32,000 nucleotides of DNA from contig JBBABY010000003.1 of assembly GCA_041657425.1 (NCBI GenBank), forward strand, positions 30,001 to 62,000. The letters run 5' to 3'. The notes beneath the pieces are model-generated. The model saw only the letters and a program-made list of their open reading frames with translations, did no database searches and had not been told where the DNA came from. Positions 1 through 32,000 of this stretch are shown here, piece after piece; positions within the stretch are counted from its first letter, which is position 1; each line of letters starts with the position of its first letter. The position numbers and the translations under genes are program-made. The DNA is from an archaeon. Its GTDB lineage: Archaea > Iainarchaeota > Iainarchaeia > Iainarchaeales > CSSED10-239.

Positions 1-159
1 TATGCCTCTACCAATGTAACACCTTATTATCTCACGTGGGGTTATTTAGCAGTTGGGATATTTTTAACAGTTAACGCAATTGTTGTTAAGTTTTTTCATT
101 TGCTGCAACCCCGAGATTGGTATGAAACGGAGATTACTATGATGAAAAAGAAAGTATAG
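1..159 (+). CDS. 3' end of a membrane-protein gene truncated by the window edge
   Basis: Frame 1 is open from nt 1 to TAG 157-159. The translation ...LTWGYLAVGIFLTVNAIVVKFF... contains one hydrophobic helix. There is no start in the window, so it is absent from the ORF track. Confidence 0.35.
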   Translation, partial: YASTNVTPYYLTWGYLAVGIFLTVNAIVVKFFHLLQPRDWYETEITMMKKKV

Positions 160-246
160 ACGAAACCCTTAAATAGAATACGCGTATATATACTAAACAT
201 AATCTTTTTAATTCGAGGTTGTATAATTGTCAAAACACAATACCTA

Positions 247-256
247 TTATTTAAAG
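247..256 (+). promoter_or_regulatory. TATA-like box TTATTTAAAG upstream of the 280 operon
   Basis: It lies 23 nt upstream of ATG 280. The identical decamer lies 22 nt upstream of ATG 9904. Confidence 0.35.
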
Positions 257-279
257 TTGTATAGTCACGGTGATTTCTA

Positions 280-1212
280 ATGAGTCACGGTCTGGAAAAT
301 CCATTAACCGTTAAGGCGAGAAATGCCAGACGGAATCGTTCTGCGCAACGTTCTGTGCAGGGTAATATTTATGAAAAAGAACATCCGGATCGTGCTGCCG
401 AATATCGTAGAAGATATAAAGCAAAGAAAGGATCTTTCGCGCAGCAACTTATAAATGCGCGCGCGCCGTTGGTGTTTACTGCTGGCGATATTTGTCTCGC
501 GTGCGATTTTCACATACCGTGCCACGATGAATCTCTTATTGATTATATGATTGGTGTTTGTAAAGATTTAAATATTAGGAAACTCGCAATCGACGGAGAC
601 TTCTTGGATTGTGATAACCTTAGTATTTTCACTAGTGTTACAGAGTCAAACCGAAGTGTGTCTATTACATGGAAGGCTGAAAAAGATGAAGGTCGAAAAA
701 TAATGACCCGCCTTCTTGAATGGTTTGAAGAAATTTATATTTGTTCTGGAAACCACGAGAATCGTATTATTGCACTTACTGGTGGGAAAGAAGGGTTTAA
801 AGATATAGTATTAGCGATGATGCCGAGAAACATTACCATATCTGATTATGAAAGACGTGTTCATTCTACTACAGATGATTTTATGATTTTGAATCACAAT
901 TGTGTGGATGAAAATGGAAATGATCGGATTCAAGAATGGATGCTTTGCCACCCGAAAAACTTTAGTATTTTGCCTTTGAGAGTAGCGCGCGCGTTGTGTG
1001 CAAAATTCGGAAAGAATATTCATATGGCGCATGGTCACAATTTATTGCAGGGGCGTGATATAAGTGGGAGATTTATATGTATAGAAGGTGGGGGATTGTT
1101 TGATAGAGAGGCGTTGGAATATACTTGTAAAACGACCACACACCCGGTAATGAGAAGTGGGTTTTTCATTTTGAAGAACGGAGAGGCGTTGAAATTTGAG
1201 GGGAGGTCGTGA
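280..1212 (+). CDS. calcineurin-like metallophosphoesterase
   Basis: 310-aa ORF with ordered motifs DFHIPCH (DxH), GDFLD (GDxxD), GNHENR (GNHE) and MAHGH (GH). Confidence 0.8.
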   Translation: MSHGLENPLTVKARNARRNRSAQRSVQGNIYEKEHPDRAAEYRRRYKAKKGSFAQQLINARAPLVFTAGDICLACDFHIPCHDESLIDYMIGVCKDLNIRKLAIDGDFLDCDNLSIFTSVTESNRSVSITWKAEKDEGRKIMTRLLEWFEEIYICSGNHENRIIALTGGKEGFKDIVLAMMPRNITISDYERRVHSTTDDFMILNHNCVDENGNDRIQEWMLCHPKNFSILPLRVARALCAKFGKNIHMAHGHNLLQGRDISGRFICIEGGGLFDREALEYTCKTTTHPVMRSGFFILKNGEALKFEGRS

Positions 1213-1386
1213 ATGAAAATCCCATTATTTATATTAATATTAATGCTGGTATGTATATTATCAATGGCAATCGCAGTATATTTGCGCCATCCATTTCTTA
1301 TGATTATTGCAATGCCAATTATGATGGTTGCTTCTATAATGATGCCGGATAAATATATGAACACGAATGTTTTTGTTGGTGCGTAG
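1213..1386 (+). CDS. small membrane protein (57 aa)
   Basis: The ATG directly follows TGA 1210-1212, with GGGAGG 7 nt upstream. The product MKIPLFILILMLVCILSMAIAVY... has two hydrophobic helices. TAG 1384-1386 abuts the next ATG. It is below the ORF-track size cutoff. Confidence 0.5.
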   Translation: MKIPLFILILMLVCILSMAIAVYLRHPFLMIIAMPIMMVASIMMPDKYMNTNVFVGA

Positions 1387-1760
1387 ATGAAAACCCTCTA
1401 CATCTCCGGCCCTTTCAGTCTCATACCCGACGGTTATGATGAACTCCACGGAACAGAAATCAATATTATTGAAGCGTCACGTTATGCGCTTGCTGCTGTC
1501 TATAAAGGGTGGGCACCATTCACACCGCATAAAAATACATCTGGGTTTCAACATGTTGTAGATATTGGTTATGATACGTGGATGAATATTTGTTTGGCAT
1601 TTGTGGAGAAATGTGATGCCATTCTTCTACTGCCCGGATGGGAAAAAGTCAAGGAGCGACGATGGAACGAGAATTGGCGATTGCATTAGGTAAGAAGATT
1701 CTTACTCCAAAAAATGTTGATGATATATCGAATGTAGAAGAAGTGTTTGATGAGGGGTAA
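1387..1760 (+). CDS. DUF4406 / nucleoside 2-deoxyribosyltransferase-like protein, interrupted by a -1 frame change at an A5 run
   Basis: The N-terminal part is YISGP...PHKN...CDAILLLPGWEK. The expected family C-terminus SQGATMERELAIALGKKILT continues in the -1 frame from A-run 1643-1647 to TAA 1758-1760. Confidence 0.6.
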
Positions 1761-1765
1761 ATAAT

Positions 1766-2179
1766 ATGAGCGACGACGACGACTCAATATTTATACTACG
1801 ATGCATAATGATAATGTTTGCAGTTATTATATTGTGTGTTTTGTTTAACCAATTTGTTTTTCACATCACGCCACCGCAGCCCGAACCAACATCTCAATTA
1901 ATTACAAAAAATATCGTTTTCACTAATAAAGAAGTTGTTGGTATATTTAATGGTTTTGGTTGTATGGGTGTAACAATGGAATTGTTTGATGAAAACGGTA
2001 ATGGTTATTATTATTTGTCGCAACCATTTAATATCAAAATTATAAATATTGGAGATAATTATACAATCCAATATTATTGCAACAAAAATGATGATAGGCA
2101 AATATACTCGTTTACAGATAATACACCACAATTATCAGATCGTGCTAAATGTGAACATATTAATGGAACTTGTCAATGA
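1766..2179 (+). CDS. membrane-anchored hypothetical protein
   Basis: 137-aa ORF with GAGGGG upstream, an N-terminal transmembrane helix (IMIMFAVIILCVLF) and a Cys/Asn-rich ectodomain. Confidence 0.6.
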   Translation: MSDDDDSIFILRCIMIMFAVIILCVLFNQFVFHITPPQPEPTSQLITKNIVFTNKEVVGIFNGFGCMGVTMELFDENGNGYYYLSQPFNIKIINIGDNYTIQYYCNKNDDRQIYSFTDNTPQLSDRAKCEHINGTCQ

Positions 2180-2361
2180 CCAAAGAATTTAACCCCACCA
2201 TCGCATTTATAATTTCTTTTTTTGATGGTTTACTCGCAGGTGGAATTGGTGGCTGTGTGGGTGCAATTGTGGGAAGTATTATTGCTAGTATGTTATTTGG
2301 GGCTTGTTTCGGATTGGTAATGCTTGTGTTAGATTTTAAATATTCTTTTGATGAAATTTAA
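2170..2361 (+). CDS. small Gly-rich transmembrane protein
   Basis: 63 aa. It overlaps the upstream stop. It contains LLAGGIGGCVGAIVGSIIASMLFGACFG and is a paralog of 2590..2766. Confidence 0.55.
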   Translation: MSMTKEFNPTIAFIISFFDGLLAGGIGGCVGAIVGSIIASMLFGACFGLVMLVLDFKYSFDEI

Positions 2362-2504
2362 TCGCGGTTTTCGCCTTTTACTTGACGACCCCAGATTTTG
2401 ATCCCACTATAATATTCTCCACGTTGCTTTTTACCAAGCGCGCCAACGTTGGGTTCTGGTCGATTGAATGTTCTAGAGAATTGATTTTTGATATCAAGAG
2501 ACAT
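2358..2504 (-). CDS. possible 48-aa basic ORF
   Basis: The ATG-to-TAA ORF MSLDIKNQFSRTFNRPEPNVGALGKKQRGEYYSGIKIWGRQVKGENRD fills the only gap in the plus operon. There is no clear RBS. Confidence 0.25.
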   Translation of the reverse strand: MSLDIKNQFSRTFNRPEPNVGALGKKQRGEYYSGIKIWGRQVKGENRD

Positions 2505-2589
2505 ATTTATAGTATTGGATGTTTGTGTATTTAAAGGTTTCTACTATACCAATACTTTTATATCCTTTAAACGCGTATATATTAACAAC

Positions 2590-2766
2590 ATGAAAGAAGA
2601 GTTGTTAGGAACGGGAATTTTAATTTCTTTATTATCTGCCGTTTTTGCAGGATGTCTTGGGGGAGTCACGGGCATTATTATTCATTCATTTATTGCTGGT
2701 ATCCTTTTAGCAATTACAGTCGGAACATTAATGTTATTTGTAGAGGGGTCTCCTATCTATGCCTGA
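2590..2766 (+). CDS. small Gly-rich transmembrane protein (paralog of 2170..2361)
   Basis: An internal ATG of ORF 2488..2766 gives MKEELLGTGILISLLSAVFAGCLGGVTGIIIHSFIAGILL. This matches the AG..GG..G.I..S.IA pattern of 2170..2361. Confidence 0.5.
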   Translation: MKEELLGTGILISLLSAVFAGCLGGVTGIIIHSFIAGILLAITVGTLMLFVEGSPIYA

Positions 2767-5700
2767 TCTCTGCTTAACTCAAGCCGAATACTCCTTCCAT
2801 AACAACTCTCCTGTCATTAACATCTTCGGTCGTGACTCCTCCGGTGTTTCTCATCGTGTGGATGTGGTTGGTTTCAAACCTTATTTTTTTGTTCCCGCAT
2901 CAGAATCCCCCAAAGCAACACCACCCTCCGAAGTTGATTCAAATGAATATTTTTCCATTCTCCATGAACCTTTGGTGAAAGTCATTACTCAAAAACCCGG
3001 TGACATTTTTGAATCGCGCGAGAAGTTTTCTAAACACTATGAAGCGGATATTTTATACACATTGAGGTTTCTGATTGATACAAAAATAAAATCTGGTTTC
3101 TCTTATACACAATCACCATGCACGATTGACGACATATTATTCAAAGATTTAAACTATCCCGCGCGCGTTTGTATTGTGGATATTGAATGTTCTGATGAAC
3201 GCGGGTTCCCGGATGCAACGAAAGATCCAATTTTTTGCATTACTTGTCATGATAGTTTTACAAATCGTTATATTACATTTGTTGTCGCTACTTCACCTCT
3301 TATAGAAACACCTAAAGAGAACGGGTGCTTTGATCCCGCTCACCACGACGTTATAACATACACGGATGAAAAATCTCTTCTTGTGGATTTTTGTGAATAT
3401 ATCAAATCCACAGATCCGGATATTATTACGGGGTGGAACTGCGTTCCAGAAGATACAATGGTTGACACAAAAAACGGTCTTATACCAATTAAGGCATTAA
3501 TACCGGGTATTGTTTTAAACACAGGTGGAAAAGTTGTATCCGTTTATAATACGGGGGTTAAGAATACAACTCGTATAAGAACATCTATTGGATGGGATTT
3601 TATTGTTGGGGAAGATCATCGAATGTTAGTTTCTCAAATTCCACAAGATCGTCATTATGTGTGGGAACATTGCGAAAACTATGAACCAACATACGAAATT
3701 TCTAAAAATATAACTTCTGATAGTATATTGCATATTCCAATACGGCAGTATGAAAATAATATTGGTCTCGGGCTTGATCCTTTTAATTGTTACAGGGCTG
3801 GACTTATTTATTCCGATGGCGCCAGACCAGATAAGTGGAGATTTAGATTTTACAATAAAAATATAAACCTCATTAATAGATGTTGCGGGGAAAACCATAG
3901 ATGGTTTACAAAAGGTGTCTGGTGTTCTAATATATTGCAGCGAGATCTAAAAGGGGCAGAACATCTCATTCTGGTTGGTGATAAGAAACAACTCAATTTT
4001 GGTTTATTATCTCGTCTATCTGTAGAAGAGTTCGGGGCTTTTTTAGCTGGATGGTATGATGGCGATGGGTATTCAGATGTCTTTTGTATAGGAGATCATA
4101 CTATTAATATTCGGCATTTTCAGTTATTTGCAGGATTTGGTGCGATAACTTCATCTACATGTAATATAAATTTACGGATCTTATGTATAACCCAAAAACT
4201 ATTAGAGTGTATGAAAAAGTTTTTGCAGAAGAAAATAAAAAATAAAATCCATATAATTAAGAGAAAACGAGTTACTAGGAAAGATCATTTCAGATTTAAT
4301 TTTAATAGAAATCTAACTAATATGTATCTGCGGGTAAAAAATGTAAGTAACGACGTGCCTAAAAATTGCTACGATATTGAAACGACAGAACATAATTTTT
4401 CGATTGGTTGCGTTGTACATAATTGTAATGAATTTGATATACCTTACATTCTGGGTCGTATGGATGTATTAGGTATCCCGCGCGATGCGTGGTCGCGGTT
4501 GCCTAGTGGAAACACCGGGCGCATAGAAATCAAAGGTCGTCAACTTTTTGATTTATTATCCGGGTATAAAAGAATGCATTTGGGTGAACAACCTTCTTAT
4601 CGCCTTGATGCAATAGCATTAGAAGAATTGGGGAAACAAAAAATCCATCACAATGGAAAGGTTTTCGATTTATGGAAAGAAGATCCTACCAATCTGGTTT
4701 ACTATAACTTCACTGATGTGGAATTATGTGTAGGTATTAATGCAAAAGACGAAACTGTTGAATTCCACAGGTATGTTGCTCATTATGCCGGGTGTCCTCT
4801 GGAAAAGACAACAAATAGTATGCCTATTATTGATATGTTGGTTTTGAGAGAAGCAAAAGAAAATGGGTTTATTTTACCTTCAAAGGCAAATTCTATAAAT
4901 ACACAAGAATCGTTTGAAGGGGCTACGGTTATTGCTCCCATGCGCGGAGTGCAAGAAAACGTTGCTGTTTTGGATGCTAAATCATTGTATCCAATGTCGA
5001 TGATGACTATTAATGCATCTCCAGAAACCAAAGATCCAAAAGGAGAACTGCGCGCTCCTAATGGTGTCAGATTTAAAAAAGAACCCGATGGATTGGTTAG
5101 AAAGATTCAGGCGAAATTTTTACGTGAACGAGATGAGATGAAAAAGGAACGGAATAAGTATCCTTTTGATTCTCGTGAGTATAAACTTTTAAATATGAAA
5201 CAGGACGTGGTTAAGGTTTGCATGAATTCTTATTATGGGGTTTCGGCAAATCCGATGTTCCGTCTTAATGACCGTGACGTGGGTTCGGCTATTACATCAG
5301 TAGGGCGCGCGCTTTTGGAGCACAACAAAAAACTTGTAGAACACGAAGAATATAAAATTGTTTTTGGTGATACCGATTCGGTTGGTATAAAGATACCAAA
5401 AAGTATTGGGAAAGAAGGAACTATGTTTATTGCGAAGGAACTTGAAACGCTTCTTAATAACTCATATCCACAGTTTGCAAAAGAAACATTAAATGCCGAT
5501 GTTCAATATTTCTCCGTGAAATTTGAAAAATTATACCAGAGATTTTTTAGCGGCGGGAAGAAGAAGCGATACGCTGGACTCCTTATTTGGAAGGAAGGTG
5601 TAGACGCGCATAAAATTGATATTGTGGGTTTTGAAACCAAGCGGTCGGATTCCCCCAAGGTCACACGTGACGCAATGAAAACACTTATCGAGATGGTTCT

Positions 5701-6130
5701 TGAGGGCAAACCTTATGAAGAAATCAGAACTACTATTTCGGATGTTATACGTAAATACCGCGCGGGTAAATATAGTCTCGACGATGTAGGAATTCCCGGC
5801 GGCATTGGTAAACCATTGGAAGAATATGATATCCAAGATGCGCAGGTGCGCGCGGCGGTGTATTCTAACACTTATCTGGGAACGAATTTTGGTAAGGGGT
5901 CAAAACCGAAACGTTTATATATTAAGAATGTTACTTCAAAATATCCGCGCACGGATGTAGTTTGTTTTGAGTATGCGGATCAAATAGATAGAAACATTTT
6001 TATAGTTGATGTTGATACAATGTTAGAGAAGACTTTAAAGACTCCGTTATCACGGATTATGGAACCGTTGAATTTCAACTGGTGCGAGTTTGACCCGGCG
6101 ACTCCGACGTTGGGGAAGTGGGGTTTTTAG
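2759..6130 (+). CDS. polB: family B DNA polymerase (archaeo-eukaryotic type) containing one intein
   Basis: Exo I VDIECSD. Exo II GWN/(intein)/CNEFDIPYIL. Exo III YNFTDVEL. Motif A LDAKSLYPMSMM. Motif B KVCMNSYYG. Motif C FGDTDSV. KKRYAG is also present. The extein is 795 aa. Confidence 0.95.
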   Translation: MPDLCLTQAEYSFHNNSPVINIFGRDSSGVSHRVDVVGFKPYFFVPASESPKATPPSEVDSNEYFSILHEPLVKVITQKPGDIFESREKFSKHYEADILYTLRFLIDTKIKSGFSYTQSPCTIDDILFKDLNYPARVCIVDIECSDERGFPDATKDPIFCITCHDSFTNRYITFVVATSPLIETPKENGCFDPAHHDVITYTDEKSLLVDFCEYIKSTDPDIITGWNCVPEDTMVDTKNGLIPIKALIPGIVLNTGGKVVSVYNTGVKNTTRIRTSIGWDFIVGEDHRMLVSQIPQDRHYVWEHCENYEPTYEISKNITSDSILHIPIRQYENNIGLGLDPFNCYRAGLIYSDGARPDKWRFRFYNKNINLINRCCGENHRWFTKGVWCSNILQRDLKGAEHLILVGDKKQLNFGLLSRLSVEEFGAFLAGWYDGDGYSDVFCIGDHTINIRHFQLFAGFGAITSSTCNINLRILCITQKLLECMKKFLQKKIKNKIHIIKRKRVTRKDHFRFNFNRNLTNMYLRVKNVSNDVPKNCYDIETTEHNFSIGCVVHNCNEFDIPYILGRMDVLGIPRDAWSRLPSGNTGRIEIKGRQLFDLLSGYKRMHLGEQPSYRLDAIALEELGKQKIHHNGKVFDLWKEDPTNLVYYNFTDVELCVGINAKDETVEFHRYVAHYAGCPLEKTTNSMPIIDMLVLREAKENGFILPSKANSINTQESFEGATVIAPMRGVQENVAVLDAKSLYPMSMMTINASPETKDPKGELRAPNGVRFKKEPDGLVRKIQAKFLRERDEMKKERNKYPFDSREYKLLNMKQDVVKVCMNSYYGVSANPMFRLNDRDVGSAITSVGRALLEHNKKLVEHEEYKIVFGDTDSVGIKIPKSIGKEGTMFIAKELETLLNNSYPQFAKETLNADVQYFSVKFEKLYQRFFSGGKKKRYAGLLIWKEGVDAHKIDIVGFETKRSDSPKVTRDAMKTLIEMVLEGKPYEEIRTTISDVIRKYRAGKYSLDDVGIPGGIGKPLEEYDIQDAQVRAAVYSNTYLGTNFGKGSKPKRLYIKNVTSKYPRTDVVCFEYADQIDRNIFIVDVDTMLEKTLKTPLSRIMEPLNFNWCEFDPATPTLGKWGF
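3440..4423 (+). mobile_element. 328-aa intein with LAGLIDADG homing endonuclease domain inside polB
   Basis: It starts CVPEDTMV, has block B GEDH, and ends CVVHN followed by the +1 Cys (CNEFD). Two LAGLIDADG motifs are present: RAGLIYSDGA and FLAGWYDGDGY. It interrupts the ITGWN....FDIPY Exo II motif. Confidence 0.85.
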
Positions 6131-6228
6131 AAAGGTTTAAATATTAAAACTATTGGTGGTATATAAATTAGTTGTATAGTAAATTTTTATAGTATATAAA
6201 GTTAACCTATATATTTCCGAACCAACAT

Positions 6229-6236
6229 TTTAAATA
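6229..6236 (+). promoter_or_regulatory. TATA box TTTAAATA upstream of the tRNA array
   Basis: It lies 24 nt upstream of the tRNA-Leu 5' end at 6261. A second TTTAAATA at 6354..6361 follows this tRNA. Confidence 0.4.
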
Positions 6237-6260
6237 GAAACAACACCTATATTCTATGAC

Positions 6261-6342
6261 TGGTGGATACCCGAGCGGTCAAAGGGGCCGGATTCAAAAT
6301 CCGGTGTTTAGTGCTTCGAGGGTTCAAATCCCTCTCCACCAA
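6261..6342 (+). tRNA. tRNA-Leu(CAA), class II
   Basis: Acceptor tggtgga/tccacca. D stem ccc/ggg. Anticodon stem ccgga/tccgg with loop ttCAAaa. 13-nt variable arm. T arm gaggg-ttcaaat-ccctc. No encoded CCA. Confidence 0.85.
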
Positions 6343-6494
6343 TTGTAGAAATATTTAAATACTATTACAACATACACTATTATATATCATGACAGTAAAT
6401 ATAAACGTATCAACATCTATTCTATCATTGCGTTTACTGTCCAGTTTGACGCTTCTCACCACATCGTGAGGGTGTTTTGTATTGGTTTCATCTT

Positions 6495-6582
6495 GCTGCC
6501 TTGGGCGAGTCTGGTTTATGCCGCAATTCTGCTAAAGTTGCTTTCCTGATCGGAAACGAAAGTTCAAATCTTTCAGGCAGCG
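6495..6582 (+). tRNA. tRNA-Ser(GCU), class II
   Basis: Acceptor gctgcct/aggcagc. D stem ggc/gcc. Anticodon stem caatt/agttg with loop ctGCTaa. 17-nt variable arm with ttcc/ggaa stem. T arm gaaag-ttcaaat-ctttc. Confidence 0.85.
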
Positions 6583-6584
6583 TC

Positions 6585-6660
6585 GCCGGATAAGCATCTG
6601 TTGGTTTGGTGCATTCGATCTGTAATCGAAAGGGCGGGAGTTCAATTCTCTCATCCGGCT
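6585..6660 (+). tRNA. tRNA-Thr(UGU), class I, C at position 33
   Basis: Acceptor gccggat/atccggc. D stem gcat/gtgc. Anticodon stem ttcga/tcgaa with loop tcTGTaa. T arm gggag-ttcaatt-ctctc. Positions 8-9 are AA. Confidence 0.7.
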
Positions 6661-6669
6661 CATATTATT

Positions 6670-6754
6670 GCCAACGTGGGGAGTGCGGTGCGCTAAACGG
6701 TCCTGAAAACCGTCGCCCTTAACAGGGTTGCAGGTTCAATTCCTGTCGTTGGCG
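6670..6754 (+). tRNA. tRNA-Ser(UGA)-like, class II, irregular D arm, C33
   Basis: Acceptor gccaacg/cgttggc. Anticodon stem acggt/accgt with loop ccTGAaa. Long variable arm. T arm gcagg-ttcaatt-cctgt. I could not fold the D arm canonically. Confidence 0.6.
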
Positions 6755-6803
6755 TCCTCTTACATAGGGGAAAGTATAAATGATTTGAAAACATATAAGT
6801 TAT

Positions 6804-6887
6804 GTGTGAATGGGACAGCACGGTTGACTCCACTGGATCGAGGTTCCAGACAAGGAAACGACGCAAGTTCAAATCTTGCTTCACACA
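6804..6887 (+). tRNA. tRNA-Leu(GAG), class II, C33
   Basis: Acceptor gtgtgaa/ttcacac. D stem gga/tcc. Anticodon stem ctgga/tccag with loop tcGAGgt. 13-nt variable arm. T arm gcaag-ttcaaat-cttgc. Confidence 0.75.
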
Positions 6888-6889
6888 TC

Positions 6890-6974
6890 GCGTCCGTGGC
6901 GAAACGGTTGAACGCAACAGTCTTAAACACTGTGACGAAGCGAAACATTTCAGGTTCAAATCCTGACGGACGCA
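6890..6974 (+). tRNA. tRNA-Leu(UAA), class II
   Basis: Acceptor gcgtccg/cggacgc. D stem gcg/cgc. Anticodon stem acagt/actgt with loop ctTAAac. 16-nt variable arm. T arm tcagg-ttcaaat-cctga. Confidence 0.85.
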
Positions 6975-6993
6975 TCCCATTGTGGGAAATCGA

Positions 6994-7075
6994 GAGTGAT
7001 TGGAACAGAAGCCGACTTCACCGGATTTAGACTCCGTACAAGGAAACATCGCCGGCGCGCATCCGGCATCACTCA
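6994..7075 (+). tRNA. tRNA-Leu(UAG)-like with degenerate T and D loops (possible pseudo-tRNA)
   Basis: Acceptor gagtgat/atcactc. D stem gaa/ttc. Anticodon loop ttTAGac on a stem with one C-U mismatch. The variable arm resembles that of Leu(GAG). T stem gccgg/ccggc, but the loop is cgcgcat (no TTC). The D loop lacks GG. Confidence 0.5.
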
Positions 7076-7078
7076 TTT

Positions 7079-7158
7079 GGGTCTGTGTATCCAGAACGGC
7101 TATGGAACCGTCTCAAACACGGTCTATGTGTAAGCCGGTTCAACTCCGGCCAGACCTA
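7079..7158 (+). tRNA. tRNA-like gene with anticodon CAA (Leu), irregular geometry
   Basis: Acceptor gggtctg/cagacct (G1-U72). Anticodon stem accgt/acggt with loop ctCAAac. T arm gccgg-ttcaact-ccggc. There are 4 nt between the acceptor and D stem (tcca/tgga). The variable region is 10 nt. Confidence 0.55.
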
Positions 7159-7176
7159 TTAAAAATCCCCCTTCCA

Positions 7177-7212
7177 TACACCAACATTAACACAGTGGTT
7201 ATGTTTGGTGTA
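7177..7212. terminator. imperfect long hairpin between the convergent tRNA array and the minus-strand genes
   Basis: tacaccaacat (7177-7187) pairs with atgtttggtgta (7201-7212) with a one-base bulge and a 13-nt loop. It lies between convergent transcription units. Confidence 0.35.
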
Positions 7213-7255
7213 CATAAAGAGGAATTAAAAAAGATTAATAAATTTCTAAACTATT

Positions 7256-7519
7256 TTAATTTACGTCTTTATCTTCATCCTTTGCTTCTTTTTTCTGCGT
7301 CGCTCTCGGATACAGGTCAGAAAAGTACTTGTGGATATCAAAGGAATCCGGAAGGAGCTTATCTTCAATGAGAAGCACAATAAGTTCATTCAATGCTTCT
7401 GCATAAATAGGTGCTTCTGCGGTGCGCACGGCACTATTCAAGGCAGAAATCAATCTTTCTTTCTTCTGTACATATTTCATTGCTTTCTTCATTTCATCTT
7501 CGGTATAAGTTTCAGTCAT
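7256..7519 (-). CDS. hypothetical helical protein (87 aa)
   Basis: The internal ATG (MTETYTEDEMKK...) of ORF 7256..7573 overlaps the stop of the upstream 46-aa ORF. GGAGG lies about 11 nt upstream. Confidence 0.55.
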   Translation of the reverse strand: MTETYTEDEMKKAMKYVQKKERLISALNSAVRTAEAPIYAEALNELIVLLIEDKLLPDSFDIHKYFSDLYPRATQKKEAKDEDKDVN

Positions 7520-7652
7520 ATTTATCAATTTCCTCCAGTTTTTTAGTTCTTCTCTTAATTGATTCTTCTGCAACGGTCGCTAGGTTAAGACCGCGCGCGC
7601 GTCCGGCTTCGGCGATTTTTCTATCAATTTTAACAACAGCATCGCGTGTCAT
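7512..7652 (-). CDS. possible ribbon-helix-helix (CopG-like) DNA-binding protein (46 aa)
   Basis: MTRDAVVKIDRKIAEAGRARGLNLATVAEESIKRRTKKLEEIDKYD shows a strand-helix-helix pattern. It overlaps the start of the next gene. It is below the ORF-track cutoff. Confidence 0.45.
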   Translation of the reverse strand: MTRDAVVKIDRKIAEAGRARGLNLATVAEESIKRRTKKLEEIDKYD

Positions 7653-7674
7653 GATTTACACATATGTTCCGTTT

Positions 7675-7707
7675 GGAAACATATGTATATAGTAAACACC
7701 AACTAAT
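7675..7707 (+). promoter_or_regulatory. class-2 promoter motif GGAAACAT..TATATAGTAAACACCAACTAATA
   Basis: Near-identical to 16115..16144, which lies upstream of ATG 16156. This copy is upstream of the 7756 gene. Confidence 0.4.
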
Positions 7708-7755
7708 ATATATACCTTTGCATTAGACTTAAGAAGCGAGAGAGGTGCATTTTAC

Positions 7756-8094
7756 ATGTTTGAGAAAGTTACGACTTACCTCAAGGACGCATATCATAAG
7801 GGTATGGAGCTCGTTCACGACTCCGAAGCAATCGGGGAGGCAACTCTCGCCGGTATCGGGATGGTCGTGGGCGGGGCGATCTTCATCGTCATCGGTATCT
7901 TCATGGTAGGCACACTTTTCAACAGTTTGCCCATCTTGACAGGTATTATGAATACGACTATGAGCAACGCACAGAGCAATGTGTCTCTCGCGTTTACCTT
8001 CCTCGGTATTGCACTGTTCCTCCTTGGAGCCATTGTTTTACTTCTGGAATTCATACCCGTCATTCGGATATTTGTCGGAGGCGAACGCCAGTGA
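7756..8094 (+). CDS. membrane protein, 2-3 TM helices
   Basis: 112-aa ORF with GAGAGAGGTG upstream. Hydrophobic segments are GIGMVVGGAIFIVIGIFMVGTLF and LAFTFLGIALFLLGAIVLLLEFI. Confidence 0.65.
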   Translation: MFEKVTTYLKDAYHKGMELVHDSEAIGEATLAGIGMVVGGAIFIVIGIFMVGTLFNSLPILTGIMNTTMSNAQSNVSLAFTFLGIALFLLGAIVLLLEFIPVIRIFVGGERQ

Positions 8095-8106
8095 GCCCGG
8101 TTTGAC

Positions 8107-8132
8107 AAATGGAGACCAAATCTCCATTTTTT
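8107..8132. terminator. hairpin plus T-run between convergent genes
   Basis: aaatggaga (8107-8115) pairs with tctccattt (8121-8129) with loop ccaaa, followed by ttt. Confidence 0.5.
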
Positions 8133-8146
8133 CAAACTTATAAAAA

Positions 8147-9019
8147 TTACTTCTTTTTAAAATATTCTTTTGGTAATATTTGCAACCCATATTTTTGGTG
8201 ATGATTCATATGGGATTCTTTGAACATTGTTATACCATTATCTATATCCCACAATTCTTCACACTTTAATGAATCTTCTATTGTTTTAATATTATATTTT
8301 TGTATTATTATTGATAACGGTTTAATATGGTGTACTTCTAAATTGTGGTTCCCTATAATACCAGTAAAACAATCGCAGAAGTTATCACGTTTCATGACAT
8401 TATATCTCCATATATACATTTCCGGAAGTGCTCTTATTGCTTTTTCTAATGTTGATATACCACCCTTCCAATTATGATTATGTTCACCACTCATATTTTT
8501 TCTTGCTTCCATTGATTTGGGTTTATTTTTAAGTGCTTTACTAATTTTTTCTCCGGTTCCATTAGGCATACTCTGTCCTTTATTCCACGCTTCTTGTCCT
8601 GCGTGAGCAATACTCATAAGATTTCGTGTGTGTTGTGAAGCGGTTTTCCCTAGATGTGCAAGTCTGTTCTTTTCTGTAGATTCTGAAGTTATATGTGGGA
8701 TTTGACCCTTGTGTGATTCTGACAAATGTTGTTTGTGCGATTCTGTTAAGGGAATATTTTTCTTTTTTGCACTCATTTTATCTTTTGCAGATTGAGTATG
8801 CGGGATACCAAGATTCCAAGGAATGCGCCCTTTCATAGATTTGCTTAAATTTTCACAATGCTCCTTTGTAAATGGTTTCTTCGGTTTATTTTTCTGCGAT
8901 TTACTCATTTTATCCCGCGATGATTGTGAAGGATGCTTATCAGTATGTGCTTCACGATTCTTTCTTATCCATTCATTATATTTTGCGGGGTCTTTTGGTG
9001 GCGGCATTTGTTTTTTCAC
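8147..9019 (-). CDS. HNH homing endonuclease with N-terminal NUMOD3-like repeats
   Basis: The C-terminus has HNLEVHHIKP...NGITMFKESHMNHH (HNH). Upstream are at least 4 repeats of the type S.E.K.K.S.S.KG (NUMOD3-like). Confidence 0.85.
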   Translation of the reverse strand: MKKQMPPPKDPAKYNEWIRKNREAHTDKHPSQSSRDKMSKSQKNKPKKPFTKEHCENLSKSMKGRIPWNLGIPHTQSAKDKMSAKKKNIPLTESHKQHLSESHKGQIPHITSESTEKNRLAHLGKTASQHTRNLMSIAHAGQEAWNKGQSMPNGTGEKISKALKNKPKSMEARKNMSGEHNHNWKGGISTLEKAIRALPEMYIWRYNVMKRDNFCDCFTGIIGNHNLEVHHIKPLSIIIQKYNIKTIEDSLKCEELWDIDNGITMFKESHMNHHQKYGLQILPKEYFKKK

Positions 9020-9450
9020 ACTTTAAATTTTGTAGCCACTGCTCCATATCCACATTGGTTGCATTTTGCAGCAGGGGTGTATTTTCCATCAATACTCTTT
9101 TTAGTTCCATTCTTTTTTATATTATTAGAACCACACTTTGGGCATTTCATATCTACCGAAACATGTTCTGTATGTTTCCCAAACATCGGGTTATTTTCTC
9201 CCATTTTAGATTTACTTATATTTTCGCAATGTTCTTTAGTTCGTAGAGGTTTTGGTTTATTTTTTAAAGCGGCACTAATTTTTTTACCAGTTTCATTAGG
9301 CATTTTCTCTCCTTTATTCCACGGTTCTATACCTTTATGCGATTCGCTCATTTTAACGAGAGTGTCTTTTTCTGGATGTTTATTCATATGAGAATTTCTT
9401 TGTCTCTCCAACCAAAGCGCGTGTTTTATAGGGTCTTTTGGTGCTACCAT
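9016..9450 (-). CDS. NUMOD3-repeat protein with C-terminal zinc ribbon (paralog of the N-terminus of 8147..9019)
   Basis: APKDPIKHALWLERQRNSHMNKHPEK parallels PPKDPAKYNEWIRKNREAHTDKHPSQ. It has a CPKCG...CNQCG ribbon and no HNH motif. It makes an ATGA overlap with the next gene. Confidence 0.7.
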   Translation of the reverse strand: MVAPKDPIKHALWLERQRNSHMNKHPEKDTLVKMSESHKGIEPWNKGEKMPNETGKKISAALKNKPKPLRTKEHCENISKSKMGENNPMFGKHTEHVSVDMKCPKCGSNNIKKNGTKKSIDGKYTPAAKCNQCGYGAVATKFKV

Positions 9451-9651
9451 TTATTCATCTCTCGATTTTGTTTTTGTCGCATCTAATCTTTCGAGAAAAC
9501 AGCTTTCAACTGCTTCACCACATTCAACTTCACAAAGTTCTTCAAATGGGCAATTAACATCTTTAAATGCGGGGGAATTATTTGCTAAATTAAAGATAAT
9601 AAAAAATGCCCTCTTAAGTTCGTCTTTTGTTACAGGTTTCATCTTGGTCAT
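9451..9651 (-). CDS. hypothetical small Cys-containing protein
   Basis: 66-aa ORF that abuts the downstream gene. It contains CPFEELCEVECGEAVESC. Confidence 0.5.
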   Translation of the reverse strand: MTKMKPVTKDELKRAFFIIFNLANNSPAFKDVNCPFEELCEVECGEAVESCFLERLDATKTKSRDE

Positions 9652-9660
9652 AATTTTCCC

Positions 9661-9807
9661 TCAATCCATAATCACATTCTTGCACTTAAGACACATATAC
9701 CCAACAGGTGTCCACGTTCTTCCATCGTTCTTTTCGGTGCGGATATATAACCGCTTCATTTTCCCATGAGAAGACTCGTTGTTGGTTTGCTTTGAGTTGC
9801 AAATCAT
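9661..9807 (-). CDS. possible 48-aa zinc-ribbon-like ORF
   Basis: MICNSKQ...YMCLKCKNVIMD, running ATG to TGA, is the first ORF of this minus unit. It is below the ORF-track cutoff. Confidence 0.3.
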   Translation of the reverse strand: MICNSKQTNNESSHGKMKRLYIRTEKNDGRTWTPVGYMCLKCKNVIMD

Positions 9808-9871
9808 ATTATATGGTATACACTATTAGTATTTAAATGTATCTGTTAGTATGGTAGAATAAAATAGATAC

Positions 9872-9881
9872 TTATTTAAAG
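9872..9881 (+). promoter_or_regulatory. TATA-like box TTATTTAAAG
   Basis: It lies 22 nt upstream of ATG 9904. The same decamer occurs at 247..256. Confidence 0.35.
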
Positions 9882-9903
9882 ATAGAATGTATATATTAAT
9901 ATA

Positions 9904-10197
9904 ATGTCATTCAATTATGTTGTATATAAATTAACCTTCCCAAACGGAAAAATATATGTTGGTATTGATACCCAAAAAGATGGGCATCATATTAACTACT
10001 TTGGTTCGTGGTCTAATGAACTTGTAGAAAAAGATTTTACTGATGAACAACTTTGCGACTTTACAATAAGAAAAGAAATACTTTTTGAATCTACTGATAA
10101 GGAAGAAGTGAGAAGAAAAGAAGGCAAATACATTCGAGAGTTGCATTCAAACGAAACGGAAATTGGTTATAATCAAACTTGTAAAAAGAGGAAATAA
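9904..10197 (+). CDS. stand-alone GIY-YIG nuclease domain protein (97 aa)
   Basis: YVVYKLTFPNGKIYVGID (GIY-(x10)-YIG), then RRKEGKYIRELH (conserved R/E) and GYNQT. It is a lone plus-strand gene between minus-strand units. Confidence 0.7.
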   Translation: MSFNYVVYKLTFPNGKIYVGIDTQKDGHHINYFGSWSNELVEKDFTDEQLCDFTIRKEILFESTDKEEVRRKEGKYIRELHSNETEIGYNQTCKKRK

Positions 10198-10201
10198 AAA
10201 A

Positions 10202-10495
10202 TTAATCCTTCTCCATCCTCCCCCCACATTCATCACAAATACACGGAGACTCATAAAATACCCGGCAATCACAACCCCACATCATCTTCTCGAAATATGA
10301 GATCGTTCCAGCCGTGTCATACTCTGGAAAATGCGCTGTAAGGATATTCCGTGAAATGCGAAGTGTAGAATCACAATCATTGATGAACGTGGGATCGTTA
10401 TCAAGCCGCGCGTCGCGCACATGCAGGTGTTCAAAAAGCAGTCCCTTAAACTTATCAAAGTCTTCTGGTGAGACATCTGGTGTTAAGATTTGCAT
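10202..10495 (-). CDS. hypothetical protein, Cys-rich C-terminus
   Basis: 97-aa ORF ending WGCDCRVFYESPCICDECGG. Confidence 0.55.
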   Translation of the reverse strand: MQILTPDVSPEDFDKFKGLLFEHLHVRDARLDNDPTFINDCDSTLRISRNILTAHFPEYDTAGTISYFEKMMWGCDCRVFYESPCICDECGGRMEKD

Positions 10496-10559
10496 GTAAA
10501 TAGATAGGAGGGGGAAGTATTTAAGTATGTTGGATGGCGGTTGGAAAAGATATTTTTTA

Positions 10560-10736
10560 TTATACTGTAATTGTTATTCCGGGCATGCGGTATAAGAGGC
10601 ACATGCAGCACACAATTAATTGCGATAAAATACCCATTACTATTGGGTGGTTATTTTTGTTTAACAGCGCATAACCAAAAACGCCCACTATTGTAAACGA
10701 TGCGGTCAACAGTATAAACATTTGTGCATAAATCAT
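10560..10736 (-). CDS. possible 58-aa membrane protein
   Basis: MIYAQMFILLTASFTIVGVFGYALL...ILSQLIVCCMCLLY has two hydrophobic helices. It is below the ORF-track cutoff. Confidence 0.35.
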   Translation of the reverse strand: MIYAQMFILLTASFTIVGVFGYALLNKNNHPIVMGILSQLIVCCMCLLYRMPGITITV

Positions 10737-10810
10737 CTTTCACTTCACTCCTTGTATTATAATACTAGAACATGTAGGTATATATAAGTTTCGAAAAGAG
10801 AGATTAACAT

Positions 10811-11074
10811 TTAATTCCTATAAGAATTCACAATCTTTAATTTATCAGTTATATTTCTTAAATCATTTCCAAGTTCTGGACTATGCGGCCCCTTTACTCT
10901 CCATTCATAACCATACCCCAGAGATACCCCACCCCTCATATTTTGTAAGAGATAGATCAATTTTTGACATTGTGTATGATTGTTATCATTTTCTATATTT
11001 ATTTCTTCAACTCCTAGTAATCCGAGAGTTCTAATAAGAATCAATTCTTTATCTGTGAACTTTGTTGTGGGCAT
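10811..11074 (-). CDS. hypothetical protein with weak Panacea/DUF4065 (SocA-like) resemblance
   Basis: CQKLIYLLQNMRGGVSLGYGYEWRVKGPHSPELGNDL resembles the KLqKLlY...GP.sp.l core of that domain. The product is only 87 aa. Confidence 0.5.
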   Translation of the reverse strand: MPTTKFTDKELILIRTLGLLGVEEINIENDNNHTQCQKLIYLLQNMRGGVSLGYGYEWRVKGPHSPELGNDLRNITDKLKIVNSYRN

Positions 11075-11307
11075 TAATAATCATTCCAATACGGAGGACC
11101 GCGCATTTTTGGCGAATCTTCATTTCTAGGCGCACACTTCCCGATCCCGTGGTTATTTTCACAATTCGGTTCACTACAATGTTCCAAAGAACCATTAGTT
11201 TCACAATCCCACGAAGTGACATGATACCGCGCGCCTTCTTTAATTATATGCTTTGCCATCGGTTTGCCGCAGCAGATACCGGCGTCCGTAGATTTAATAA
11301 TTGTCAT
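11074..11307 (-). CDS. Cys-rich hypothetical protein
   Basis: 77-aa ORF with 7 Cys (ICCGKPM, WDCETN, HCSEPNCENNHGIGKC). It makes a 4-nt overlap with the upstream gene. Confidence 0.55.
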   Translation of the reverse strand: MTIIKSTDAGICCGKPMAKHIIKEGARYHVTSWDCETNGSLEHCSEPNCENNHGIGKCAPRNEDSPKMRGPPYWNDY

Positions 11308-11549
11308 GGATACTCCCCTTCAAAACACATATAATTATTTTCAGCATTAACACAGAACGGTTCGGCCGGATACTTGCTACTTACCGATATTCCAATTCCA
11401 TCAATTTGTCTTAAGGTGGCTATCCATTTCATTGCTGTCTCCGTGTTGTTTAATTCCGGGTGGTCATAATGTAGATCCGAAAATAATCTATTAAGCAACA
11501 AACAAATGTATTGTCGCTCTTTAATTGAATGATTAATATAGTGTGGCAT
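11304..11549 (-). CDS. hypothetical protein
   Basis: 81-aa ORF in operon context. Confidence 0.55.
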   Translation of the reverse strand: MPHYINHSIKERQYICLLLNRLFSDLHYDHPELNNTETAMKWIATLRQIDGIGISVSSKYPAEPFCVNAENNYMCFEGEYP

Positions 11550-11551
11550 TT

Positions 11552-11773
11552 TTAAACCCCCTCTAAAAACCTCTCATAATCACTCTTCGAAAACCCATCC
11601 GTGATATTAATGTGCTCCCATTTGACATTCAATCCATAGAGACCACCTATTTTGTAGTATGAAGTAACGATGCCATAGTCACCGATATTAATATCAGCGA
11701 ATGGCGCGAGTGCCTTGACGTGATGATTGATTTTTGTTTTTGCTTCGGGTAGGGTGAAGTAGGTTTTGGACAT
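11552..11773 (-). CDS. hypothetical protein
   Basis: 73-aa ORF. Its start overlaps the upstream stop by 1 nt. Confidence 0.55.
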   Translation of the reverse strand: MSKTYFTLPEAKTKINHHVKALAPFADINIGDYGIVTSYYKIGGLYGLNVKWEHINITDGFSKSDYERFLEGV

Positions 11774-12009
11774 TAAGATTCCTCATCATAAGGTGTATTA
11801 TTTAATTCAAGATATCTTGTAATTATTTCGTCGGATTGACTCAATCGTCCAAAATAATGATGCCGGCCTTTATAAATATAACCTTCGTCTCCGCTATAAT
11901 TGTGTTGATCGATCATTGTTTCAAACAATTTCTTATCGGGTATTTCATCTTTGTCAACTACGAAAGATGATGAAGAACTATTACTAACGAAACCAAATCT
12001 AATTTTCAT
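11773..12009 (-). CDS. SNSSSSSF-motif paralog 4 (78 aa)
   Basis: It starts MKIRFGFVSNSSSSSFVV at an internal ATG that overlaps the stop of paralog 3 (TAATG). Confidence 0.7.
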   Translation of the reverse strand: MKIRFGFVSNSSSSSFVVDKDEIPDKKLFETMIDQHNYSGDEGYIYKGRHHYFGRLSQSDEIITRYLELNNTPYDEES

Positions 12010-12344
12010 TATCCATTCCTCCACGATGCTTCCAATGTTTCTACCGCGTGCGGTTTAATTTTGAAATTATTGCAAATAATATCACATCCGGTTTGCGCGC
12101 GCTGTAGGAATTGTCGCCTTGTTTCATCCATTTCGATCTTGTCGTAACTTATACCGATATAATAACCACAATCATCGAATGGGCAATGCTTTTCAAAATC
12201 TTTGAGTTCTGCGTGTTTCTTTTGCATATGTTCAAGCCAATCATAATCATCTTCAAATTCTTTCGGGATTTCACCAATAATGATCCCTGCAATAAGGAAT
12301 GAAGACGATGAACTGTTACTCACAAATCCAAGTCGTGTTTTCAT
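12009..12344 (-). CDS. SNSSSSSF-motif paralog 3 (111 aa)
   Basis: It starts MKTRLGFVSNSSSSSFLIAG and directly abuts paralog 2. Confidence 0.75.
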   Translation of the reverse strand: MKTRLGFVSNSSSSSFLIAGIIIGEIPKEFEDDYDWLEHMQKKHAELKDFEKHCPFDDCGYYIGISYDKIEMDETRRQFLQRAQTGCDIICNNFKIKPHAVETLEASWRNG

Positions 12345-12614
12345 TCAATCATCCCATTTTACTATATTATCATCAATACCAATCATGGATAAAAATTCTC
12401 TCATGTCGAAGTTATCCATGCTGGTAAATCCATATACAAAGAGTTCATCTTCGTGTATATTCCACACATCATATTTATCACAGCCGCTTCTTTTGAAATA
12501 TAAATTGGTTTCGTGATTTTTAATAGCATCGATTTGCAATTCATTCAAAAATTGTTTACTTATAATGAATGAACTGCTACTCGAATTTGAGATGAAACCG
12601 TGTCGTGTTTTCAT
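12345..12614 (-). CDS. SNSSSSSF-motif paralog 2 (89 aa)
   Basis: The internal ATG of ORF 12345..12686 gives MKTRHGFISNSSSSSFIIS. It begins 8 nt after the stop of paralog 1. Confidence 0.7.
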   Translation of the reverse strand: MKTRHGFISNSSSSSFIISKQFLNELQIDAIKNHETNLYFKRSGCDKYDVWNIHEDELFVYGFTSMDNFDMREFLSMIGIDDNIVKWDD

Positions 12615-12622
12615 GATACACC

Positions 12623-13198
12623 TCAATGATTTGAAATTATAATACAAGGAATCATCTTCCAATGATCCCCGTGTTCCATTTGACACATGAAATCCCCATC
12701 GTTATCCGAATATGATATATCATAGAGAATAAACCTTTCATCCATTTCACGAACGAGAGATTGCACCATCAGAGTGTTCCACGTTCTACCGGCAGATTTC
12801 ATTTTCTTTATAACTTTTTCGCGCTCATCGGGTTCAAAATTATATCCGTGGTTGTGCGGGTCGCAACAAGTATCTACAAATTTATATGTAAACATTGATG
12901 TATCTGGTTGTGTTCCGCCCTTCGTGTAAGAAACGAGATATTTTTCTACCTTATTCAACTCACATAGCTCTTTAAGATGAACATCATCCCATACACGCTT
13001 AAGACATTCACGGTATGTATAGGGATAGTTGGGTTCTGTGATATTAAGATCGATTTTTGTTTCGTCGCGTGTAAAGAGTCCTTCCCAATTAAATAATCCC
13101 TTTTCGCACCATTCTTCGAATGTTTTGCATTCGGGATCGATGCCTACGATGAATGAGCTGCTTGACGAGTTTGAAACAAACCCACTTCTAGTCTTCAT
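12623..13198 (-). CDS. SNSSSSSF-motif paralog 1 (191 aa)
   Basis: It starts MKTRSGFVSNSSSSSFIVG. It makes an ATGA overlap with the stop of the radical SAM C-fragment. Confidence 0.75.
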   Translation of the reverse strand: MKTRSGFVSNSSSSSFIVGIDPECKTFEEWCEKGLFNWEGLFTRDETKIDLNITEPNYPYTYRECLKRVWDDVHLKELCELNKVEKYLVSYTKGGTQPDTSMFTYKFVDTCCDPHNHGYNFEPDEREKVIKKMKSAGRTWNTLMVQSLVREMDERFILYDISYSDNDGDFMCQMEHGDHWKMIPCIIISNH

Positions 13199-14004
13199 GA
13201 TTTTTTACCTCCAAATTCAAGATTAAATAATGGGCAATTTCTACACCCGTTTTTATCTTTGTTCCCGATAACCGATGATCGGAAACGGTTAAATTGTTCA
13301 TTGTTCCATACATCTGTAGTAAAGTCGTTGATATTAAGCATATCGATTCCGGTGTATCCACATTCGTTTTCGCTAAACGAGCATGGATATGCTTTTCCTT
13401 CAACATTAATATACATGCTGAATAACGTAGATTCACACGGTTCAATGCTTTCTACGTGTTCGGGCATAAGAGCCATCACTTTTGGTGCGCTGCACGAGTC
13501 AAACCCAAATCTCACGTTGTTGGATTTTAATACGTTCATAAGTTCTTTGTAATGTGCTTCAGAAACCGAGTGTAGGCTGTTTCTATCACCTTTTGGTTTC
13601 AACCACAGGAATACTACAGCGTTAAGATAACGGGCGAGCAATGGGTCATTGCGAGCCTTGTGCACGATGTTCATACACTTATCAAATGTCTCTTCTGATA
13701 AGAGGCAGTGGATGTTGACCTGTGATAATCCACGATTGCCAAGTTCGGTGATTGCAGTGCGGCATGTTTCGTAATCATACAGGGAAACGGCAACAGCGCC
13801 ACATAGAGAAGACAATTTTTCATAATCTGTAGGGGTCATACGGGAACCGTTGATCGTGATGTTTGGAATAACACCATTGTTCCGACAATGTTGCATAATG
13901 GAATATAGATCCGGATTAGTAAGTATATATTCTTTTTTATATTCGTATATATTTTGTTCTTTCATGTATTCATTTTCACCAATAATTTCCCATTCCCCAT
14001 TCAT
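13195..14004 (-). CDS. radical SAM enzyme, C-terminal fragment with SPASM/twitch-type auxiliary-cluster domain
   Basis: It has a TIM-barrel continuation (NPDLYSIM...ITINGS). CESTLFSMYINVEGKAYPC fits CX9-15GX4C, and CRNC follows. It lacks the CxxxCxxC motif, which lies in 14639..14983. Confidence 0.85.
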   Translation of the reverse strand: MNGEWEIIGENEYMKEQNIYEYKKEYILTNPDLYSIMQHCRNNGVIPNITINGSRMTPTDYEKLSSLCGAVAVSLYDYETCRTAITELGNRGLSQVNIHCLLSEETFDKCMNIVHKARNDPLLARYLNAVVFLWLKPKGDRNSLHSVSEAHYKELMNVLKSNNVRFGFDSCSAPKVMALMPEHVESIEPCESTLFSMYINVEGKAYPCSFSENECGYTGIDMLNINDFTTDVWNNEQFNRFRSSVIGNKDKNGCRNCPLFNLEFGGKKS

Positions 14005-14642
14005 AATTTTTTCCTCCTATTAATACACGGTGGTCTCATAACAACATGTCTTTTCTTTAAAACATTATTTACTTTTTTCTTGCCAATATTTAGAACCTTT
14101 GCAATTTTAAAAATACCATATATTTTATATAAATTTACTATTTCATCTTCCAATTCACTCGTCAAATGAATGGAATTGGCATTACTTATTTCCATTTTTG
14201 TTTTTTCCGAATGTGTTTTTCCGAAAAATGAATTTTTTTCTCCAACTCTTTTTTTACCGCAGTTGGATATTATTTGTTTCTGTGAATCTGGTAAATGTTT
14301 ACCATACATATGATTTTTATCGCCCTTGTGACTTTCCCCCATTTTTAATCTTGTTGTTTCTGATGGGAAAACACCAAGTTTTCCAGACCCACCCAATGCT
14401 ATATTATATCCAACATTTAAATTTGTAGAATTAAAATGTGTAATCCAGTATTGTTCTTTTTCATTTAATTCTTCTTGTGTTTTACAATATTCCAAAATCT
14501 CCTTTTTAAAATTATGTTTACCGTATTTTCCCACAGCGTTTTTTATTAAAATGCCCGAACCCAAATATAGTGGTCTGTTTTTGGTGTCTTGACCAATATA
14601 TATTTTATTATTAATCAAATTTGTTATTTTATAAATAATCAT
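14001..14642 (-). CDS. GIY-YIG homing endonuclease (I-TevI/Seg-like) with NUMOD3 repeats and C-terminal HTH
   Basis: IIYKITNLINNKIYIGQD...YWI...GYNI (GIY-YIG). Repeats SETTRLKMGESHKG and HSEKTKMEIS. The C-terminus is IFKIAKVLNIGKKKVNNVL. ATGA overlaps occur at both ends. Confidence 0.9.
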   Translation of the reverse strand: MIIYKITNLINNKIYIGQDTKNRPLYLGSGILIKNAVGKYGKHNFKKEILEYCKTQEELNEKEQYWITHFNSTNLNVGYNIALGGSGKLGVFPSETTRLKMGESHKGDKNHMYGKHLPDSQKQIISNCGKKRVGEKNSFFGKTHSEKTKMEISNANSIHLTSELEDEIVNLYKIYGIFKIAKVLNIGKKKVNNVLKKRHVVMRPPCINRRKKL

Positions 14643-14983
14643 TTCCTTCTCCTAAAGTATACAATGTTATTTATTGATCCTATTCCAAATGCCACCTGCG
14701 TAATTGTGTTAGGTAATTTGGAGAACACTGTTTTAAACGTCTTCAAATCCATGTAAGTTCCATCACACGTATTTGACTTATAGCAGAATTTGCATCCGTG
14801 GTTACAGATTGTTGAAATTTCAATATCTGCGATTTCGGGTGAAGGCGCGCATTCGGGGTCGTCATCAAATGTTGCGCCCCACCGTGAAAATGCGCCGTTG
14901 ATTTTATTGAAGATGAAATTGTAATTCGGAGAGATCGCTGATTTTGTTGTTGATGTGTCGATTACTTGCATATTACTCACCAT
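14639..14983 (-). CDS. radical SAM enzyme, N-terminal fragment with the CxxxCxxC cluster motif
   Basis: DIEISTICNHGCKFCY is present. It ends shortly after QVAFGIG, where the GGE-type SAM motif region is expected. Confidence 0.85.
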   Translation of the reverse strand: MVSNMQVIDTSTTKSAISPNYNFIFNKINGAFSRWGATFDDDPECAPSPEIADIEISTICNHGCKFCYKSNTCDGTYMDLKTFKTVFSKLPNTITQVAFGIGSINNIVYFRRRK

Positions 14984-15185
14984 CCATCTCCCCCTTTGCT
15001 TCCTCTTCCTTCTTTATCTCTTTCACAAAGTAATCACGCAGCGTCTTTGTGAAATCATAATCGGCAACCATTAGATCGATTGATTTGATGAAGTCAATGA
15101 TAGATTGATCATCGAGGACGCAGATTTCTTCTACGAGGTCGTCAAGGGCAATTTCGCTGTGGATTGAGAGTTTTTGAATGGGCAT
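14973..15185 (-). CDS. small acidic protein (70 aa)
   Basis: The internal ATG (MPIQKLSIHSEIALDDLVEE...) lies 3 nt after the upstream stop. The product is D/E-rich. Confidence 0.5.
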   Translation of the reverse strand: MPIQKLSIHSEIALDDLVEEICVLDDQSIIDFIKSIDLMVADYDFTKTLRDYFVKEIKKEEEAKGEMDGE

Positions 15186-15187
15186 GG

Positions 15188-15430
15188 TTAATCGCCTTTC
15201 CTCCACAACTCATATTTATCATATTCATCATCTACTACTTCCTCAATTTCCTCTATGGGAAGTTCTCTCGAAGGAGTAATTACAACTTCAAATACAGAAA
15301 ACTCTTCTTCCGGAGCATCCTGATATTTCTTTTTACACCATTCGTTACAAATTTCACTCTTGCTCCCATATCGGACTGGAATGTTCGATCCTTTCCTTGC
15401 AAGAACATATTTTGTGTCTTTCGTGCTCAT
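15188..15430 (-). CDS. hypothetical acidic protein
   Basis: 80-aa ORF. It is the first gene downstream of the class-1 promoter motif at 15458..15491, with GGTGAAAAG upstream. Confidence 0.55.
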   Translation of the reverse strand: MSTKDTKYVLARKGSNIPVRYGSKSEICNEWCKKKYQDAPEEEFSVFEVVITPSRELPIEEIEEVVDDEYDKYELWRKGD

Positions 15431-15457
15431 TTCTTTTCACCAACTTTTTGTTATACA

Positions 15458-15491
15458 CTACTACGCGTTCTGATAATATAAATGTTTCTAC
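15458..15491 (-). promoter_or_regulatory. class-1 promoter motif (minus-strand reading GTAGAAACATTTATATTATCAGAACGCGTAGTAG)
   Basis: It aligns over about 34 nt with 16081..16114 and partly with 17901..17930. It contains TATA box TTTATATT followed by an ACGCGT-containing block. ATG 15430 is about 28 nt downstream. Confidence 0.45.
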
Positions 15492-15646
15492 TTGCTTCTC
15501 CAATCGTGATCCAAGTAGGATTCGGGAACCCAGATTTTGCTTCCATCGGGAAGTTCTAACTGCACATCACCGAAAAATATGTTGAGCATTTTAGCGGGGT
15601 TGCCGTTGTCGTAGGTGACGGGGATGAAGTTTGTTTCTGTGGTCAT
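15488..15646 (-). CDS. possible 52-aa ORF
   Basis: MTTETNFIPVTYDNGNPAKMLNIFFGDVQLELPDGSKIWVPESYLDHDWRSK. Its ATG is adjacent to the stop of 15647..16057. It is below the ORF-track cutoff. Confidence 0.35.
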   Translation of the reverse strand: MTTETNFIPVTYDNGNPAKMLNIFFGDVQLELPDGSKIWVPESYLDHDWRSK

Positions 15647-16057
15647 TTACACCCACTTTCGTAATGTTGTTCTAGCCATTACTTTCCCATCTTCTGTGTA
15701 GAATGACCCGCGAGAACCGAAGTGTGTATCTGGAATCCATCCATCTGGGCAAATATTACGAACCATTTTCCCAGCGAGTTGTTCCAATCCGCTATCATAA
15801 GTATGTACTCCCACCGGTAGTTCAAAAGTGAATGGGCGCAGTTCCATTTTCTTACCAACACGATCAAGATTCTGCACCTTTGCAGTTTGAACTTCGGTAT
15901 TACATAATCTATTCATCGTAGCATTGACGAATTGTTCTCTCGTCATTGTCATCTGAAGAAACTTGGTGCTAGATGATTTATCTTCTACGGTGATATTGAT
16001 CACATCATCGTATCCAGCGATAATACTTATCTGTGCTTCAATACTTTTTGTTTCCAT
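15647..16057 (-). CDS. hypothetical protein (136 aa)
   Basis: A long ORF with GGTGAAAG upstream. It is the first gene after the class-1 promoter motif at 16081..16114. Confidence 0.65.
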   Translation of the reverse strand: METKSIEAQISIIAGYDDVINITVEDKSSSTKFLQMTMTREQFVNATMNRLCNTEVQTAKVQNLDRVGKKMELRPFTFELPVGVHTYDSGLEQLAGKMVRNICPDGWIPDTHFGSRGSFYTEDGKVMARTTLRKWV

Positions 16058-16080
16058 CGTCTTTCACCTTTTGTTAAAAC

Positions 16081-16114
16081 ATACTACGCGTCCTATCAAT
16101 ATAAACATATCTAC
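16081..16114 (-). promoter_or_regulatory. class-1 promoter motif (minus-strand reading GTAGATATGTTTATATTGATAGGACGCGTAGTAT)
   Basis: See 15458..15491. It sits in the divergent intergenic region 16058-16155. Confidence 0.45.
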
Positions 16115-16144
16115 GAAACATTTATAAGTAAATACCAACTAATA
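16115..16144 (+). promoter_or_regulatory. class-2 promoter motif GAAACATTTATAAGTAAATACCAACTAATA
   Basis: Near-identical to 7675..7707. The TATA box TTTATAA lies about 28 nt upstream of ATG 16156. Confidence 0.4.
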
Positions 16145-16155
16145 GAAACATTAAT

Positions 16156-16470
16156 ATGTCAAAAGATTTTTACAACGATTCTGTTATCCAGTTGAAGAAG
16201 CCAATCAATATAACTATTCCGGATAAACATGCAATATCAACTTTACGAAGTGCGGCCCGTTTGGAGATCGAATATAGTCAAAGTGCTTATAATGAGTACT
16301 TATCAGAAAAAAATCGAGCTTTGAAACTTCCTAAAGGCGATTCCCTCCGCAACGAACTCCTATGGGATTCCCGCGTGGCTCTGGATTTCTATAAGATTCG
16401 CAAGGCGCGCGCATCCAAGATGTTGGTGGAAGCGGAGAAATTAGAAAAATCGTTAAGAGGTAATAAGTAA
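16156..16470 (+). CDS. hypothetical helical protein
   Basis: 104-aa ORF. Its stop overlaps the next ATG (TAATG). Confidence 0.65.
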   Translation: MSKDFYNDSVIQLKKPINITIPDKHAISTLRSAARLEIEYSQSAYNEYLSEKNRALKLPKGDSLRNELLWDSRVALDFYKIRKARASKMLVEAEKLEKSLRGNK

Positions 16471-17030
16471 TGGTAGATAATATTACTGCTATCGTTGGTG
16501 ATATCAACAATACAATAAGTGGATCTTTGAATATTAGTGGTGGTTATCCTTCTTTAAACAGTGGGGTTTATCCGTCATTTGACAATATTAATCAAACTGT
16601 TATTTTAAATCAAACATATTTGAGTGGCCAGCAAGGAGCAATCCCGATGCCCATGTTCCTTTTACTTGCTGGAGTTGCATTTATACTTTTAATCCTTGCT
16701 TTTAAAGAACCATTACGTATTGAAGGTAATATTAATGTATCAAAAGTTGGTTTGTCGCTTTGTGGTACTATAATGGGTATCGCTGGAGCACTTACTTCAT
16801 TTACAATTGTGGAAAACATGGGGTCTTCAGTAGCGACATATGGGACTTATACTGTAAGCATTTCATCATATATTATATGGAATTCGGTGTATTTCACGGG
16901 GGCTTTAATTACGTCAAGTGTATTATGTTTTGTAATGCTGGTATATACTTTAATTCAACCCGAAACACTTACGACACCAGAAAAACGAGACTATAAAAGC
17001 AATGTTACTGGAGATGGCGATAAGAAATGA
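16470..17030 (+). CDS. multi-pass membrane protein with sequon-rich N-terminal segment
   Basis: 186 aa with about 4 hydrophobic helices. There are 7 N-x-S/T sequons, 5 of them in the first 50 residues (NIT, NNT, NIS, NQT, NQT). Confidence 0.7.
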   Translation: MVDNITAIVGDINNTISGSLNISGGYPSLNSGVYPSFDNINQTVILNQTYLSGQQGAIPMPMFLLLAGVAFILLILAFKEPLRIEGNINVSKVGLSLCGTIMGIAGALTSFTIVENMGSSVATYGTYTVSISSYIIWNSVYFTGALITSSVLCFVMLVYTLIQPETLTTPEKRDYKSNVTGDGDKK

Positions 17031-17404
17031 AAATTTTTGAAATGTTTATAATTGTTGTAATAATCGCTGTTGGGATGTTTGGTCTTATTTATATTGGGGG
17101 TAATACAACGACTTCTCCTCTTAATGTTACAAGCACATTTGGGGAGAAGGCAATTCAGCCTCAAATATTAGTGGTAAATACAACAAACACTACGAATCCG
17201 GGTGCCCCGATTACTTTTGCAAACATCAGTGCAGAGAATAACACAAATACATCTTATAGTAATGTACAACTCATTGCCAATGCTGAAACACAAGGTGCTG
17301 GTGCAGGGATTATTATAGTTGCTGCCTGTGTAGTAATATTGTTGATATTTGCAGCAGTTGTAACAATGCGCGGTCAATATGGTCGTGGAAAATACAGGAC
17401 GTGA
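17027..17404 (+). CDS. bitopic membrane protein with sequon-dense ectodomain
   Basis: N- and C-terminal TM helices flank a roughly 55-aa segment. This segment carries 7 sequons (NTT, NVT, NTT, NTT, NIS, NNT, NTS). It makes an ATGA overlap upstream. Confidence 0.7.
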   Translation: MKIFEMFIIVVIIAVGMFGLIYIGGNTTTSPLNVTSTFGEKAIQPQILVVNTTNTTNPGAPITFANISAENNTNTSYSNVQLIANAETQGAGAGIIIVAACVVILLIFAAVVTMRGQYGRGKYRT

Positions 17405-17407
17405 AAA

Positions 17408-17698
17408 ATGAAAAAAATGTTAATGATATTGGTAATAATGGGTTTATTGGTTTGTAGTGTTAATGCATGGACGATAGAAGATAAAGAAAATCGTGTATCA
17501 GGTACAGTTGATTTCTATGGTGATGGACATGGAATTCTAAATGTAACCGGGTATCCAGTTATTGATTTCTCGTGGTATCAAAGTGGTGATATAATAAGAG
17601 CGAACTATCTATTTTACGGGATAGATGTTTATTATAATGCAATTACGGATGAGTTGTATAGTCCGGAAATTGCGAATGTGACTTTAAAAAGAGATTAG
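17408..17698 (+). CDS. secreted or membrane-anchored small protein
   Basis: Signal-peptide-like N-terminus MKKMLMILVIMGLLVCSVNA. Sequons NVT x2. Confidence 0.65.
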   Translation: MKKMLMILVIMGLLVCSVNAWTIEDKENRVSGTVDFYGDGHGILNVTGYPVIDFSWYQSGDIIRANYLFYGIDVYYNAITDELYSPEIANVTLKRD

Positions 17699-17832
17699 AA
17701 TTCCGGATAAACCATCCGAACCTTATCCATTTTCTCACTATATTCACGGAATACCCCCGAGCATTTCTTTGCATGTTTGTTCATACATTCATAGACTTCA
17801 TTCATTGATTCTGTTGCTTTTTTGTAAGACAT
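17695..17832 (-). CDS. possible 45-aa ORF
   Basis: MSYKKATESMNEVYECMNKHAKKCSGVFREYSEKMDKVRMVYPEF lies downstream of the class-1-like motif at 17901..17930. It is below the ORF-track cutoff. Confidence 0.3.
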   Translation of the reverse strand: MSYKKATESMNEVYECMNKHAKKCSGVFREYSEKMDKVRMVYPEF

Positions 17833-17900
17833 CTCTTTACTTTCCTAGGGACTTCACTTGTCCCCAAATACAATGGGCACGATTAGTATTTATACCTTTT

Positions 17901-17930
17901 GAATACGCGTTCTGGTATAAGTATCTATAC
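17901..17930 (-). promoter_or_regulatory. class-1-like promoter motif (plus-strand GAATACGCGTTCTGGTATAAGTATCTATAC)
   Basis: It shares TACGCGTTCTG and ATAA..T.TCTA with motifs 15458..15491 and 16081..16114. Confidence 0.35.
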
Positions 17931-17966
17931 CAAATGCTTTTATAGAATGGGAACATATTTTATACT

Positions 17967-18206
17967 ATGGTTATATCGATTTTTTCTAAAGAGGAAGAAA
18001 CCACAATGCGTTTCCAGTTAATTTTCGGTTTGGTCGGATTAGCGGTGGCAATGGTCGGATTTTGGGGAGCATCACAATTTAATACTGTGGATTTAAGATA
18101 TGGTTTTCTTTTTGCATGTGTGTTAGTGGCGATTACTTGGCTGAAAGAGTCTTTGTTTATGCTTGCTGACGTAGCAATAAACATTATGAAGAATCGTGAG
18201 AATTAA
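17967..18206 (+). CDS. small membrane protein
   Basis: 79-aa ORF with 2 TM helices. TTTTATAG lies about 21 nt upstream of the ATG, suggesting a possibly leaderless transcript. Confidence 0.55.
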   Translation: MVISIFSKEEETTMRFQLIFGLVGLAVAMVGFWGASQFNTVDLRYGFLFACVLVAITWLKESLFMLADVAINIMKNREN

Positions 18207-18249
18207 TAACCACAACTCTTTTATACAAACACGTCCTATACACTACTAT

Positions 18250-18555
18250 ATGCCAGAAATCATTGGACGATTTACAATCTGTAATGGGGAGATAGATACC
18301 CCACCCGGTTTTGAAGGAGAATATATTCTTGAAACCACAAAGAATGGTTCTTTTATTTACCGACCTGTCAAAGAGATTATTGAAAATGGGGTATCCTTTG
18401 TTGTTTGGGATGACATTAATCCAGATGTAACAGCATCATTCTTAAGTGAAGCACAAGCGGTTGATTATAAGAATAAGATGGAGAAGTTCTTTAAGAAACC
18501 ATTCCATATGAAGAAGATGTTTCCAAGCGCGGAGAAGAATGGGAAGTTAGTATGA
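18250..18555 (+). CDS. hypothetical protein (101 aa from ATG; ORF opens at GTG 18196)
   Basis: ATG 18250 (MPEIIGRF...) is preceded by TTTTATAC about 23 nt upstream. The GTG start at 18196 would overlap the previous gene. Confidence 0.55.
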   Translation: MPEIIGRFTICNGEIDTPPGFEGEYILETTKNGSFIYRPVKEIIENGVSFVVWDDINPDVTASFLSEAQAVDYKNKMEKFFKKPFHMKKMFPSAEKNGKLV

Positions 18556-18848
18556 TCATCGTTGCCAACATCGGCTATCTCCCGGGCATCGTTCTCAAAG
18601 AACTATCCGCCGGTCGTAAATGCGAAATTATTGGCGGCGTTTGTCTTTCTATTGATAACCACGAAGATTACGACCGTAAGAAAGATAAACTTGTTGGAAA
18701 GTTCGGTGAAGTTGTCGCGCGCAAATCTAATGGTGTTGTTTTAATTGCCACGCGTTCACCACCACCGTGGGCAGAGAAAAAGATTGATGAAGTTATATGG
18801 GATTGCGAGGAGATGTTAAGATGGGACGTGCCAAAAGAACAGAGATAA
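18552..18848 (+). CDS. hypothetical protein
   Basis: 98-aa ORF with an ATGA overlap with the upstream gene. Confidence 0.6.
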   Translation: MIIVANIGYLPGIVLKELSAGRKCEIIGGVCLSIDNHEDYDRKKDKLVGKFGEVVARKSNGVVLIATRSPPPWAEKKIDEVIWDCEEMLRWDVPKEQR

Positions 18849-19285
18849 GCCAATTGCCGGTTGAAGAAAAACAACCTGTTAAAGATTTACCATTAGAAAC
18901 GTGTAGTATGTTCATGGAGAAATGTAAACATTGCTCACGCGAACACGCATTTAGACCCTACACTAAAATCGTGAAAGACACGACGGGTTTGTTTAAACCT
19001 GTGGGCATCGGCAATATGAACGTGGATTTGGGTCTCTACTGCAACGATGCTGGTGAGTGGGTAGATCGGATGTCATTTTGTCCAGTTAAATGGGATAAGG
19101 CAAATTATGCTGATGTGATGAAGGAGTATAATGCGAAACAAGAGAAAGAGCGCGTGAAGGAAGAGAGGAAGAAAGCGAGGGAAAAAGCAAAGAAAGTGGT
19201 GATAAAGAAGATTATTAAAAAACCGGTGAAGAAAGTTGTTGCAAAGAAGAAACCTGTGAAGGGTGTGACGAAACGAAAACTTTAA
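18821..19285 (+). CDS. Cys-containing protein with Lys-rich basic tail
   Basis: ATG 18821 has GAGGAG 8 nt upstream (the ORF opens at 18797). The tail is KEERKKAREKAKKVVIKKIIKKPVKKVVAKKKPVKGVTKRKL. Confidence 0.6.
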   Translation: MGRAKRTEISQLPVEEKQPVKDLPLETCSMFMEKCKHCSREHAFRPYTKIVKDTTGLFKPVGIGNMNVDLGLYCNDAGEWVDRMSFCPVKWDKANYADVMKEYNAKQEKERVKEERKKAREKAKKVVIKKIIKKPVKKVVAKKKPVKGVTKRKL

Positions 19286-19386
19286 ATAAAGCAATCCTTC
19301 TTATATTTATAGTTGTTGGTGCTTTACTTCGTGTTTATAATATTGGGTTTCAAAATTTTTGGACGGAAGAAGAGTATAGTTTAAAT

Positions 19387-20331
19387 ATGAGTAGTTTACC
19401 AATTGTTGATTTAGTATTTAAATCTTTCGTAACGGATTTCAACCCACCCCTTTATTATATATTTGCCCACTTGTCATTACTATTAACGAATGGATATGAC
19501 GTGGCAATTCGTTACCCGTCGATAATCTGTGGAATTTTATTAATTCCCACAATGTTCTATTTGGGGAAACAATATAAAGATGAATTAACCGGACTGTATT
19601 GTGCAGGAATAACCACAATATTAGTTCCCACGATTTATTATTCTCAATTCGGGCGCGCATACGCGATGTCTTTATTATGCTTTGCGGTCGCGCTTATTCT
19701 ATATCTGCGGATAAAAGATGATGATAACCACACCGATACCCGTGTTCTTTTCTGGATCATGGTAGTAGTTAATTTATACGTTCACTTGTTTGCTTTAACC
19801 CCACTATCTTTGATGTGCCTAGACTTGTTGTCATTTAACAAAAAAAACTGGTTGTGTGGAATTGGTGCAACAATATGTAGTTTGCCCCTTGTAGGTATGC
19901 TAGTGAGCGTTTTAAGCACACGGACGCACGCTGCGTTTAATTATGGCGCGTCAATGATCCAAATGGTAGTGTTGACACCAATGGAATTTTTTAACACACT
20001 ATTTTTAAATATTATTTTGTTAGCAGGTGTAGGCGCGTGGTTATATAAAAGCAAAGTAAAATGGAACTTGATAATAATAACAGTGATTACGCTAATTGTA
20101 GGGGTTGTGGCGTCTGCTTACACGCCATTCTTCCCGAGATATTATATGACGGTTTCGCTGATCATTATATTAATGGCATCTGTGGGCATTGTTTCACTAA
20201 CCGAAATACTTAATAAAAAAGTAGGTAAAAATTTGGATTACGTTATTTTAGTTATGATATTTATTGTATTTATATGGATGGAATGGCCGAATCTGGTGAG
20301 TCATTATTTTGTTCAACAATATGTCGATTAA
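19387..20331 (+). CDS. GT-C fold glycosyltransferase (PMT_2 / ArnT-like); conserved N-terminus lies upstream of the first ATG
   Basis: FNPPLYYIF and RYPSIICGILLIP motifs and more than 8 TM helices. In-frame upstream codons 19282-19386 encode TM1 plus the WTEEEY (DE-type loop) but contain no ATG, GTG or TTG. Confidence 0.8.
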   Translation: MSSLPIVDLVFKSFVTDFNPPLYYIFAHLSLLLTNGYDVAIRYPSIICGILLIPTMFYLGKQYKDELTGLYCAGITTILVPTIYYSQFGRAYAMSLLCFAVALILYLRIKDDDNHTDTRVLFWIMVVVNLYVHLFALTPLSLMCLDLLSFNKKNWLCGIGATICSLPLVGMLVSVLSTRTHAAFNYGASMIQMVVLTPMEFFNTLFLNIILLAGVGAWLYKSKVKWNLIIITVITLIVGVVASAYTPFFPRYYMTVSLIIILMASVGIVSLTEILNKKVGKNLDYVILVMIFIVFIWMEWPNLVSHYFVQQYVD

Positions 20332-20767
20332 TAACTTTCATTTCAATTTGAATCAATTTCCATTCTTTATTATTGAATTTCAAAAGAATAGCGTGGTCAT
20401 ATCCTTCAACTGTTGCATCTCGTTTTGCTGCAACAGATTTTTGTCCGTTTATAGTGACATCAATAAGCCACCATCTATCATTTTGCTTTGCAAGATAATC
20501 CCAATATGGTGGGAACGAGCATAAATTATTTAAGTTGTGAATTTCCGAAAACCCCATTCCATGCAAAACAGATTCTGCTTCTTTTTCTGCTGTCCGCCAT
20601 TCCTTTGACATTGCTGATATTTGATTTTCATAGGGGGTGATATCTTTGAGATAAGCAATACATCTCTCTTTTGTTACACCTAGTTCAGATATAATTTGTG
20701 GATATGTTGCTCCACCTTCTCTCATTTCGATCATGCGATTTTTAATTTCTGGTGTAATACGAACCAT
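20270..20767 (-). CDS. HTH protein with possible PD-(D/E)XK-like C-terminal domain
   Basis: The N-terminus is MIEMREGGATYPQIISELGVTKERCIAYL (HTH). The C-terminus AEKEAESVLHGMGF...WWLIDVTINGQK weakly resembles YraN/restriction-endonuclease-like proteins. A TATA box lies about 24 nt upstream of the ATG. Confidence 0.6.
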   Translation of the reverse strand: MVRITPEIKNRMIEMREGGATYPQIISELGVTKERCIAYLKDITPYENQISAMSKEWRTAEKEAESVLHGMGFSEIHNLNNLCSFPPYWDYLAKQNDRWWLIDVTINGQKSVAAKRDATVEGYDHAILLKFNNKEWKLIQIEMKVINRHIVEQNNDSPDSAIPSI

Positions 20768-20867
20768 ACCTAACTATTAGGTTGGGTAAGTATATAAATA
20801 TTTCGGTTTCTTTAATATTGATATAATAATTTTTATAAAAGAGTATTTAAAAGTTTAAATCACATTT

Positions 20868-20874
20868 AAAAAAA
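20868..20874 (-). terminator. T7 run right after the last gene of the long minus-strand operon
   Basis: The minus strand reads ...TAATTACTTTTTTTAAATG immediately after stop 20879-20881. Confidence 0.3.
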
Positions 20875-20878
20875 GTAA

Positions 20879-21049
20879 TTATCTCCTCATCCCTCCTAAC
20901 ATCCCACCAACCAATCCAAGACCTAACCCGAGAACAGCAAGATTTCCAACAGTTCTCATGGTGCTATCTAGACCGTCGCGTTCTCTTACATACACGACGC
21001 GTGTTTTTGGTGTTTGTGGTTTTCGTTTTGTTGTAGTTTTGCGGGGCAT
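20879..21049 (-). CDS. small tail-anchored basic protein (56 aa)
   Basis: The internal ATG has GGAGG about 11 nt upstream. The product is MPRKTTTKRKPQTPKTR...LAVLGLGLGLVGGMLGG. Confidence 0.5.
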   Translation of the reverse strand: MPRKTTTKRKPQTPKTRVVYVRERDGLDSTMRTVGNLAVLGLGLGLVGGMLGGMRR

Positions 21050-21054
21050 GATTA

Positions 21055-21270
21055 TTACTTCCTCCGTTTTGAATGAATTGGTTTTCTCGGTTTCCAACCG
21101 GGTTCCGCCCACGCGGGGTTATGAATCCACACAGATGATTTACCATTTGCAAGTTTCTTTATCTTTACTTCCATTCCATATTTACGCATTAATTCTGCTT
21201 CATCTTTTGCATATGCTAGTGAAATATTTACTTCTCGCGGTTCCCATAATTTACCATCAATCTTCTTCAT
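21055..21270 (-). CDS. small-protein family member p
   Basis: KKIDGKLWEP...YAKDEAELMRKYGMEVKIKK fits the family pattern described in the findings. Confidence 0.6.
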   Translation of the reverse strand: MKKIDGKLWEPREVNISLAYAKDEAELMRKYGMEVKIKKLANGKSSVWIHNPAWAEPGWKPRKPIHSKRRK

Positions 21271-21271
21271 C

Positions 21272-21493
21272 TTACTTTCTCCGGTAATAAATCAACCACT
21301 CATTATGATGTGGTTCTTTCACAACTCTCACCAGATAACCACGATTCCTCATATGATCGGCAACTTCGTCTGCTCCCGATTTGGTCATGATTTCTTCGTG
21401 GTATAATCGATAAACCTTGTCGTCAAAACGCTTGGTTCTCTTGTGCGGCTTTTCGCCGGGTTCTTTTTCGTTAAATGCACTGTGAGTTTTCAT
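21272..21493 (-). CDS. small-protein family member o
   Basis: An internal ATG has GAGGA upstream. DKVYRLYHEEIMTKSGADEVADHMRNRGYLVRVVKEPHHNEWLIYYRRK. Confidence 0.6.
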   Translation of the reverse strand: MKTHSAFNEKEPGEKPHKRTKRFDDKVYRLYHEEIMTKSGADEVADHMRNRGYLVRVVKEPHHNEWLIYYRRK

Positions 21494-21510
21494 GATTTCA
21501 TCCTCAATCT

Positions 21511-21690
21511 TTATTTCTTTCGTTTTGCAATCCAAATTTCGTATCCTTTTAATGCGGGGGTTGTAGAATCTATTGATTTTACTAGAAACCCCATTTCTTC
21601 TAATTCAACCGTATATTTGTTCACTTCTGTTTTTGTAAAGACATGTGAAAATTGTGAATAAATCCGATTCCCAAATTTCTTTGTTGTCAT
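21511..21690 (-). CDS. small-protein family member n (ORF extends to 21774)
   Basis: ATG 21690 has GGAGAGGG upstream. FGNRIYSQFSHVFTKTEVNKYTVELEEMGFLVKSID...YEIWIAKRKK. Confidence 0.55.
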   Translation of the reverse strand: MTTKKFGNRIYSQFSHVFTKTEVNKYTVELEEMGFLVKSIDSTTPALKGYEIWIAKRKK

Positions 21691-21842
21691 ATTAATCCCT
21701 ATTCCCTCTCCTTCTTCCACACAAATTGATGTTGAGTCCTGCGCAAACTTTTCGTGAATAATGTTGTAAATCATTATTTATGGTATGTTCGCGCGGTGCT
21801 TCTTGATTTCGATCTCGAATAATTATAATGCGGTCACCCATC

Positions 21843-22067
21843 TCATTTCACCTTACCCCTTACAGCCACACAGAAAGGATGAGCGCCATACAAACGATTT
21901 TCCTTAATGCGTGGAAATAGGATAACTTCTTTGTAAGTATTAGTCTTGCGTAACTTATTAATAAACTTTTCGGCATCTTGCTTCTTGGAATACATGCGAA
22001 TTATAGTAAAGATTTTATTACCGATCTTTTGTCTGATGCCGGGGTGGGCTTCCAAATAATTTGACAT
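21843..22067 (-). CDS. small-protein family member m
   Basis: ATG 22067 overlaps the upstream stop (TAATG). IGNKIFTIIRMYSKKQDAEKFINKLRKTNTYKEVILF. Confidence 0.6.
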   Translation of the reverse strand: MSNYLEAHPGIRQKIGNKIFTIIRMYSKKQDAEKFINKLRKTNTYKEVILFPRIKENRLYGAHPFCVAVRGKVK

Positions 22068-22228
22068 TAACTTCTCTTCACTCCTCTCCATTTACCATCT
22101 TTATAATGAAGCATCATTATTAATTTATGTCCAGACTTCTTGCATTTGGAATAATATTTCGTTGCCTCCGCCTTTGTGGGAAATATTTTTGCTTTTTTTC
22201 CTTCTGATACAACAGACCATTTTGACAT
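22067..22228 (-). CDS. small-protein family member l (53 aa)
   Basis: MSKWSVVSEGKKAKIFPTKAEATKYYSKCKKSGHKLIMMLHYKDGKWRGVKRS. It is below the ORF-track cutoff and abuts both neighbours. Confidence 0.45.
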   Translation of the reverse strand: MSKWSVVSEGKKAKIFPTKAEATKYYSKCKKSGHKLIMMLHYKDGKWRGVKRS

Positions 22229-22444
22229 TTAATCACCTTCAATAATAGTAATCACTTTATCCGCCCACACGCGATCAGAATCCTTTTCCTTATTTGTAAG
22301 TTTATTATATGGCGTCTCAATTTGTTCTTTCCAACGTTTAATATTTTCAGGAGTTAAATTATTGAGCATGTATTTTGTCCAATGCGCCCATTGCTGATGT
22401 TCTAGATCAGATAATTTTTCGCGTGTGGATTTAGAGATTTTCAT
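22229..22444 (-). CDS. hypothetical protein, weak RyR-domain-like pattern
   Basis: An internal ATG gives MKISKSTREKLSDLEHQQWAHWTKYML...TPYNKLTNKEKDSDRVWADKV (E..W...W .. pY..L...EK..DR). Confidence 0.55.
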   Translation of the reverse strand: MKISKSTREKLSDLEHQQWAHWTKYMLNNLTPENIKRWKEQIETPYNKLTNKEKDSDRVWADKVITIIEGD

Positions 22445-22448
22445 TATA

Positions 22449-22751
22449 TCACTTCTTCCCCATAGATGAAAAAGACATTGTTGCAAATACTTTTCCACCT
22501 GCGTTCAAACTTGGAGGAAACTCAACTCTTTCGCACCCATGTTTTCTGGCAATGGAAATCGCGCGTGTTGCTTCTTCTTTTGTCAGATATCGATAAGGAG
22601 GAGTGCGGTTTTTGGAAAGAAAAGAAATATATCCACGATAACCATGACCAGCACAACTTTGTTCAGTTTTATAACCCTTCTTATTTAATTCCAACACCAA
22701 TGATTTTATTTCGGGATCGATTGGTACAGATTTTGAACCATAATGTCTCAT
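22449..22751 (-). CDS. hypothetical protein (100 aa)
   Basis: ATG 22751 makes an ATGA overlap with the upstream stop. It contains LELNKKGYKTEQSCAGHG. Confidence 0.6.
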   Translation of the reverse strand: MRHYGSKSVPIDPEIKSLVLELNKKGYKTEQSCAGHGYRGYISFLSKNRTPPYRYLTKEEATRAISIARKHGCERVEFPPSLNAGGKVFATMSFSSMGKK

Positions 22752-23038
22752 GTTGCCCTCTTCCCCATCCGGCCAAAATCTACGTCTGAACTCCATCGTG
22801 CGCTGTCGCTCCAATGTCGGAGGTGTTTTTCCGCCCTCTCCCTTGCATTCTTCATATTCATCGCGCCTTCGGGTGGTTGAACAACAGTATGATTTCCCGC
22901 CCCCGGGTGACTATGAATAATAAGGTATTTCGGACGCACTTCCATGTTTAATCTTATAGCAACAAAAACATTTGGATTCTTCTTATGGGTATATATAGTT
23001 TTCGCTTTGTTTTCATTCCAGTTTGGGTATTGGGTCAT
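22748..23038 (-). CDS. hypothetical protein with HSHP motif (degenerate JAB/MPN-like?)
   Basis: 96 aa. The strand-rich N-terminus is followed by YLIIHSHPGAGNH. The S..D part of the JAMM motif is absent. Confidence 0.55.
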   Translation of the reverse strand: MTQYPNWNENKAKTIYTHKKNPNVFVAIRLNMEVRPKYLIIHSHPGAGNHTVVQPPEGAMNMKNARERAEKHLRHWSDSARWSSDVDFGRMGKRAT

Positions 23039-23041
23039 GAT

Positions 23042-23284
23042 CTACCTCTTCATATCTTTTACATATTCAAGAAACGTTAAATATGCAAATTTCTTTCCAT
23101 CTTCCGTTGATTTAAATCCTTGAATATTACGAAAAGAAAAAACACCCATTAAATCATCAGAAGTTATAAGAGGACTGTGACCACCTTTTTGTTTCCAAAA
23201 CATATTAAAGGCGTCTTTGGTGTTTGTGTAAACTTTTTGTGTTTGCCCCCCGTTTGCCTTGTTATAAATCACAATATATTTCAT
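23042..23284 (-). CDS. hypothetical small protein
   Basis: 80-aa ORF in operon context. Confidence 0.6.
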   Translation of the reverse strand: MKYIVIYNKANGGQTQKVYTNTKDAFNMFWKQKGGHSPLITSDDLMGVFSFRNIQGFKSTEDGKKFAYLTFLEYVKDMKR

Positions 23285-23412
23285 TCTCTACCACCAATCT
23301 TCCCTCTTGCTAACGTCTCCCAAATACTGAAGGGTTTAAGATATGTCTTCTGATCGGTTGCTACTCTCACTTTCGGTTCGCCTTTTAAATGGAGACGGAG
23401 AAGTTCGGACAT
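23281..23412 (-). CDS. possible 43-aa ORF
   Basis: MSELLRLHLKGEPKVRVATDQKTYLKPFSIWETLARGKIGGRE. It makes an ATGA overlap with the downstream gene. Confidence 0.35.
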   Translation of the reverse strand: MSELLRLHLKGEPKVRVATDQKTYLKPFSIWETLARGKIGGRE

Positions 23413-23414
23413 GA

Positions 23415-23618
23415 TTATACTATGGGTTCCATATGTTCAATCATACCATCAACACTTCGCTTTTGCACAATAGAACTACTTACACGTGACATGCCTTCAT
23501 AAGCAGCAAATTTTTGTTTTGCTTGTTTTACAGAAGTTGCGATGACAGGCCGAAAATGCGAAGTGCCAATAAATCCAATATAGAAAATTTTCGGTTCACC
23601 GGTTTGTGGTTTTGGCAT
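23415..23618 (-). CDS. hypothetical small protein
   Basis: 67-aa ORF. IFYIGFIGTSHFRPVIATSVKQAKQKFAAYEG is weakly family-like. Confidence 0.55.
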   Translation of the reverse strand: MPKPQTGEPKIFYIGFIGTSHFRPVIATSVKQAKQKFAAYEGMSRVSSSIVQKRSVDGMIEHMEPIV

Positions 23619-23624
23619 AATAAA

Positions 23625-23864
23625 TCACCACGGAACAGTATGTCTTTTATCAATAGTTGACGTGCCGAAAGTTGCCATACATTCATATTTAAAAGATTTC
23701 ATAGCGTCTTTCTTATTTCCGTAAAGCATTCCAATACTTTTCCCATTTTTCTTTACTTCGTATCCTGTATATGTCACACCGGGTTTCTGCGCATCTTTTA
23801 CAGTAACGTGTTCAAATGTAACGGTTCCATAACCTTTCTTTGTTTTGGTTTTGAGGACGGTCAT
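23625..23864 (-). CDS. hypothetical small protein
   Basis: 79-aa ORF. GYEVKKNGKSIGMLYGNKKDAMKSFKYE. Confidence 0.6.
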   Translation of the reverse strand: MTVLKTKTKKGYGTVTFEHVTVKDAQKPGVTYTGYEVKKNGKSIGMLYGNKKDAMKSFKYECMATFGTSTIDKRHTVPW

Positions 23865-23870
23865 GATATC

Positions 23871-24128
23871 TCACTTGTTAGCACGGTCAGCATTCAACAG
23901 CGCAACCGCACGCTTCTTCATAAGAGGGGTAACTTTGACCATTTTATCCCCAGTGGAAGTCGGATTGTGCGCTACGGAACCCAAAGGAGTGTCCACAATT
24001 GCTTGCAGGAATGTCAGAGGAATCTTTTCTGTGGTCGATACACCGAGCTGCTTGTGGAATACACCTTTACCAGCTCGCTTAAAGGCTTGCTGCATCCAGA
24101 GGTTTTGTTTTGTCATGTTCATCATCAC
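23871..24128 (-). CDS. hypothetical protein of a KG.LHKQLG...IP...L...RA.lA.N type
   Basis: AGKGVFHKQLGVSTTEKIPLTFLQ...LMKKRAVALLNADRA. I recall this pattern as recurrent in phage and bacterial small proteins, with unknown function. Confidence 0.6.
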   Translation of the reverse strand: MMMNMTKQNLWMQQAFKRAGKGVFHKQLGVSTTEKIPLTFLQAIVDTPLGSVAHNPTSTGDKMVKVTPLMKKRAVALLNADRANK

Positions 24129-24340
24129 CTTCTAAAATACACACCATAGTTTTCAGGTGTAACATCATCTTTTTTAATATTATGTTTAGTAACAACAGAT
24201 TTGAAACCCGCTTCTTCAACTCTTATTTTTGCGCGGGTTGCATCATATTCTGTGGAATACTTTTCATAAACCATTAATGTTCCAATGCCTGCTACTTGTA
24301 TTGTTTTCGGGTATCCTTTAACAATAATGGATTTGGGCAT
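24125..24340 (-). CDS. small-protein family member k
   Basis: YEKYSTEYDATRAKIRVEEAGFKSVVTKH...YGVYFRR. Confidence 0.6.
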   Translation of the reverse strand: MPKSIIVKGYPKTIQVAGIGTLMVYEKYSTEYDATRAKIRVEEAGFKSVVTKHNIKKDDVTPENYGVYFRR

Positions 24341-24362
24341 GGTGTTTATCTTTAATGATTAA

Positions 24363-24578
24363 TTATTTTTTTCTAATAAGCAACATTTCCCAACCGGGAG
24401 ATTGACTTTCTTTTCCTTTTACGATTCTTGCTAGATACCCAGATTCGCGATACTCTTCTGCCATCTTCCCCAATTTACCTTTTTCATTAGAAGAATATAC
24501 AGCAGTGAAATTCTTTCCGTCAATTTTCTTAATAAGATCCATTTTCTTGTTTAGTTTGTTCAATTTGTTTAATACCAT
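24363..24578 (-). CDS. small-protein family member j
   Basis: ATG 24578 has AAGGAGG 7 nt upstream. KKIDGKNFTAVYSSNEKGKLGKMAEEYRESGYLARIVKGKESQSPGWEMLLIRKK. Confidence 0.6.
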   Translation of the reverse strand: MVLNKLNKLNKKMDLIKKIDGKNFTAVYSSNEKGKLGKMAEEYRESGYLARIVKGKESQSPGWEMLLIRKK

Positions 24579-24615
24579 TTTATTTCCTCCTTTATAATAA
24601 TCCCAGATAGTCTGG

Positions 24616-24774
24616 CTACTCTCTATTCCCACCCCGCCCACCAAGGATATGTACCTTCCCCAATGGATTTTTTGACATCATAGTATTCTCACCATCGGGT
24701 TGAAGGGCAACTCTATCAGTTCCCCCACCCGCTTCCTTTGCACGGCTCATAAGGCCAAAGATATCGACTTTCAT
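24616..24774 (-). CDS. possible 52-aa ORF ending GGRGGNRE
   Basis: The internal ATG of ORF 24616..24852 begins 1 nt after the stop of 24776..24940. It is a paralog of that ORF. Confidence 0.4.
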   Translation of the reverse strand: MKVDIFGLMSRAKEAGGGTDRVALQPDGENTMMSKNPLGKVHILGGRGGNRE

Positions 24775-24775
24775 C

Positions 24776-24940
24776 TCAATCCCTGTTTCCACCTTTACCG
24801 GCAATGTTCCTAAATCTTCCAAGCAGTCCATTAGAAAGCATGCTTTCTCCACCAGAACCCGGAATACTATCTTGGCGTTCCTTCGTGTATCCAGCAGTGC
24901 GATCCATCATCCCTTTTAAATCCGGTCTTGTAATGCTCAT
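24776..24940 (-). CDS. possible 54-aa ORF ending GKGGNRD
   Basis: Its ATG makes an ATGA overlap with the stop of 24937..25128. The product is MSITRPDLKGMMDRTAGYTKERQDSIPGSGGESMLSNGLLGRFRNIAGKGGNRD. It is below the ORF-track cutoff and competes with the 5' part of ORF 24616..24852. Confidence 0.4.
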   Translation of the reverse strand: MSITRPDLKGMMDRTAGYTKERQDSIPGSGGESMLSNGLLGRFRNIAGKGGNRD

Positions 24941-25128
24941 AAAGTTCTAACTTTCCCGAGGATTTTACTTGTTTCCTCTTTGGTTTTACCCCATGCATTA
25001 TTTGCATCAAGCGGTTGCCCATGATGCTTATTATGGAGTATCACTTGATCAGTTGTATGCTCCATGTTCTTAAACCTTTTGGTTAGTTTTTCATTTTCTT
25101 CTTCTGCTACATCGAATAGGTGTTTCAT
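24937..25128 (-). CDS. hypothetical small protein
   Basis: 63-aa ORF with ATGA overlaps on both sides. Confidence 0.55.
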   Translation of the reverse strand: MKHLFDVAEEENEKLTKRFKNMEHTTDQVILHNKHHGQPLDANNAWGKTKEETSKILGKVRTL

Positions 25129-25325
25129 TTTTTCATCCTCCCATAAATTAGATATCCACCATGATCTTCTCTGCCATCAACAGAGCAAATCATAACTCCT
25201 TGTTCTCCAAGACGTTTCTTTTCAATAGAAACTGCTCGCTTATGTGGAACAACTTCTATAAATTCATATCTATGACCACGATATTCATGTGTTGCTGGAT
25301 AAGGAATTGGTTTTTTAGATTTCAT
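25125..25325 (-). CDS. small-protein family member i
   Basis: YRGHRYEFIEVVPHKRAVSIEKKRLGEQGVMICSVDGREDHGGYLIYGRMKK. Confidence 0.6.
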   Translation of the reverse strand: MKSKKPIPYPATHEYRGHRYEFIEVVPHKRAVSIEKKRLGEQGVMICSVDGREDHGGYLIYGRMKK

Positions 25326-25522
25326 TTCCTCTCCACCATCTTCTTCGTCTCTTTCTCCACACGCTCTACAACATCAGAAACAATCTTTTTCATTGATTCT
25401 GCACTAGACATCTTTTTGTGTGCTTCACAATGCGACTTTGAAACGTCTTTGTGTAAAGTGTTATATTTTAATACATCAATAGGATTGGTTTTTTCCAATC
25501 CGCTGATTATGAGTTCTTTCAT
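25322..25522 (-). CDS. hypothetical helical small protein
   Basis: 66-aa ORF with an ATGA overlap downstream. Confidence 0.55.
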   Translation of the reverse strand: MKELIISGLEKTNPIDVLKYNTLHKDVSKSHCEAHKKMSSAESMKKIVSDVVERVEKETKKMVERK

Positions 25523-25523
25523 T

Positions 25524-25778
25524 TCACTTCTCCCTCACATGTGCAGGAACATTATCCGCACCAACCGGATTGATATTACCAGTTGATGGGTGGAACTTAA
25601 AGAAAGCCCTGTTGCCCCCAGCGTGTGTTATAACAATATAGTTGTCTCCCGTTTCACTATCATATCTCGTTCCATACTTATCACCACGGAAGAATTTCAT
25701 TGTCTCGCGGTCGAAGAAATGACCACTTGATCGATTCTTCATTTCCTGTAATGTATATCTACGTGTTTTGCCGGTCAT
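25524..25778 (-). CDS. hypothetical protein with GHFFDRETMKFF motif
   Basis: 84 aa. The N-terminus MTGKTRRYTLQEM is paralogous to the N-terminus of 25782..25973. I recall the HFFd..tMrFF pattern as recurrent in phage proteins of unknown function. Confidence 0.65.
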   Translation of the reverse strand: MTGKTRRYTLQEMKNRSSGHFFDRETMKFFRGDKYGTRYDSETGDNYIVITHAGGNRAFFKFHPSTGNINPVGADNVPAHVREK

Positions 25779-25781
25779 GAT

Positions 25782-25973
25782 TTACCAATCCCTCACATGA
25801 GCAATTTCATTAAGATGTTTTCTATCCCACGCAATAAATATTCGTGGGCCGTGTCCAGCACGGTTTTTAGCGGTGTACATTGTACCCGATGTGCCATCGG
25901 TCAACTTGAGATCTTTAACCCCAAGATATCTTGCGATTTCTTTAATTGTGTGTTTTTGTGTTTTGCCGGTCAT
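25782..25973 (-). CDS. hypothetical small protein (N-terminal paralog of 25524..25778)
   Basis: MTGKTQKHTIKEIARYLGV... Confidence 0.6.
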   Translation of the reverse strand: MTGKTQKHTIKEIARYLGVKDLKLTDGTSGTMYTAKNRAGHGPRIFIAWDRKHLNEIAHVRDW

Positions 25974-26015
25974 TTTTTTAATCCCCCCAACTATCTGGAA
26001 TTACCAGATAGTTCA

Positions 26016-26210
26016 TTAATATCGTTCTCCTTTTGGTGTATAACACCATTCTCCGGCTTTGTTTCTCCAAACTTCCCTACCATCATTAATTATAACACCT
26101 TGATCATTAGACCAACGATATATCTGATGGCGCTTTGTCCCTTTGGAAGTTTTATGTCCAAGTCTATTAACAACCCATATTTGTGCTGTAACTTTCTTAA
26201 GTTTTGTCAT
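26016..26210 (-). CDS. hypothetical small protein
   Basis: 64-aa ORF rich in Trp and basic residues. Confidence 0.6.
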   Translation of the reverse strand: MTKLKKVTAQIWVVNRLGHKTSKGTKRHQIYRWSNDQGVIINDGREVWRNKAGEWCYTPKGERY

Positions 26211-26220
26211 TTCTTACACC

Positions 26221-26367
26221 TCAATATTTCTTATCCACACGCCACCCTTTGGCGACTTGCACAACTTTAGCACCCATACCGAGAGATCTTGCTTGTTTTG
26301 CAATCTCCTGTGCTGTTGATTTTAAGTGGTGAATTGTTCCACCTTTTGAATATCCGCCATATATAGT
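26221..26367 (-). pseudogene. small-protein family member h lacking its own in-frame start
   Basis: TIYGGYSKGGTIHHLKSTAQEIAKQARSLGMGAKVVQVAKGWRVDKKY is in frame with the upstream gene across a single TAA (26368-26370). The nearest ATG (26358-26360, with GAGGGG 10 nt upstream) is off by one frame. Confidence 0.4.
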
Positions 26368-26580
26368 TTAATCCCCTCTTACCTTTGTTGGTTCTCCACC
26401 AACCATTCTCCACTGCTCATATCCACGATATGTTGGAGCATCGTAGCGCATAATGAGAATGCTTCGCTTCCTTCCGGTTCTTAATTCGGTCTTTGCACGG
26501 TCCACCGCCGTGGATTTCTTTTCAAAGAAGGCGTTTCCACCGTCTTCGCGAATTCCTTCTATCATATACTTCTTAATCAC
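26368..26580 (-). CDS. small-protein family member g
   Basis: FFEKKSTAVDRAKTELRTGRKRSILIMRYDAPTYRGYEQWRMVGG. Confidence 0.6.
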   Translation of the reverse strand: MIKKYMIEGIREDGGNAFFEKKSTAVDRAKTELRTGRKRSILIMRYDAPTYRGYEQWRMVGGEPTKVRGD

Positions 26581-26584
26581 GGAA

Positions 26585-26785
26585 TCATCCCCTCTCCTTG
26601 CTTCTTAACCACAGTGTGTAATAATACACCGGGCTGTTAATTCCAATGTCTCTTTTCTTTTCAATTCTTACAAGCATGTTTCTAGACGCTCTCATTTCTT
26701 TCGCTGCCTGCTCTGCTTCACGCTTGTTTGGAAAGTCGCGATATGGTCCGCGATATTGTTTCCCATCAAATACTTTAATCTTCAC
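26585..26785 (-). CDS. small-protein family member f (GTG start)
   Basis: GTG has AGGAGG 8 nt upstream and makes a GTGA overlap with the upstream stop. FDGKQYRGPYRDFPNKREAEQAAKEMRASRNMLVRIEKK...YYYTLWLRSK. Confidence 0.6.
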   Translation of the reverse strand: MKIKVFDGKQYRGPYRDFPNKREAEQAAKEMRASRNMLVRIEKKRDIGINSPVYYYTLWLRSKERG

Positions 26786-26958
26786 GGAATCATCCTCCTA
26801 ACACGCTCGCTGTCTTTTACTACGCGGGCATTTGCTTTATGATAATTTTCATTTGTTTCATCTGCATATCGCTGTGCTCGCCATTTATCTTCAGTAGTCC
26901 AATCAGTGGCAAGACGTTTGCCCCGATTGTTAGTCATTGTTACACGATATTTTGTCAT
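26782..26958 (-). CDS. possible 58-aa ORF, weakly family-like
   Basis: MTKYRVTMTNNRGKRLATDWTTEDKWRAQRYADETNENYHKANARVVKDSERVRRMIP. GGAG is upstream. It is below the ORF-track cutoff. Confidence 0.45.
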   Translation of the reverse strand: MTKYRVTMTNNRGKRLATDWTTEDKWRAQRYADETNENYHKANARVVKDSERVRRMIP

Positions 26959-26959
26959 T

Positions 26960-27178
26960 TTATACTCCTTTGATTTTATCCTTAATAAATTCTTTCACAT
27001 AATCTGGAATGTTTTCCGACGACCACGAAATCCTACCGCTTTTCATAAGCAGGAATTGATATTTCAGATCATCTTTAGCAATCCACCCTTCTATATAAGC
27101 GCGCTCGTGTGTTGACTTTGGAACTTTTACTATCTCAACTTTCCAGTTTTTGACTTTGTAATCGTGTACAGTGGTCAT
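26960..27178 (-). CDS. hypothetical small protein (paralog of 27175..27399)
   Basis: ATG 27178 makes an ATGA overlap. The C-terminus ENIPDYVKEFIKDKIKG parallels GSIPTYIKNKVKTAF in the upstream gene. Confidence 0.6.
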   Translation of the reverse strand: MTTVHDYKVKNWKVEIVKVPKSTHERAYIEGWIAKDDLKYQFLLMKSGRISWSSENIPDYVKEFIKDKIKGV

Positions 27179-27399
27179 TTTACATTCCACCCATATCCTT
27201 TTGCAAATGCAGTTTTCACTTTATTCTTTATATAAGTTGGGATAGAACCGGGATAATCATAAGCAATCTTTTTGTTGTATGGATACATAATTGCATAATC
27301 AACAAATGCTTTGGTTCTACTTTCTATACGAATTTCATGATGTCTTTCGTTTGCCCATGATAGAATCCACTGATCATTCTTAAAAATTTGTGTGGCCAT
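27175..27399 (-). CDS. hypothetical small protein
   Basis: 74-aa ORF. See 26960..27178. Confidence 0.6.
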   Translation of the reverse strand: MATQIFKNDQWILSWANERHHEIRIESRTKAFVDYAIMYPYNKKIAYDYPGSIPTYIKNKVKTAFAKGYGWNVK

Positions 27400-27401
27400 T
27401 C

Positions 27402-27638
27402 TTAAACCCTCGCTCCTTTAGCAACAAACACTCCATATCGAAGTCGCCCTGCTTCCGGACCAAGATCCACAACAATAGCAAGTGTCATATTGTTTGGATA
27501 CGTGCGCCCCGCTTGTGTTCCCAAGTCACGCGCTGACGCTTTTGCAGTCTGCACGTTTTCATATGCATCATAAATCGAATAAATGTGACCACGGAATGCA
27601 TATCGCGTGGTGTCTGGTGATTTTGCTCTGTGGATCAT
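27402..27638 (-). CDS. small-protein family member e (divergent)
   Basis: FRGHIYSIYDAYENVQTAKASARDLGTQAG...LAIVVDLGPEAGRLRYGVFVAKG. Confidence 0.6.
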   Translation of the reverse strand: MIHRAKSPDTTRYAFRGHIYSIYDAYENVQTAKASARDLGTQAGRTYPNNMTLAIVVDLGPEAGRLRYGVFVAKGARV

Positions 27639-27639
27639 T

Positions 27640-27807
27640 TTAGTTCACCATATATTTATTAGCAAGTCTGTTTCTTGCAGCAGCAACTTCATTTGCTTGA
27701 TCTTTATTCATAATGTCGATGGCTTTAACATATTTACCACGGATCTTTCCACCGTTTACATGCCAACGATCAAGTTTCTTTGATTTCGTTACTTTAAATT
27801 TTGCCAT
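27640..27807 (-). CDS. possible 55-aa basic ORF
   Basis: MAKFKVTKSKKLDRWHVNGGKIRGKYVKAIDIMNKDQANEVAAARNRLANKYMVN. It makes a TAATG overlap upstream. It is below the ORF-track cutoff. Confidence 0.45.
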   Translation of the reverse strand: MAKFKVTKSKKLDRWHVNGGKIRGKYVKAIDIMNKDQANEVAAARNRLANKYMVN

Positions 27808-27992
27808 TATGCCTTCTCCCTCCTCTGAATCATCCTATGTGAATACTTCTTTTCATTGTCACGATAATCTTTAAGTCTTTCTTTTGCTTCACGGTAATTT
27901 TCTGTGGAAATAAGATCGTCCCATCCATATCCATAATTACCCTGCACTACATAAAGATATTCGTATTTGTTGTGTGCTGCTTGTAGGGTCAT
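27807..27992 (-). CDS. hypothetical small protein with QGNYGYGWDD motif
   Basis: YEYLYVVQGNYGYGWDDLISTENYREAKERLKDYRDNE. I recall this pattern as recurrent in phage genomes, with unknown function. Confidence 0.6.
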   Translation of the reverse strand: MTLQAAHNKYEYLYVVQGNYGYGWDDLISTENYREAKERLKDYRDNEKKYSHRMIQRREKA

Positions 27993-28204
27993 TGCTTTCT
28001 CATAGGAACTTTAACAAGTGACTTTTCCGACCACGTTAAGTATTGTCCTTGTGGACCATGCACCTTATAGTGCCAACCAAGATGTCCTTCAAATCTATAA
28101 TCGATGTGTCCAATTTTCCCAATATAATATGACAATTCCTTTACTTTGACAACATCCCCTATTTTATATTTAGGTTTTCTTACATTTCTCCCATTGTAGT
28201 ACAT
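27989..28204 (-). CDS. hypothetical small beta-rich protein (SH3/KOW-like pattern)
   Basis: KYKIGDVVKVKELSYYIGKIGHID... with an ATGA overlap. Confidence 0.6.
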   Translation of the reverse strand: MYYNGRNVRKPKYKIGDVVKVKELSYYIGKIGHIDYRFEGHLGWHYKVHGPQGQYLTWSEKSLVKVPMRKQ

Positions 28205-28206
28205 TT

Positions 28207-28440
28207 TTAAATCACCACAATCCTCCCGCCTCTAGAAGAGGTGGGAACTAATGTAATTTTGTTGTTCTCAAGATCTTTACGAATTTCTGATTGCCCTACA
28301 GATACAGGTACAGGATCTTCCATGTCTCCAAGAATCTTCACTTTGTAAGGAAGTGTGCGACCACCTACACGACGGCCCTTTGGGACGGTCATTGTGAGGT
28401 TGCCACCAGCGCGGGAGTAGCGGCCTATTTCTATACTCAT
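28207..28440 (-). CDS. hypothetical small protein
   Basis: 77-aa ORF in operon context. Confidence 0.6.
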   Translation of the reverse strand: MSIEIGRYSRAGGNLTMTVPKGRRVGGRTLPYKVKILGDMEDPVPVSVGQSEIRKDLENNKITLVPTSSRGGRIVVI

Positions 28441-28601
28441 TTCCTAATCCTCTTCACAATCTTTTTCTTCGCTGCATCCACACGCAAAATCTCACGTGCT
28501 TCTGGTTTTGTCATCCCACCCATTATTAATGCGCCTTCATCGCTCATTTTGAGTGTTGCTTTTGCAATTTTAACTTGGTGGTTCCAAAATACATCGGGCA
28601 T
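28437..28601 (-). CDS. hypothetical small protein (54 aa from internal ATG)
   Basis: ATG 28601 has GGAGGAAG upstream and lies 3 nt after the upstream stop. The product is MPDVFWNHQVKIAKATLKMSDEGALIMGGMTKPEAREIL. Confidence 0.55.
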   Translation of the reverse strand: MPDVFWNHQVKIAKATLKMSDEGALIMGGMTKPEAREILRVDAAKKKIVKRIRK

Positions 28602-28603
28602 GA

Positions 28604-28786
28604 TTACTTCCTCCACCCACGATAAACCACGTATTCTTTTCCAACTTTCTTTATAAAGCTGTACCAACCGTTCTTTTTTAAGTATTCTTTTTCACGCGTT
28701 GCTTCTGCTTTTCTAGAAACAATTGCACCGCGCTGATATTCAATATTTCCTTTTATAATTTTTAACGGGCCGTAATTTGTGGTCAT
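28604..28786 (-). CDS. small-protein family member d
   Basis: YQRGAIVSRKAEATREKEYLKKNGWYSFIKKVGKEYVVYRGWRK. Confidence 0.6.
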   Translation of the reverse strand: MTTNYGPLKIIKGNIEYQRGAIVSRKAEATREKEYLKKNGWYSFIKKVGKEYVVYRGWRK

Positions 28787-28788
28787 GA

Positions 28789-28992
28789 TTATTCACTCCC
28801 TCTCCAATAAACATGATATTTATCATATCCATGAAACGTTTGATGGACAACTCTTGCCATCAGTCCTTTATATTTGAGATTTTTTACCCAATTTTTCGCG
28901 TCCTGTTTATTATTAGCAGGGTTATTATAATAGTAATAATGACCATCAATTAATTTGCGTTTGGGCATTCCATATGCTTCTTGCTCGGACAT
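28789..28992 (-). CDS. small-protein family member c
   Basis: KLIDGHYYYYNNPANNKQDAKNWVKNLKYKGLMARVVHQTFHGYDKYHVYWRG. Confidence 0.6.
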   Translation of the reverse strand: MSEQEAYGMPKRKLIDGHYYYYNNPANNKQDAKNWVKNLKYKGLMARVVHQTFHGYDKYHVYWRGSE

Positions 28993-28994
28993 AA

Positions 28995-29171
28995 TTATTT
29001 TCTCCTCGTATAAACATTATAAAATCCGGGTCGCTCTTTTTCTATACGCGTATAGTAACCTTCGTCTTCATACTTCTTTTGCCAGTTGCGCGCGCTCTTT
29101 AAACTGCGCACAGTGTGCTTCTTTCGAAAAAGCATACCGCCAAAGCGTTCAAATTTCTCTGTGTCAGGCAT
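28995..29171 (-). CDS. small-protein family member b (58 aa)
   Basis: MPDTEKFERFGGMLFRKKHTVRSLKSARNWQKKYEDEGYYTRIEKERPGFYNVYTRRK. GGAGAAAA is upstream. It is below the ORF-track cutoff. Confidence 0.5.
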   Translation of the reverse strand: MPDTEKFERFGGMLFRKKHTVRSLKSARNWQKKYEDEGYYTRIEKERPGFYNVYTRRK

Positions 29172-29173
29172 TG

Positions 29174-29383
29174 TTATTTTCTCCGTATATAAATATCTAC
29201 AACCATAAATCCATTTTCATCTCGCGTATTTACTGCGCGAACAAGCCATCCTTGCTGCTTAAGTTTCGCTACTTCAATTTCGATTTGGTTCCCACGATGA
29301 ATAGCCATGCGGTCTTGAAGTTTGAATGTTTTCCCACTAAATTGGCGTGTCTTTTTAACAGTGTATCTTTTATCAAATGACAT
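29174..29383 (-). CDS. small-protein family member a
   Basis: AAGGAGG is upstream. FSGKTFKLQDRMAIHRGNQIEIEVAKLKQQGWLVRAVNTRDENGFMVVDIYIRRK. Confidence 0.6.
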   Translation of the reverse strand: MSFDKRYTVKKTRQFSGKTFKLQDRMAIHRGNQIEIEVAKLKQQGWLVRAVNTRDENGFMVVDIYIRRK

Positions 29384-29398
29384 GATTATTTACCTCCT

Positions 29399-29560
29399 TT
29401 AAATTGTAAGTATATATTTCTGGGTTGGTGTCAACTTTCGCTTATGAGATTGACTTCTCTTTATAGATTTTAATGTTCGATTTGCCCCTCTACCTGTAGC
29501 AATATTTCTACCAATGTGAGGGTTGCTTCTCTGTGATGGTTTGTGTGATTGTCTTATCAT
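29399..29560 (-). CDS. possible 53-aa highly basic ORF, first gene of the long operon
   Basis: MIRQSHKPSQRSNPHIGRNIATGRGANRTLKSIKRSQSHKRKLTPTQKYILTI. GAGAGAGG is upstream, and TATA-like boxes lie at 29591-29630 on the minus strand. Confidence 0.4.
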   Translation of the reverse strand: MIRQSHKPSQRSNPHIGRNIATGRGANRTLKSIKRSQSHKRKLTPTQKYILTI

Positions 29561-29791
29561 TTTTCAACCTCTCTCAATTTATCTCACAAAAGGAGACATT
29601 TTGATATATAAATCTACACTCTCATTATATTTAAACGTTTGCTTTAAGAAGAGAATTTATAAAAAAGATATCTTATTTTATATTTTTATTTTGAGAGAGT
29701 GTGTGGTGAAAACATGCCAAGAAGCACATACCTTGTTCCTTCGGGAACACTCACCTTCAGGATTTAGAAGGATCATCGCCGGGATAAATAT

Positions 29792-29944
29792 TTAATGGGT
29801 GAATGAATCACAACCTTTTAAATCCGATTTTTTGAAATCACATTTGGCATTTTTACAATATTCACAGATTGGAACAATCATTCCGGGTAGATACCCTCTC
29901 CAAACACCATCCTTTTTATCGTATCCAAATCGTGGTTTAATCAT
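29792..29944 (-). CDS. possible 50-aa Cys-containing ORF
   Basis: MIKPRFGYDKKDGVWRGYLPGMIVPICEYCKNAKCDFKKSDLKGCDSFTH. It is below the ORF-track cutoff. The plus-strand ORF 29799..30020 is the competing model. Confidence 0.4.
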   Translation of the reverse strand: MIKPRFGYDKKDGVWRGYLPGMIVPICEYCKNAKCDFKKSDLKGCDSFTH

Positions 29945-29957
29945 TATAATTACCAAA

Positions 29958-30110
29958 TTAAATTGTTGTCACCAATTCATATGGTGGTATGATTATCCCC
30001 ATTGCACACATATGTGGTAAATCATCAATTTTATGTGTTTTAAAAATACATTCTCTTAATGATCCACAACTATTACACTTCCAAATATATGTGTATCTCA
30101 TATCTTCCAT
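29958..30110 (-). CDS. possible 50-aa zinc-ribbon-like ORF
   Basis: MEDMRYTYIWKCNSCGSLRECIFKTHKIDDLPHMCAMGIIIPPYELVTTI. It starts 9 nt after the stop of the NTase gene. Confidence 0.4.
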   Translation of the reverse strand: MEDMRYTYIWKCNSCGSLRECIFKTHKIDDLPHMCAMGIIIPPYELVTTI

Positions 30111-30119
30111 ATTATAACC

Positions 30120-30782
30120 TCAATTTTTAATCCTTACTCGAAATCCATCAAAGATTTCGATCATCCTTATATCATATAAGAAATCTTCAAATGGTTTGGG
30201 GTCTGTTTCATCTGGCAACATAGATTTTTCTTTTGCAATATCTAGATATCTAAACCACTTTCCAATATTCTCATTTGTTACTTCATCTTCCGGTGGTTCA
30301 AATTCAATTTTGTGGTTCATCAACATTGTAACACCAAATTGAAGCGTTCGCATGGTTGCTGCTTTGCTTTTCATAGGGTCTTTTACTGTTGCGTGTTTTA
30401 TTGCGTCGTTAAGTTGTGAATGTGCCATTCCATTGATTGACGCATAAGATGATTTGGAAAGATTGTTAATTGCAATTTCGCGGAGTTTTACTAGCCATTC
30501 GCTATTCTTATGAACGATTGGTGAACAAACACTCCATATTGCATTCACATTGCCTTTCTTAAGCAGATAAACAAGATGCCCAATTTCCATATATTGTGCA
30601 TCAATTTCTTTACCTTCGTAAATGTAAGATTTTGCTGCGCGTGTCTTTTCAAATGTGCTGGTTCGTAAATACTCCAATGATGGTTGCTGAAATACATGAA
30701 ACAAATCATAATCCGAATCTGGTTTATTCATCCCCCACATGCGGGAACCTACTTCGGTGGTGAAAAGGTAATAGACGGTCAT
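30120..30782 (-). CDS. Pol-beta superfamily nucleotidyltransferase (RlaP/PF10127-like)
   Basis: The N-terminus is VGSRMWGMNKPDSDYDLFHVF (GS-x9-DxD NTase signature), followed by a helical C-terminal domain. The product is 220 aa. Confidence 0.8.
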   Translation of the reverse strand: MTVYYLFTTEVGSRMWGMNKPDSDYDLFHVFQQPSLEYLRTSTFEKTRAAKSYIYEGKEIDAQYMEIGHLVYLLKKGNVNAIWSVCSPIVHKNSEWLVKLREIAINNLSKSSYASINGMAHSQLNDAIKHATVKDPMKSKAATMRTLQFGVTMLMNHKIEFEPPEDEVTNENIGKWFRYLDIAKEKSMLPDETDPKPFEDFLYDIRMIEIFDGFRVRIKN

Positions 30783-30785
30783 GGT

Positions 30786-31301
30786 TTAATCCCAATAATG
30801 ACTTGGTTTCCCATTCACCCACTCGTGTCTATGCGCTTCATCCCATGTTACTTCAACGGTCACGCGATTATCATCTCGATAATATCTGTCGTTGTAGTAA
30901 TAATATCGGGTGTTACTCCAATAGTGCGAGATTATGTTTACATAATCTGTTTTATACACAATGGATGAAAACGGTGTGTAAGTTGAAACAACGTGAAACT
31001 GCACACGATCTCCTACATTTAATTCATCATAATACGAATATGGAACATTGAAAGTGCGATCATCTTCTCTTATATTTATCTGGCAAAATCCGCCGCTGGT
31101 TGTCATGGAATCTACGGTTACAACATTTGTAAGATATGAAGTGGGTTCTGGTGTTGGAGTGGGTGTAACTGTTACAACTATTGGAGTAGTTGTGGTATTC
31201 ACATGCCCATAATTGTATCCTGCATATGCGACAGATGCCGCTAAAAGCAGGATTGCAATGACCAAGATTGGTGTTGTACATTTTGATGTGTCGATTAACA
31301 T
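30786..31301 (-). CDS. membrane-anchored protein with TPTPTPEP linker
   Basis: N-terminal TM helix ILVIAILLLAASVAYAG, linker TTTTPIVVTVTPTPTPEPT, then a Tyr-rich beta-type domain. Confidence 0.65.
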   Translation of the reverse strand: MLIDTSKCTTPILVIAILLLAASVAYAGYNYGHVNTTTTPIVVTVTPTPTPEPTSYLTNVVTVDSMTTSGGFCQINIREDDRTFNVPYSYYDELNVGDRVQFHVVSTYTPFSSIVYKTDYVNIISHYWSNTRYYYYNDRYYRDDNRVTVEVTWDEAHRHEWVNGKPSHYWD

Positions 31302-31356
31302 TTCTTTTTCACCACTTTGTTATTCTTATATACGTTATATTACTATTTATACCTTT

Positions 31357-31770
31357 TTACACTTCAATATACTTCCCATGATTATGGTCATCGTTTGGAG
31401 CAATATACGCCACTTCTAATTCTGGATATCCTTTAACAATATTTCCATGTTCTACTTCTGCCGTATAAGTACATCTTTTAACTTGCTTTCCCCATGCACC
31501 GCGACTTTCGAAATACAAAATATTGCCAGATGTTGTAATAACTTCGAGATTTGTCAAATCCACAGACCTTACAGTATATGTAATCATGTTGGGTAAAGAA
31601 TATGGATAAATTGTGGGTGTTGGTGTAGGAGTAGCAACAGTTTGATAAATAACCACGGGCTGCTGGGGATTCATCCGATCCATCACAATACCAGCCCCAC
31701 ACGCCAATATGAACCCCGCTATTAGGGTTATAGCAATAATGTATAAGGCTTTCAGAAGTTCTTCTTGCAT
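31357..31770 (-). CDS. membrane-anchored protein with TPTPTPT linker (architectural paralog of 30786..31301)
   Basis: ATG 31770 gives MQEELLKALYIIAITLIAGFILACGAGIV...ATPTPTPTIYP. The longer GTG-initiated ORF would overlap the ThyA-like gene. Confidence 0.6.
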   Translation of the reverse strand: MQEELLKALYIIAITLIAGFILACGAGIVMDRMNPQQPVVIYQTVATPTPTPTIYPYSLPNMITYTVRSVDLTNLEVITTSGNILYFESRGAWGKQVKRCTYTAEVEHGNIVKGYPELEVAYIAPNDDHNHGKYIEV

Positions 31771-31801
31771 AAAAGAGTATTGTGGGTAATTGTATTTATA
31801 A

Positions 31802-32000
31802 TTAATGCCACAATTTTTTAAATTCGTTGATTTGTGATTGATCTCTCTTGAAATAAATATGCGCACTCAAACTTGTAATTTCCATCCACCCAAATTCGAC
31901 ACCACCCAATTTATCAACTACCATTTTCTGTAAGATCATTAAAGCATATGCATTGCTCCCCCACGCGCTTAACATATCATTAGACCTAAATAACGCGTGC
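31802..32000 (-). CDS. 3' end of a thymidylate synthase (ThyA) / dNMP hydroxymethylase family gene, 5' part outside the window
   Basis: The open frame from 31999 to TAA 31802-31804 gives RSNDMLSAWGSNAYALMILQKMVVDKLGGVEFGWMEITSLSAHIYFKRDQSQINEF. This aligns with the ThyA region RSxDxxLGxPFNIxxYxxL...GDxHxY. Confidence 0.6.
   Translation of the reverse strand, partial: HALFRSNDMLSAWGSNAYALMILQKMVVDKLGGVEFGWMEITSLSAHIYFKRDQSQINEFKKLWH

Follow-up and report, generated by a model that had tools for sequence, protein, structure and literature searches.

We analysed a window of 32,000 nucleotides from contig JBBABY010000003.1 (GCA_041657425.1; positions 30,001 to 62,000) and found in it a minus-strand phage operon, in which a gene for a radical SAM enzyme, split in two, is followed by four translationally coupled genes for small proteins (Table 1). 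All four proteins begin with MK[TI]RxGF[VI]SNSSSSSF and are unrelated after that. The preliminary description had reported these four genes, their common N-terminus and their divergence beyond it, and this observation is confirmed.

Table 1. Features of the radical SAM operon; positions are those of the window.
Feature	Coordinates	Strand	Length (aa)	Content	Supporting data
Radical SAM enzyme, N-terminal fragment	14639..14983	-	114	NYNFxFNxxxGxFSRWG lead-in (conserved) and CX3CX2C SAM-cluster site (CNHGCKFC); ends just after AFGIGSI	Pfam Radical_SAM; phrog_7293 positions 18-115; aligns to residues 1-~100 of the intact 342-aa ortholog in locus L007
GIY-YIG/NUMOD3 homing endonuclease, free-standing, inserted in the radical SAM gene	14001..14642	-	213	Overlaps both halves of the enzyme gene by ATGA	Pfam GIY-YIG 1.6e-6, NUMOD3 3.5e-13; phrog_314 7.6e-40
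Radical SAM enzyme, C-terminal fragment	13195..14004	-	269	28 extra N-terminal residues, then resumes at NPDLY; SPASM/twitch-type auxiliary-cluster cysteines (GFDSC, EPCES, YPCSF, GCRNCP)	Pfam SPASM 4.4e-8; phrog_7293 positions 121-362, E = 7.5e-55; alignment with the family
Tagged protein A	12623..13198	-	191	MKTRSGFVSNSSSSSF plus a body with conserved ISYSDNDG, MEHG and terminal NH motifs	AlphaFold model poor (pLDDT 49.6)
Tagged protein B	12345..12614	-	89	MKTRHGFISNSSSSSF plus a compact beta-alpha-beta-beta-alpha-beta domain (predicted) with a conserved MDNFDM motif	3,484 sub-family members; AlphaFold pLDDT 81.3
Tagged protein C	12009..12344	-	111	MKTRLGFVSNSSSSSF plus an unrelated acidic body	Separate BLAST cluster of 37 members
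Tagged protein D	11773..12009	-	78	MKIRFGFVSNSSSSSF plus an unrelated body	Its BLAST cluster holds two L007/L004-type orthologs

The junctions between the genes are tight. The stop of the C-terminal enzyme fragment overlaps the start of the gene for protein A (ATGA), the genes for A and B are separated by an 8-nt spacer containing GAGGTG, those for B and C abut (TGAATG), and C overlaps D, and D the next gene, by TAATG. No intron RNA was found by Rfam, and the orthologs of the enzyme in the related loci L007, L003 and L004 are uninterrupted. The CX12GX4C and CX2C (CRNC) cysteines pointed out in the preliminary description are present. However, across the enzyme family the second Cys of CX2C is not conserved, and only four Cys outside the SAM-cluster site are invariant.

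We next asked whether the shared N-terminus could have arisen by chance or as a DNA repeat. A degenerate DNA pattern for GF[VI]SNSSSSSF matched 4 times in the window and 0 times in 100 dinucleotide-preserving shuffles. The serines use both TCN and AGY codons at the same positions in different copies, and therefore selection acts on the peptide and not on a DNA repeat. Beyond about residue 20, the four proteins fall into separate BLAST clusters. In all four of them, a Glu follows within 7-10 residues of the tag.

The tag defines at least 23,050 clusters at 50% identity, and in about 140 of the top 150 independently called proteins it starts at residue 1. In a set of 366 distinct proteins, R4, G6, S9, N10, S11 and S12 are 100% conserved and position 1 is a start codon in about 99%. 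Hydrophobic residues at positions 17-18 are also conserved. The bodies form 131 BLAST clusters and range from 20 to 305 aa. Profile-profile comparison found no relationship among 13 of the 14 larger body clusters, the exception being one remotely related pair (HHalign probability 65%), although several clusters share C-terminal endings such as GxGR[DN]G, or D/N at position -2. In the bodies, Pfam finds only one STAND-unrelated domain, a STAS-like DUF4325, plus weak zinc-ribbon hits. The "tandem paralogs" of the preliminary description are better described as unrelated small domains that share a portable N-terminal tag.

The AlphaFold model of protein B leaves residues 1-11, which include half of the Ser run, unstructured and below pLDDT 50, although they are the most conserved part. 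This pattern is typical of a motif that contacts a partner. Residues 14-19 form the first strand of the domain in this model as well as in the poor model of protein A, and the tag is therefore not a fully detachable leader. Structure searches with protein B returned no structural neighbours and no match to any nucleotide- or metal-binding loop.

We then examined the linkage of the tag genes with the enzyme and observed the following. Of 80 viral loci picked only for the enzyme, 72 carry 1-13 tag genes within 10 kb on either side, and 293 of 293 of these genes are on the enzyme's strand. A second, differently ranked sample gave 53 of 71 loci, with 217 of 217 genes on the enzyme's strand (510 of 510 over the two samples). 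Eight of the 18 negatives in this sample are RB16/KP15-type genomes, where the tag genes lie about 20 kb away; tag genes need not, therefore, be adjacent to the enzyme. Among motif-centred loci, 44 of 44 local radical SAM genes are on the same strand as the tag genes, and most are directly upstream. At least 63 of 108 motif-bearing contigs also carry the enzyme. About 40% showed none in the parts examined, so a tag that works without the enzyme cannot be excluded. No other gene family recurs around the pair.

The pairing is very widespread in large phages, and we found no description of it in the libraries or literature searched. Among cultured phages, RB16, RB43, KP15 and Vibrio phage D479 have both parts. 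The two tag proteins of RB16 occur in 175 and 174 records of cultured phages and the radical SAM enzyme in 173, with nearly the same taxon breakdown. In RB16, the tag genes and the enzyme lie among minus-strand, early-type gene blocks alongside replication genes, and not among the plus-strand virion genes.

A sister form, a minimal pair of tag gene and enzyme, lies inside bacterial anti-phage (Avs-like) operons with overlapping ORFs. The gene order is a STAND NTPase (Avs2-like, 5e-29), p136, the tagged protein and the radical SAM enzyme. In addition to phages, the pair occurs in bacterial chromosomal and plasmid operons that have no virion genes. This connection with defence systems had been missed in the preliminary description. 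The bacterial enzyme gave weak viperin-like (pVip-like) PADLOC hits (2e-11), and radical SAM enzymes next to STAND proteins could instead act on nucleotides.

The tag was also observed to change with the type of enzyme. Enzymes with a full CX2CX5CX3C pair with Thr9 tags in 21 of 27 cases, while reduced-SPASM enzymes pair with Ser9 tags in 131 of 132 (Fisher p = 7e-20; not corrected for phylogeny, the comparison separating essentially two clades). Only positions 9 and 14 of the tag differ between the two groups. The nearest curated relatives of the enzyme are peptide/protein maturases, MftC (1e-26) followed by WgkB, PqqE, GeoRSP and ScmE, all of them below their cut-offs. The enzyme has no recognisable RiPP recognition element.

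The aforementioned data led us to propose, as a reading only somewhat more likely than not, that this is a two-component, phage-encoded protein-tagging system. In this view, the enzyme, a radical SAM protein with one SAM cluster and a SPASM/twitch-type auxiliary cluster, binds the exposed, unstructured tag of each co-expressed protein and uses a 5'-deoxyadenosyl radical to modify a side chain in the F7-V8-S9-N10-S11-S12 core. Ser9 or its neighbours would be the most likely site, because positions 9 and 14 are the only tag positions that change with the SPASM type. All tagged proteins would thereby gain one common chemical feature that they need in order to act. From the context, and in particular from the bacterial operons headed by an Avs2-like STAND NTPase, the tagged proteins are probably early-expressed factors in phage-host conflict. 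The genomic coupling, the operon structure, the N-terminal constraint, the peptide-level selection, the exposure of the tag in the model and the enzyme-tag co-variation rest directly on our analyses, while binding, modification, the modified site and the biological role are inferred, and the activity of the enzyme, which is made here as two polypeptides, is an assumption. The interpretation given in the preliminary description is therefore partly supported. Its core claim of a functional coupling between the radical SAM/SPASM gene and the tag-bearing genes is strongly supported by comparative genomics, whereas its suggestion that the Ser run is the recognition or modification site remains an inference.

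A possible but less likely alternative is that the tag is a docking handle and not a substrate. Each tagged protein would use its N-terminus to bind the enzyme and act as an exchangeable specificity or regulatory subunit, and the real substrate would be something else, such as a host or phage protein, a nucleic acid or a nucleotide. This model explains the same linkage, strand bias, exposed tag and co-variation, and there are many different bodies per enzyme, up to 13. It also has a parallel in the published KpAvs2 operon, where the small accessory protein Avap2 binds the STAND protein and the radical SAM protein Avap1 is needed only against some phages (PMC11564622), and the viperin-like PADLOC hits are in line with it. 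However, a pure docking strand would not need five consecutive serines conserved at nearly 100%, with Ser-to-Thr as almost the only tolerated change, and the closest curated enzyme families modify peptides. The Avap1 model is also reported to have no pocket for an NTP (PMC11564622), which would bear on the present enzyme only by analogy.

It is unlikely that the tag is a signal unrelated to radical SAM chemistry, either for packaging, like the capsid-targeting sequence of T4 internal proteins, or for self-association of all tagged proteins, with the enzyme a neighbour for other reasons. The layout does resemble T4 internal-protein loci, which have tandem genes, an identical short N-terminus and divergent bodies, and the Glu following the tag and the motif contigs without a visible enzyme could be taken in its favour. 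Against it are the bacterial operons without virion genes, the 90% of enzyme-centred loci that carry the tag, always on the same strand, the co-variation and the early-type gene context in RB16. The alternative raised in the preliminary description, that the motif is the first strand plus active-site loop of one tandemly amplified fold, taken here more widely as a serine-rich active-site or ligand-binding loop of a single fast-diverged enzyme or binding fold, is mostly contradicted and very unlikely, because, in spite of strand 1, the conserved residues 17-18, the shared C-terminal endings and the one remotely related pair of clusters, the bodies are otherwise not homologous by profile comparison, and include zinc ribbons, a STAS-like domain and all-acidic proteins, and the confident model of protein B leaves residues 1-11 outside the fold, with no match to a nucleotide- or metal-binding loop.

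We compared the operon with known systems. The split of the enzyme gene, though not the tag system, is like that of T4 gene 39/60 with mobA and Aeh1 nrdA with mobE, where an essential enzyme gene is cut into two separately translated ORFs by an inserted free-standing endonuclease gene, with no intron RNA and tight ORF overlaps. The anaerobic sulfatase-maturating enzyme (anSME) is a radical SAM-SPASM enzyme that modifies a Ser (or Cys) side chain within a short motif of a full-length protein rather than in a peptide natural product. Its target, (C/S)-x-(P/A)-x-R inside sulfatases, does not occur here, nor does a sulfatase fold; the window fragments gave no anSME family hit in NCBIfam at E <= 1, and no solved-structure match was better than E = 0.07.

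In RiPP maturase systems with one promiscuous enzyme (prochlorosins/ProcM; the SPASM maturases MftC, PqqE, AlbA and StrB), one enzyme serves, as is proposed here, several co-encoded substrates with a conserved recognition segment and hypervariable remainders, and some precursor genes are scattered in the genome. Here, the variable parts are folded proteins of 60-290 aa and not short core peptides, the conserved segment of 16 residues is at the very N-terminus and runs directly into the fold, and no RRE/PqqD-like domain, leader protease or transporter is present. All hits to these families fall below the curated cut-offs.

The KpAvs2 operon (Bechon et al. 2024, PMC11564622) has an Avs2-type STAND NTPase together with a radical SAM protein (Avap1) and a small accessory protein (Avap2; DUF6375 by HHpred) in one operon, an arrangement like that of the bacterial sister form. 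Its authors state that the radical SAM protein is not viperin-like and leave the roles of both accessory proteins unexplained. KpAvs2 has an Mrr nuclease N-terminus, whereas the STAND proteins here have a SMEK_N domain, and neither the tagged protein nor p136 matches PF19902 with hmmscan. The window itself is a phage cassette with no STAND gene.

The FxSxx-COOH/FxsB system was defined bioinformatically (Haft & Basu 2011) and placed in VMAP-ternary conflict systems (Kaur et al. 2020, PMC7159879); we found no biochemical characterization of either that system or the present one. There, the motif is at the extreme C-terminus and is released by a zincin metallopeptidase, while here it is at the extreme N-terminus, contains a run of serines, and no peptidase recurs. 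That system is actinobacterial and the present one is mainly in phages, and the window fragments gave no FxsB hit at E <= 1. In both, small, rapidly diverging proteins keep only a short terminal motif that contains F-x-S (F7-V8-S9-N10-S11 of the tag fits FxSxx), a dedicated radical SAM-SPASM enzyme is encoded alongside, and a STAND-type (AP-ATPase) NTPase is associated in a biological-conflict context.

We first re-examined the minus-strand array of tagged genes in the window. Four consecutive ORFs begin with MK[TI]RxGF[VI]SNSSSSSF (see the table below), and hence the observation made in the preliminary description is confirmed. A degenerate DNA pattern for the core of this motif matched four times in the window and never in 100 shuffles. 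At equivalent positions the serines switch between TCN and AGY codons, which requires two base changes. Therefore, the conservation is on the peptide, and a DNA-level repeat as its cause was rejected. After about residue 20 the four proteins are unrelated. From the enzyme gene to the gene after the last paralog, every junction is an ATGA or TAATG overlap, an abutment, or an 8-nt spacer with a GAGGTG ribosome-binding site, which makes this one translationally coupled operon. A scan for promoters and terminators gave nothing above chance.

Coordinates of the features in the window and in the related loci
Locus	Position	Strand	Length	Feature
Window	2759-6130	+	1,123 aa	Family B DNA polymerase
Window	6261-7158	+		Seven tRNA genes: Leu(CAA) twice, Leu(GAG), Leu(UAA), Ser(GCU), Ser(UGA), Thr(UGU)
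Window	8147-9019	-		Protein full of NUMOD3-like repeats, ending in an HNH motif
Window	9016-9450	-		Adjacent protein full of NUMOD3-like repeats
Window	9904-10197	+	97 aa	Stand-alone GIY-YIG domain
Window	11773-12009	-	78 aa	Tagged ORF
Window	12009-12344	-	111 aa	Tagged ORF
Window	12345-12614	-	89 aa	Tagged ORF
Window	12623-13198	-	191 aa	Tagged ORF
Window	13195-14004	-		Radical SAM enzyme, fragment with the SPASM-type domain
Window	14001-14642	-		GIY-YIG/NUMOD3 endonuclease
Window	14639-14983	-	114 aa	Radical SAM enzyme, N-terminal fragment with the CX3CX2C site
L271 (bacterial operon)	152-3384			Conserved STAND-tag-radical SAM operon
L371 (Agrobacterium pAt)	2565-7017			Conserved STAND-tag-radical SAM operon
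L371 (Agrobacterium pAt)	5583-5978			Variant tag (K4, D6)
L200 (enzyme-centred locus)	12022-12483			Variant tag (Y6)

Next, we analyzed the enzyme gene. The two fragments map to consecutive parts of phrog_7293. When aligned with an intact 342-aa ortholog, the break falls exactly at ...AFGIG-x-I | NPDLY..., and nothing is lost. The intervening endonuclease ORF overlaps both halves by ATGA, Rfam gave no intron hit at E <= 1, and intact orthologs of 342-344 aa exist in the contig L007 and in other contigs. The gene is therefore split by a free-standing homing endonuclease, and a group I intron as the cause was rejected. Genes of this family were repeatedly found in two or three pieces in different phage contigs (L014, L066 and L115, in addition to the window at 13195-14983), which suggests that they are frequent targets of homing-endonuclease insertion. 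The region around the cassette is itself dense in homing-endonuclease genes.

The N-terminal fragment belongs to the radical SAM superfamily (PF04055), whose CX3CX2C site, or a close variant of it, binds the SAM-cleaving [4Fe-4S] cluster near the start of a partial TIM barrel. This site is present as CNHGCKFC. The Pfam Radical_SAM hit of the 114-aa fragment is weak (E = 0.0019; 18.8 bits against a cut-off of 29.5), but the intact relatives reach 1e-12, and all three Cys are conserved or invariant in an alignment of 32 family members. The SPASM/twitch auxiliary-cluster domain (PF13186/TIGR04085) is a C-terminal Cys-rich domain, and a full SPASM has CX9-15GX4C ... CX2CX5CX3C ... C, with seven Cys and two clusters. 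The C-terminal fragment scores above the Pfam SPASM cut-off (4.4e-8) and contains CX12GX4C. However, the window-type enzymes lack CX5CX3C, and only four Cys outside the SAM site are invariant in the 32-sequence alignment (GFDSC, EPCES, FPCSF and RxCP). This is enough for one auxiliary cluster, although cluster numbers are judged here from sequence alone. The second Cys of the CX2C pointed out in the preliminary description is not conserved. The bacterial sister clade, on the other hand, has the full CX2CX5CX3C.

The nearest curated relatives of the enzyme are peptide/protein maturases (MftC, WgkB, PqqE, GeoRSP and ScmE), all below their cut-offs. The best hit was to MftC, with 93.8 bits against a cut-off of 265, and came from a bacterial homolog; the window fragments scored at most about 24 bits for any NCBIfam family. 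The neighboring genes included no MftA, PqqA or similar substrate gene. Thus the enzyme did not fall into any of the characterized SPASM maturase families tested (MftC, PqqE, WgkB, sactisynthases, KxxxW cyclase, FxsB and anSME). A sequence search of PDB with the intact enzyme gave nothing better than E = 0.07. The locus also does not have the features of a RiPP biosynthetic cluster, which are a short precursor with leader and core, an RRE or other leader-binding domain, and a protease and/or exporter. The would-be precursors are proteins of 78-305 aa with folded bodies, no PqqD/RRE domain was found in the enzyme, and no protease or transporter recurred among the neighbors.

To find how widespread the tag is, we scanned viral contigs with a nucleotide pattern and obtained at least 118 stretches with 250 tag ORFs, often in arrays. 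The pattern allowed Thr, Cys, Arg or Trp at the Ser positions, yet positions 11, 12 and 15 were about 100% Ser. An exhaustive profile search of 1.84 billion representatives found 23,050 clusters at 50% identity with E <= 0.001, and the motif starts at residue 1 in about 140 of the top 150. A search with a 44-aa profile returned only short fragments. One sub-family, the 89-aa type of the window, alone has 3,484 members. With a relaxed pattern applied to loci chosen for the enzyme, R4, G6, S9, N10, S11 and S12 are 100% conserved in 366 distinct proteins, and position 1 is ATG in 94% and GTG or TTG in 5%. Variants missed by our strict pattern also exist, namely MKLKMDFVSNSSSTSF (K4, D6) in L371 and MKSRNYFVSNSSSSSF (Y6) in L200. 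The invariant core is FVSNSSS[ST]SF, and all the counts reported here are therefore lower bounds. The family has no model in Pfam, NCBIfam or PADLOC, and in PHROGs it is phrog_7397, of unknown function, which makes it a large blind spot. The two tRNA-Ser genes in the tRNA block of the window cover both the serine codon families (AGY and UCN) used in the tags, but this may be coincidence.

We then asked whether the tag is linked to the enzyme. Among the motif-centred loci, for which only short stretches were retrieved, 49 of 122 contain the enzyme. It is the only recurrent non-tag neighbor (44 loci, against at most 8 for the next family), and it is on the same strand as the tag genes in 44 of 44 cases, usually directly upstream. 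The enzyme-centred loci are more telling, as they were chosen without reference to the motif. Of these, 72 of 80 have 1-13 tag genes within +-10 kb, and 293 of 293 tag genes are on the strand of the enzyme. One of the apparent negatives, L200, in fact carries the variant tag. A second sample, ranked from the other end of the family, gave 53 of 71 loci and 217 of 217 genes; eight of its 18 negatives are RB16/KP15-type genomes. At the contig level, at least 63 of 108 motif contigs carry the enzyme. No third gene family recurred around the pair.

A megablast search of cultured phages with the cassette gave no match, nor did tblastn with the 191-aa protein, where the low-complexity filter masks the tag. 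A whole-genome motif scan, however, showed that in RB16 the enzyme (RB16p156) and two tag proteins (RB16p106 and RB16p111) lie about 20 kb apart. These three genes have nearly the same distribution across records (173, 174 and 175). Vibrio phage D479 has a tag gene 1.4 kb upstream of its enzyme. RB16, RB43 and KP15 are cultured coliphages and Klebsiella phages that carry one enzyme and two tagged proteins each, which makes the system directly testable. The RB16-type pair of 155-aa and 170-aa tag genes, 3.9 kb apart, was also found on the 178,077-bp contig L217 (NZ_JBHSCL010000010.1, 'Flagellimonas marina CGMCC 1.15774'), which has the size of an RB16-type genome and is probably a T4-like coliphage contaminant in that bacterial assembly.

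The proteins of the window itself (P0001 and P0320) are named 'MAG: Candidatus Paceibacterota bacterium' at NCBI (139-kb contig). The content is, however, phage-like, with a family B DNA polymerase, several homing endonucleases, a tRNA block and relatives found only in phage contigs. It is probably a phage contig mis-binned into a CPR genome. Many other 'MAG' hits look the same (Nanoarchaeota, Omnitrophota and Patescibacteria contigs of 60-250 kb with 3-8 tag genes). The PHROG polymerase profiles among the hits align to the polymerase ORF only from about residue 554 onward, and its long N-terminal half could be a divergent exonuclease domain, a fusion or an insertion.

Next, we examined the bodies of the tagged proteins. 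They form 131 BLAST clusters, 90 of them singletons, and profile-profile comparison related only one pair among the 14 largest clusters. Pfam searches of 135 body representatives were essentially empty, with one STAS-like domain and a few weak zinc-ribbon matches. Several unrelated body clusters (e.g. in the loci L036, L051, L017, L015 and L029) end in similar short motifs (GxGR[DN]G, GTRSC, W[GR][DN][GD], ...NH), with D or N over-represented at position -2 and G or H at position -1. This hints at a second, weaker shared feature at the C-terminus. An AlphaFold model of the 89-aa protein from a 120-sequence alignment (pLDDT 81.3, pTM 0.70) predicts a beta-alpha-beta-beta-alpha-beta domain whose first strand is residues 14-19. 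Residues 1-11 fall below pLDDT 50, although they are the most conserved part. Foldseek searches of PDB and BFVD with this model returned only generic alpha/beta sandwiches (best E about 0.02-0.1). The model of the 191-aa protein, built from 11 sequences, was too poor to use (pLDDT 49.6), but it showed the same split, with residues 1-13 unconfident and a strand at 14-20. A segment that is highly conserved yet lacks intramolecular contacts is what a partner-binding linear motif looks like. This argues against the alternative offered in the preliminary description, that the motif is the first strand plus active-site loop of one amplified fold.

The tag was also found to co-vary with the enzyme. 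Enzymes with a complete CX2CX5CX3C SPASM ending pair with Thr9 tags in 21 of 27 cases, whereas reduced-SPASM enzymes, the type of the window, pair with Ser9 tags in 131 of 132 cases (Fisher p = 7e-20, not corrected for phylogeny). Only positions 9 and 14 differ between the two sets. Rare tag variants also cluster within genomes, across non-homologous bodies.

The full-SPASM type occurs in bacterial replicons as a tight operon with overlapping ORFs, in the order (MBL-fold LmuA/Avs1a-like protein), SMEK_N-STAND NTPase (Avs2-like), 136-aa protein, Thr9-tagged protein of about 137 aa, radical SAM and (313-aa protein with an M1E1E6-like domain). It was found in Veillonella parvula, Acetatifactor muris, Lachnobacterium bovis, Sulfuricurvum, Verrucomicrobia, Acidobacteriota and Agrobacterium pAt, that is, in at least four phyla and on this plasmid (loci L271, L208, L224, L236, L241, L249, L262, L263 and L371), with the STAND operon present in at least 15 loci. 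The STAND protein matches PADLOC Avs2 at 4.8e-29 and its N-terminus matches SMEK_N at 3e-42, while the MBL protein matches LmuA at 2.4e-61. This looks like an undescribed multi-gene Avs-like defence system. No STAND gene lies in the window or in the phage-type loci; the defining feature of an Avs (antiviral STAND) system, a STAND NTPase of Avs type in the same operon, is present only in the bacterial sister form.

Five lines of evidence point the same way: the two-component linkage, the exposed tag in the model, the near-absolute conservation of serine side chains, the co-variation and the translational coupling. While these are direct outcomes of our analyses, binding of the tag, its modification and the biological role are inferred. 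Taken together, we consider it somewhat more likely than not that the enzyme binds and modifies the N-terminal tag of each co-encoded protein. The proposal in the preliminary description, that the Ser-run N-terminus is the recognition or modification site of a virus-encoded protein-modification system, is thus partly supported. Candidate chemistries are oxidation of Ser, an F-x-S type cross-link, and epimerization. The role is inferred only from context, namely the gene blocks of early type, the hypervariable arrays and the defence-operon sister form.

Among the other explanations, the one that survives best, though doubtful, is that the tag is a docking handle that makes the proteins exchangeable subunits of an enzyme with another substrate. 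A targeting or assembly signal is unlikely. In T4-type internal proteins a conserved N-terminal capsid-targeting sequence of ~10 aa is followed by an (L/I)-x-E prohead-protease site, with late expression and presence in virions. The tag sequence is unrelated to the T4 sequence MKTYQEFIAE, an (L/I)-x-E site follows the tag in 2 of the 4 window proteins, and the pair also occurs in non-viral bacterial operons. That the tag is the conserved core of one diverged fold is very unlikely.

If the enzyme modifies the tag, this would be a new radical SAM reaction acting on whole proteins through a portable 16-residue N-terminal tag, and would give a single handle on the function of a very large group of phage 'ORFan' early proteins. 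A more far-reaching possibility is not excluded by the data, but is less likely than not. In this view, the enzyme would install a previously unknown radical-mediated modification, such as a cross-link or oxidation within F-V-S-N-S-S, on a tag shared by tens of thousands of otherwise unrelated phage proteins, as a general 'tag-and-modify' post-translational system of large phages. The same module would also be the unexplained accessory pair of Avs2-type bacterial immune operons, and phage and host would then use one chemical mark on opposite sides of the conflict.

Literature searches for the motif string, for RB16/RB43/KP15 with radical SAM, and for viral RiPPs found no description of the pairing. 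Two published systems resemble the bacterial operon. One is the FxSxx-COOH/FxsB radical SAM-SPASM peptide system, which is linked to STAND ATPases in conflict systems (PMC7159879). The other is the KpAvs2 operon, whose radical SAM accessory protein Avap1 is needed against some phages and whose small accessory protein Avap2 binds the STAND protein, both roles being stated there to be unknown (PMC11564622). hmmscan linked neither the tagged protein nor the 136-aa protein to DUF6375, and the possible relation to the KpAvs2-Avap1-Avap2 operon is therefore a lead and not a result. The sister form in STAND/Avs-like operons ties the system to bacterial innate immunity. Radical SAM-SPASM enzymes paired with motif-bearing targets are already known; what appears to be undescribed, within the libraries and literature searched, is the N-terminal Ser-run tag on full-length, unrelated proteins, its scale in phages, the reduced-SPASM phage enzyme clade and the link to Avs-like operons.

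Follow-up and report, generated by a model that had tools for sequence, protein, structure and literature searches.

In the window studied here (the whole stretch of 32,000 nucleotides that was analysed), a phage gene for a radical SAM/SPASM enzyme was found in two pieces on either side of a free-standing GIY-YIG endonuclease gene. Judged from comparison with related loci, it is quite probable that a cassette split this gene, that the halves are translated separately and that they reassemble non-covalently into an active enzyme with the help of short tails. The part shown by sequence comparison is that a mobile cassette built around an I-TevI-like endonuclease has inserted into the phage gene, its 5' end giving the upstream half a stop codon preceded by a short basic tail, and its 3' end giving the downstream half a Shine-Dalgarno (SD) sequence, an ATG and an acidic leader of 29 codons. 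With no splicing of RNA or protein, a single operon transcript would yield three proteins, the endonuclease among them, and the N-piece and C-piece would rejoin non-covalently to an active radical SAM enzyme, aided by an intermolecular beta-ribbon of tail and leader and by their complementary charges. Such reassembly would make the insertion nearly neutral phenotypically, so that the cassette could persist and spread.

The three ORFs proposed by the sequence-only reading were recovered on the minus strand by ORF calling and translation, arranged head to tail. The N-fragment gene (14639..14983, minus strand, 114 aa) encodes a beta-rich region at the N-terminus, a CX3CX2C cluster motif (CNHGCKFCY; C60, C64, C67), helix 1 and a strand, beta2, whose end is FGIG; as read from the translation, it stops 12 codons past QVAFGIG, after the tail SINNIVYFRRRK, and an alternative start at 14971 (MQVID...) agrees with the N-termini of homologs. 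The gene for the endonuclease, a free-standing GIY-YIG/NUMOD3 protein of I-TevI-like type, occupies 14001..14642 (minus strand, 213 aa). The C-fragment gene (13195..14004, minus strand, 269 aa) consists of a leader, helix 2 (NPDLY...), strands beta3-beta6 of a partial barrel and a Cys-rich SPASM/twitch domain (Pfam SPASM 33.7 bits, cutoff 21.5), and has no CxxxCxxC, as had been claimed. ATGA overlaps at 14639-14642 and 14001-14004, seen directly in the sequence, join the three ORFs. This kind of overlap is not peculiar to the insert, as the C-fragment gene and the next gene also share ATGA at 13195-13198, and at the 5' junction of the related cassettes L170, L173 and L174 a spacer takes its place. 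Upstream of the endonuclease ATG, AGGAG at 14649..14653 serves as its own SD, and AGGAGG at 14013..14018 lies 8 nt upstream of the C-fragment ATG, within the 3' end of the endonuclease gene.

The earlier interpretation of the locus as gene fission by a mobile free-standing GIY-YIG endonuclease is strongly supported by uninterrupted homologs, by junction codons that align with them and by the absence of a detectable intron from the window and five related loci. The best 120 of 2809 matched homologs are single proteins of 327-448 aa (about 340 aa), and the gene is uninterrupted in 80 IMG/VR loci and in 174 GenBank Straboviridae-type phages, including RB16, KP15, KP27, GAP161 and Miller; the halves are not normally separate genes. 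The sequence data bear out none of the three results that the sequence-only reading had named as refuting it. Both fragments are colinear with these homologs across a gap of 12 nt or four codons, the native AFGIG-DIDG-NPDLY being matched by AFGIG plus tail and stop on one side and by leader plus NPDLY on the other. In place of these 12 nt of the ancestral gene (GATATTGATGGA, DIDG) stands the inserted mobile cassette of 760 nt (13918..14677), made up of tail and stop, the endonuclease gene, and SD, ATG and leader; the exact insertion point falls somewhere inside the four DIDG codons. Homology of the window to the unsplit locus L001 (blastn) breaks off at 14679 and starts again at 13917, and GC is ~0.27 in the insert vs ~0.43 in the flanks. 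The N-fragment and the N-terminal part of P0001, which is unsplit, are 87-92% identical; the C-fragment, from N30 onward, matches P0001 and the likewise unsplit P0125 at 88-92% identity. The sequence-only reading had proposed to look for a conserved nucleotide stretch at the insertion point; in unsplit genes the junction abuts a 24-nt block (TQVAFGIG) in the top 5% of conservation; the putative endonuclease target in unsplit alleles would be near CAGGTTGCGTTTGGAATCGGTGATATTGATGGAAATCC.

The divided gene belongs to the radical SAM/SPASM family phrog_7293. On N-fragment residues 54-102 the Pfam Radical_SAM score is under the cutoff because the fragment is truncated, and the three cysteines of the cluster motif are invariant in three alignments. 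By alignment, the insertion site is 1-4 codons past FGIG(D), a candidate GGE-type SAM-binding motif: FGIG(D)/GIGD aligned to AGGE(P)/GGEP of 7TOL, itself a radical SAM enzyme, in a weak match (E 0.011), and AF2 places a strand (96-100) at this position. In the window, Ser replaces the Asp that matches Glu of GGE, and GIGSID also occurs in some unsplit homologs. For the fused chain AF2 gave a model with a pLDDT of 92.5, whose best Foldseek matches are CteB (5WHY), SuiB (5V1T), SkfB (6EFN) and anSME (4K39), at TM 0.47-0.65 and a probability of 1.0. The enzyme probably modifies proteins or peptides. We know of no natural precedent for an active radical SAM core in two pieces.

That a complete GIY-YIG gene lies between the halves was borne out by Pfam, TIGR01453 and alignment with the I-TevI catalytic domain alike. 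Pfam scores are 28.8 bits for GIY-YIG (cutoff 22.6) and 49.7 bits for NUMOD3 in two stretches, the NCBIfam model TIGR01453 scores 97.4 bits (cutoff 56; model 4-204 of 215, residues 3-198), and phrog_314 (homing endonuclease) is matched at 7.6e-40. In the alignment with 1LN0/1MK0 the GIY, the YIG and the equivalents of R27, E75 and N90 are kept, in the blocks IYKI...IYIG, ..KNR.., EKEQYWI and GYNIA. An I-TevI-like catalytic domain is followed by NUMOD3 repeats and a C-terminal helix-turn-helix-like region, where Pfam HTH models gave no match in the window endonuclease and faint matches (HTH_23/HTH_28) in the L173 relative. This domain order and the catalytic Arg, Glu and Asn are shared with I-TevI/Seg-type enzymes, and the seg genes are likewise free-standing. 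However, sequence similarity to the I-TevI catalytic domain amounts to only ~20 bits, and the window gene is situated inside a coding region, whereas I-TevI/Seg types are situated in an intron or an intergenic spacer. The window endonuclease looks intact. The endonuclease ORFs of L167 and L175 carry a +1 frameshift in the same poly-A run, and some copies may therefore be decaying.

Overlooked by the sequence-only reading was that, on comparison of loci, the insertion is not a one-off and belongs to a family of mobile cassettes. At least seven further phage contigs, all diverged, have such a cassette at this site (split loci L167, L170, L171 (=L176), L172, L173, L174 (=L177) and L175), and the four closest endonucleases (P0127 and P0129-P0131, from L170-L173) have 53-58% identity to that of the window. 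In each case the allele closest to a split C-body is unsplit, and the split alleles are polyphyletic: the C-body of the window is 92% and 88% identical to the unsplit P0125 and P0001 vs 85% to the split L167, that of L171 is 85% identical to the unsplit L099 vs at most 59% to other split alleles, and that of L174 is nearest to L135 (61%). Between the window and L167, the 3' 260 nt of the cassette are 100% identical save one base, and identity falls to ~83% exactly past the 3' edge of the insert (~13918); L171 compared with L099 has an insert of 1053 nt, after which homology picks up again at AAT CCT GAT. Because of this recurrence at one site, the unsplit nearest relatives and the sharp drop of identity at the 3' edge, the cassette is considered mobile beyond this one locus: cassettes have passed from allele to allele, most likely through endonuclease-driven homing or recombination.

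Equally overlooked were the 12 + 29 extra codons at the junctions, which on the evidence of the alignments are conserved, oppositely charged tails. The N-fragment ends in the tail (14642..14677, minus strand, 12 codons, pI 11.7, net +4; stop at 14639-14641) and the C-fragment begins with the leader MNGEWEIIGENEYMKEQNIYEYKKEYILT (13918..14004, minus strand, 29 codons, pI 4.4, net -4), both missing from unsplit homologs in the alignment. Homologous basic tails occur in L170-L174 (pI 10.0-10.4), and across all cassettes the tail is basic throughout (pI 10-11.7). Leaders are homologous in the seven other loci, with W5, E6, Y13, Y20 and Y22 invariant, although these residues are encoded by mixed synonymous codons (TAT and TAC, GAA and GAG). 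They are acidic in seven of eight cases (pI 4.1-4.6), the leader of L172 being an outlier with net positive charge. Given the two halves as one artificially fused chain, joined end to end, AF2 paired the tail (strand 105-113) with the leader (strands 120-122 and 134-142) as beta-strands, at pLDDT 73-83 for these residues outside alignment coverage. Tail and leader probably hold the two halves together.

Against a functional enzyme it could be argued that the insertion killed the gene, that the halves are recent, undecayed pseudogene fragments and that the cassette survives by reinvading intact alleles, which we regard as unlikely. Such a history would suit an accessory gene of phrog_7293, and the frameshifted endonuclease copies are what homing by alternate invasion and decay would lead one to expect. 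It would also suit the window allele, which was found in four contigs and shows no post-insertion divergence there, since all four are 100% identical across 2.3 kb. dN/dS is 0.03-0.08 in all pairs, two split alleles included, a purifying-selection signal that is not assignable to the time after the split and may predate the insertion, because dS is ~1.6 in the window/L167 flanks while the cassette 3' end is identical and hence far younger than the flank divergence. However, in all eight lineages that show them the two halves are intact reading frames, each with its own SD and ATG, and phage genomes usually lose dead DNA quickly. Dead halves would moreover impose no selection on tail and leader, yet the invariant residues and the opposite charges are kept, with synonymous codon variation, while the endonucleases are only 53-58% identical. 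Split-gene phages also retain arrays of the motif genes described below (four genes in the window, six in L174). Owing to the insert-borne SD and ATG, the intact halves in eight lineages and the conservation of the tails, we infer for the cassette-split gene that its halves are translated separately and assembled in trans.

Quite improbable, in our estimation, is a variant in which the halves are functional and separately translated but the barrel halves associate unaided and the tails serve another role, for which translational coupling or control of the endonuclease, self-immunity at the target site and substitution for the lost DIDG come into question. The codons of RRRK in the window tail (AGG AGA AGG AAA) do double as the SD of the endonuclease. 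The first three residues across cassettes, [SDN]-[IL]-[SND], resemble native D-I-D, which in the window S-I-N mimics or retains, the remainder of the tail being cassette-derived. In the split ribonucleotide reductase of phage Aeh1, furthermore, the heterodimer forms without tails, which are needed for higher-order assembly and activity (PMC3045599). On the other side, L173 and L174 keep a basic tail despite a spacer of 58-70 nt between it and the endonuclease SD, the W, E, Y, Y and Y of the leader are conserved as protein, and tail and leader pair in the AF2 model of the fused chain. Tail and leader are constrained as protein, because residues are invariant across synonymous codons and the basic tail is kept away from the ribosome-binding site of the endonuclease.

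It is scarcely credible that a splicing element, either a group I intron with an endonuclease ORF or a split intein of the 'fractured gene' kind, restores a continuous product. The sequence-only reading had seen no non-coding sequence left for an intron core; only 36 nt + 87 nt of the insert are outside the endonuclease ORF, both conserved as peptide. Rfam intron searches gave no match at E<=10 in the window (13700..14900 for Intron_gpI) and no group I/II intron at E<=1 in five related loci (L167, L170-L173). The group I intron was rejected as a candidate, as a ribozyme core (P1-P9) was not found around the ORF and too few nucleotides lie outside it. A split intein comprises an N-intein of ~100 aa with Cys/Ser as its first residue and a C-intein of ~35 aa whose final residues, HN, precede Cys/Ser/Thr. 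This candidate was likewise rejected: the tails measure 41 aa in all, the N-tail only 12 aa, compared with ~135 aa for a Hint domain, the leader ends in ILT|NPD, without HN and Cys/Ser/Thr, and no Pfam match to a Hint/intein domain was obtained in the three ORFs. In favour of splicing, the endonuclease falls in TIGR01453, named 'group I intron endonuclease' by NCBI, a true intein is present in the DNA polymerase of the same window, and phage metagenomes hold fractured genes with a GIY-YIG endonuclease between split-intein halves (PMC2677866). The DNA polymerase intein has all the N- and C-intein features that the split locus lacks.

The locus matches a known type of gene splitting, the 'genes in pieces' of Aeh1 nrdA/mobE (nrdA-a / mobE / nrdA-b; Crona et al. 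2011, PMC3045599, citing earlier Friedrich et al.), of which it is a new example. In both, a free-standing homing endonuclease splits an enzyme gene between adjacent alpha/beta-barrel elements at the active site, the insert is low in GC, the endonuclease gene and the downstream half overlap, there is no splicing, and the insertion made unique tails, basic on the N-piece and acidic on the C-piece. In Aeh1 NrdA their pI is 10.4 (N-piece) and 3.8 (C-piece) and they are essential for activity (PMC3045599). The two differ in the endonuclease (HNH in Aeh1, GIY-YIG in the window) and in the host gene (ribonucleotide reductase as opposed to radical SAM/SPASM), and activity, demonstrated for Aeh1, is predicted for the window enzyme. 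Aeh1 is, moreover, a single case, put down to a one-off transposition, in contrast to the cassette of the window with at least eight diverged copies at one site; because these carry homologous tails in polyphyletic alleles, the tails travel with the endonuclease.

In the 'fractured genes' a split intein is accompanied by a free-standing GIY-YIG or Vsr-like endonuclease between the halves (Dassa et al. 2009, PMC2677866). Shared with the window are gene halves that keep their order at a single locus, on either side of a free-standing GIY-YIG endonuclease, an invading element that supplies the upstream stop and the downstream Met, the overlap of endonuclease and downstream ORF, oppositely charged interface strands and an occurrence mainly in phage metagenomes. 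The window, however, has no split intein, only tails of 12 and 29 aa without Hint blocks, HN or a +1 nucleophile. Path Ia of the model of Dassa et al. explicitly permits fracture of an intein-less gene (PMC2677866), which is the arrangement of the window. Two ORFs beside a homing-endonuclease gene are also known from T4 gene 39 / mobA / gene 60 and from the split gp43 polymerase genes of T4-related phages (PMC3045599, PMC2677866). The non-covalent assembly of their products is likened to that which we infer for the window, and the tails of gp39/gp60 resemble those of the window in their pattern of charges. Other host genes and other endonuclease families are involved, and T4 gene 60 uses a 50-nt ribosomal bypass, whereas in the window no bypass signal is needed or seen.

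Crona et al. suggested from one case that insertion-derived tails might generally neutralise gene fragmentation by mobile elements (PMC3045599). At least eight diverged cassette copies, with protein-conserved tails that move along, lend evolutionary support to this idea, and the natural tail variants, including one charge outlier, provide material for experiments. On the reading of the cassette as a 'cut and re-join' module, described below, this would be the first natural radical SAM enzyme with a two-polypeptide core, broken at the SAM-binding motif; if active, a cluster-binding piece of 12 kDa and a barrel/SPASM piece of 31 kDa would define a tolerated split point useful for engineering. 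Loci of this kind are at present annotated as an orphan short ORF, a 'group I intron endonuclease' and, lacking the cluster motif, a 'SPASM protein'.

Downstream of the C-fragment gene, four paralogous small genes (11773..13198, minus strand) encode ORFs that start with MK[TI]RxGF[VI]SNSSSSSF, the first overlapping the C-fragment stop (ATGA). They form the context of the split and do not belong to it. The enzyme may have partners or substrates in their products, and perhaps modifies these co-encoded MKxRxGFVSNSSSSSF proteins. We suggest tentatively, and with some doubt, that the cassette is a self-contained 'cut and re-join' module whose conserved cargo, a matched pair of beta-strand tails (one basic, one aromatic/acidic), would non-covalently re-join any allele of the radical SAM gene that it enters. 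The enzyme preserved in this way may mature the SNSSSSSF-motif proteins, a very large and undescribed phage family. The enzyme family is closely linked to the SNSSSSSF arrays, and this co-occurrence gives a concrete functional lead for a widespread family of phage genes. ORFs with the MKxRxGFVSNSSSSSF motif were counted in 57 of the 81 loci with this enzyme and in none of 80 control loci. The SNSSSSSF-motif family comprises 18,127 representative proteins.

Three consecutive open reading frames were called on the minus strand of the window, and the arrangement described in the sequence-only reading, a radical SAM gene whose halves enclose a GIY-YIG endonuclease gene, was recovered with the same coordinates. 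The N-fragment (14639..14983, minus strand, 114 aa) carries CNHGCKFCY and ends in TQVAFGIG-SINNIVYFRRRK before its stop codon, and the C-fragment (13195..14004, minus strand, 269 aa) has a SPASM domain that exceeds the cutoff in Pfam and, as had been claimed, no CX3CX2C motif. Between them lies the endonuclease gene (14001..14642, minus strand, 213 aa), for which GIY-YIG and NUMOD3 domains were found in Pfam; the protein scores 97.4 bits against NCBIfam TIGR01453 (cutoff 56) over almost the entire model, matches PHROG 314 ('homing endonuclease') and, when aligned to the catalytic domain of I-TevI, retains the GIY, YIG, Arg, Glu and Asn positions. AGGAG (14649..14653) and AGGAGG (14013..14018) are located upstream of the ATG codons of endonuclease and C-fragment, respectively. 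An RNA hairpin hiding the ribosome-binding site of the endonuclease, as in mobE of Aeh1, was not significant (z = -0.43), and the promoter and terminator scan gave no signal exceeding the shuffled expectation. The ATGA overlaps reported at 14639-14642 and 14001-14004 are real and can be read from the sequence. As a trait specific to the cassette, i.e. the insert at 13918..14677, they were rejected, since such overlaps are frequent in the operon, where C-fragment and next gene likewise share one, and are missing from some related cassettes.

Uninterrupted homologs, which the sequence-only reading had proposed for defining the insertion point, were obtained with the concatenated halves: 2809 were matched, and each of the best 120 is a single protein with a length of about 330-450 aa. 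The unsplit form aligns as TQ[VI]AFGIG-DIDG-NPDLY, the halves from the window match on either side of DIDG, and the 12 extra codons at the C-terminus of the N-fragment (N-tail) as well as the 29 extra codons at the N-terminus of the C-fragment (leader) have no counterpart in unsplit homologs. In the closest uninterrupted relative, locus L001 (84-86% nucleotide identity), DNA homology stops at 14679 and restarts at 13917, so that an insert of 760 nt (13918..14677) stands in place of 12 nt, GATATTGATGGA, and precisely across this interval the GC content is about 0.27, down from about 0.43. The insertion point is placed to within four codons, and the first three residues of the tails, [SDN]-[IL]-[SND], may stem from native D-I-D codons left in place or imitate them. 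The family motif FGIG(D) aligned weakly (E 0.011) to the SAM-binding motif AGGE(P) of 7TOL, a solved radical SAM enzyme, and is positioned at the end of strand beta2 in the AlphaFold2 model; by both observations, beta2 and helix 2 would be separated by the break, which would fall 1-4 residues past the putative GGE-type motif. A PDB sequence search with the enzyme profile gave no match at E<=0.01. As to whether the insertion point matches a conserved nucleotide stretch, the junction borders a 24-nt block within the top 5% for conservation among unsplit genes; that no other DNA stretch of the gene is as conserved as the junction was rejected, the adjoining block ranking sixth among non-overlapping blocks.

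Neither an intein nor an intron was detected in the insert. The two tails amount to 41 aa together, are devoid of Hint blocks and end without HN followed by Cys, Ser or Thr, and Pfam found no intein at the split locus. By contrast, the family B DNA polymerase gene of the same window (2759..6130) harbors a textbook intein of 328 aa (3440..4423, plus strand), which interrupts the exonuclease domain and displays Cys1, a terminal HN, a +1 Cys and a LAGLIDADG motif (IITGWN/CVPEDT, LAGWYDGDGY, GCVVHN/CNEFDIPY); around it the Pfam exonuclease match is broken, and tblastn alignments to other viral polymerases fall into two pieces. A permissive Rfam scan of 13700..14900 and of five related loci detected no intron family, and at gathering thresholds three tRNAs and nothing else were reported from the window. 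Only 36 nt and 87 nt of the insert are outside the endonuclease ORF, both conserved as peptides, in line with the assertion that no non-coding sequence is left for an intron core.

The insert belongs to a family of mobile cassettes, which was recovered via a large protein collection and contig look-ups. The four closest relatives of the endonuclease (P0127 and P0129-P0131, 53-58% identity) all reside at the same site of diverged enzyme homologs, in loci L170, L171, L172 and L173. Searching with degenerate codons for the leader motif retrieved two further split loci, L174 and L175, and the L171 contig, whereas an exact 29-nt junction pattern had zero matches in metagenome contigs, and a profile built from the leader alignment gave two weak matches only, because split fragments were clustered beneath unsplit representatives. 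Among the 80 closest relatives that the endonuclease has in IMG/VR, not one has the enzyme alongside, and a split enzyme was found in 0 of 80 IMG/VR loci and 0 of 174 GenBank phages carrying the enzyme. The region 13000..15200 had no megablast match in GenBank phages, and the phage is known from metagenomes alone; the allele of the window occurs in four independent assemblies, one of them a contig of 139 kb, with 100% identity over 2.3 kb.

Two kinds of comparison show that the cassette recurs and moves among alleles. First, the last ~260 nt of the cassette are 100% identical between the window and a second split allele, L167, except for a single base in the leader, which is the one change between both leaders, and identity falls to ~83% right at the 3' edge of the insert (~13918), the edge covered by this comparison, L167 being truncated. 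Second, the C-terminal body of each split allele is closest to an unsplit allele: that of the window to the unsplit proteins P0125 (92%) and P0001 (88%), with L167 as best other split allele (85%), that of L171 to L099 (85%; best other split <=59%) and that of L174 to L135 (61%; best other split 48%). Split alleles are hence scattered across the gene tree, which fits homing or recombination of the cassette into different alleles. Between L171 and L099 the insert measures 1053 nt, and homology restarts at the NPD codons. About 250 nt downstream of its split gene, L171 also carries a different radical SAM gene (5008..5889, 293 aa, CxxxCxxC near the N-terminus). L172 (GCA_013203645.1, JABMPW010000042.1, 2004 nt), with split enzyme and endonuclease, was binned in a 'Parcubacteria group bacterium' MAG and probably represents a piece of phage DNA wrongly assigned to a bacterial genome.

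Within the endonuclease gene of the window a run of seven A is found at 14249..14255 (GGT-A7-GAGTTGG), which is A8 in L167 (~181-188) and in the distant L175 (reverse strand, ~138-145), resulting in a +1 frameshift at the identical spot in two independent lineages. Decay may be concentrated at this run, the extra A may be a sequencing error in a homopolymer, or slippage at the site may limit expression of the endonuclease.

The peptides added by the cassette are conserved in character. The N-tails of the window (SINNIVYFRRRK), L170 (SLSEEKFYRRKKPK), L171 (SISKTYYLRKKIK), L172 (DISTTKYYRKKK), L173 (SLSTTYYLRRHK) and L174 (NLDATIYKRRPKQKV) are basic (pI 10.0-11.7, net charge +3 to +5), and seven of eight leaders, L172 being the exception, are acidic (pI 4.1-4.6). 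In L173 and L174 the basic tail is kept despite a spacer of 58-70 nt before the ribosome-binding site of the endonuclease and is therefore not a mere by-product of a purine-rich SD. From W to NPD the leaders form a gap-free alignment in which W5, E6, Y13, Y20 and Y22 are invariant, and since the codons of these residues vary synonymously (TAT/TAC, GAA/GAG), it is the protein that is constrained. For the halves fused end to end, AlphaFold2 returned a pLDDT of 92.5 and predicted strands in the tail (105-113) and the leader (120-122, 134-142) with a pLDDT of 73-83; this artificial single chain, modeled without alignment depth in the tail region, is suggestive of a beta-ribbon projecting from the break point.

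Taken together, these data show that a GIY-YIG cassette was inserted after the putative GGE-type motif and supplied stop codon, SD, ATG and tails. The operon would yield three proteins, the two enzyme pieces would reassemble non-covalently, aided by their complementary tails, and stay active, and the endonuclease would target unsplit alleles near the conserved coding stretch for TQVAFGIG/DIDGNPD. The strongest argument for function comes from the conserved tails, which would be meaningless unless both halves were made and used. The selection data leave the activity of the split enzyme unsettled: dN/dS was 0.03-0.08 in all pairs, and 39 synonymous versus 14 non-synonymous changes are specific to the lineage of the window, but since the cassette is younger than the divergence of the alleles, these low values cannot be taken as a sign of selection acting once the gene was split.

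The split radical SAM gene belongs to an already known type of gene splitting. Its closest precedent is nrdA-a/mobE/nrdA-b of phage Aeh1, where an HNH endonuclease split the large RNR subunit within the barrel and activity depends on insertion-derived tails with pI 10.4 and 3.8 (PMC3045599). 'Fractured genes' are arranged in the same order and have GIY-YIG endonucleases, yet they include split inteins, and stop and start codons were proposed to come from the invading element (Dassa et al., PMC2677866). The present case differs in the endonuclease family, in the cassette and tails forming a conserved mobile lineage, and in the host gene, a radical SAM/SPASM enzyme of unknown function (phrog_7293), whose fold neighbors in a model-based comparison are CteB, SuiB, SkfB and anSME.

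The enzyme is frequently accompanied by small genes. In 57 of 81 enzyme loci (among L086-L166), one to seven same-strand ORFs start with MKxRxGF[VI]SNSSSSSF, compared to none of the 80 control loci, which had the same total length. Four such ORFs (12623..13198, ~12345..12611, 12009..12344 and ~11773..12009, minus strand) follow immediately downstream of the C-fragment in the window, and others were located in L001 (1699..2880) and L174 (4185..6200). The proteins are paralogous (46-250 aa), share the start MK[ITV]RxGF[VI]SNSSSSSF, in some cases with CxxC immediately past it, and are fully divergent in the remainder. A search with a profile of the motif retrieved 18,127 representative proteins, and almost all of them carry it at residue 1; no Pfam family was assigned, the only PHROG match was phrog_7397 ('unknown function'), and a literature search did not find the motif. 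RB16-type phages have the enzyme without motif ORFs. For the enzyme, whose fold neighbors are RiPP-maturase-like, the motif proteins could serve as substrates or as recognition tags.

The window also contains two adjacent NUMOD3-rich ORFs (8147..9019 and 9016..9450, minus strand), with an HNH domain forming the end of the downstream one; they constitute another homing-endonuclease-like gene, possibly itself in two pieces. Intein, GIY-YIG cassette and NUMOD3/HNH locus represent three mobile-element insertions in 32 kb. The polymerase shares only 31-33% identity with any phage polymerase in GenBank, and just downstream of its gene the three tRNAs form a cluster (6261..6974, plus strand, Rfam).

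Follow-up and report, generated by a model that had tools for sequence, protein, structure and literature searches.

The array of tiny genes at 20879..29560 raises two questions: how many of its products are copies of a single small domain, and what such a set of copies could do for the uncultivated virus of ~139 kb whose genome carries it. A sequence-only reading of the window, by which we mean the whole 32,000-nucleotide stretch of DNA analysed here, had claimed 16 copies of a diverged module in one operon. The ORF coordinates and translations given in that reading are correct, matching both the gene calls on twin contigs and the lengths of the orthologues.

The array and its setting

20879..29560, reverse strand: array of ~40 co-directional tiny genes
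29561..29791, reverse strand: AT-rich intergenic stretch preceding the array, putative promoter

According to the ORF map and the public gene calls on the twin contig L009, the genes of the array encode proteins of 45–121 aa and include all members of the family described below; profile searches found no member among the window ORFs outside the array, anywhere else in the 32 kb. Neighbouring genes are separated by gaps of ~0–40 nt or overlap by 1–4 nt, a layout from which operon status is predicted. The first gene (29399-29560), whose product has a pI of 12, is preceded in the intergenic region by TTTAAATATAA and TTTATATAT boxes, read from the sequence. The ~40 array products are all basic, with pI values of 8.0–12, against a median of 6.7 for the 25 other window ORFs. 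Repeats at the DNA level are found only at the junctions of ribosome-binding sites and start codons, and within the window the array stands apart from any recognisable structural module. Such a long run of tiny genes without database matches resembles the early or accessory regions of phages and archaeal viruses. Orthologues are syntenic in the related contigs L001-L008, where they lie downstream of RlaP.

Along its full length the viral PolB has 50–54% identity to the chromosomal enzymes of Methanoregula, Methanolinea and Methanoculleus. For this reason a methanogen from the order Methanomicrobiales is the probable host, an assignment based on one gene. The GC content of the virus is 38%, far from the 52–56% of Methanoregula loci. 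Methanomicrobiales have no murein.

Members of the family

Ten ORFs are firm members. HMMs built from the other window members (leave-one-out) recovered them at E 6e-9 to 1.7e-2, with every one outranking all 800 composition-matched shuffles and the 347 other window ORFs, while a profile of external metagenomic relatives recovered the same ten at E 7e-21 to 1e-6, the best shuffle reaching 0.043. Profile–profile comparison with hhalign, the check that the sequence-only reading had proposed, was significant for all ten, with probabilities of 95–99.7%. The best E value among 114 reversed or column-shuffled control profiles was 2.5e-3, and four further ORFs that exceed all of these controls are classed as probable members. 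In the iterated profile search the best shuffle gave E 0.2. In 1.32 Mb of Methanomicrobiales DNA, comprising 12,058 ORFs, there was no family match below E 0.6. The ORFs are as follows, all on the reverse strand, with E values for the leave-one-out, external and iterated profiles and probabilities for hhalign.

29174..29383, firm member, 69 aa: leave-one-out 6.7e-7; external profile 1.1e-10; hhalign 98.0%; dN/dS 0.06
28995..29171, firm member, 58 aa, minimal module: leave-one-out 1.9e-5; external profile 2.8e-14; hhalign 98.3%; 30 orthologue clusters, dN/dS 0.05–0.16
28789..28992, firm member, 67 aa: leave-one-out 7.6e-8; external profile 9.9e-16; hhalign 98.8%
28604..28786, probable member, 60 aa: external profile 6.4e-4; iterated profile 6e-4; hhalign 86.9%, E 4.2e-6; dN/dS 0.05
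27402..27638, probable member, 78 aa, helix and strand 3 separated by an insertion: external profile 0.013; hhalign 52.6%, E 1.4e-4; dN/dS 0.04–0.14
26782..26958, probable diverged member, 58 aa, absent from the earlier list: hhalign of orthologue profile against family 82.3%, E 1e-5, 37 columns; no match in single-sequence HMM searches
26585..26785, firm member, 66 aa, GTG start: leave-one-out 2.8e-6; external profile 4.6e-12; hhalign 97.8%
26368..26580, listed earlier, membership unsupported, 70 aa: hhalign 2%, E 0.025, within control range; missing from the match lists of the external and iterated HMM profiles
26221..26367, probable member, complete 48-codon module: hhalign 91.5%, E 8.5e-7; iterated HMM 9e-4 to 6e-3
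25125..25325, firm member, 66 aa: leave-one-out 8.4e-4; external profile 2e-11; hhalign 97.1%; dN/dS 0.14–0.19
24363..24578, firm member, 71 aa: leave-one-out 6.5e-8; external profile 1.2e-15; hhalign 98.9%
24125..24340, listed earlier, inseparable from noise, 71 aa: hhalign 9%, E 3.6e-3, within control range; iterated HMM 0.06–0.08; compatible with the family pattern by eye only
22067..22228, listed earlier, inseparable from noise, 53 aa: hhalign 5%, E 7.3e-3; iterated HMM 0.14
21843..22067, firm member, 74 aa, helix followed by a 6-residue insertion: leave-one-out 5e-3; external profile 2.8e-10; hhalign 98.1%; 31 orthologue clusters, dN/dS 0.09–0.19
21511..21690, firm member, 59 aa: leave-one-out 2.5e-5; external profile 6.6e-13; hhalign 97.9%
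21272..21493, firm member, 73 aa, nearest the family consensus: leave-one-out 6.2e-9; external profile 7.3e-21; hhalign 99.7%; dN/dS 0.08–0.12
21055..21270, firm member, 71 aa, strands 3 and 4 separated by a long insertion: leave-one-out 1.7e-2, above all shuffles; external profile 1.1e-6; hhalign 95.0%

Judged by these profile comparisons, the array holds at least ten copies of the family and probably 14, the unlisted 26782-26958 included. The earlier count of 16 thus stands for the ten firm ORFs and, with probability, for the three listed ORFs starting at 28604, 26221 and 27402, but not for those starting at 24125, 22067 and 26368. Likewise, the shared layout exceeds chance in the shuffle controls for ten of the 16 listed ORFs, not for all of them. 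The probable member 26221..26367 has no ATG, GTG or TTG start, its first codon being ACT. It follows in frame directly after the TAA stop of 26368..26580, four independent assemblies agree exactly on its sequence, and it does not appear among the public gene calls on L009.

Domain signature and predicted fold

The members share the signature [KR][KR]-F-x-G-K-x-[YF] ... [TS]-K-x-x-A-x(3)-A-x(2)-[LY]-R-x(2)-G-[YWF]-x-[AV]-R-[IV]-[VI] ... [YW]-x-[VI]-[YW]-x-R, with a Lys/Arg tail after it. AF2 modelled the minimal module 28995-29171 with a pLDDT of 83 as a hairpin–helix–hairpin (strands 7–10 and 13–21, helix 24–37, strands 39–47 and 50–57). Compared with the β-α-β-β order read earlier from the sequence, the model has an additional N-terminal strand, which makes the order ββαββ. 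In the AF2 model of the tandem relative P0091 both modules have a pLDDT above 90 and are joined by a disordered linker (pTM 0.50), so that the modules are independent domains, and the ~50 residues are predicted to fold autonomously.

The helix would cover one face of the four-stranded sheet and leave the other open. From strand alternation, not from coordinates, the open face appears to bear the strand-3 Arg and the strand-4 aromatic-x-Arg that are conserved family-wide; these surface-type residues (R, Y/W, R) are kept across the whole superfamily, and the paralogues vary in the surface of the helix and in the loop joining strands 3 and 4. Family members have a pI of 9.5–10.5 and tails that are basic at both termini, and no signal peptide, hydrophobic or transmembrane segment was found in those of the window.

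Distribution and conservation

A profile search of 1.84 billion metagenomic representatives returned 1271 clusters (50% identity) at E <= 1e-3. These relatives occur as single, tandem or multi-repeat proteins, among them P0086 (697 aa), with at least three modules strung on Lys-rich linkers, and the distant relatives P0101 and P0172, with a hydrophobic anchor at the N terminus. The family is widely spread among mobile elements of metagenomes, and since members are also present in other mobile-element-like contigs of 50–55% GC it is not an artefact of AT composition.

The claim made from the sequence, that one tiny module has expanded to many copies within this genome, is borne out, and the expansion is kept across the viral clade, the syntenic array containing 6–17 copies per related contig (L001, L003, L004, L006-L008). 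With mutual identities of 11–34%, the copies are old, diverged paralogues. Within orthologue groups of related viruses dN/dS is 0.04–0.19, indicating purifying selection that keeps each paralogue, so that the copies are not redundant. The family had been described as diversified, which in the sense of fast evolution does not agree with such strong selection on each paralogue.

Possible functions

Our preferred reading, to which we would give rather less than an even chance, is that the family binds nucleic acid via the open β-sheet face. By analogy with RNP/RRM proteins, the β-saddle of LAGLIDADG enzymes and the open-sheet binders of the SPOR type, this face would contact the nucleic acid. The target of each paralogue would be set by its variable residues and by the loop between strands 3 and 4, and in the array the virus would then possess a suite of small factors that bind DNA or RNA, acting on its own genome or transcripts or on those of the host. 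The high pI, the basic tails, the lack of hydrophobic segments and the Lys-rich linkers of P0086 are consistent with this, as are the surface-type R, Y/W and R kept throughout the superfamily and the Foldseek alignments to DNA-binding β-saddles described below. On the other hand, a basic charge does not set the family apart, since all ~40 array proteins have it, at least ten paralogous nucleic-acid binders would be unusual in one virus, and protein targets would account equally well for the diversity of the paralogues.

Somewhat unlikely is that the paralogues are small inhibitors or modulators that each bind a different host protein of defence, replication or transcription and are co-expressed for takeover or anti-defence. 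The likeness of the array to viral early/accessory regions, the conservation of each of many diverged paralogues as an orthologue group and the variable helix surface and loop would all suit this, and anti-CRISPR families of archaeal viruses do occur as multi-paralogue families. However, neither PADLOC nor any other search gave a match, and the strong purifying selection shows no sign of an arms race. The same surface-type residues, basic and aromatic, are kept in 1271 clusters from unrelated elements, which favours a common class of ligand over many protein targets, and tandem and multi-repeat forms on Lys-rich linkers suit the binding of a polymer better. The anti-defence decoy suggested earlier is also unlikely in the sense of a DNA mimic, because all members are strongly basic.

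We consider it improbable that the proteins are packaged in the virion or condense the genome, coating and neutralising viral DNA without sequence specificity as histone-, protamine- or internal-protein-like factors. The uniformly high pI, the Lys/Arg tails, the pI of 12 of the first array product and the multi-module P0086 with its linkers are what such a role would predict, but bulk charge neutralisation needs no 10–17 distinct, individually conserved paralogues, and the array lies apart from recognisable structural modules in the window.

There is very little likelihood that the module is a truncated SPOR domain binding glycan or a cell-wall polymer at the cell envelope. Marginal matches to Pfam SPOR, with E values from 2.5e-4 to 1e-2 and a score of 21.5 bits where the cut-off is 21, occur in 8 of 135 family members (best E 2.5e-4) and in the tandem relative P0087, Foldseek superposed 37 residues on CwlC's SPOR domain (1.2 Å, E 1.3), and P0101 and P0172 have their hydrophobic anchor. 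Yet no window member reaches the threshold of Pfam SPOR (PF05036), the family gave a probability of 0.65% in hhalign against an FtsN SPOR sequence, and the module has no second α-β unit, so that SPOR membership fails and the earlier “loosely SPOR/RNP-like” keeps a weak SPOR echo below significance. The cell-wall binder of that reading is unlikely because the probable host belongs to an order without murein, and signal peptides and transmembrane segments are absent from the window members.

That no real family exists, and that the pattern arises from short ORFs being rich in Lys, Arg and Tyr, is hardly credible: single members compared in pairs with phmmer score weakly (<= 15 bits), basic composition is similar throughout the array proteins and three of the 16 listed ORFs are inseparable from noise, but for the ten firm ORFs this is ruled out by shuffles never better than ~E 0.04 against members at 1e-6 to 1e-21, by leave-one-out recovery, by thousands of external homologues and by a confident and consistent fold prediction.

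Comparison with known systems

The sequence-only reading assigned no family, and Pfam, NCBIfam, PHROGs, PADLOC and PDB indeed hold no match to the window family. All Foldseek E values exceeded 0.01, and no relative whose function is known was significant in structure or in sequence. SPOR domains (PF05036; CwlC, FtsN) share a β-α-β-β unit with the module, consisting of a hydrophobic strand, a helix with A...A..L..G, a short strand and an aromatic-x-hydrophobic strand, and the ligand on their open sheet face serves as a working analogy. They differ in having ~70 rather than ~50 residues and a second α-β unit, while the module has an extra N-terminal strand; moreover, the window proteins appear cytoplasmic and strongly basic, and their probable host is without murein.

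The only full-length Foldseek alignments were to the β-saddles of the LAGLIDADG enzymes I-DmoI and I-Tsp061I and of WhiA (62 columns for the single module, 139–154 for the tandem). These proteins also have a ββαββ core, its open sheet face being a DNA-binding saddle, and both families include single-domain and tandem-domain forms. At TM 0.24–0.45 and E 0.05–1, however, the alignments are not significant, the module has no LAGLIDADG helix, catalytic acidic residue or flanking helices, and no family member matched Pfam LAGLIDADG. Membership of this family fails, at a noise-level score and with the defining helix absent, and the likeness is one of topology only.

RRM/RNP ferredoxin-like binders are likewise small α/β domains with one sheet face covered by helix and the other open, and carry conserved aromatic and basic strand residues, which in the module are placed by strand alternation. 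Unlike them, the module has no second helix and arranges its elements in another order (ββαββ versus βαββαβ); it shows neither an RNP1 nor an RNP2 motif, and Pfam RRM gave no match.

Families of small proteins with many paralogues include the AcrID1-type family of Sulfolobus viruses and the multigene families of large eukaryotic DNA viruses. As in this array, many diverged and mostly unannotated copies cluster there in a viral genome. They bear no relation to the module in sequence or fold, and the copies described here are old and individually conserved rather than recently amplified.

Membership of the family

The sequence-only reading listed 16 ORFs as copies of one diverged module of 55-75 aa, and each of them translates as it reported. 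Single-sequence comparisons between members are weak (15 bits or less), so we used profiles with controls. An HMM built from seven members that matched one another best ranked three more above 800 composition-matched shuffles and every other ORF in the window. Leave-one-out HMMs of these ten members recovered each of them at E 6e-9 to 1.7e-2, ahead of every shuffle. A further profile was made from 125 external metagenomic representatives only, some of which are orthologues of window paralogues. With it the ten firm members scored E 7e-21 to 1e-6, 28604-28786 scored 6e-4 and 27402-27638 scored 0.013; no shuffle out of 800 did better than 0.043. Iteration over related contigs kept the same ranking on convergence and included none of 1809 shuffles. 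Among 12,058 ORFs taken as a negative control from 1.32 Mb of Methanomicrobiales DNA, none scored below E 0.6.

The profile-profile comparison that the sequence-only reading had proposed was carried out with hhalign, each array gene plus its orthologues being compared with the family alongside 114 reversed or column-shuffled controls (best E 2.5e-3).

Support for individual ORFs from hhalign
Ten firm members: 95-99.7 %; firm
26221-26367: 91.5 %, E 8.5e-7; probable
28604-28786: 86.9 %, E 4.2e-6; probable
26782-26958 (absent from the list of 16): 82.3 %, E 1e-5; probable
27402-27638: 52.6 %, E 1.4e-4; probable
24125-24340: E 3.6e-3; within noise
22067-22228: E 7.3e-3; within noise
26368-26580: E 0.025; no support

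The ten firm members and the four probable ORFs lie beyond all 114 controls; 24125-24340, 22067-22228 and 26368-26580 do not. The tally is therefore ten firm members, four probable ones (one new), two ORFs within noise and one without support. For the ten firm members these controls exclude the possibility that the pattern is a compositional artefact. The original observation was substantially right, with 10 members supported firmly and up to 14 when the probable ones are counted, in place of at least 16 copies.

One of the probable members has an unusual gene structure. In 26221-26580 (minus strand) a TAA stands in frame between the 70-aa ORF 26368-26580 and the 48-codon module 26221-26367, which is complete as a family module but lacks an ATG, GTG or TTG start. 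The region is identical in four independent assemblies from different samples (L009-L012), which rejects a sequencing error at the TAA. The module may be part of a read-through fusion protein, may use a non-canonical start (ATA) or may be a decaying copy.

Fold of the module

The product of 28995-29171 (58 aa) is the window member that was modelled with AlphaFold2, using a 34-sequence alignment, and the fold of the others is read from the alignment. The model (pLDDT 83, pTM 0.62) begins with a basic unstructured N-terminus, followed by strands at residues 7-10 and 13-21, a helix at 24-37 and strands at 39-47 and 50-57. The β-α-β-β order first proposed was right as far as it went, and the model adds one strand at the N-terminus, paired in a hairpin with the G-K-x-Y strand. 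The same hairpin-helix-hairpin of about 50 residues is predicted in both modules of P0091, a natural two-module relative, where each unit has a pLDDT above 90 and the two are joined by a low-confidence linker (pTM 0.50). On these predictions the module is an autonomous domain, whose copies show no confidently predicted packing.

Distribution and evolution

Although Pfam, NCBIfam and PHROGs contain no model of the family and no structure has been solved, public metagenomes contain over 1200 of its clusters at 50 % identity. We searched 1.84 billion cluster representatives exhaustively with the profile and obtained 1271 proteins at E ≤ 1e-3, most of which are stand-alone, basic and 55-75 aa long. 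The consensus of the stand-alone relatives is ...KKFdGKxY..(8)..tKseAekvAkkLRkkGYlaRVvk..(3-10)..gYxVYvRkk. Other architectures include about ten tandems and a 697-aa protein with at least three modules on Lys-rich linkers, and two relatives have an N-terminal hydrophobic anchor. Three distant members that we looked up come from mobile-element-like contigs of 50-55 % GC, one contig carrying four copies, so the family is no by-product of AT-rich composition. Defining it would provide an annotation for thousands of “hypothetical” small proteins in the genomes of archaeal viruses and other mobile elements.

Closer to the window, word-index matches are all orthologues of individual window paralogues and come from the same viral clade. 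Copy number in the syntenic array of related contigs varies from 6 to 17, the largest number seen in one viral genome. The ten firm paralogues share 11-34 % identity (median 21 %) and dN/dS against their orthologues is 0.04-0.19; the duplications are old and every copy is kept individually. Recent tandem duplication is rejected, as DNA-level repeats in the array are only 15-43 nt long and are found only at ribosome-binding-site/start-codon junctions.

The array of tiny basic genes

All family members lie in an array of about 40 tiny genes (45-121 aa) running from 29560 down to 20879 on the minus strand, and none was found in the rest of the window. The genes are separated by gaps of 0-40 nt or overlap by 1-4 nt, most are preceded by GGAGG-like ribosome-binding sites, and upstream lies an AT-rich intergenic stretch of 230 nt that contains TATA-like boxes. 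The pI of all array products is 8.0-12, with a median near 10, compared with a median of 6.7 for 25 other window ORFs. Because the entire array is basic, charge is no family-specific evidence. The first gene (29399-29560) encodes a 53-aa product of pI 12. Precomputed Pfam annotation of a twin contig (L009) has no match for any array product, and a PHROGs search with 10 non-family array proteins returned none.

Several other features were observed in and next to the array. The neighbouring genes 25524-25778 and 25782-25973 (minus) form a second, unrelated paralogue pair, both beginning MTGKT and still sharing 24-43-nt DNA repeats at their starts and ends (families D2 and D5). The GTG-initiated ORFs 26368-26580 and 26585-26785 have a near-identical start junction, GGATGATTCCGTGA, at 26575-26591 and 26780-26796 (family D3), and each GTG start is overlapped by a 3-codon mini-ORF (M-I-P-stop). 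The last gene of the array, 20879-21112 (minus), is the sole one with a hydrophobic Gly/Leu-rich C-terminal segment (maximum hydropathy 2.2) and may encode a small membrane protein. Between the array and the RlaP gene, at 29792-30110 (minus), are two Cys-rich mini-ORFs of 54 and 50 aa with CxxC-type spacing, which may be zinc-ribbon-like. The syntenic arrays of the related viral contigs L003, L007 and L008 contain genes with Pfam DUF5661 matches and one with a weak RyR-domain match, the latter being the orthologue of window 22229-22498.

The virus and its probable host

The window has a GC content of about 38 %. Its small proteins have exact copies on public metagenomic contigs that are about 138.9 kb long, and the gene order recurs in related contigs of 72-134 kb.

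Features of the window outside the array
2759-6130, plus: family-B DNA polymerase (PolB), 1123 aa
6261-7158, plus: seven tRNA genes (Leu-CAA x2, Leu-GAG, Leu-TAA, Ser-GCT, Ser-TGA, Thr-TGT), directly 3' of the polymerase
8147-9019, minus: free-standing HNH+NUMOD3 homing-endonuclease-type gene
9016-9450, minus: free-standing NUMOD3 homing-endonuclease-type gene
13195-14004: SPASM-domain protein, adjoining homing-endonuclease-type genes
14001-14642, minus: free-standing GIY-YIG+NUMOD3 homing-endonuclease-type gene
30120-30782: RlaP nucleotidyltransferase

Three of the seven tRNA genes were confirmed by Rfam at the gathering score. Of the deposited viruses, haloarchaeal tailed viruses have the nearest polymerases (31-33 % identity). 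When one genome per GTDB species was scanned, the PolB of the viral clade matched chromosomal PolB proteins of Methanoregula, Methanolinea and Methanoculleus along its full length with 50-54 % identity, and complete genomes were among those matched. As PolB is closer to these chromosomal enzymes than to those of the haloarchaeal viruses, the window probably belongs to an archaeal virus with a host among the Methanomicrobiales, which are ecologically important methanogens. The likeness gives a clue to the host and suggests gene exchange with its lineage, although the GC content of the virus (38 %) differs from that of the probable host (52-56 %). MAG labels on the viral contigs contradict one another (Paceibacterota, “archaeon”, Tissierellia), which is most simply binning noise. 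The orthologue group of 28995-29171 had no match in one genome per GTDB species, so there is no provirus pointing to a host.

The 1123-aa PolB of the window aligns in two pieces with its orthologues from related viral contigs, which have a length of about 794 aa. It therefore carries an insertion of about 330 aa, which may be an intein or an inserted homing-endonuclease-like element. Searches of 50,697 deposited phage genomes by tblastn with the family consensus, P0107 and 21272-21493 gave no matches, and we found no relevant description of such a family or virus clade in the literature. The conserved array downstream of RlaP and the host-related PolB offer a handle on this metagenome-only clade of viruses of about 110-140 kb, which probably infect Methanomicrobiales.

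Possible functions

The family consists of soluble, basic mini-domains that are conserved, expanded and under purifying selection, and the diversified binder family first proposed is a reasonable candidate reading. Nucleic-acid binding is, tentatively, the single most likely function. It is favoured indirectly by conserved basic and aromatic residues on the predicted open sheet, by Lys/Arg tails and by repeats on Lys-rich linkers. As side chains alternate along a strand, the conserved small or hydrophobic positions, [YWF]-x-[AV]-x-[IV] in strand 3 and Y-x-V in strand 4, would face the helix. An almost invariant Arg in strand 3 and an aromatic-x-Arg in strand 4 would then lie on the open face; in the 58-aa product of 28995-29171 these residues are R42, Y54 and R56. 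The target may be set by paralogue-specific residues and the variable loop between strands 3 and 4. If the open face does bind nucleic acid, the module would be among the smallest autonomous recognition modules known, and its natural single, tandem and multi-repeat forms would be useful for the biology of viral host takeover and as a design scaffold.

The main rival is that the proteins are protein-binding modulators of host factors, a possible explanation to which we give somewhat less weight. None of ten members matches PADLOC-DB, which contains models of anti-phage defence and counter-defence. The suggestion of an anti-defence decoy is unlikely. Bulk DNA condensation by small basic proteins is improbable.

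A more specific form of nucleic-acid binding, which we consider doubtful as a whole, is that the module is an unrecognised minimal recognition domain, a “β-saddle” of some 50 residues that stands alone. It would be used combinatorially by archaeal viruses and other mobile elements, as pairing singles, tandems and multi-repeat chains, and host or viral expression would be reprogrammed by paralogues that each read their own DNA or RNA target. As a sub-case, the in-frame TAA at 26368 would be read through to give a two-module protein.

Comparison with known families

The sequence-only reading could assign no family, and this held for curated models, PDB sequences and structure comparison alike. 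Scans of the window members and 135 relatives against Pfam, PHROGs, NCBIfam and PADLOC identified no family, giving only marginal SPOR matches and one weak match to phrog_1212. PDB sequences searched with the profile matched at noise level only, most of the matches being designed proteins whose helix-strand junctions are similar. A phmmer search with the tandem relative P0087 found no PDB match, and Foldseek found no structure in PDB or BFVD at E < 0.05.

The resemblance to SPOR noted at the outset does have a basis, in marginal scores of 8 of 135 wider-family members against Pfam SPOR (PF05036; best E 2.5e-4), in a marginal score of the tandem P0087 (21.5 bits at a cut-off of 21), and in a Foldseek superposition of 37 residues on the CwlC SPOR domain at 1.2 Å (E 1.3). 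Membership is nevertheless rejected. None of ten window members matched Pfam SPOR at E ≤ 1 in one scan or ≤ 0.01 in another, and when the family was compared by hhalign with the SPOR domain of FtsN the probability was 0.65 %. SPOR is a βαββαβ RNP-type domain of about 70 residues with two βαβ-like halves, whereas the module is a predicted ββαββ unit with a single helix and no second α-β unit. SPOR domains also sit outside the cytoplasm near peptidoglycan, whereas the window members have no signal peptide or transmembrane segment (maximum 15-residue hydropathy ≤0.9) and the probable host, as one of the Methanomicrobiales, has no murein. SPOR-like envelope binding is thus very improbable, and the proposed cell-wall binder is unlikely.

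The only entries aligned by Foldseek over the whole module, and over both tandem modules, were I-DmoI, I-Tsp061I and WhiA (E 0.05-1). For this homing-endonuclease-like fold, αββαββα in the LAGLIDADG enzymes, a single module gave E 0.65-1 and TM 0.45 and the tandem E 0.05-0.1 and TM 0.24-0.29, only the ββαββ core being common. The open face of that core is the DNA-binding saddle in LAGLIDADG enzymes. The LAGLIDADG helix with its catalytic acidic residue is absent from the module; as Pfam LAGLIDADG also gave no match, membership is rejected. RRM, which carries RNP1/RNP2 motifs on its central strands, is rejected too, as none of 135 members matches the Pfam RRM model. The analogy that remains after SPOR and the homing endonucleases is binding through an open sheet face. 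By these searches the mini-domain is new and unannotated, it is widespread, and its virus-specific expansion is striking; it belongs to an already known kind, the paralogous small-protein families of viral accessory regions.
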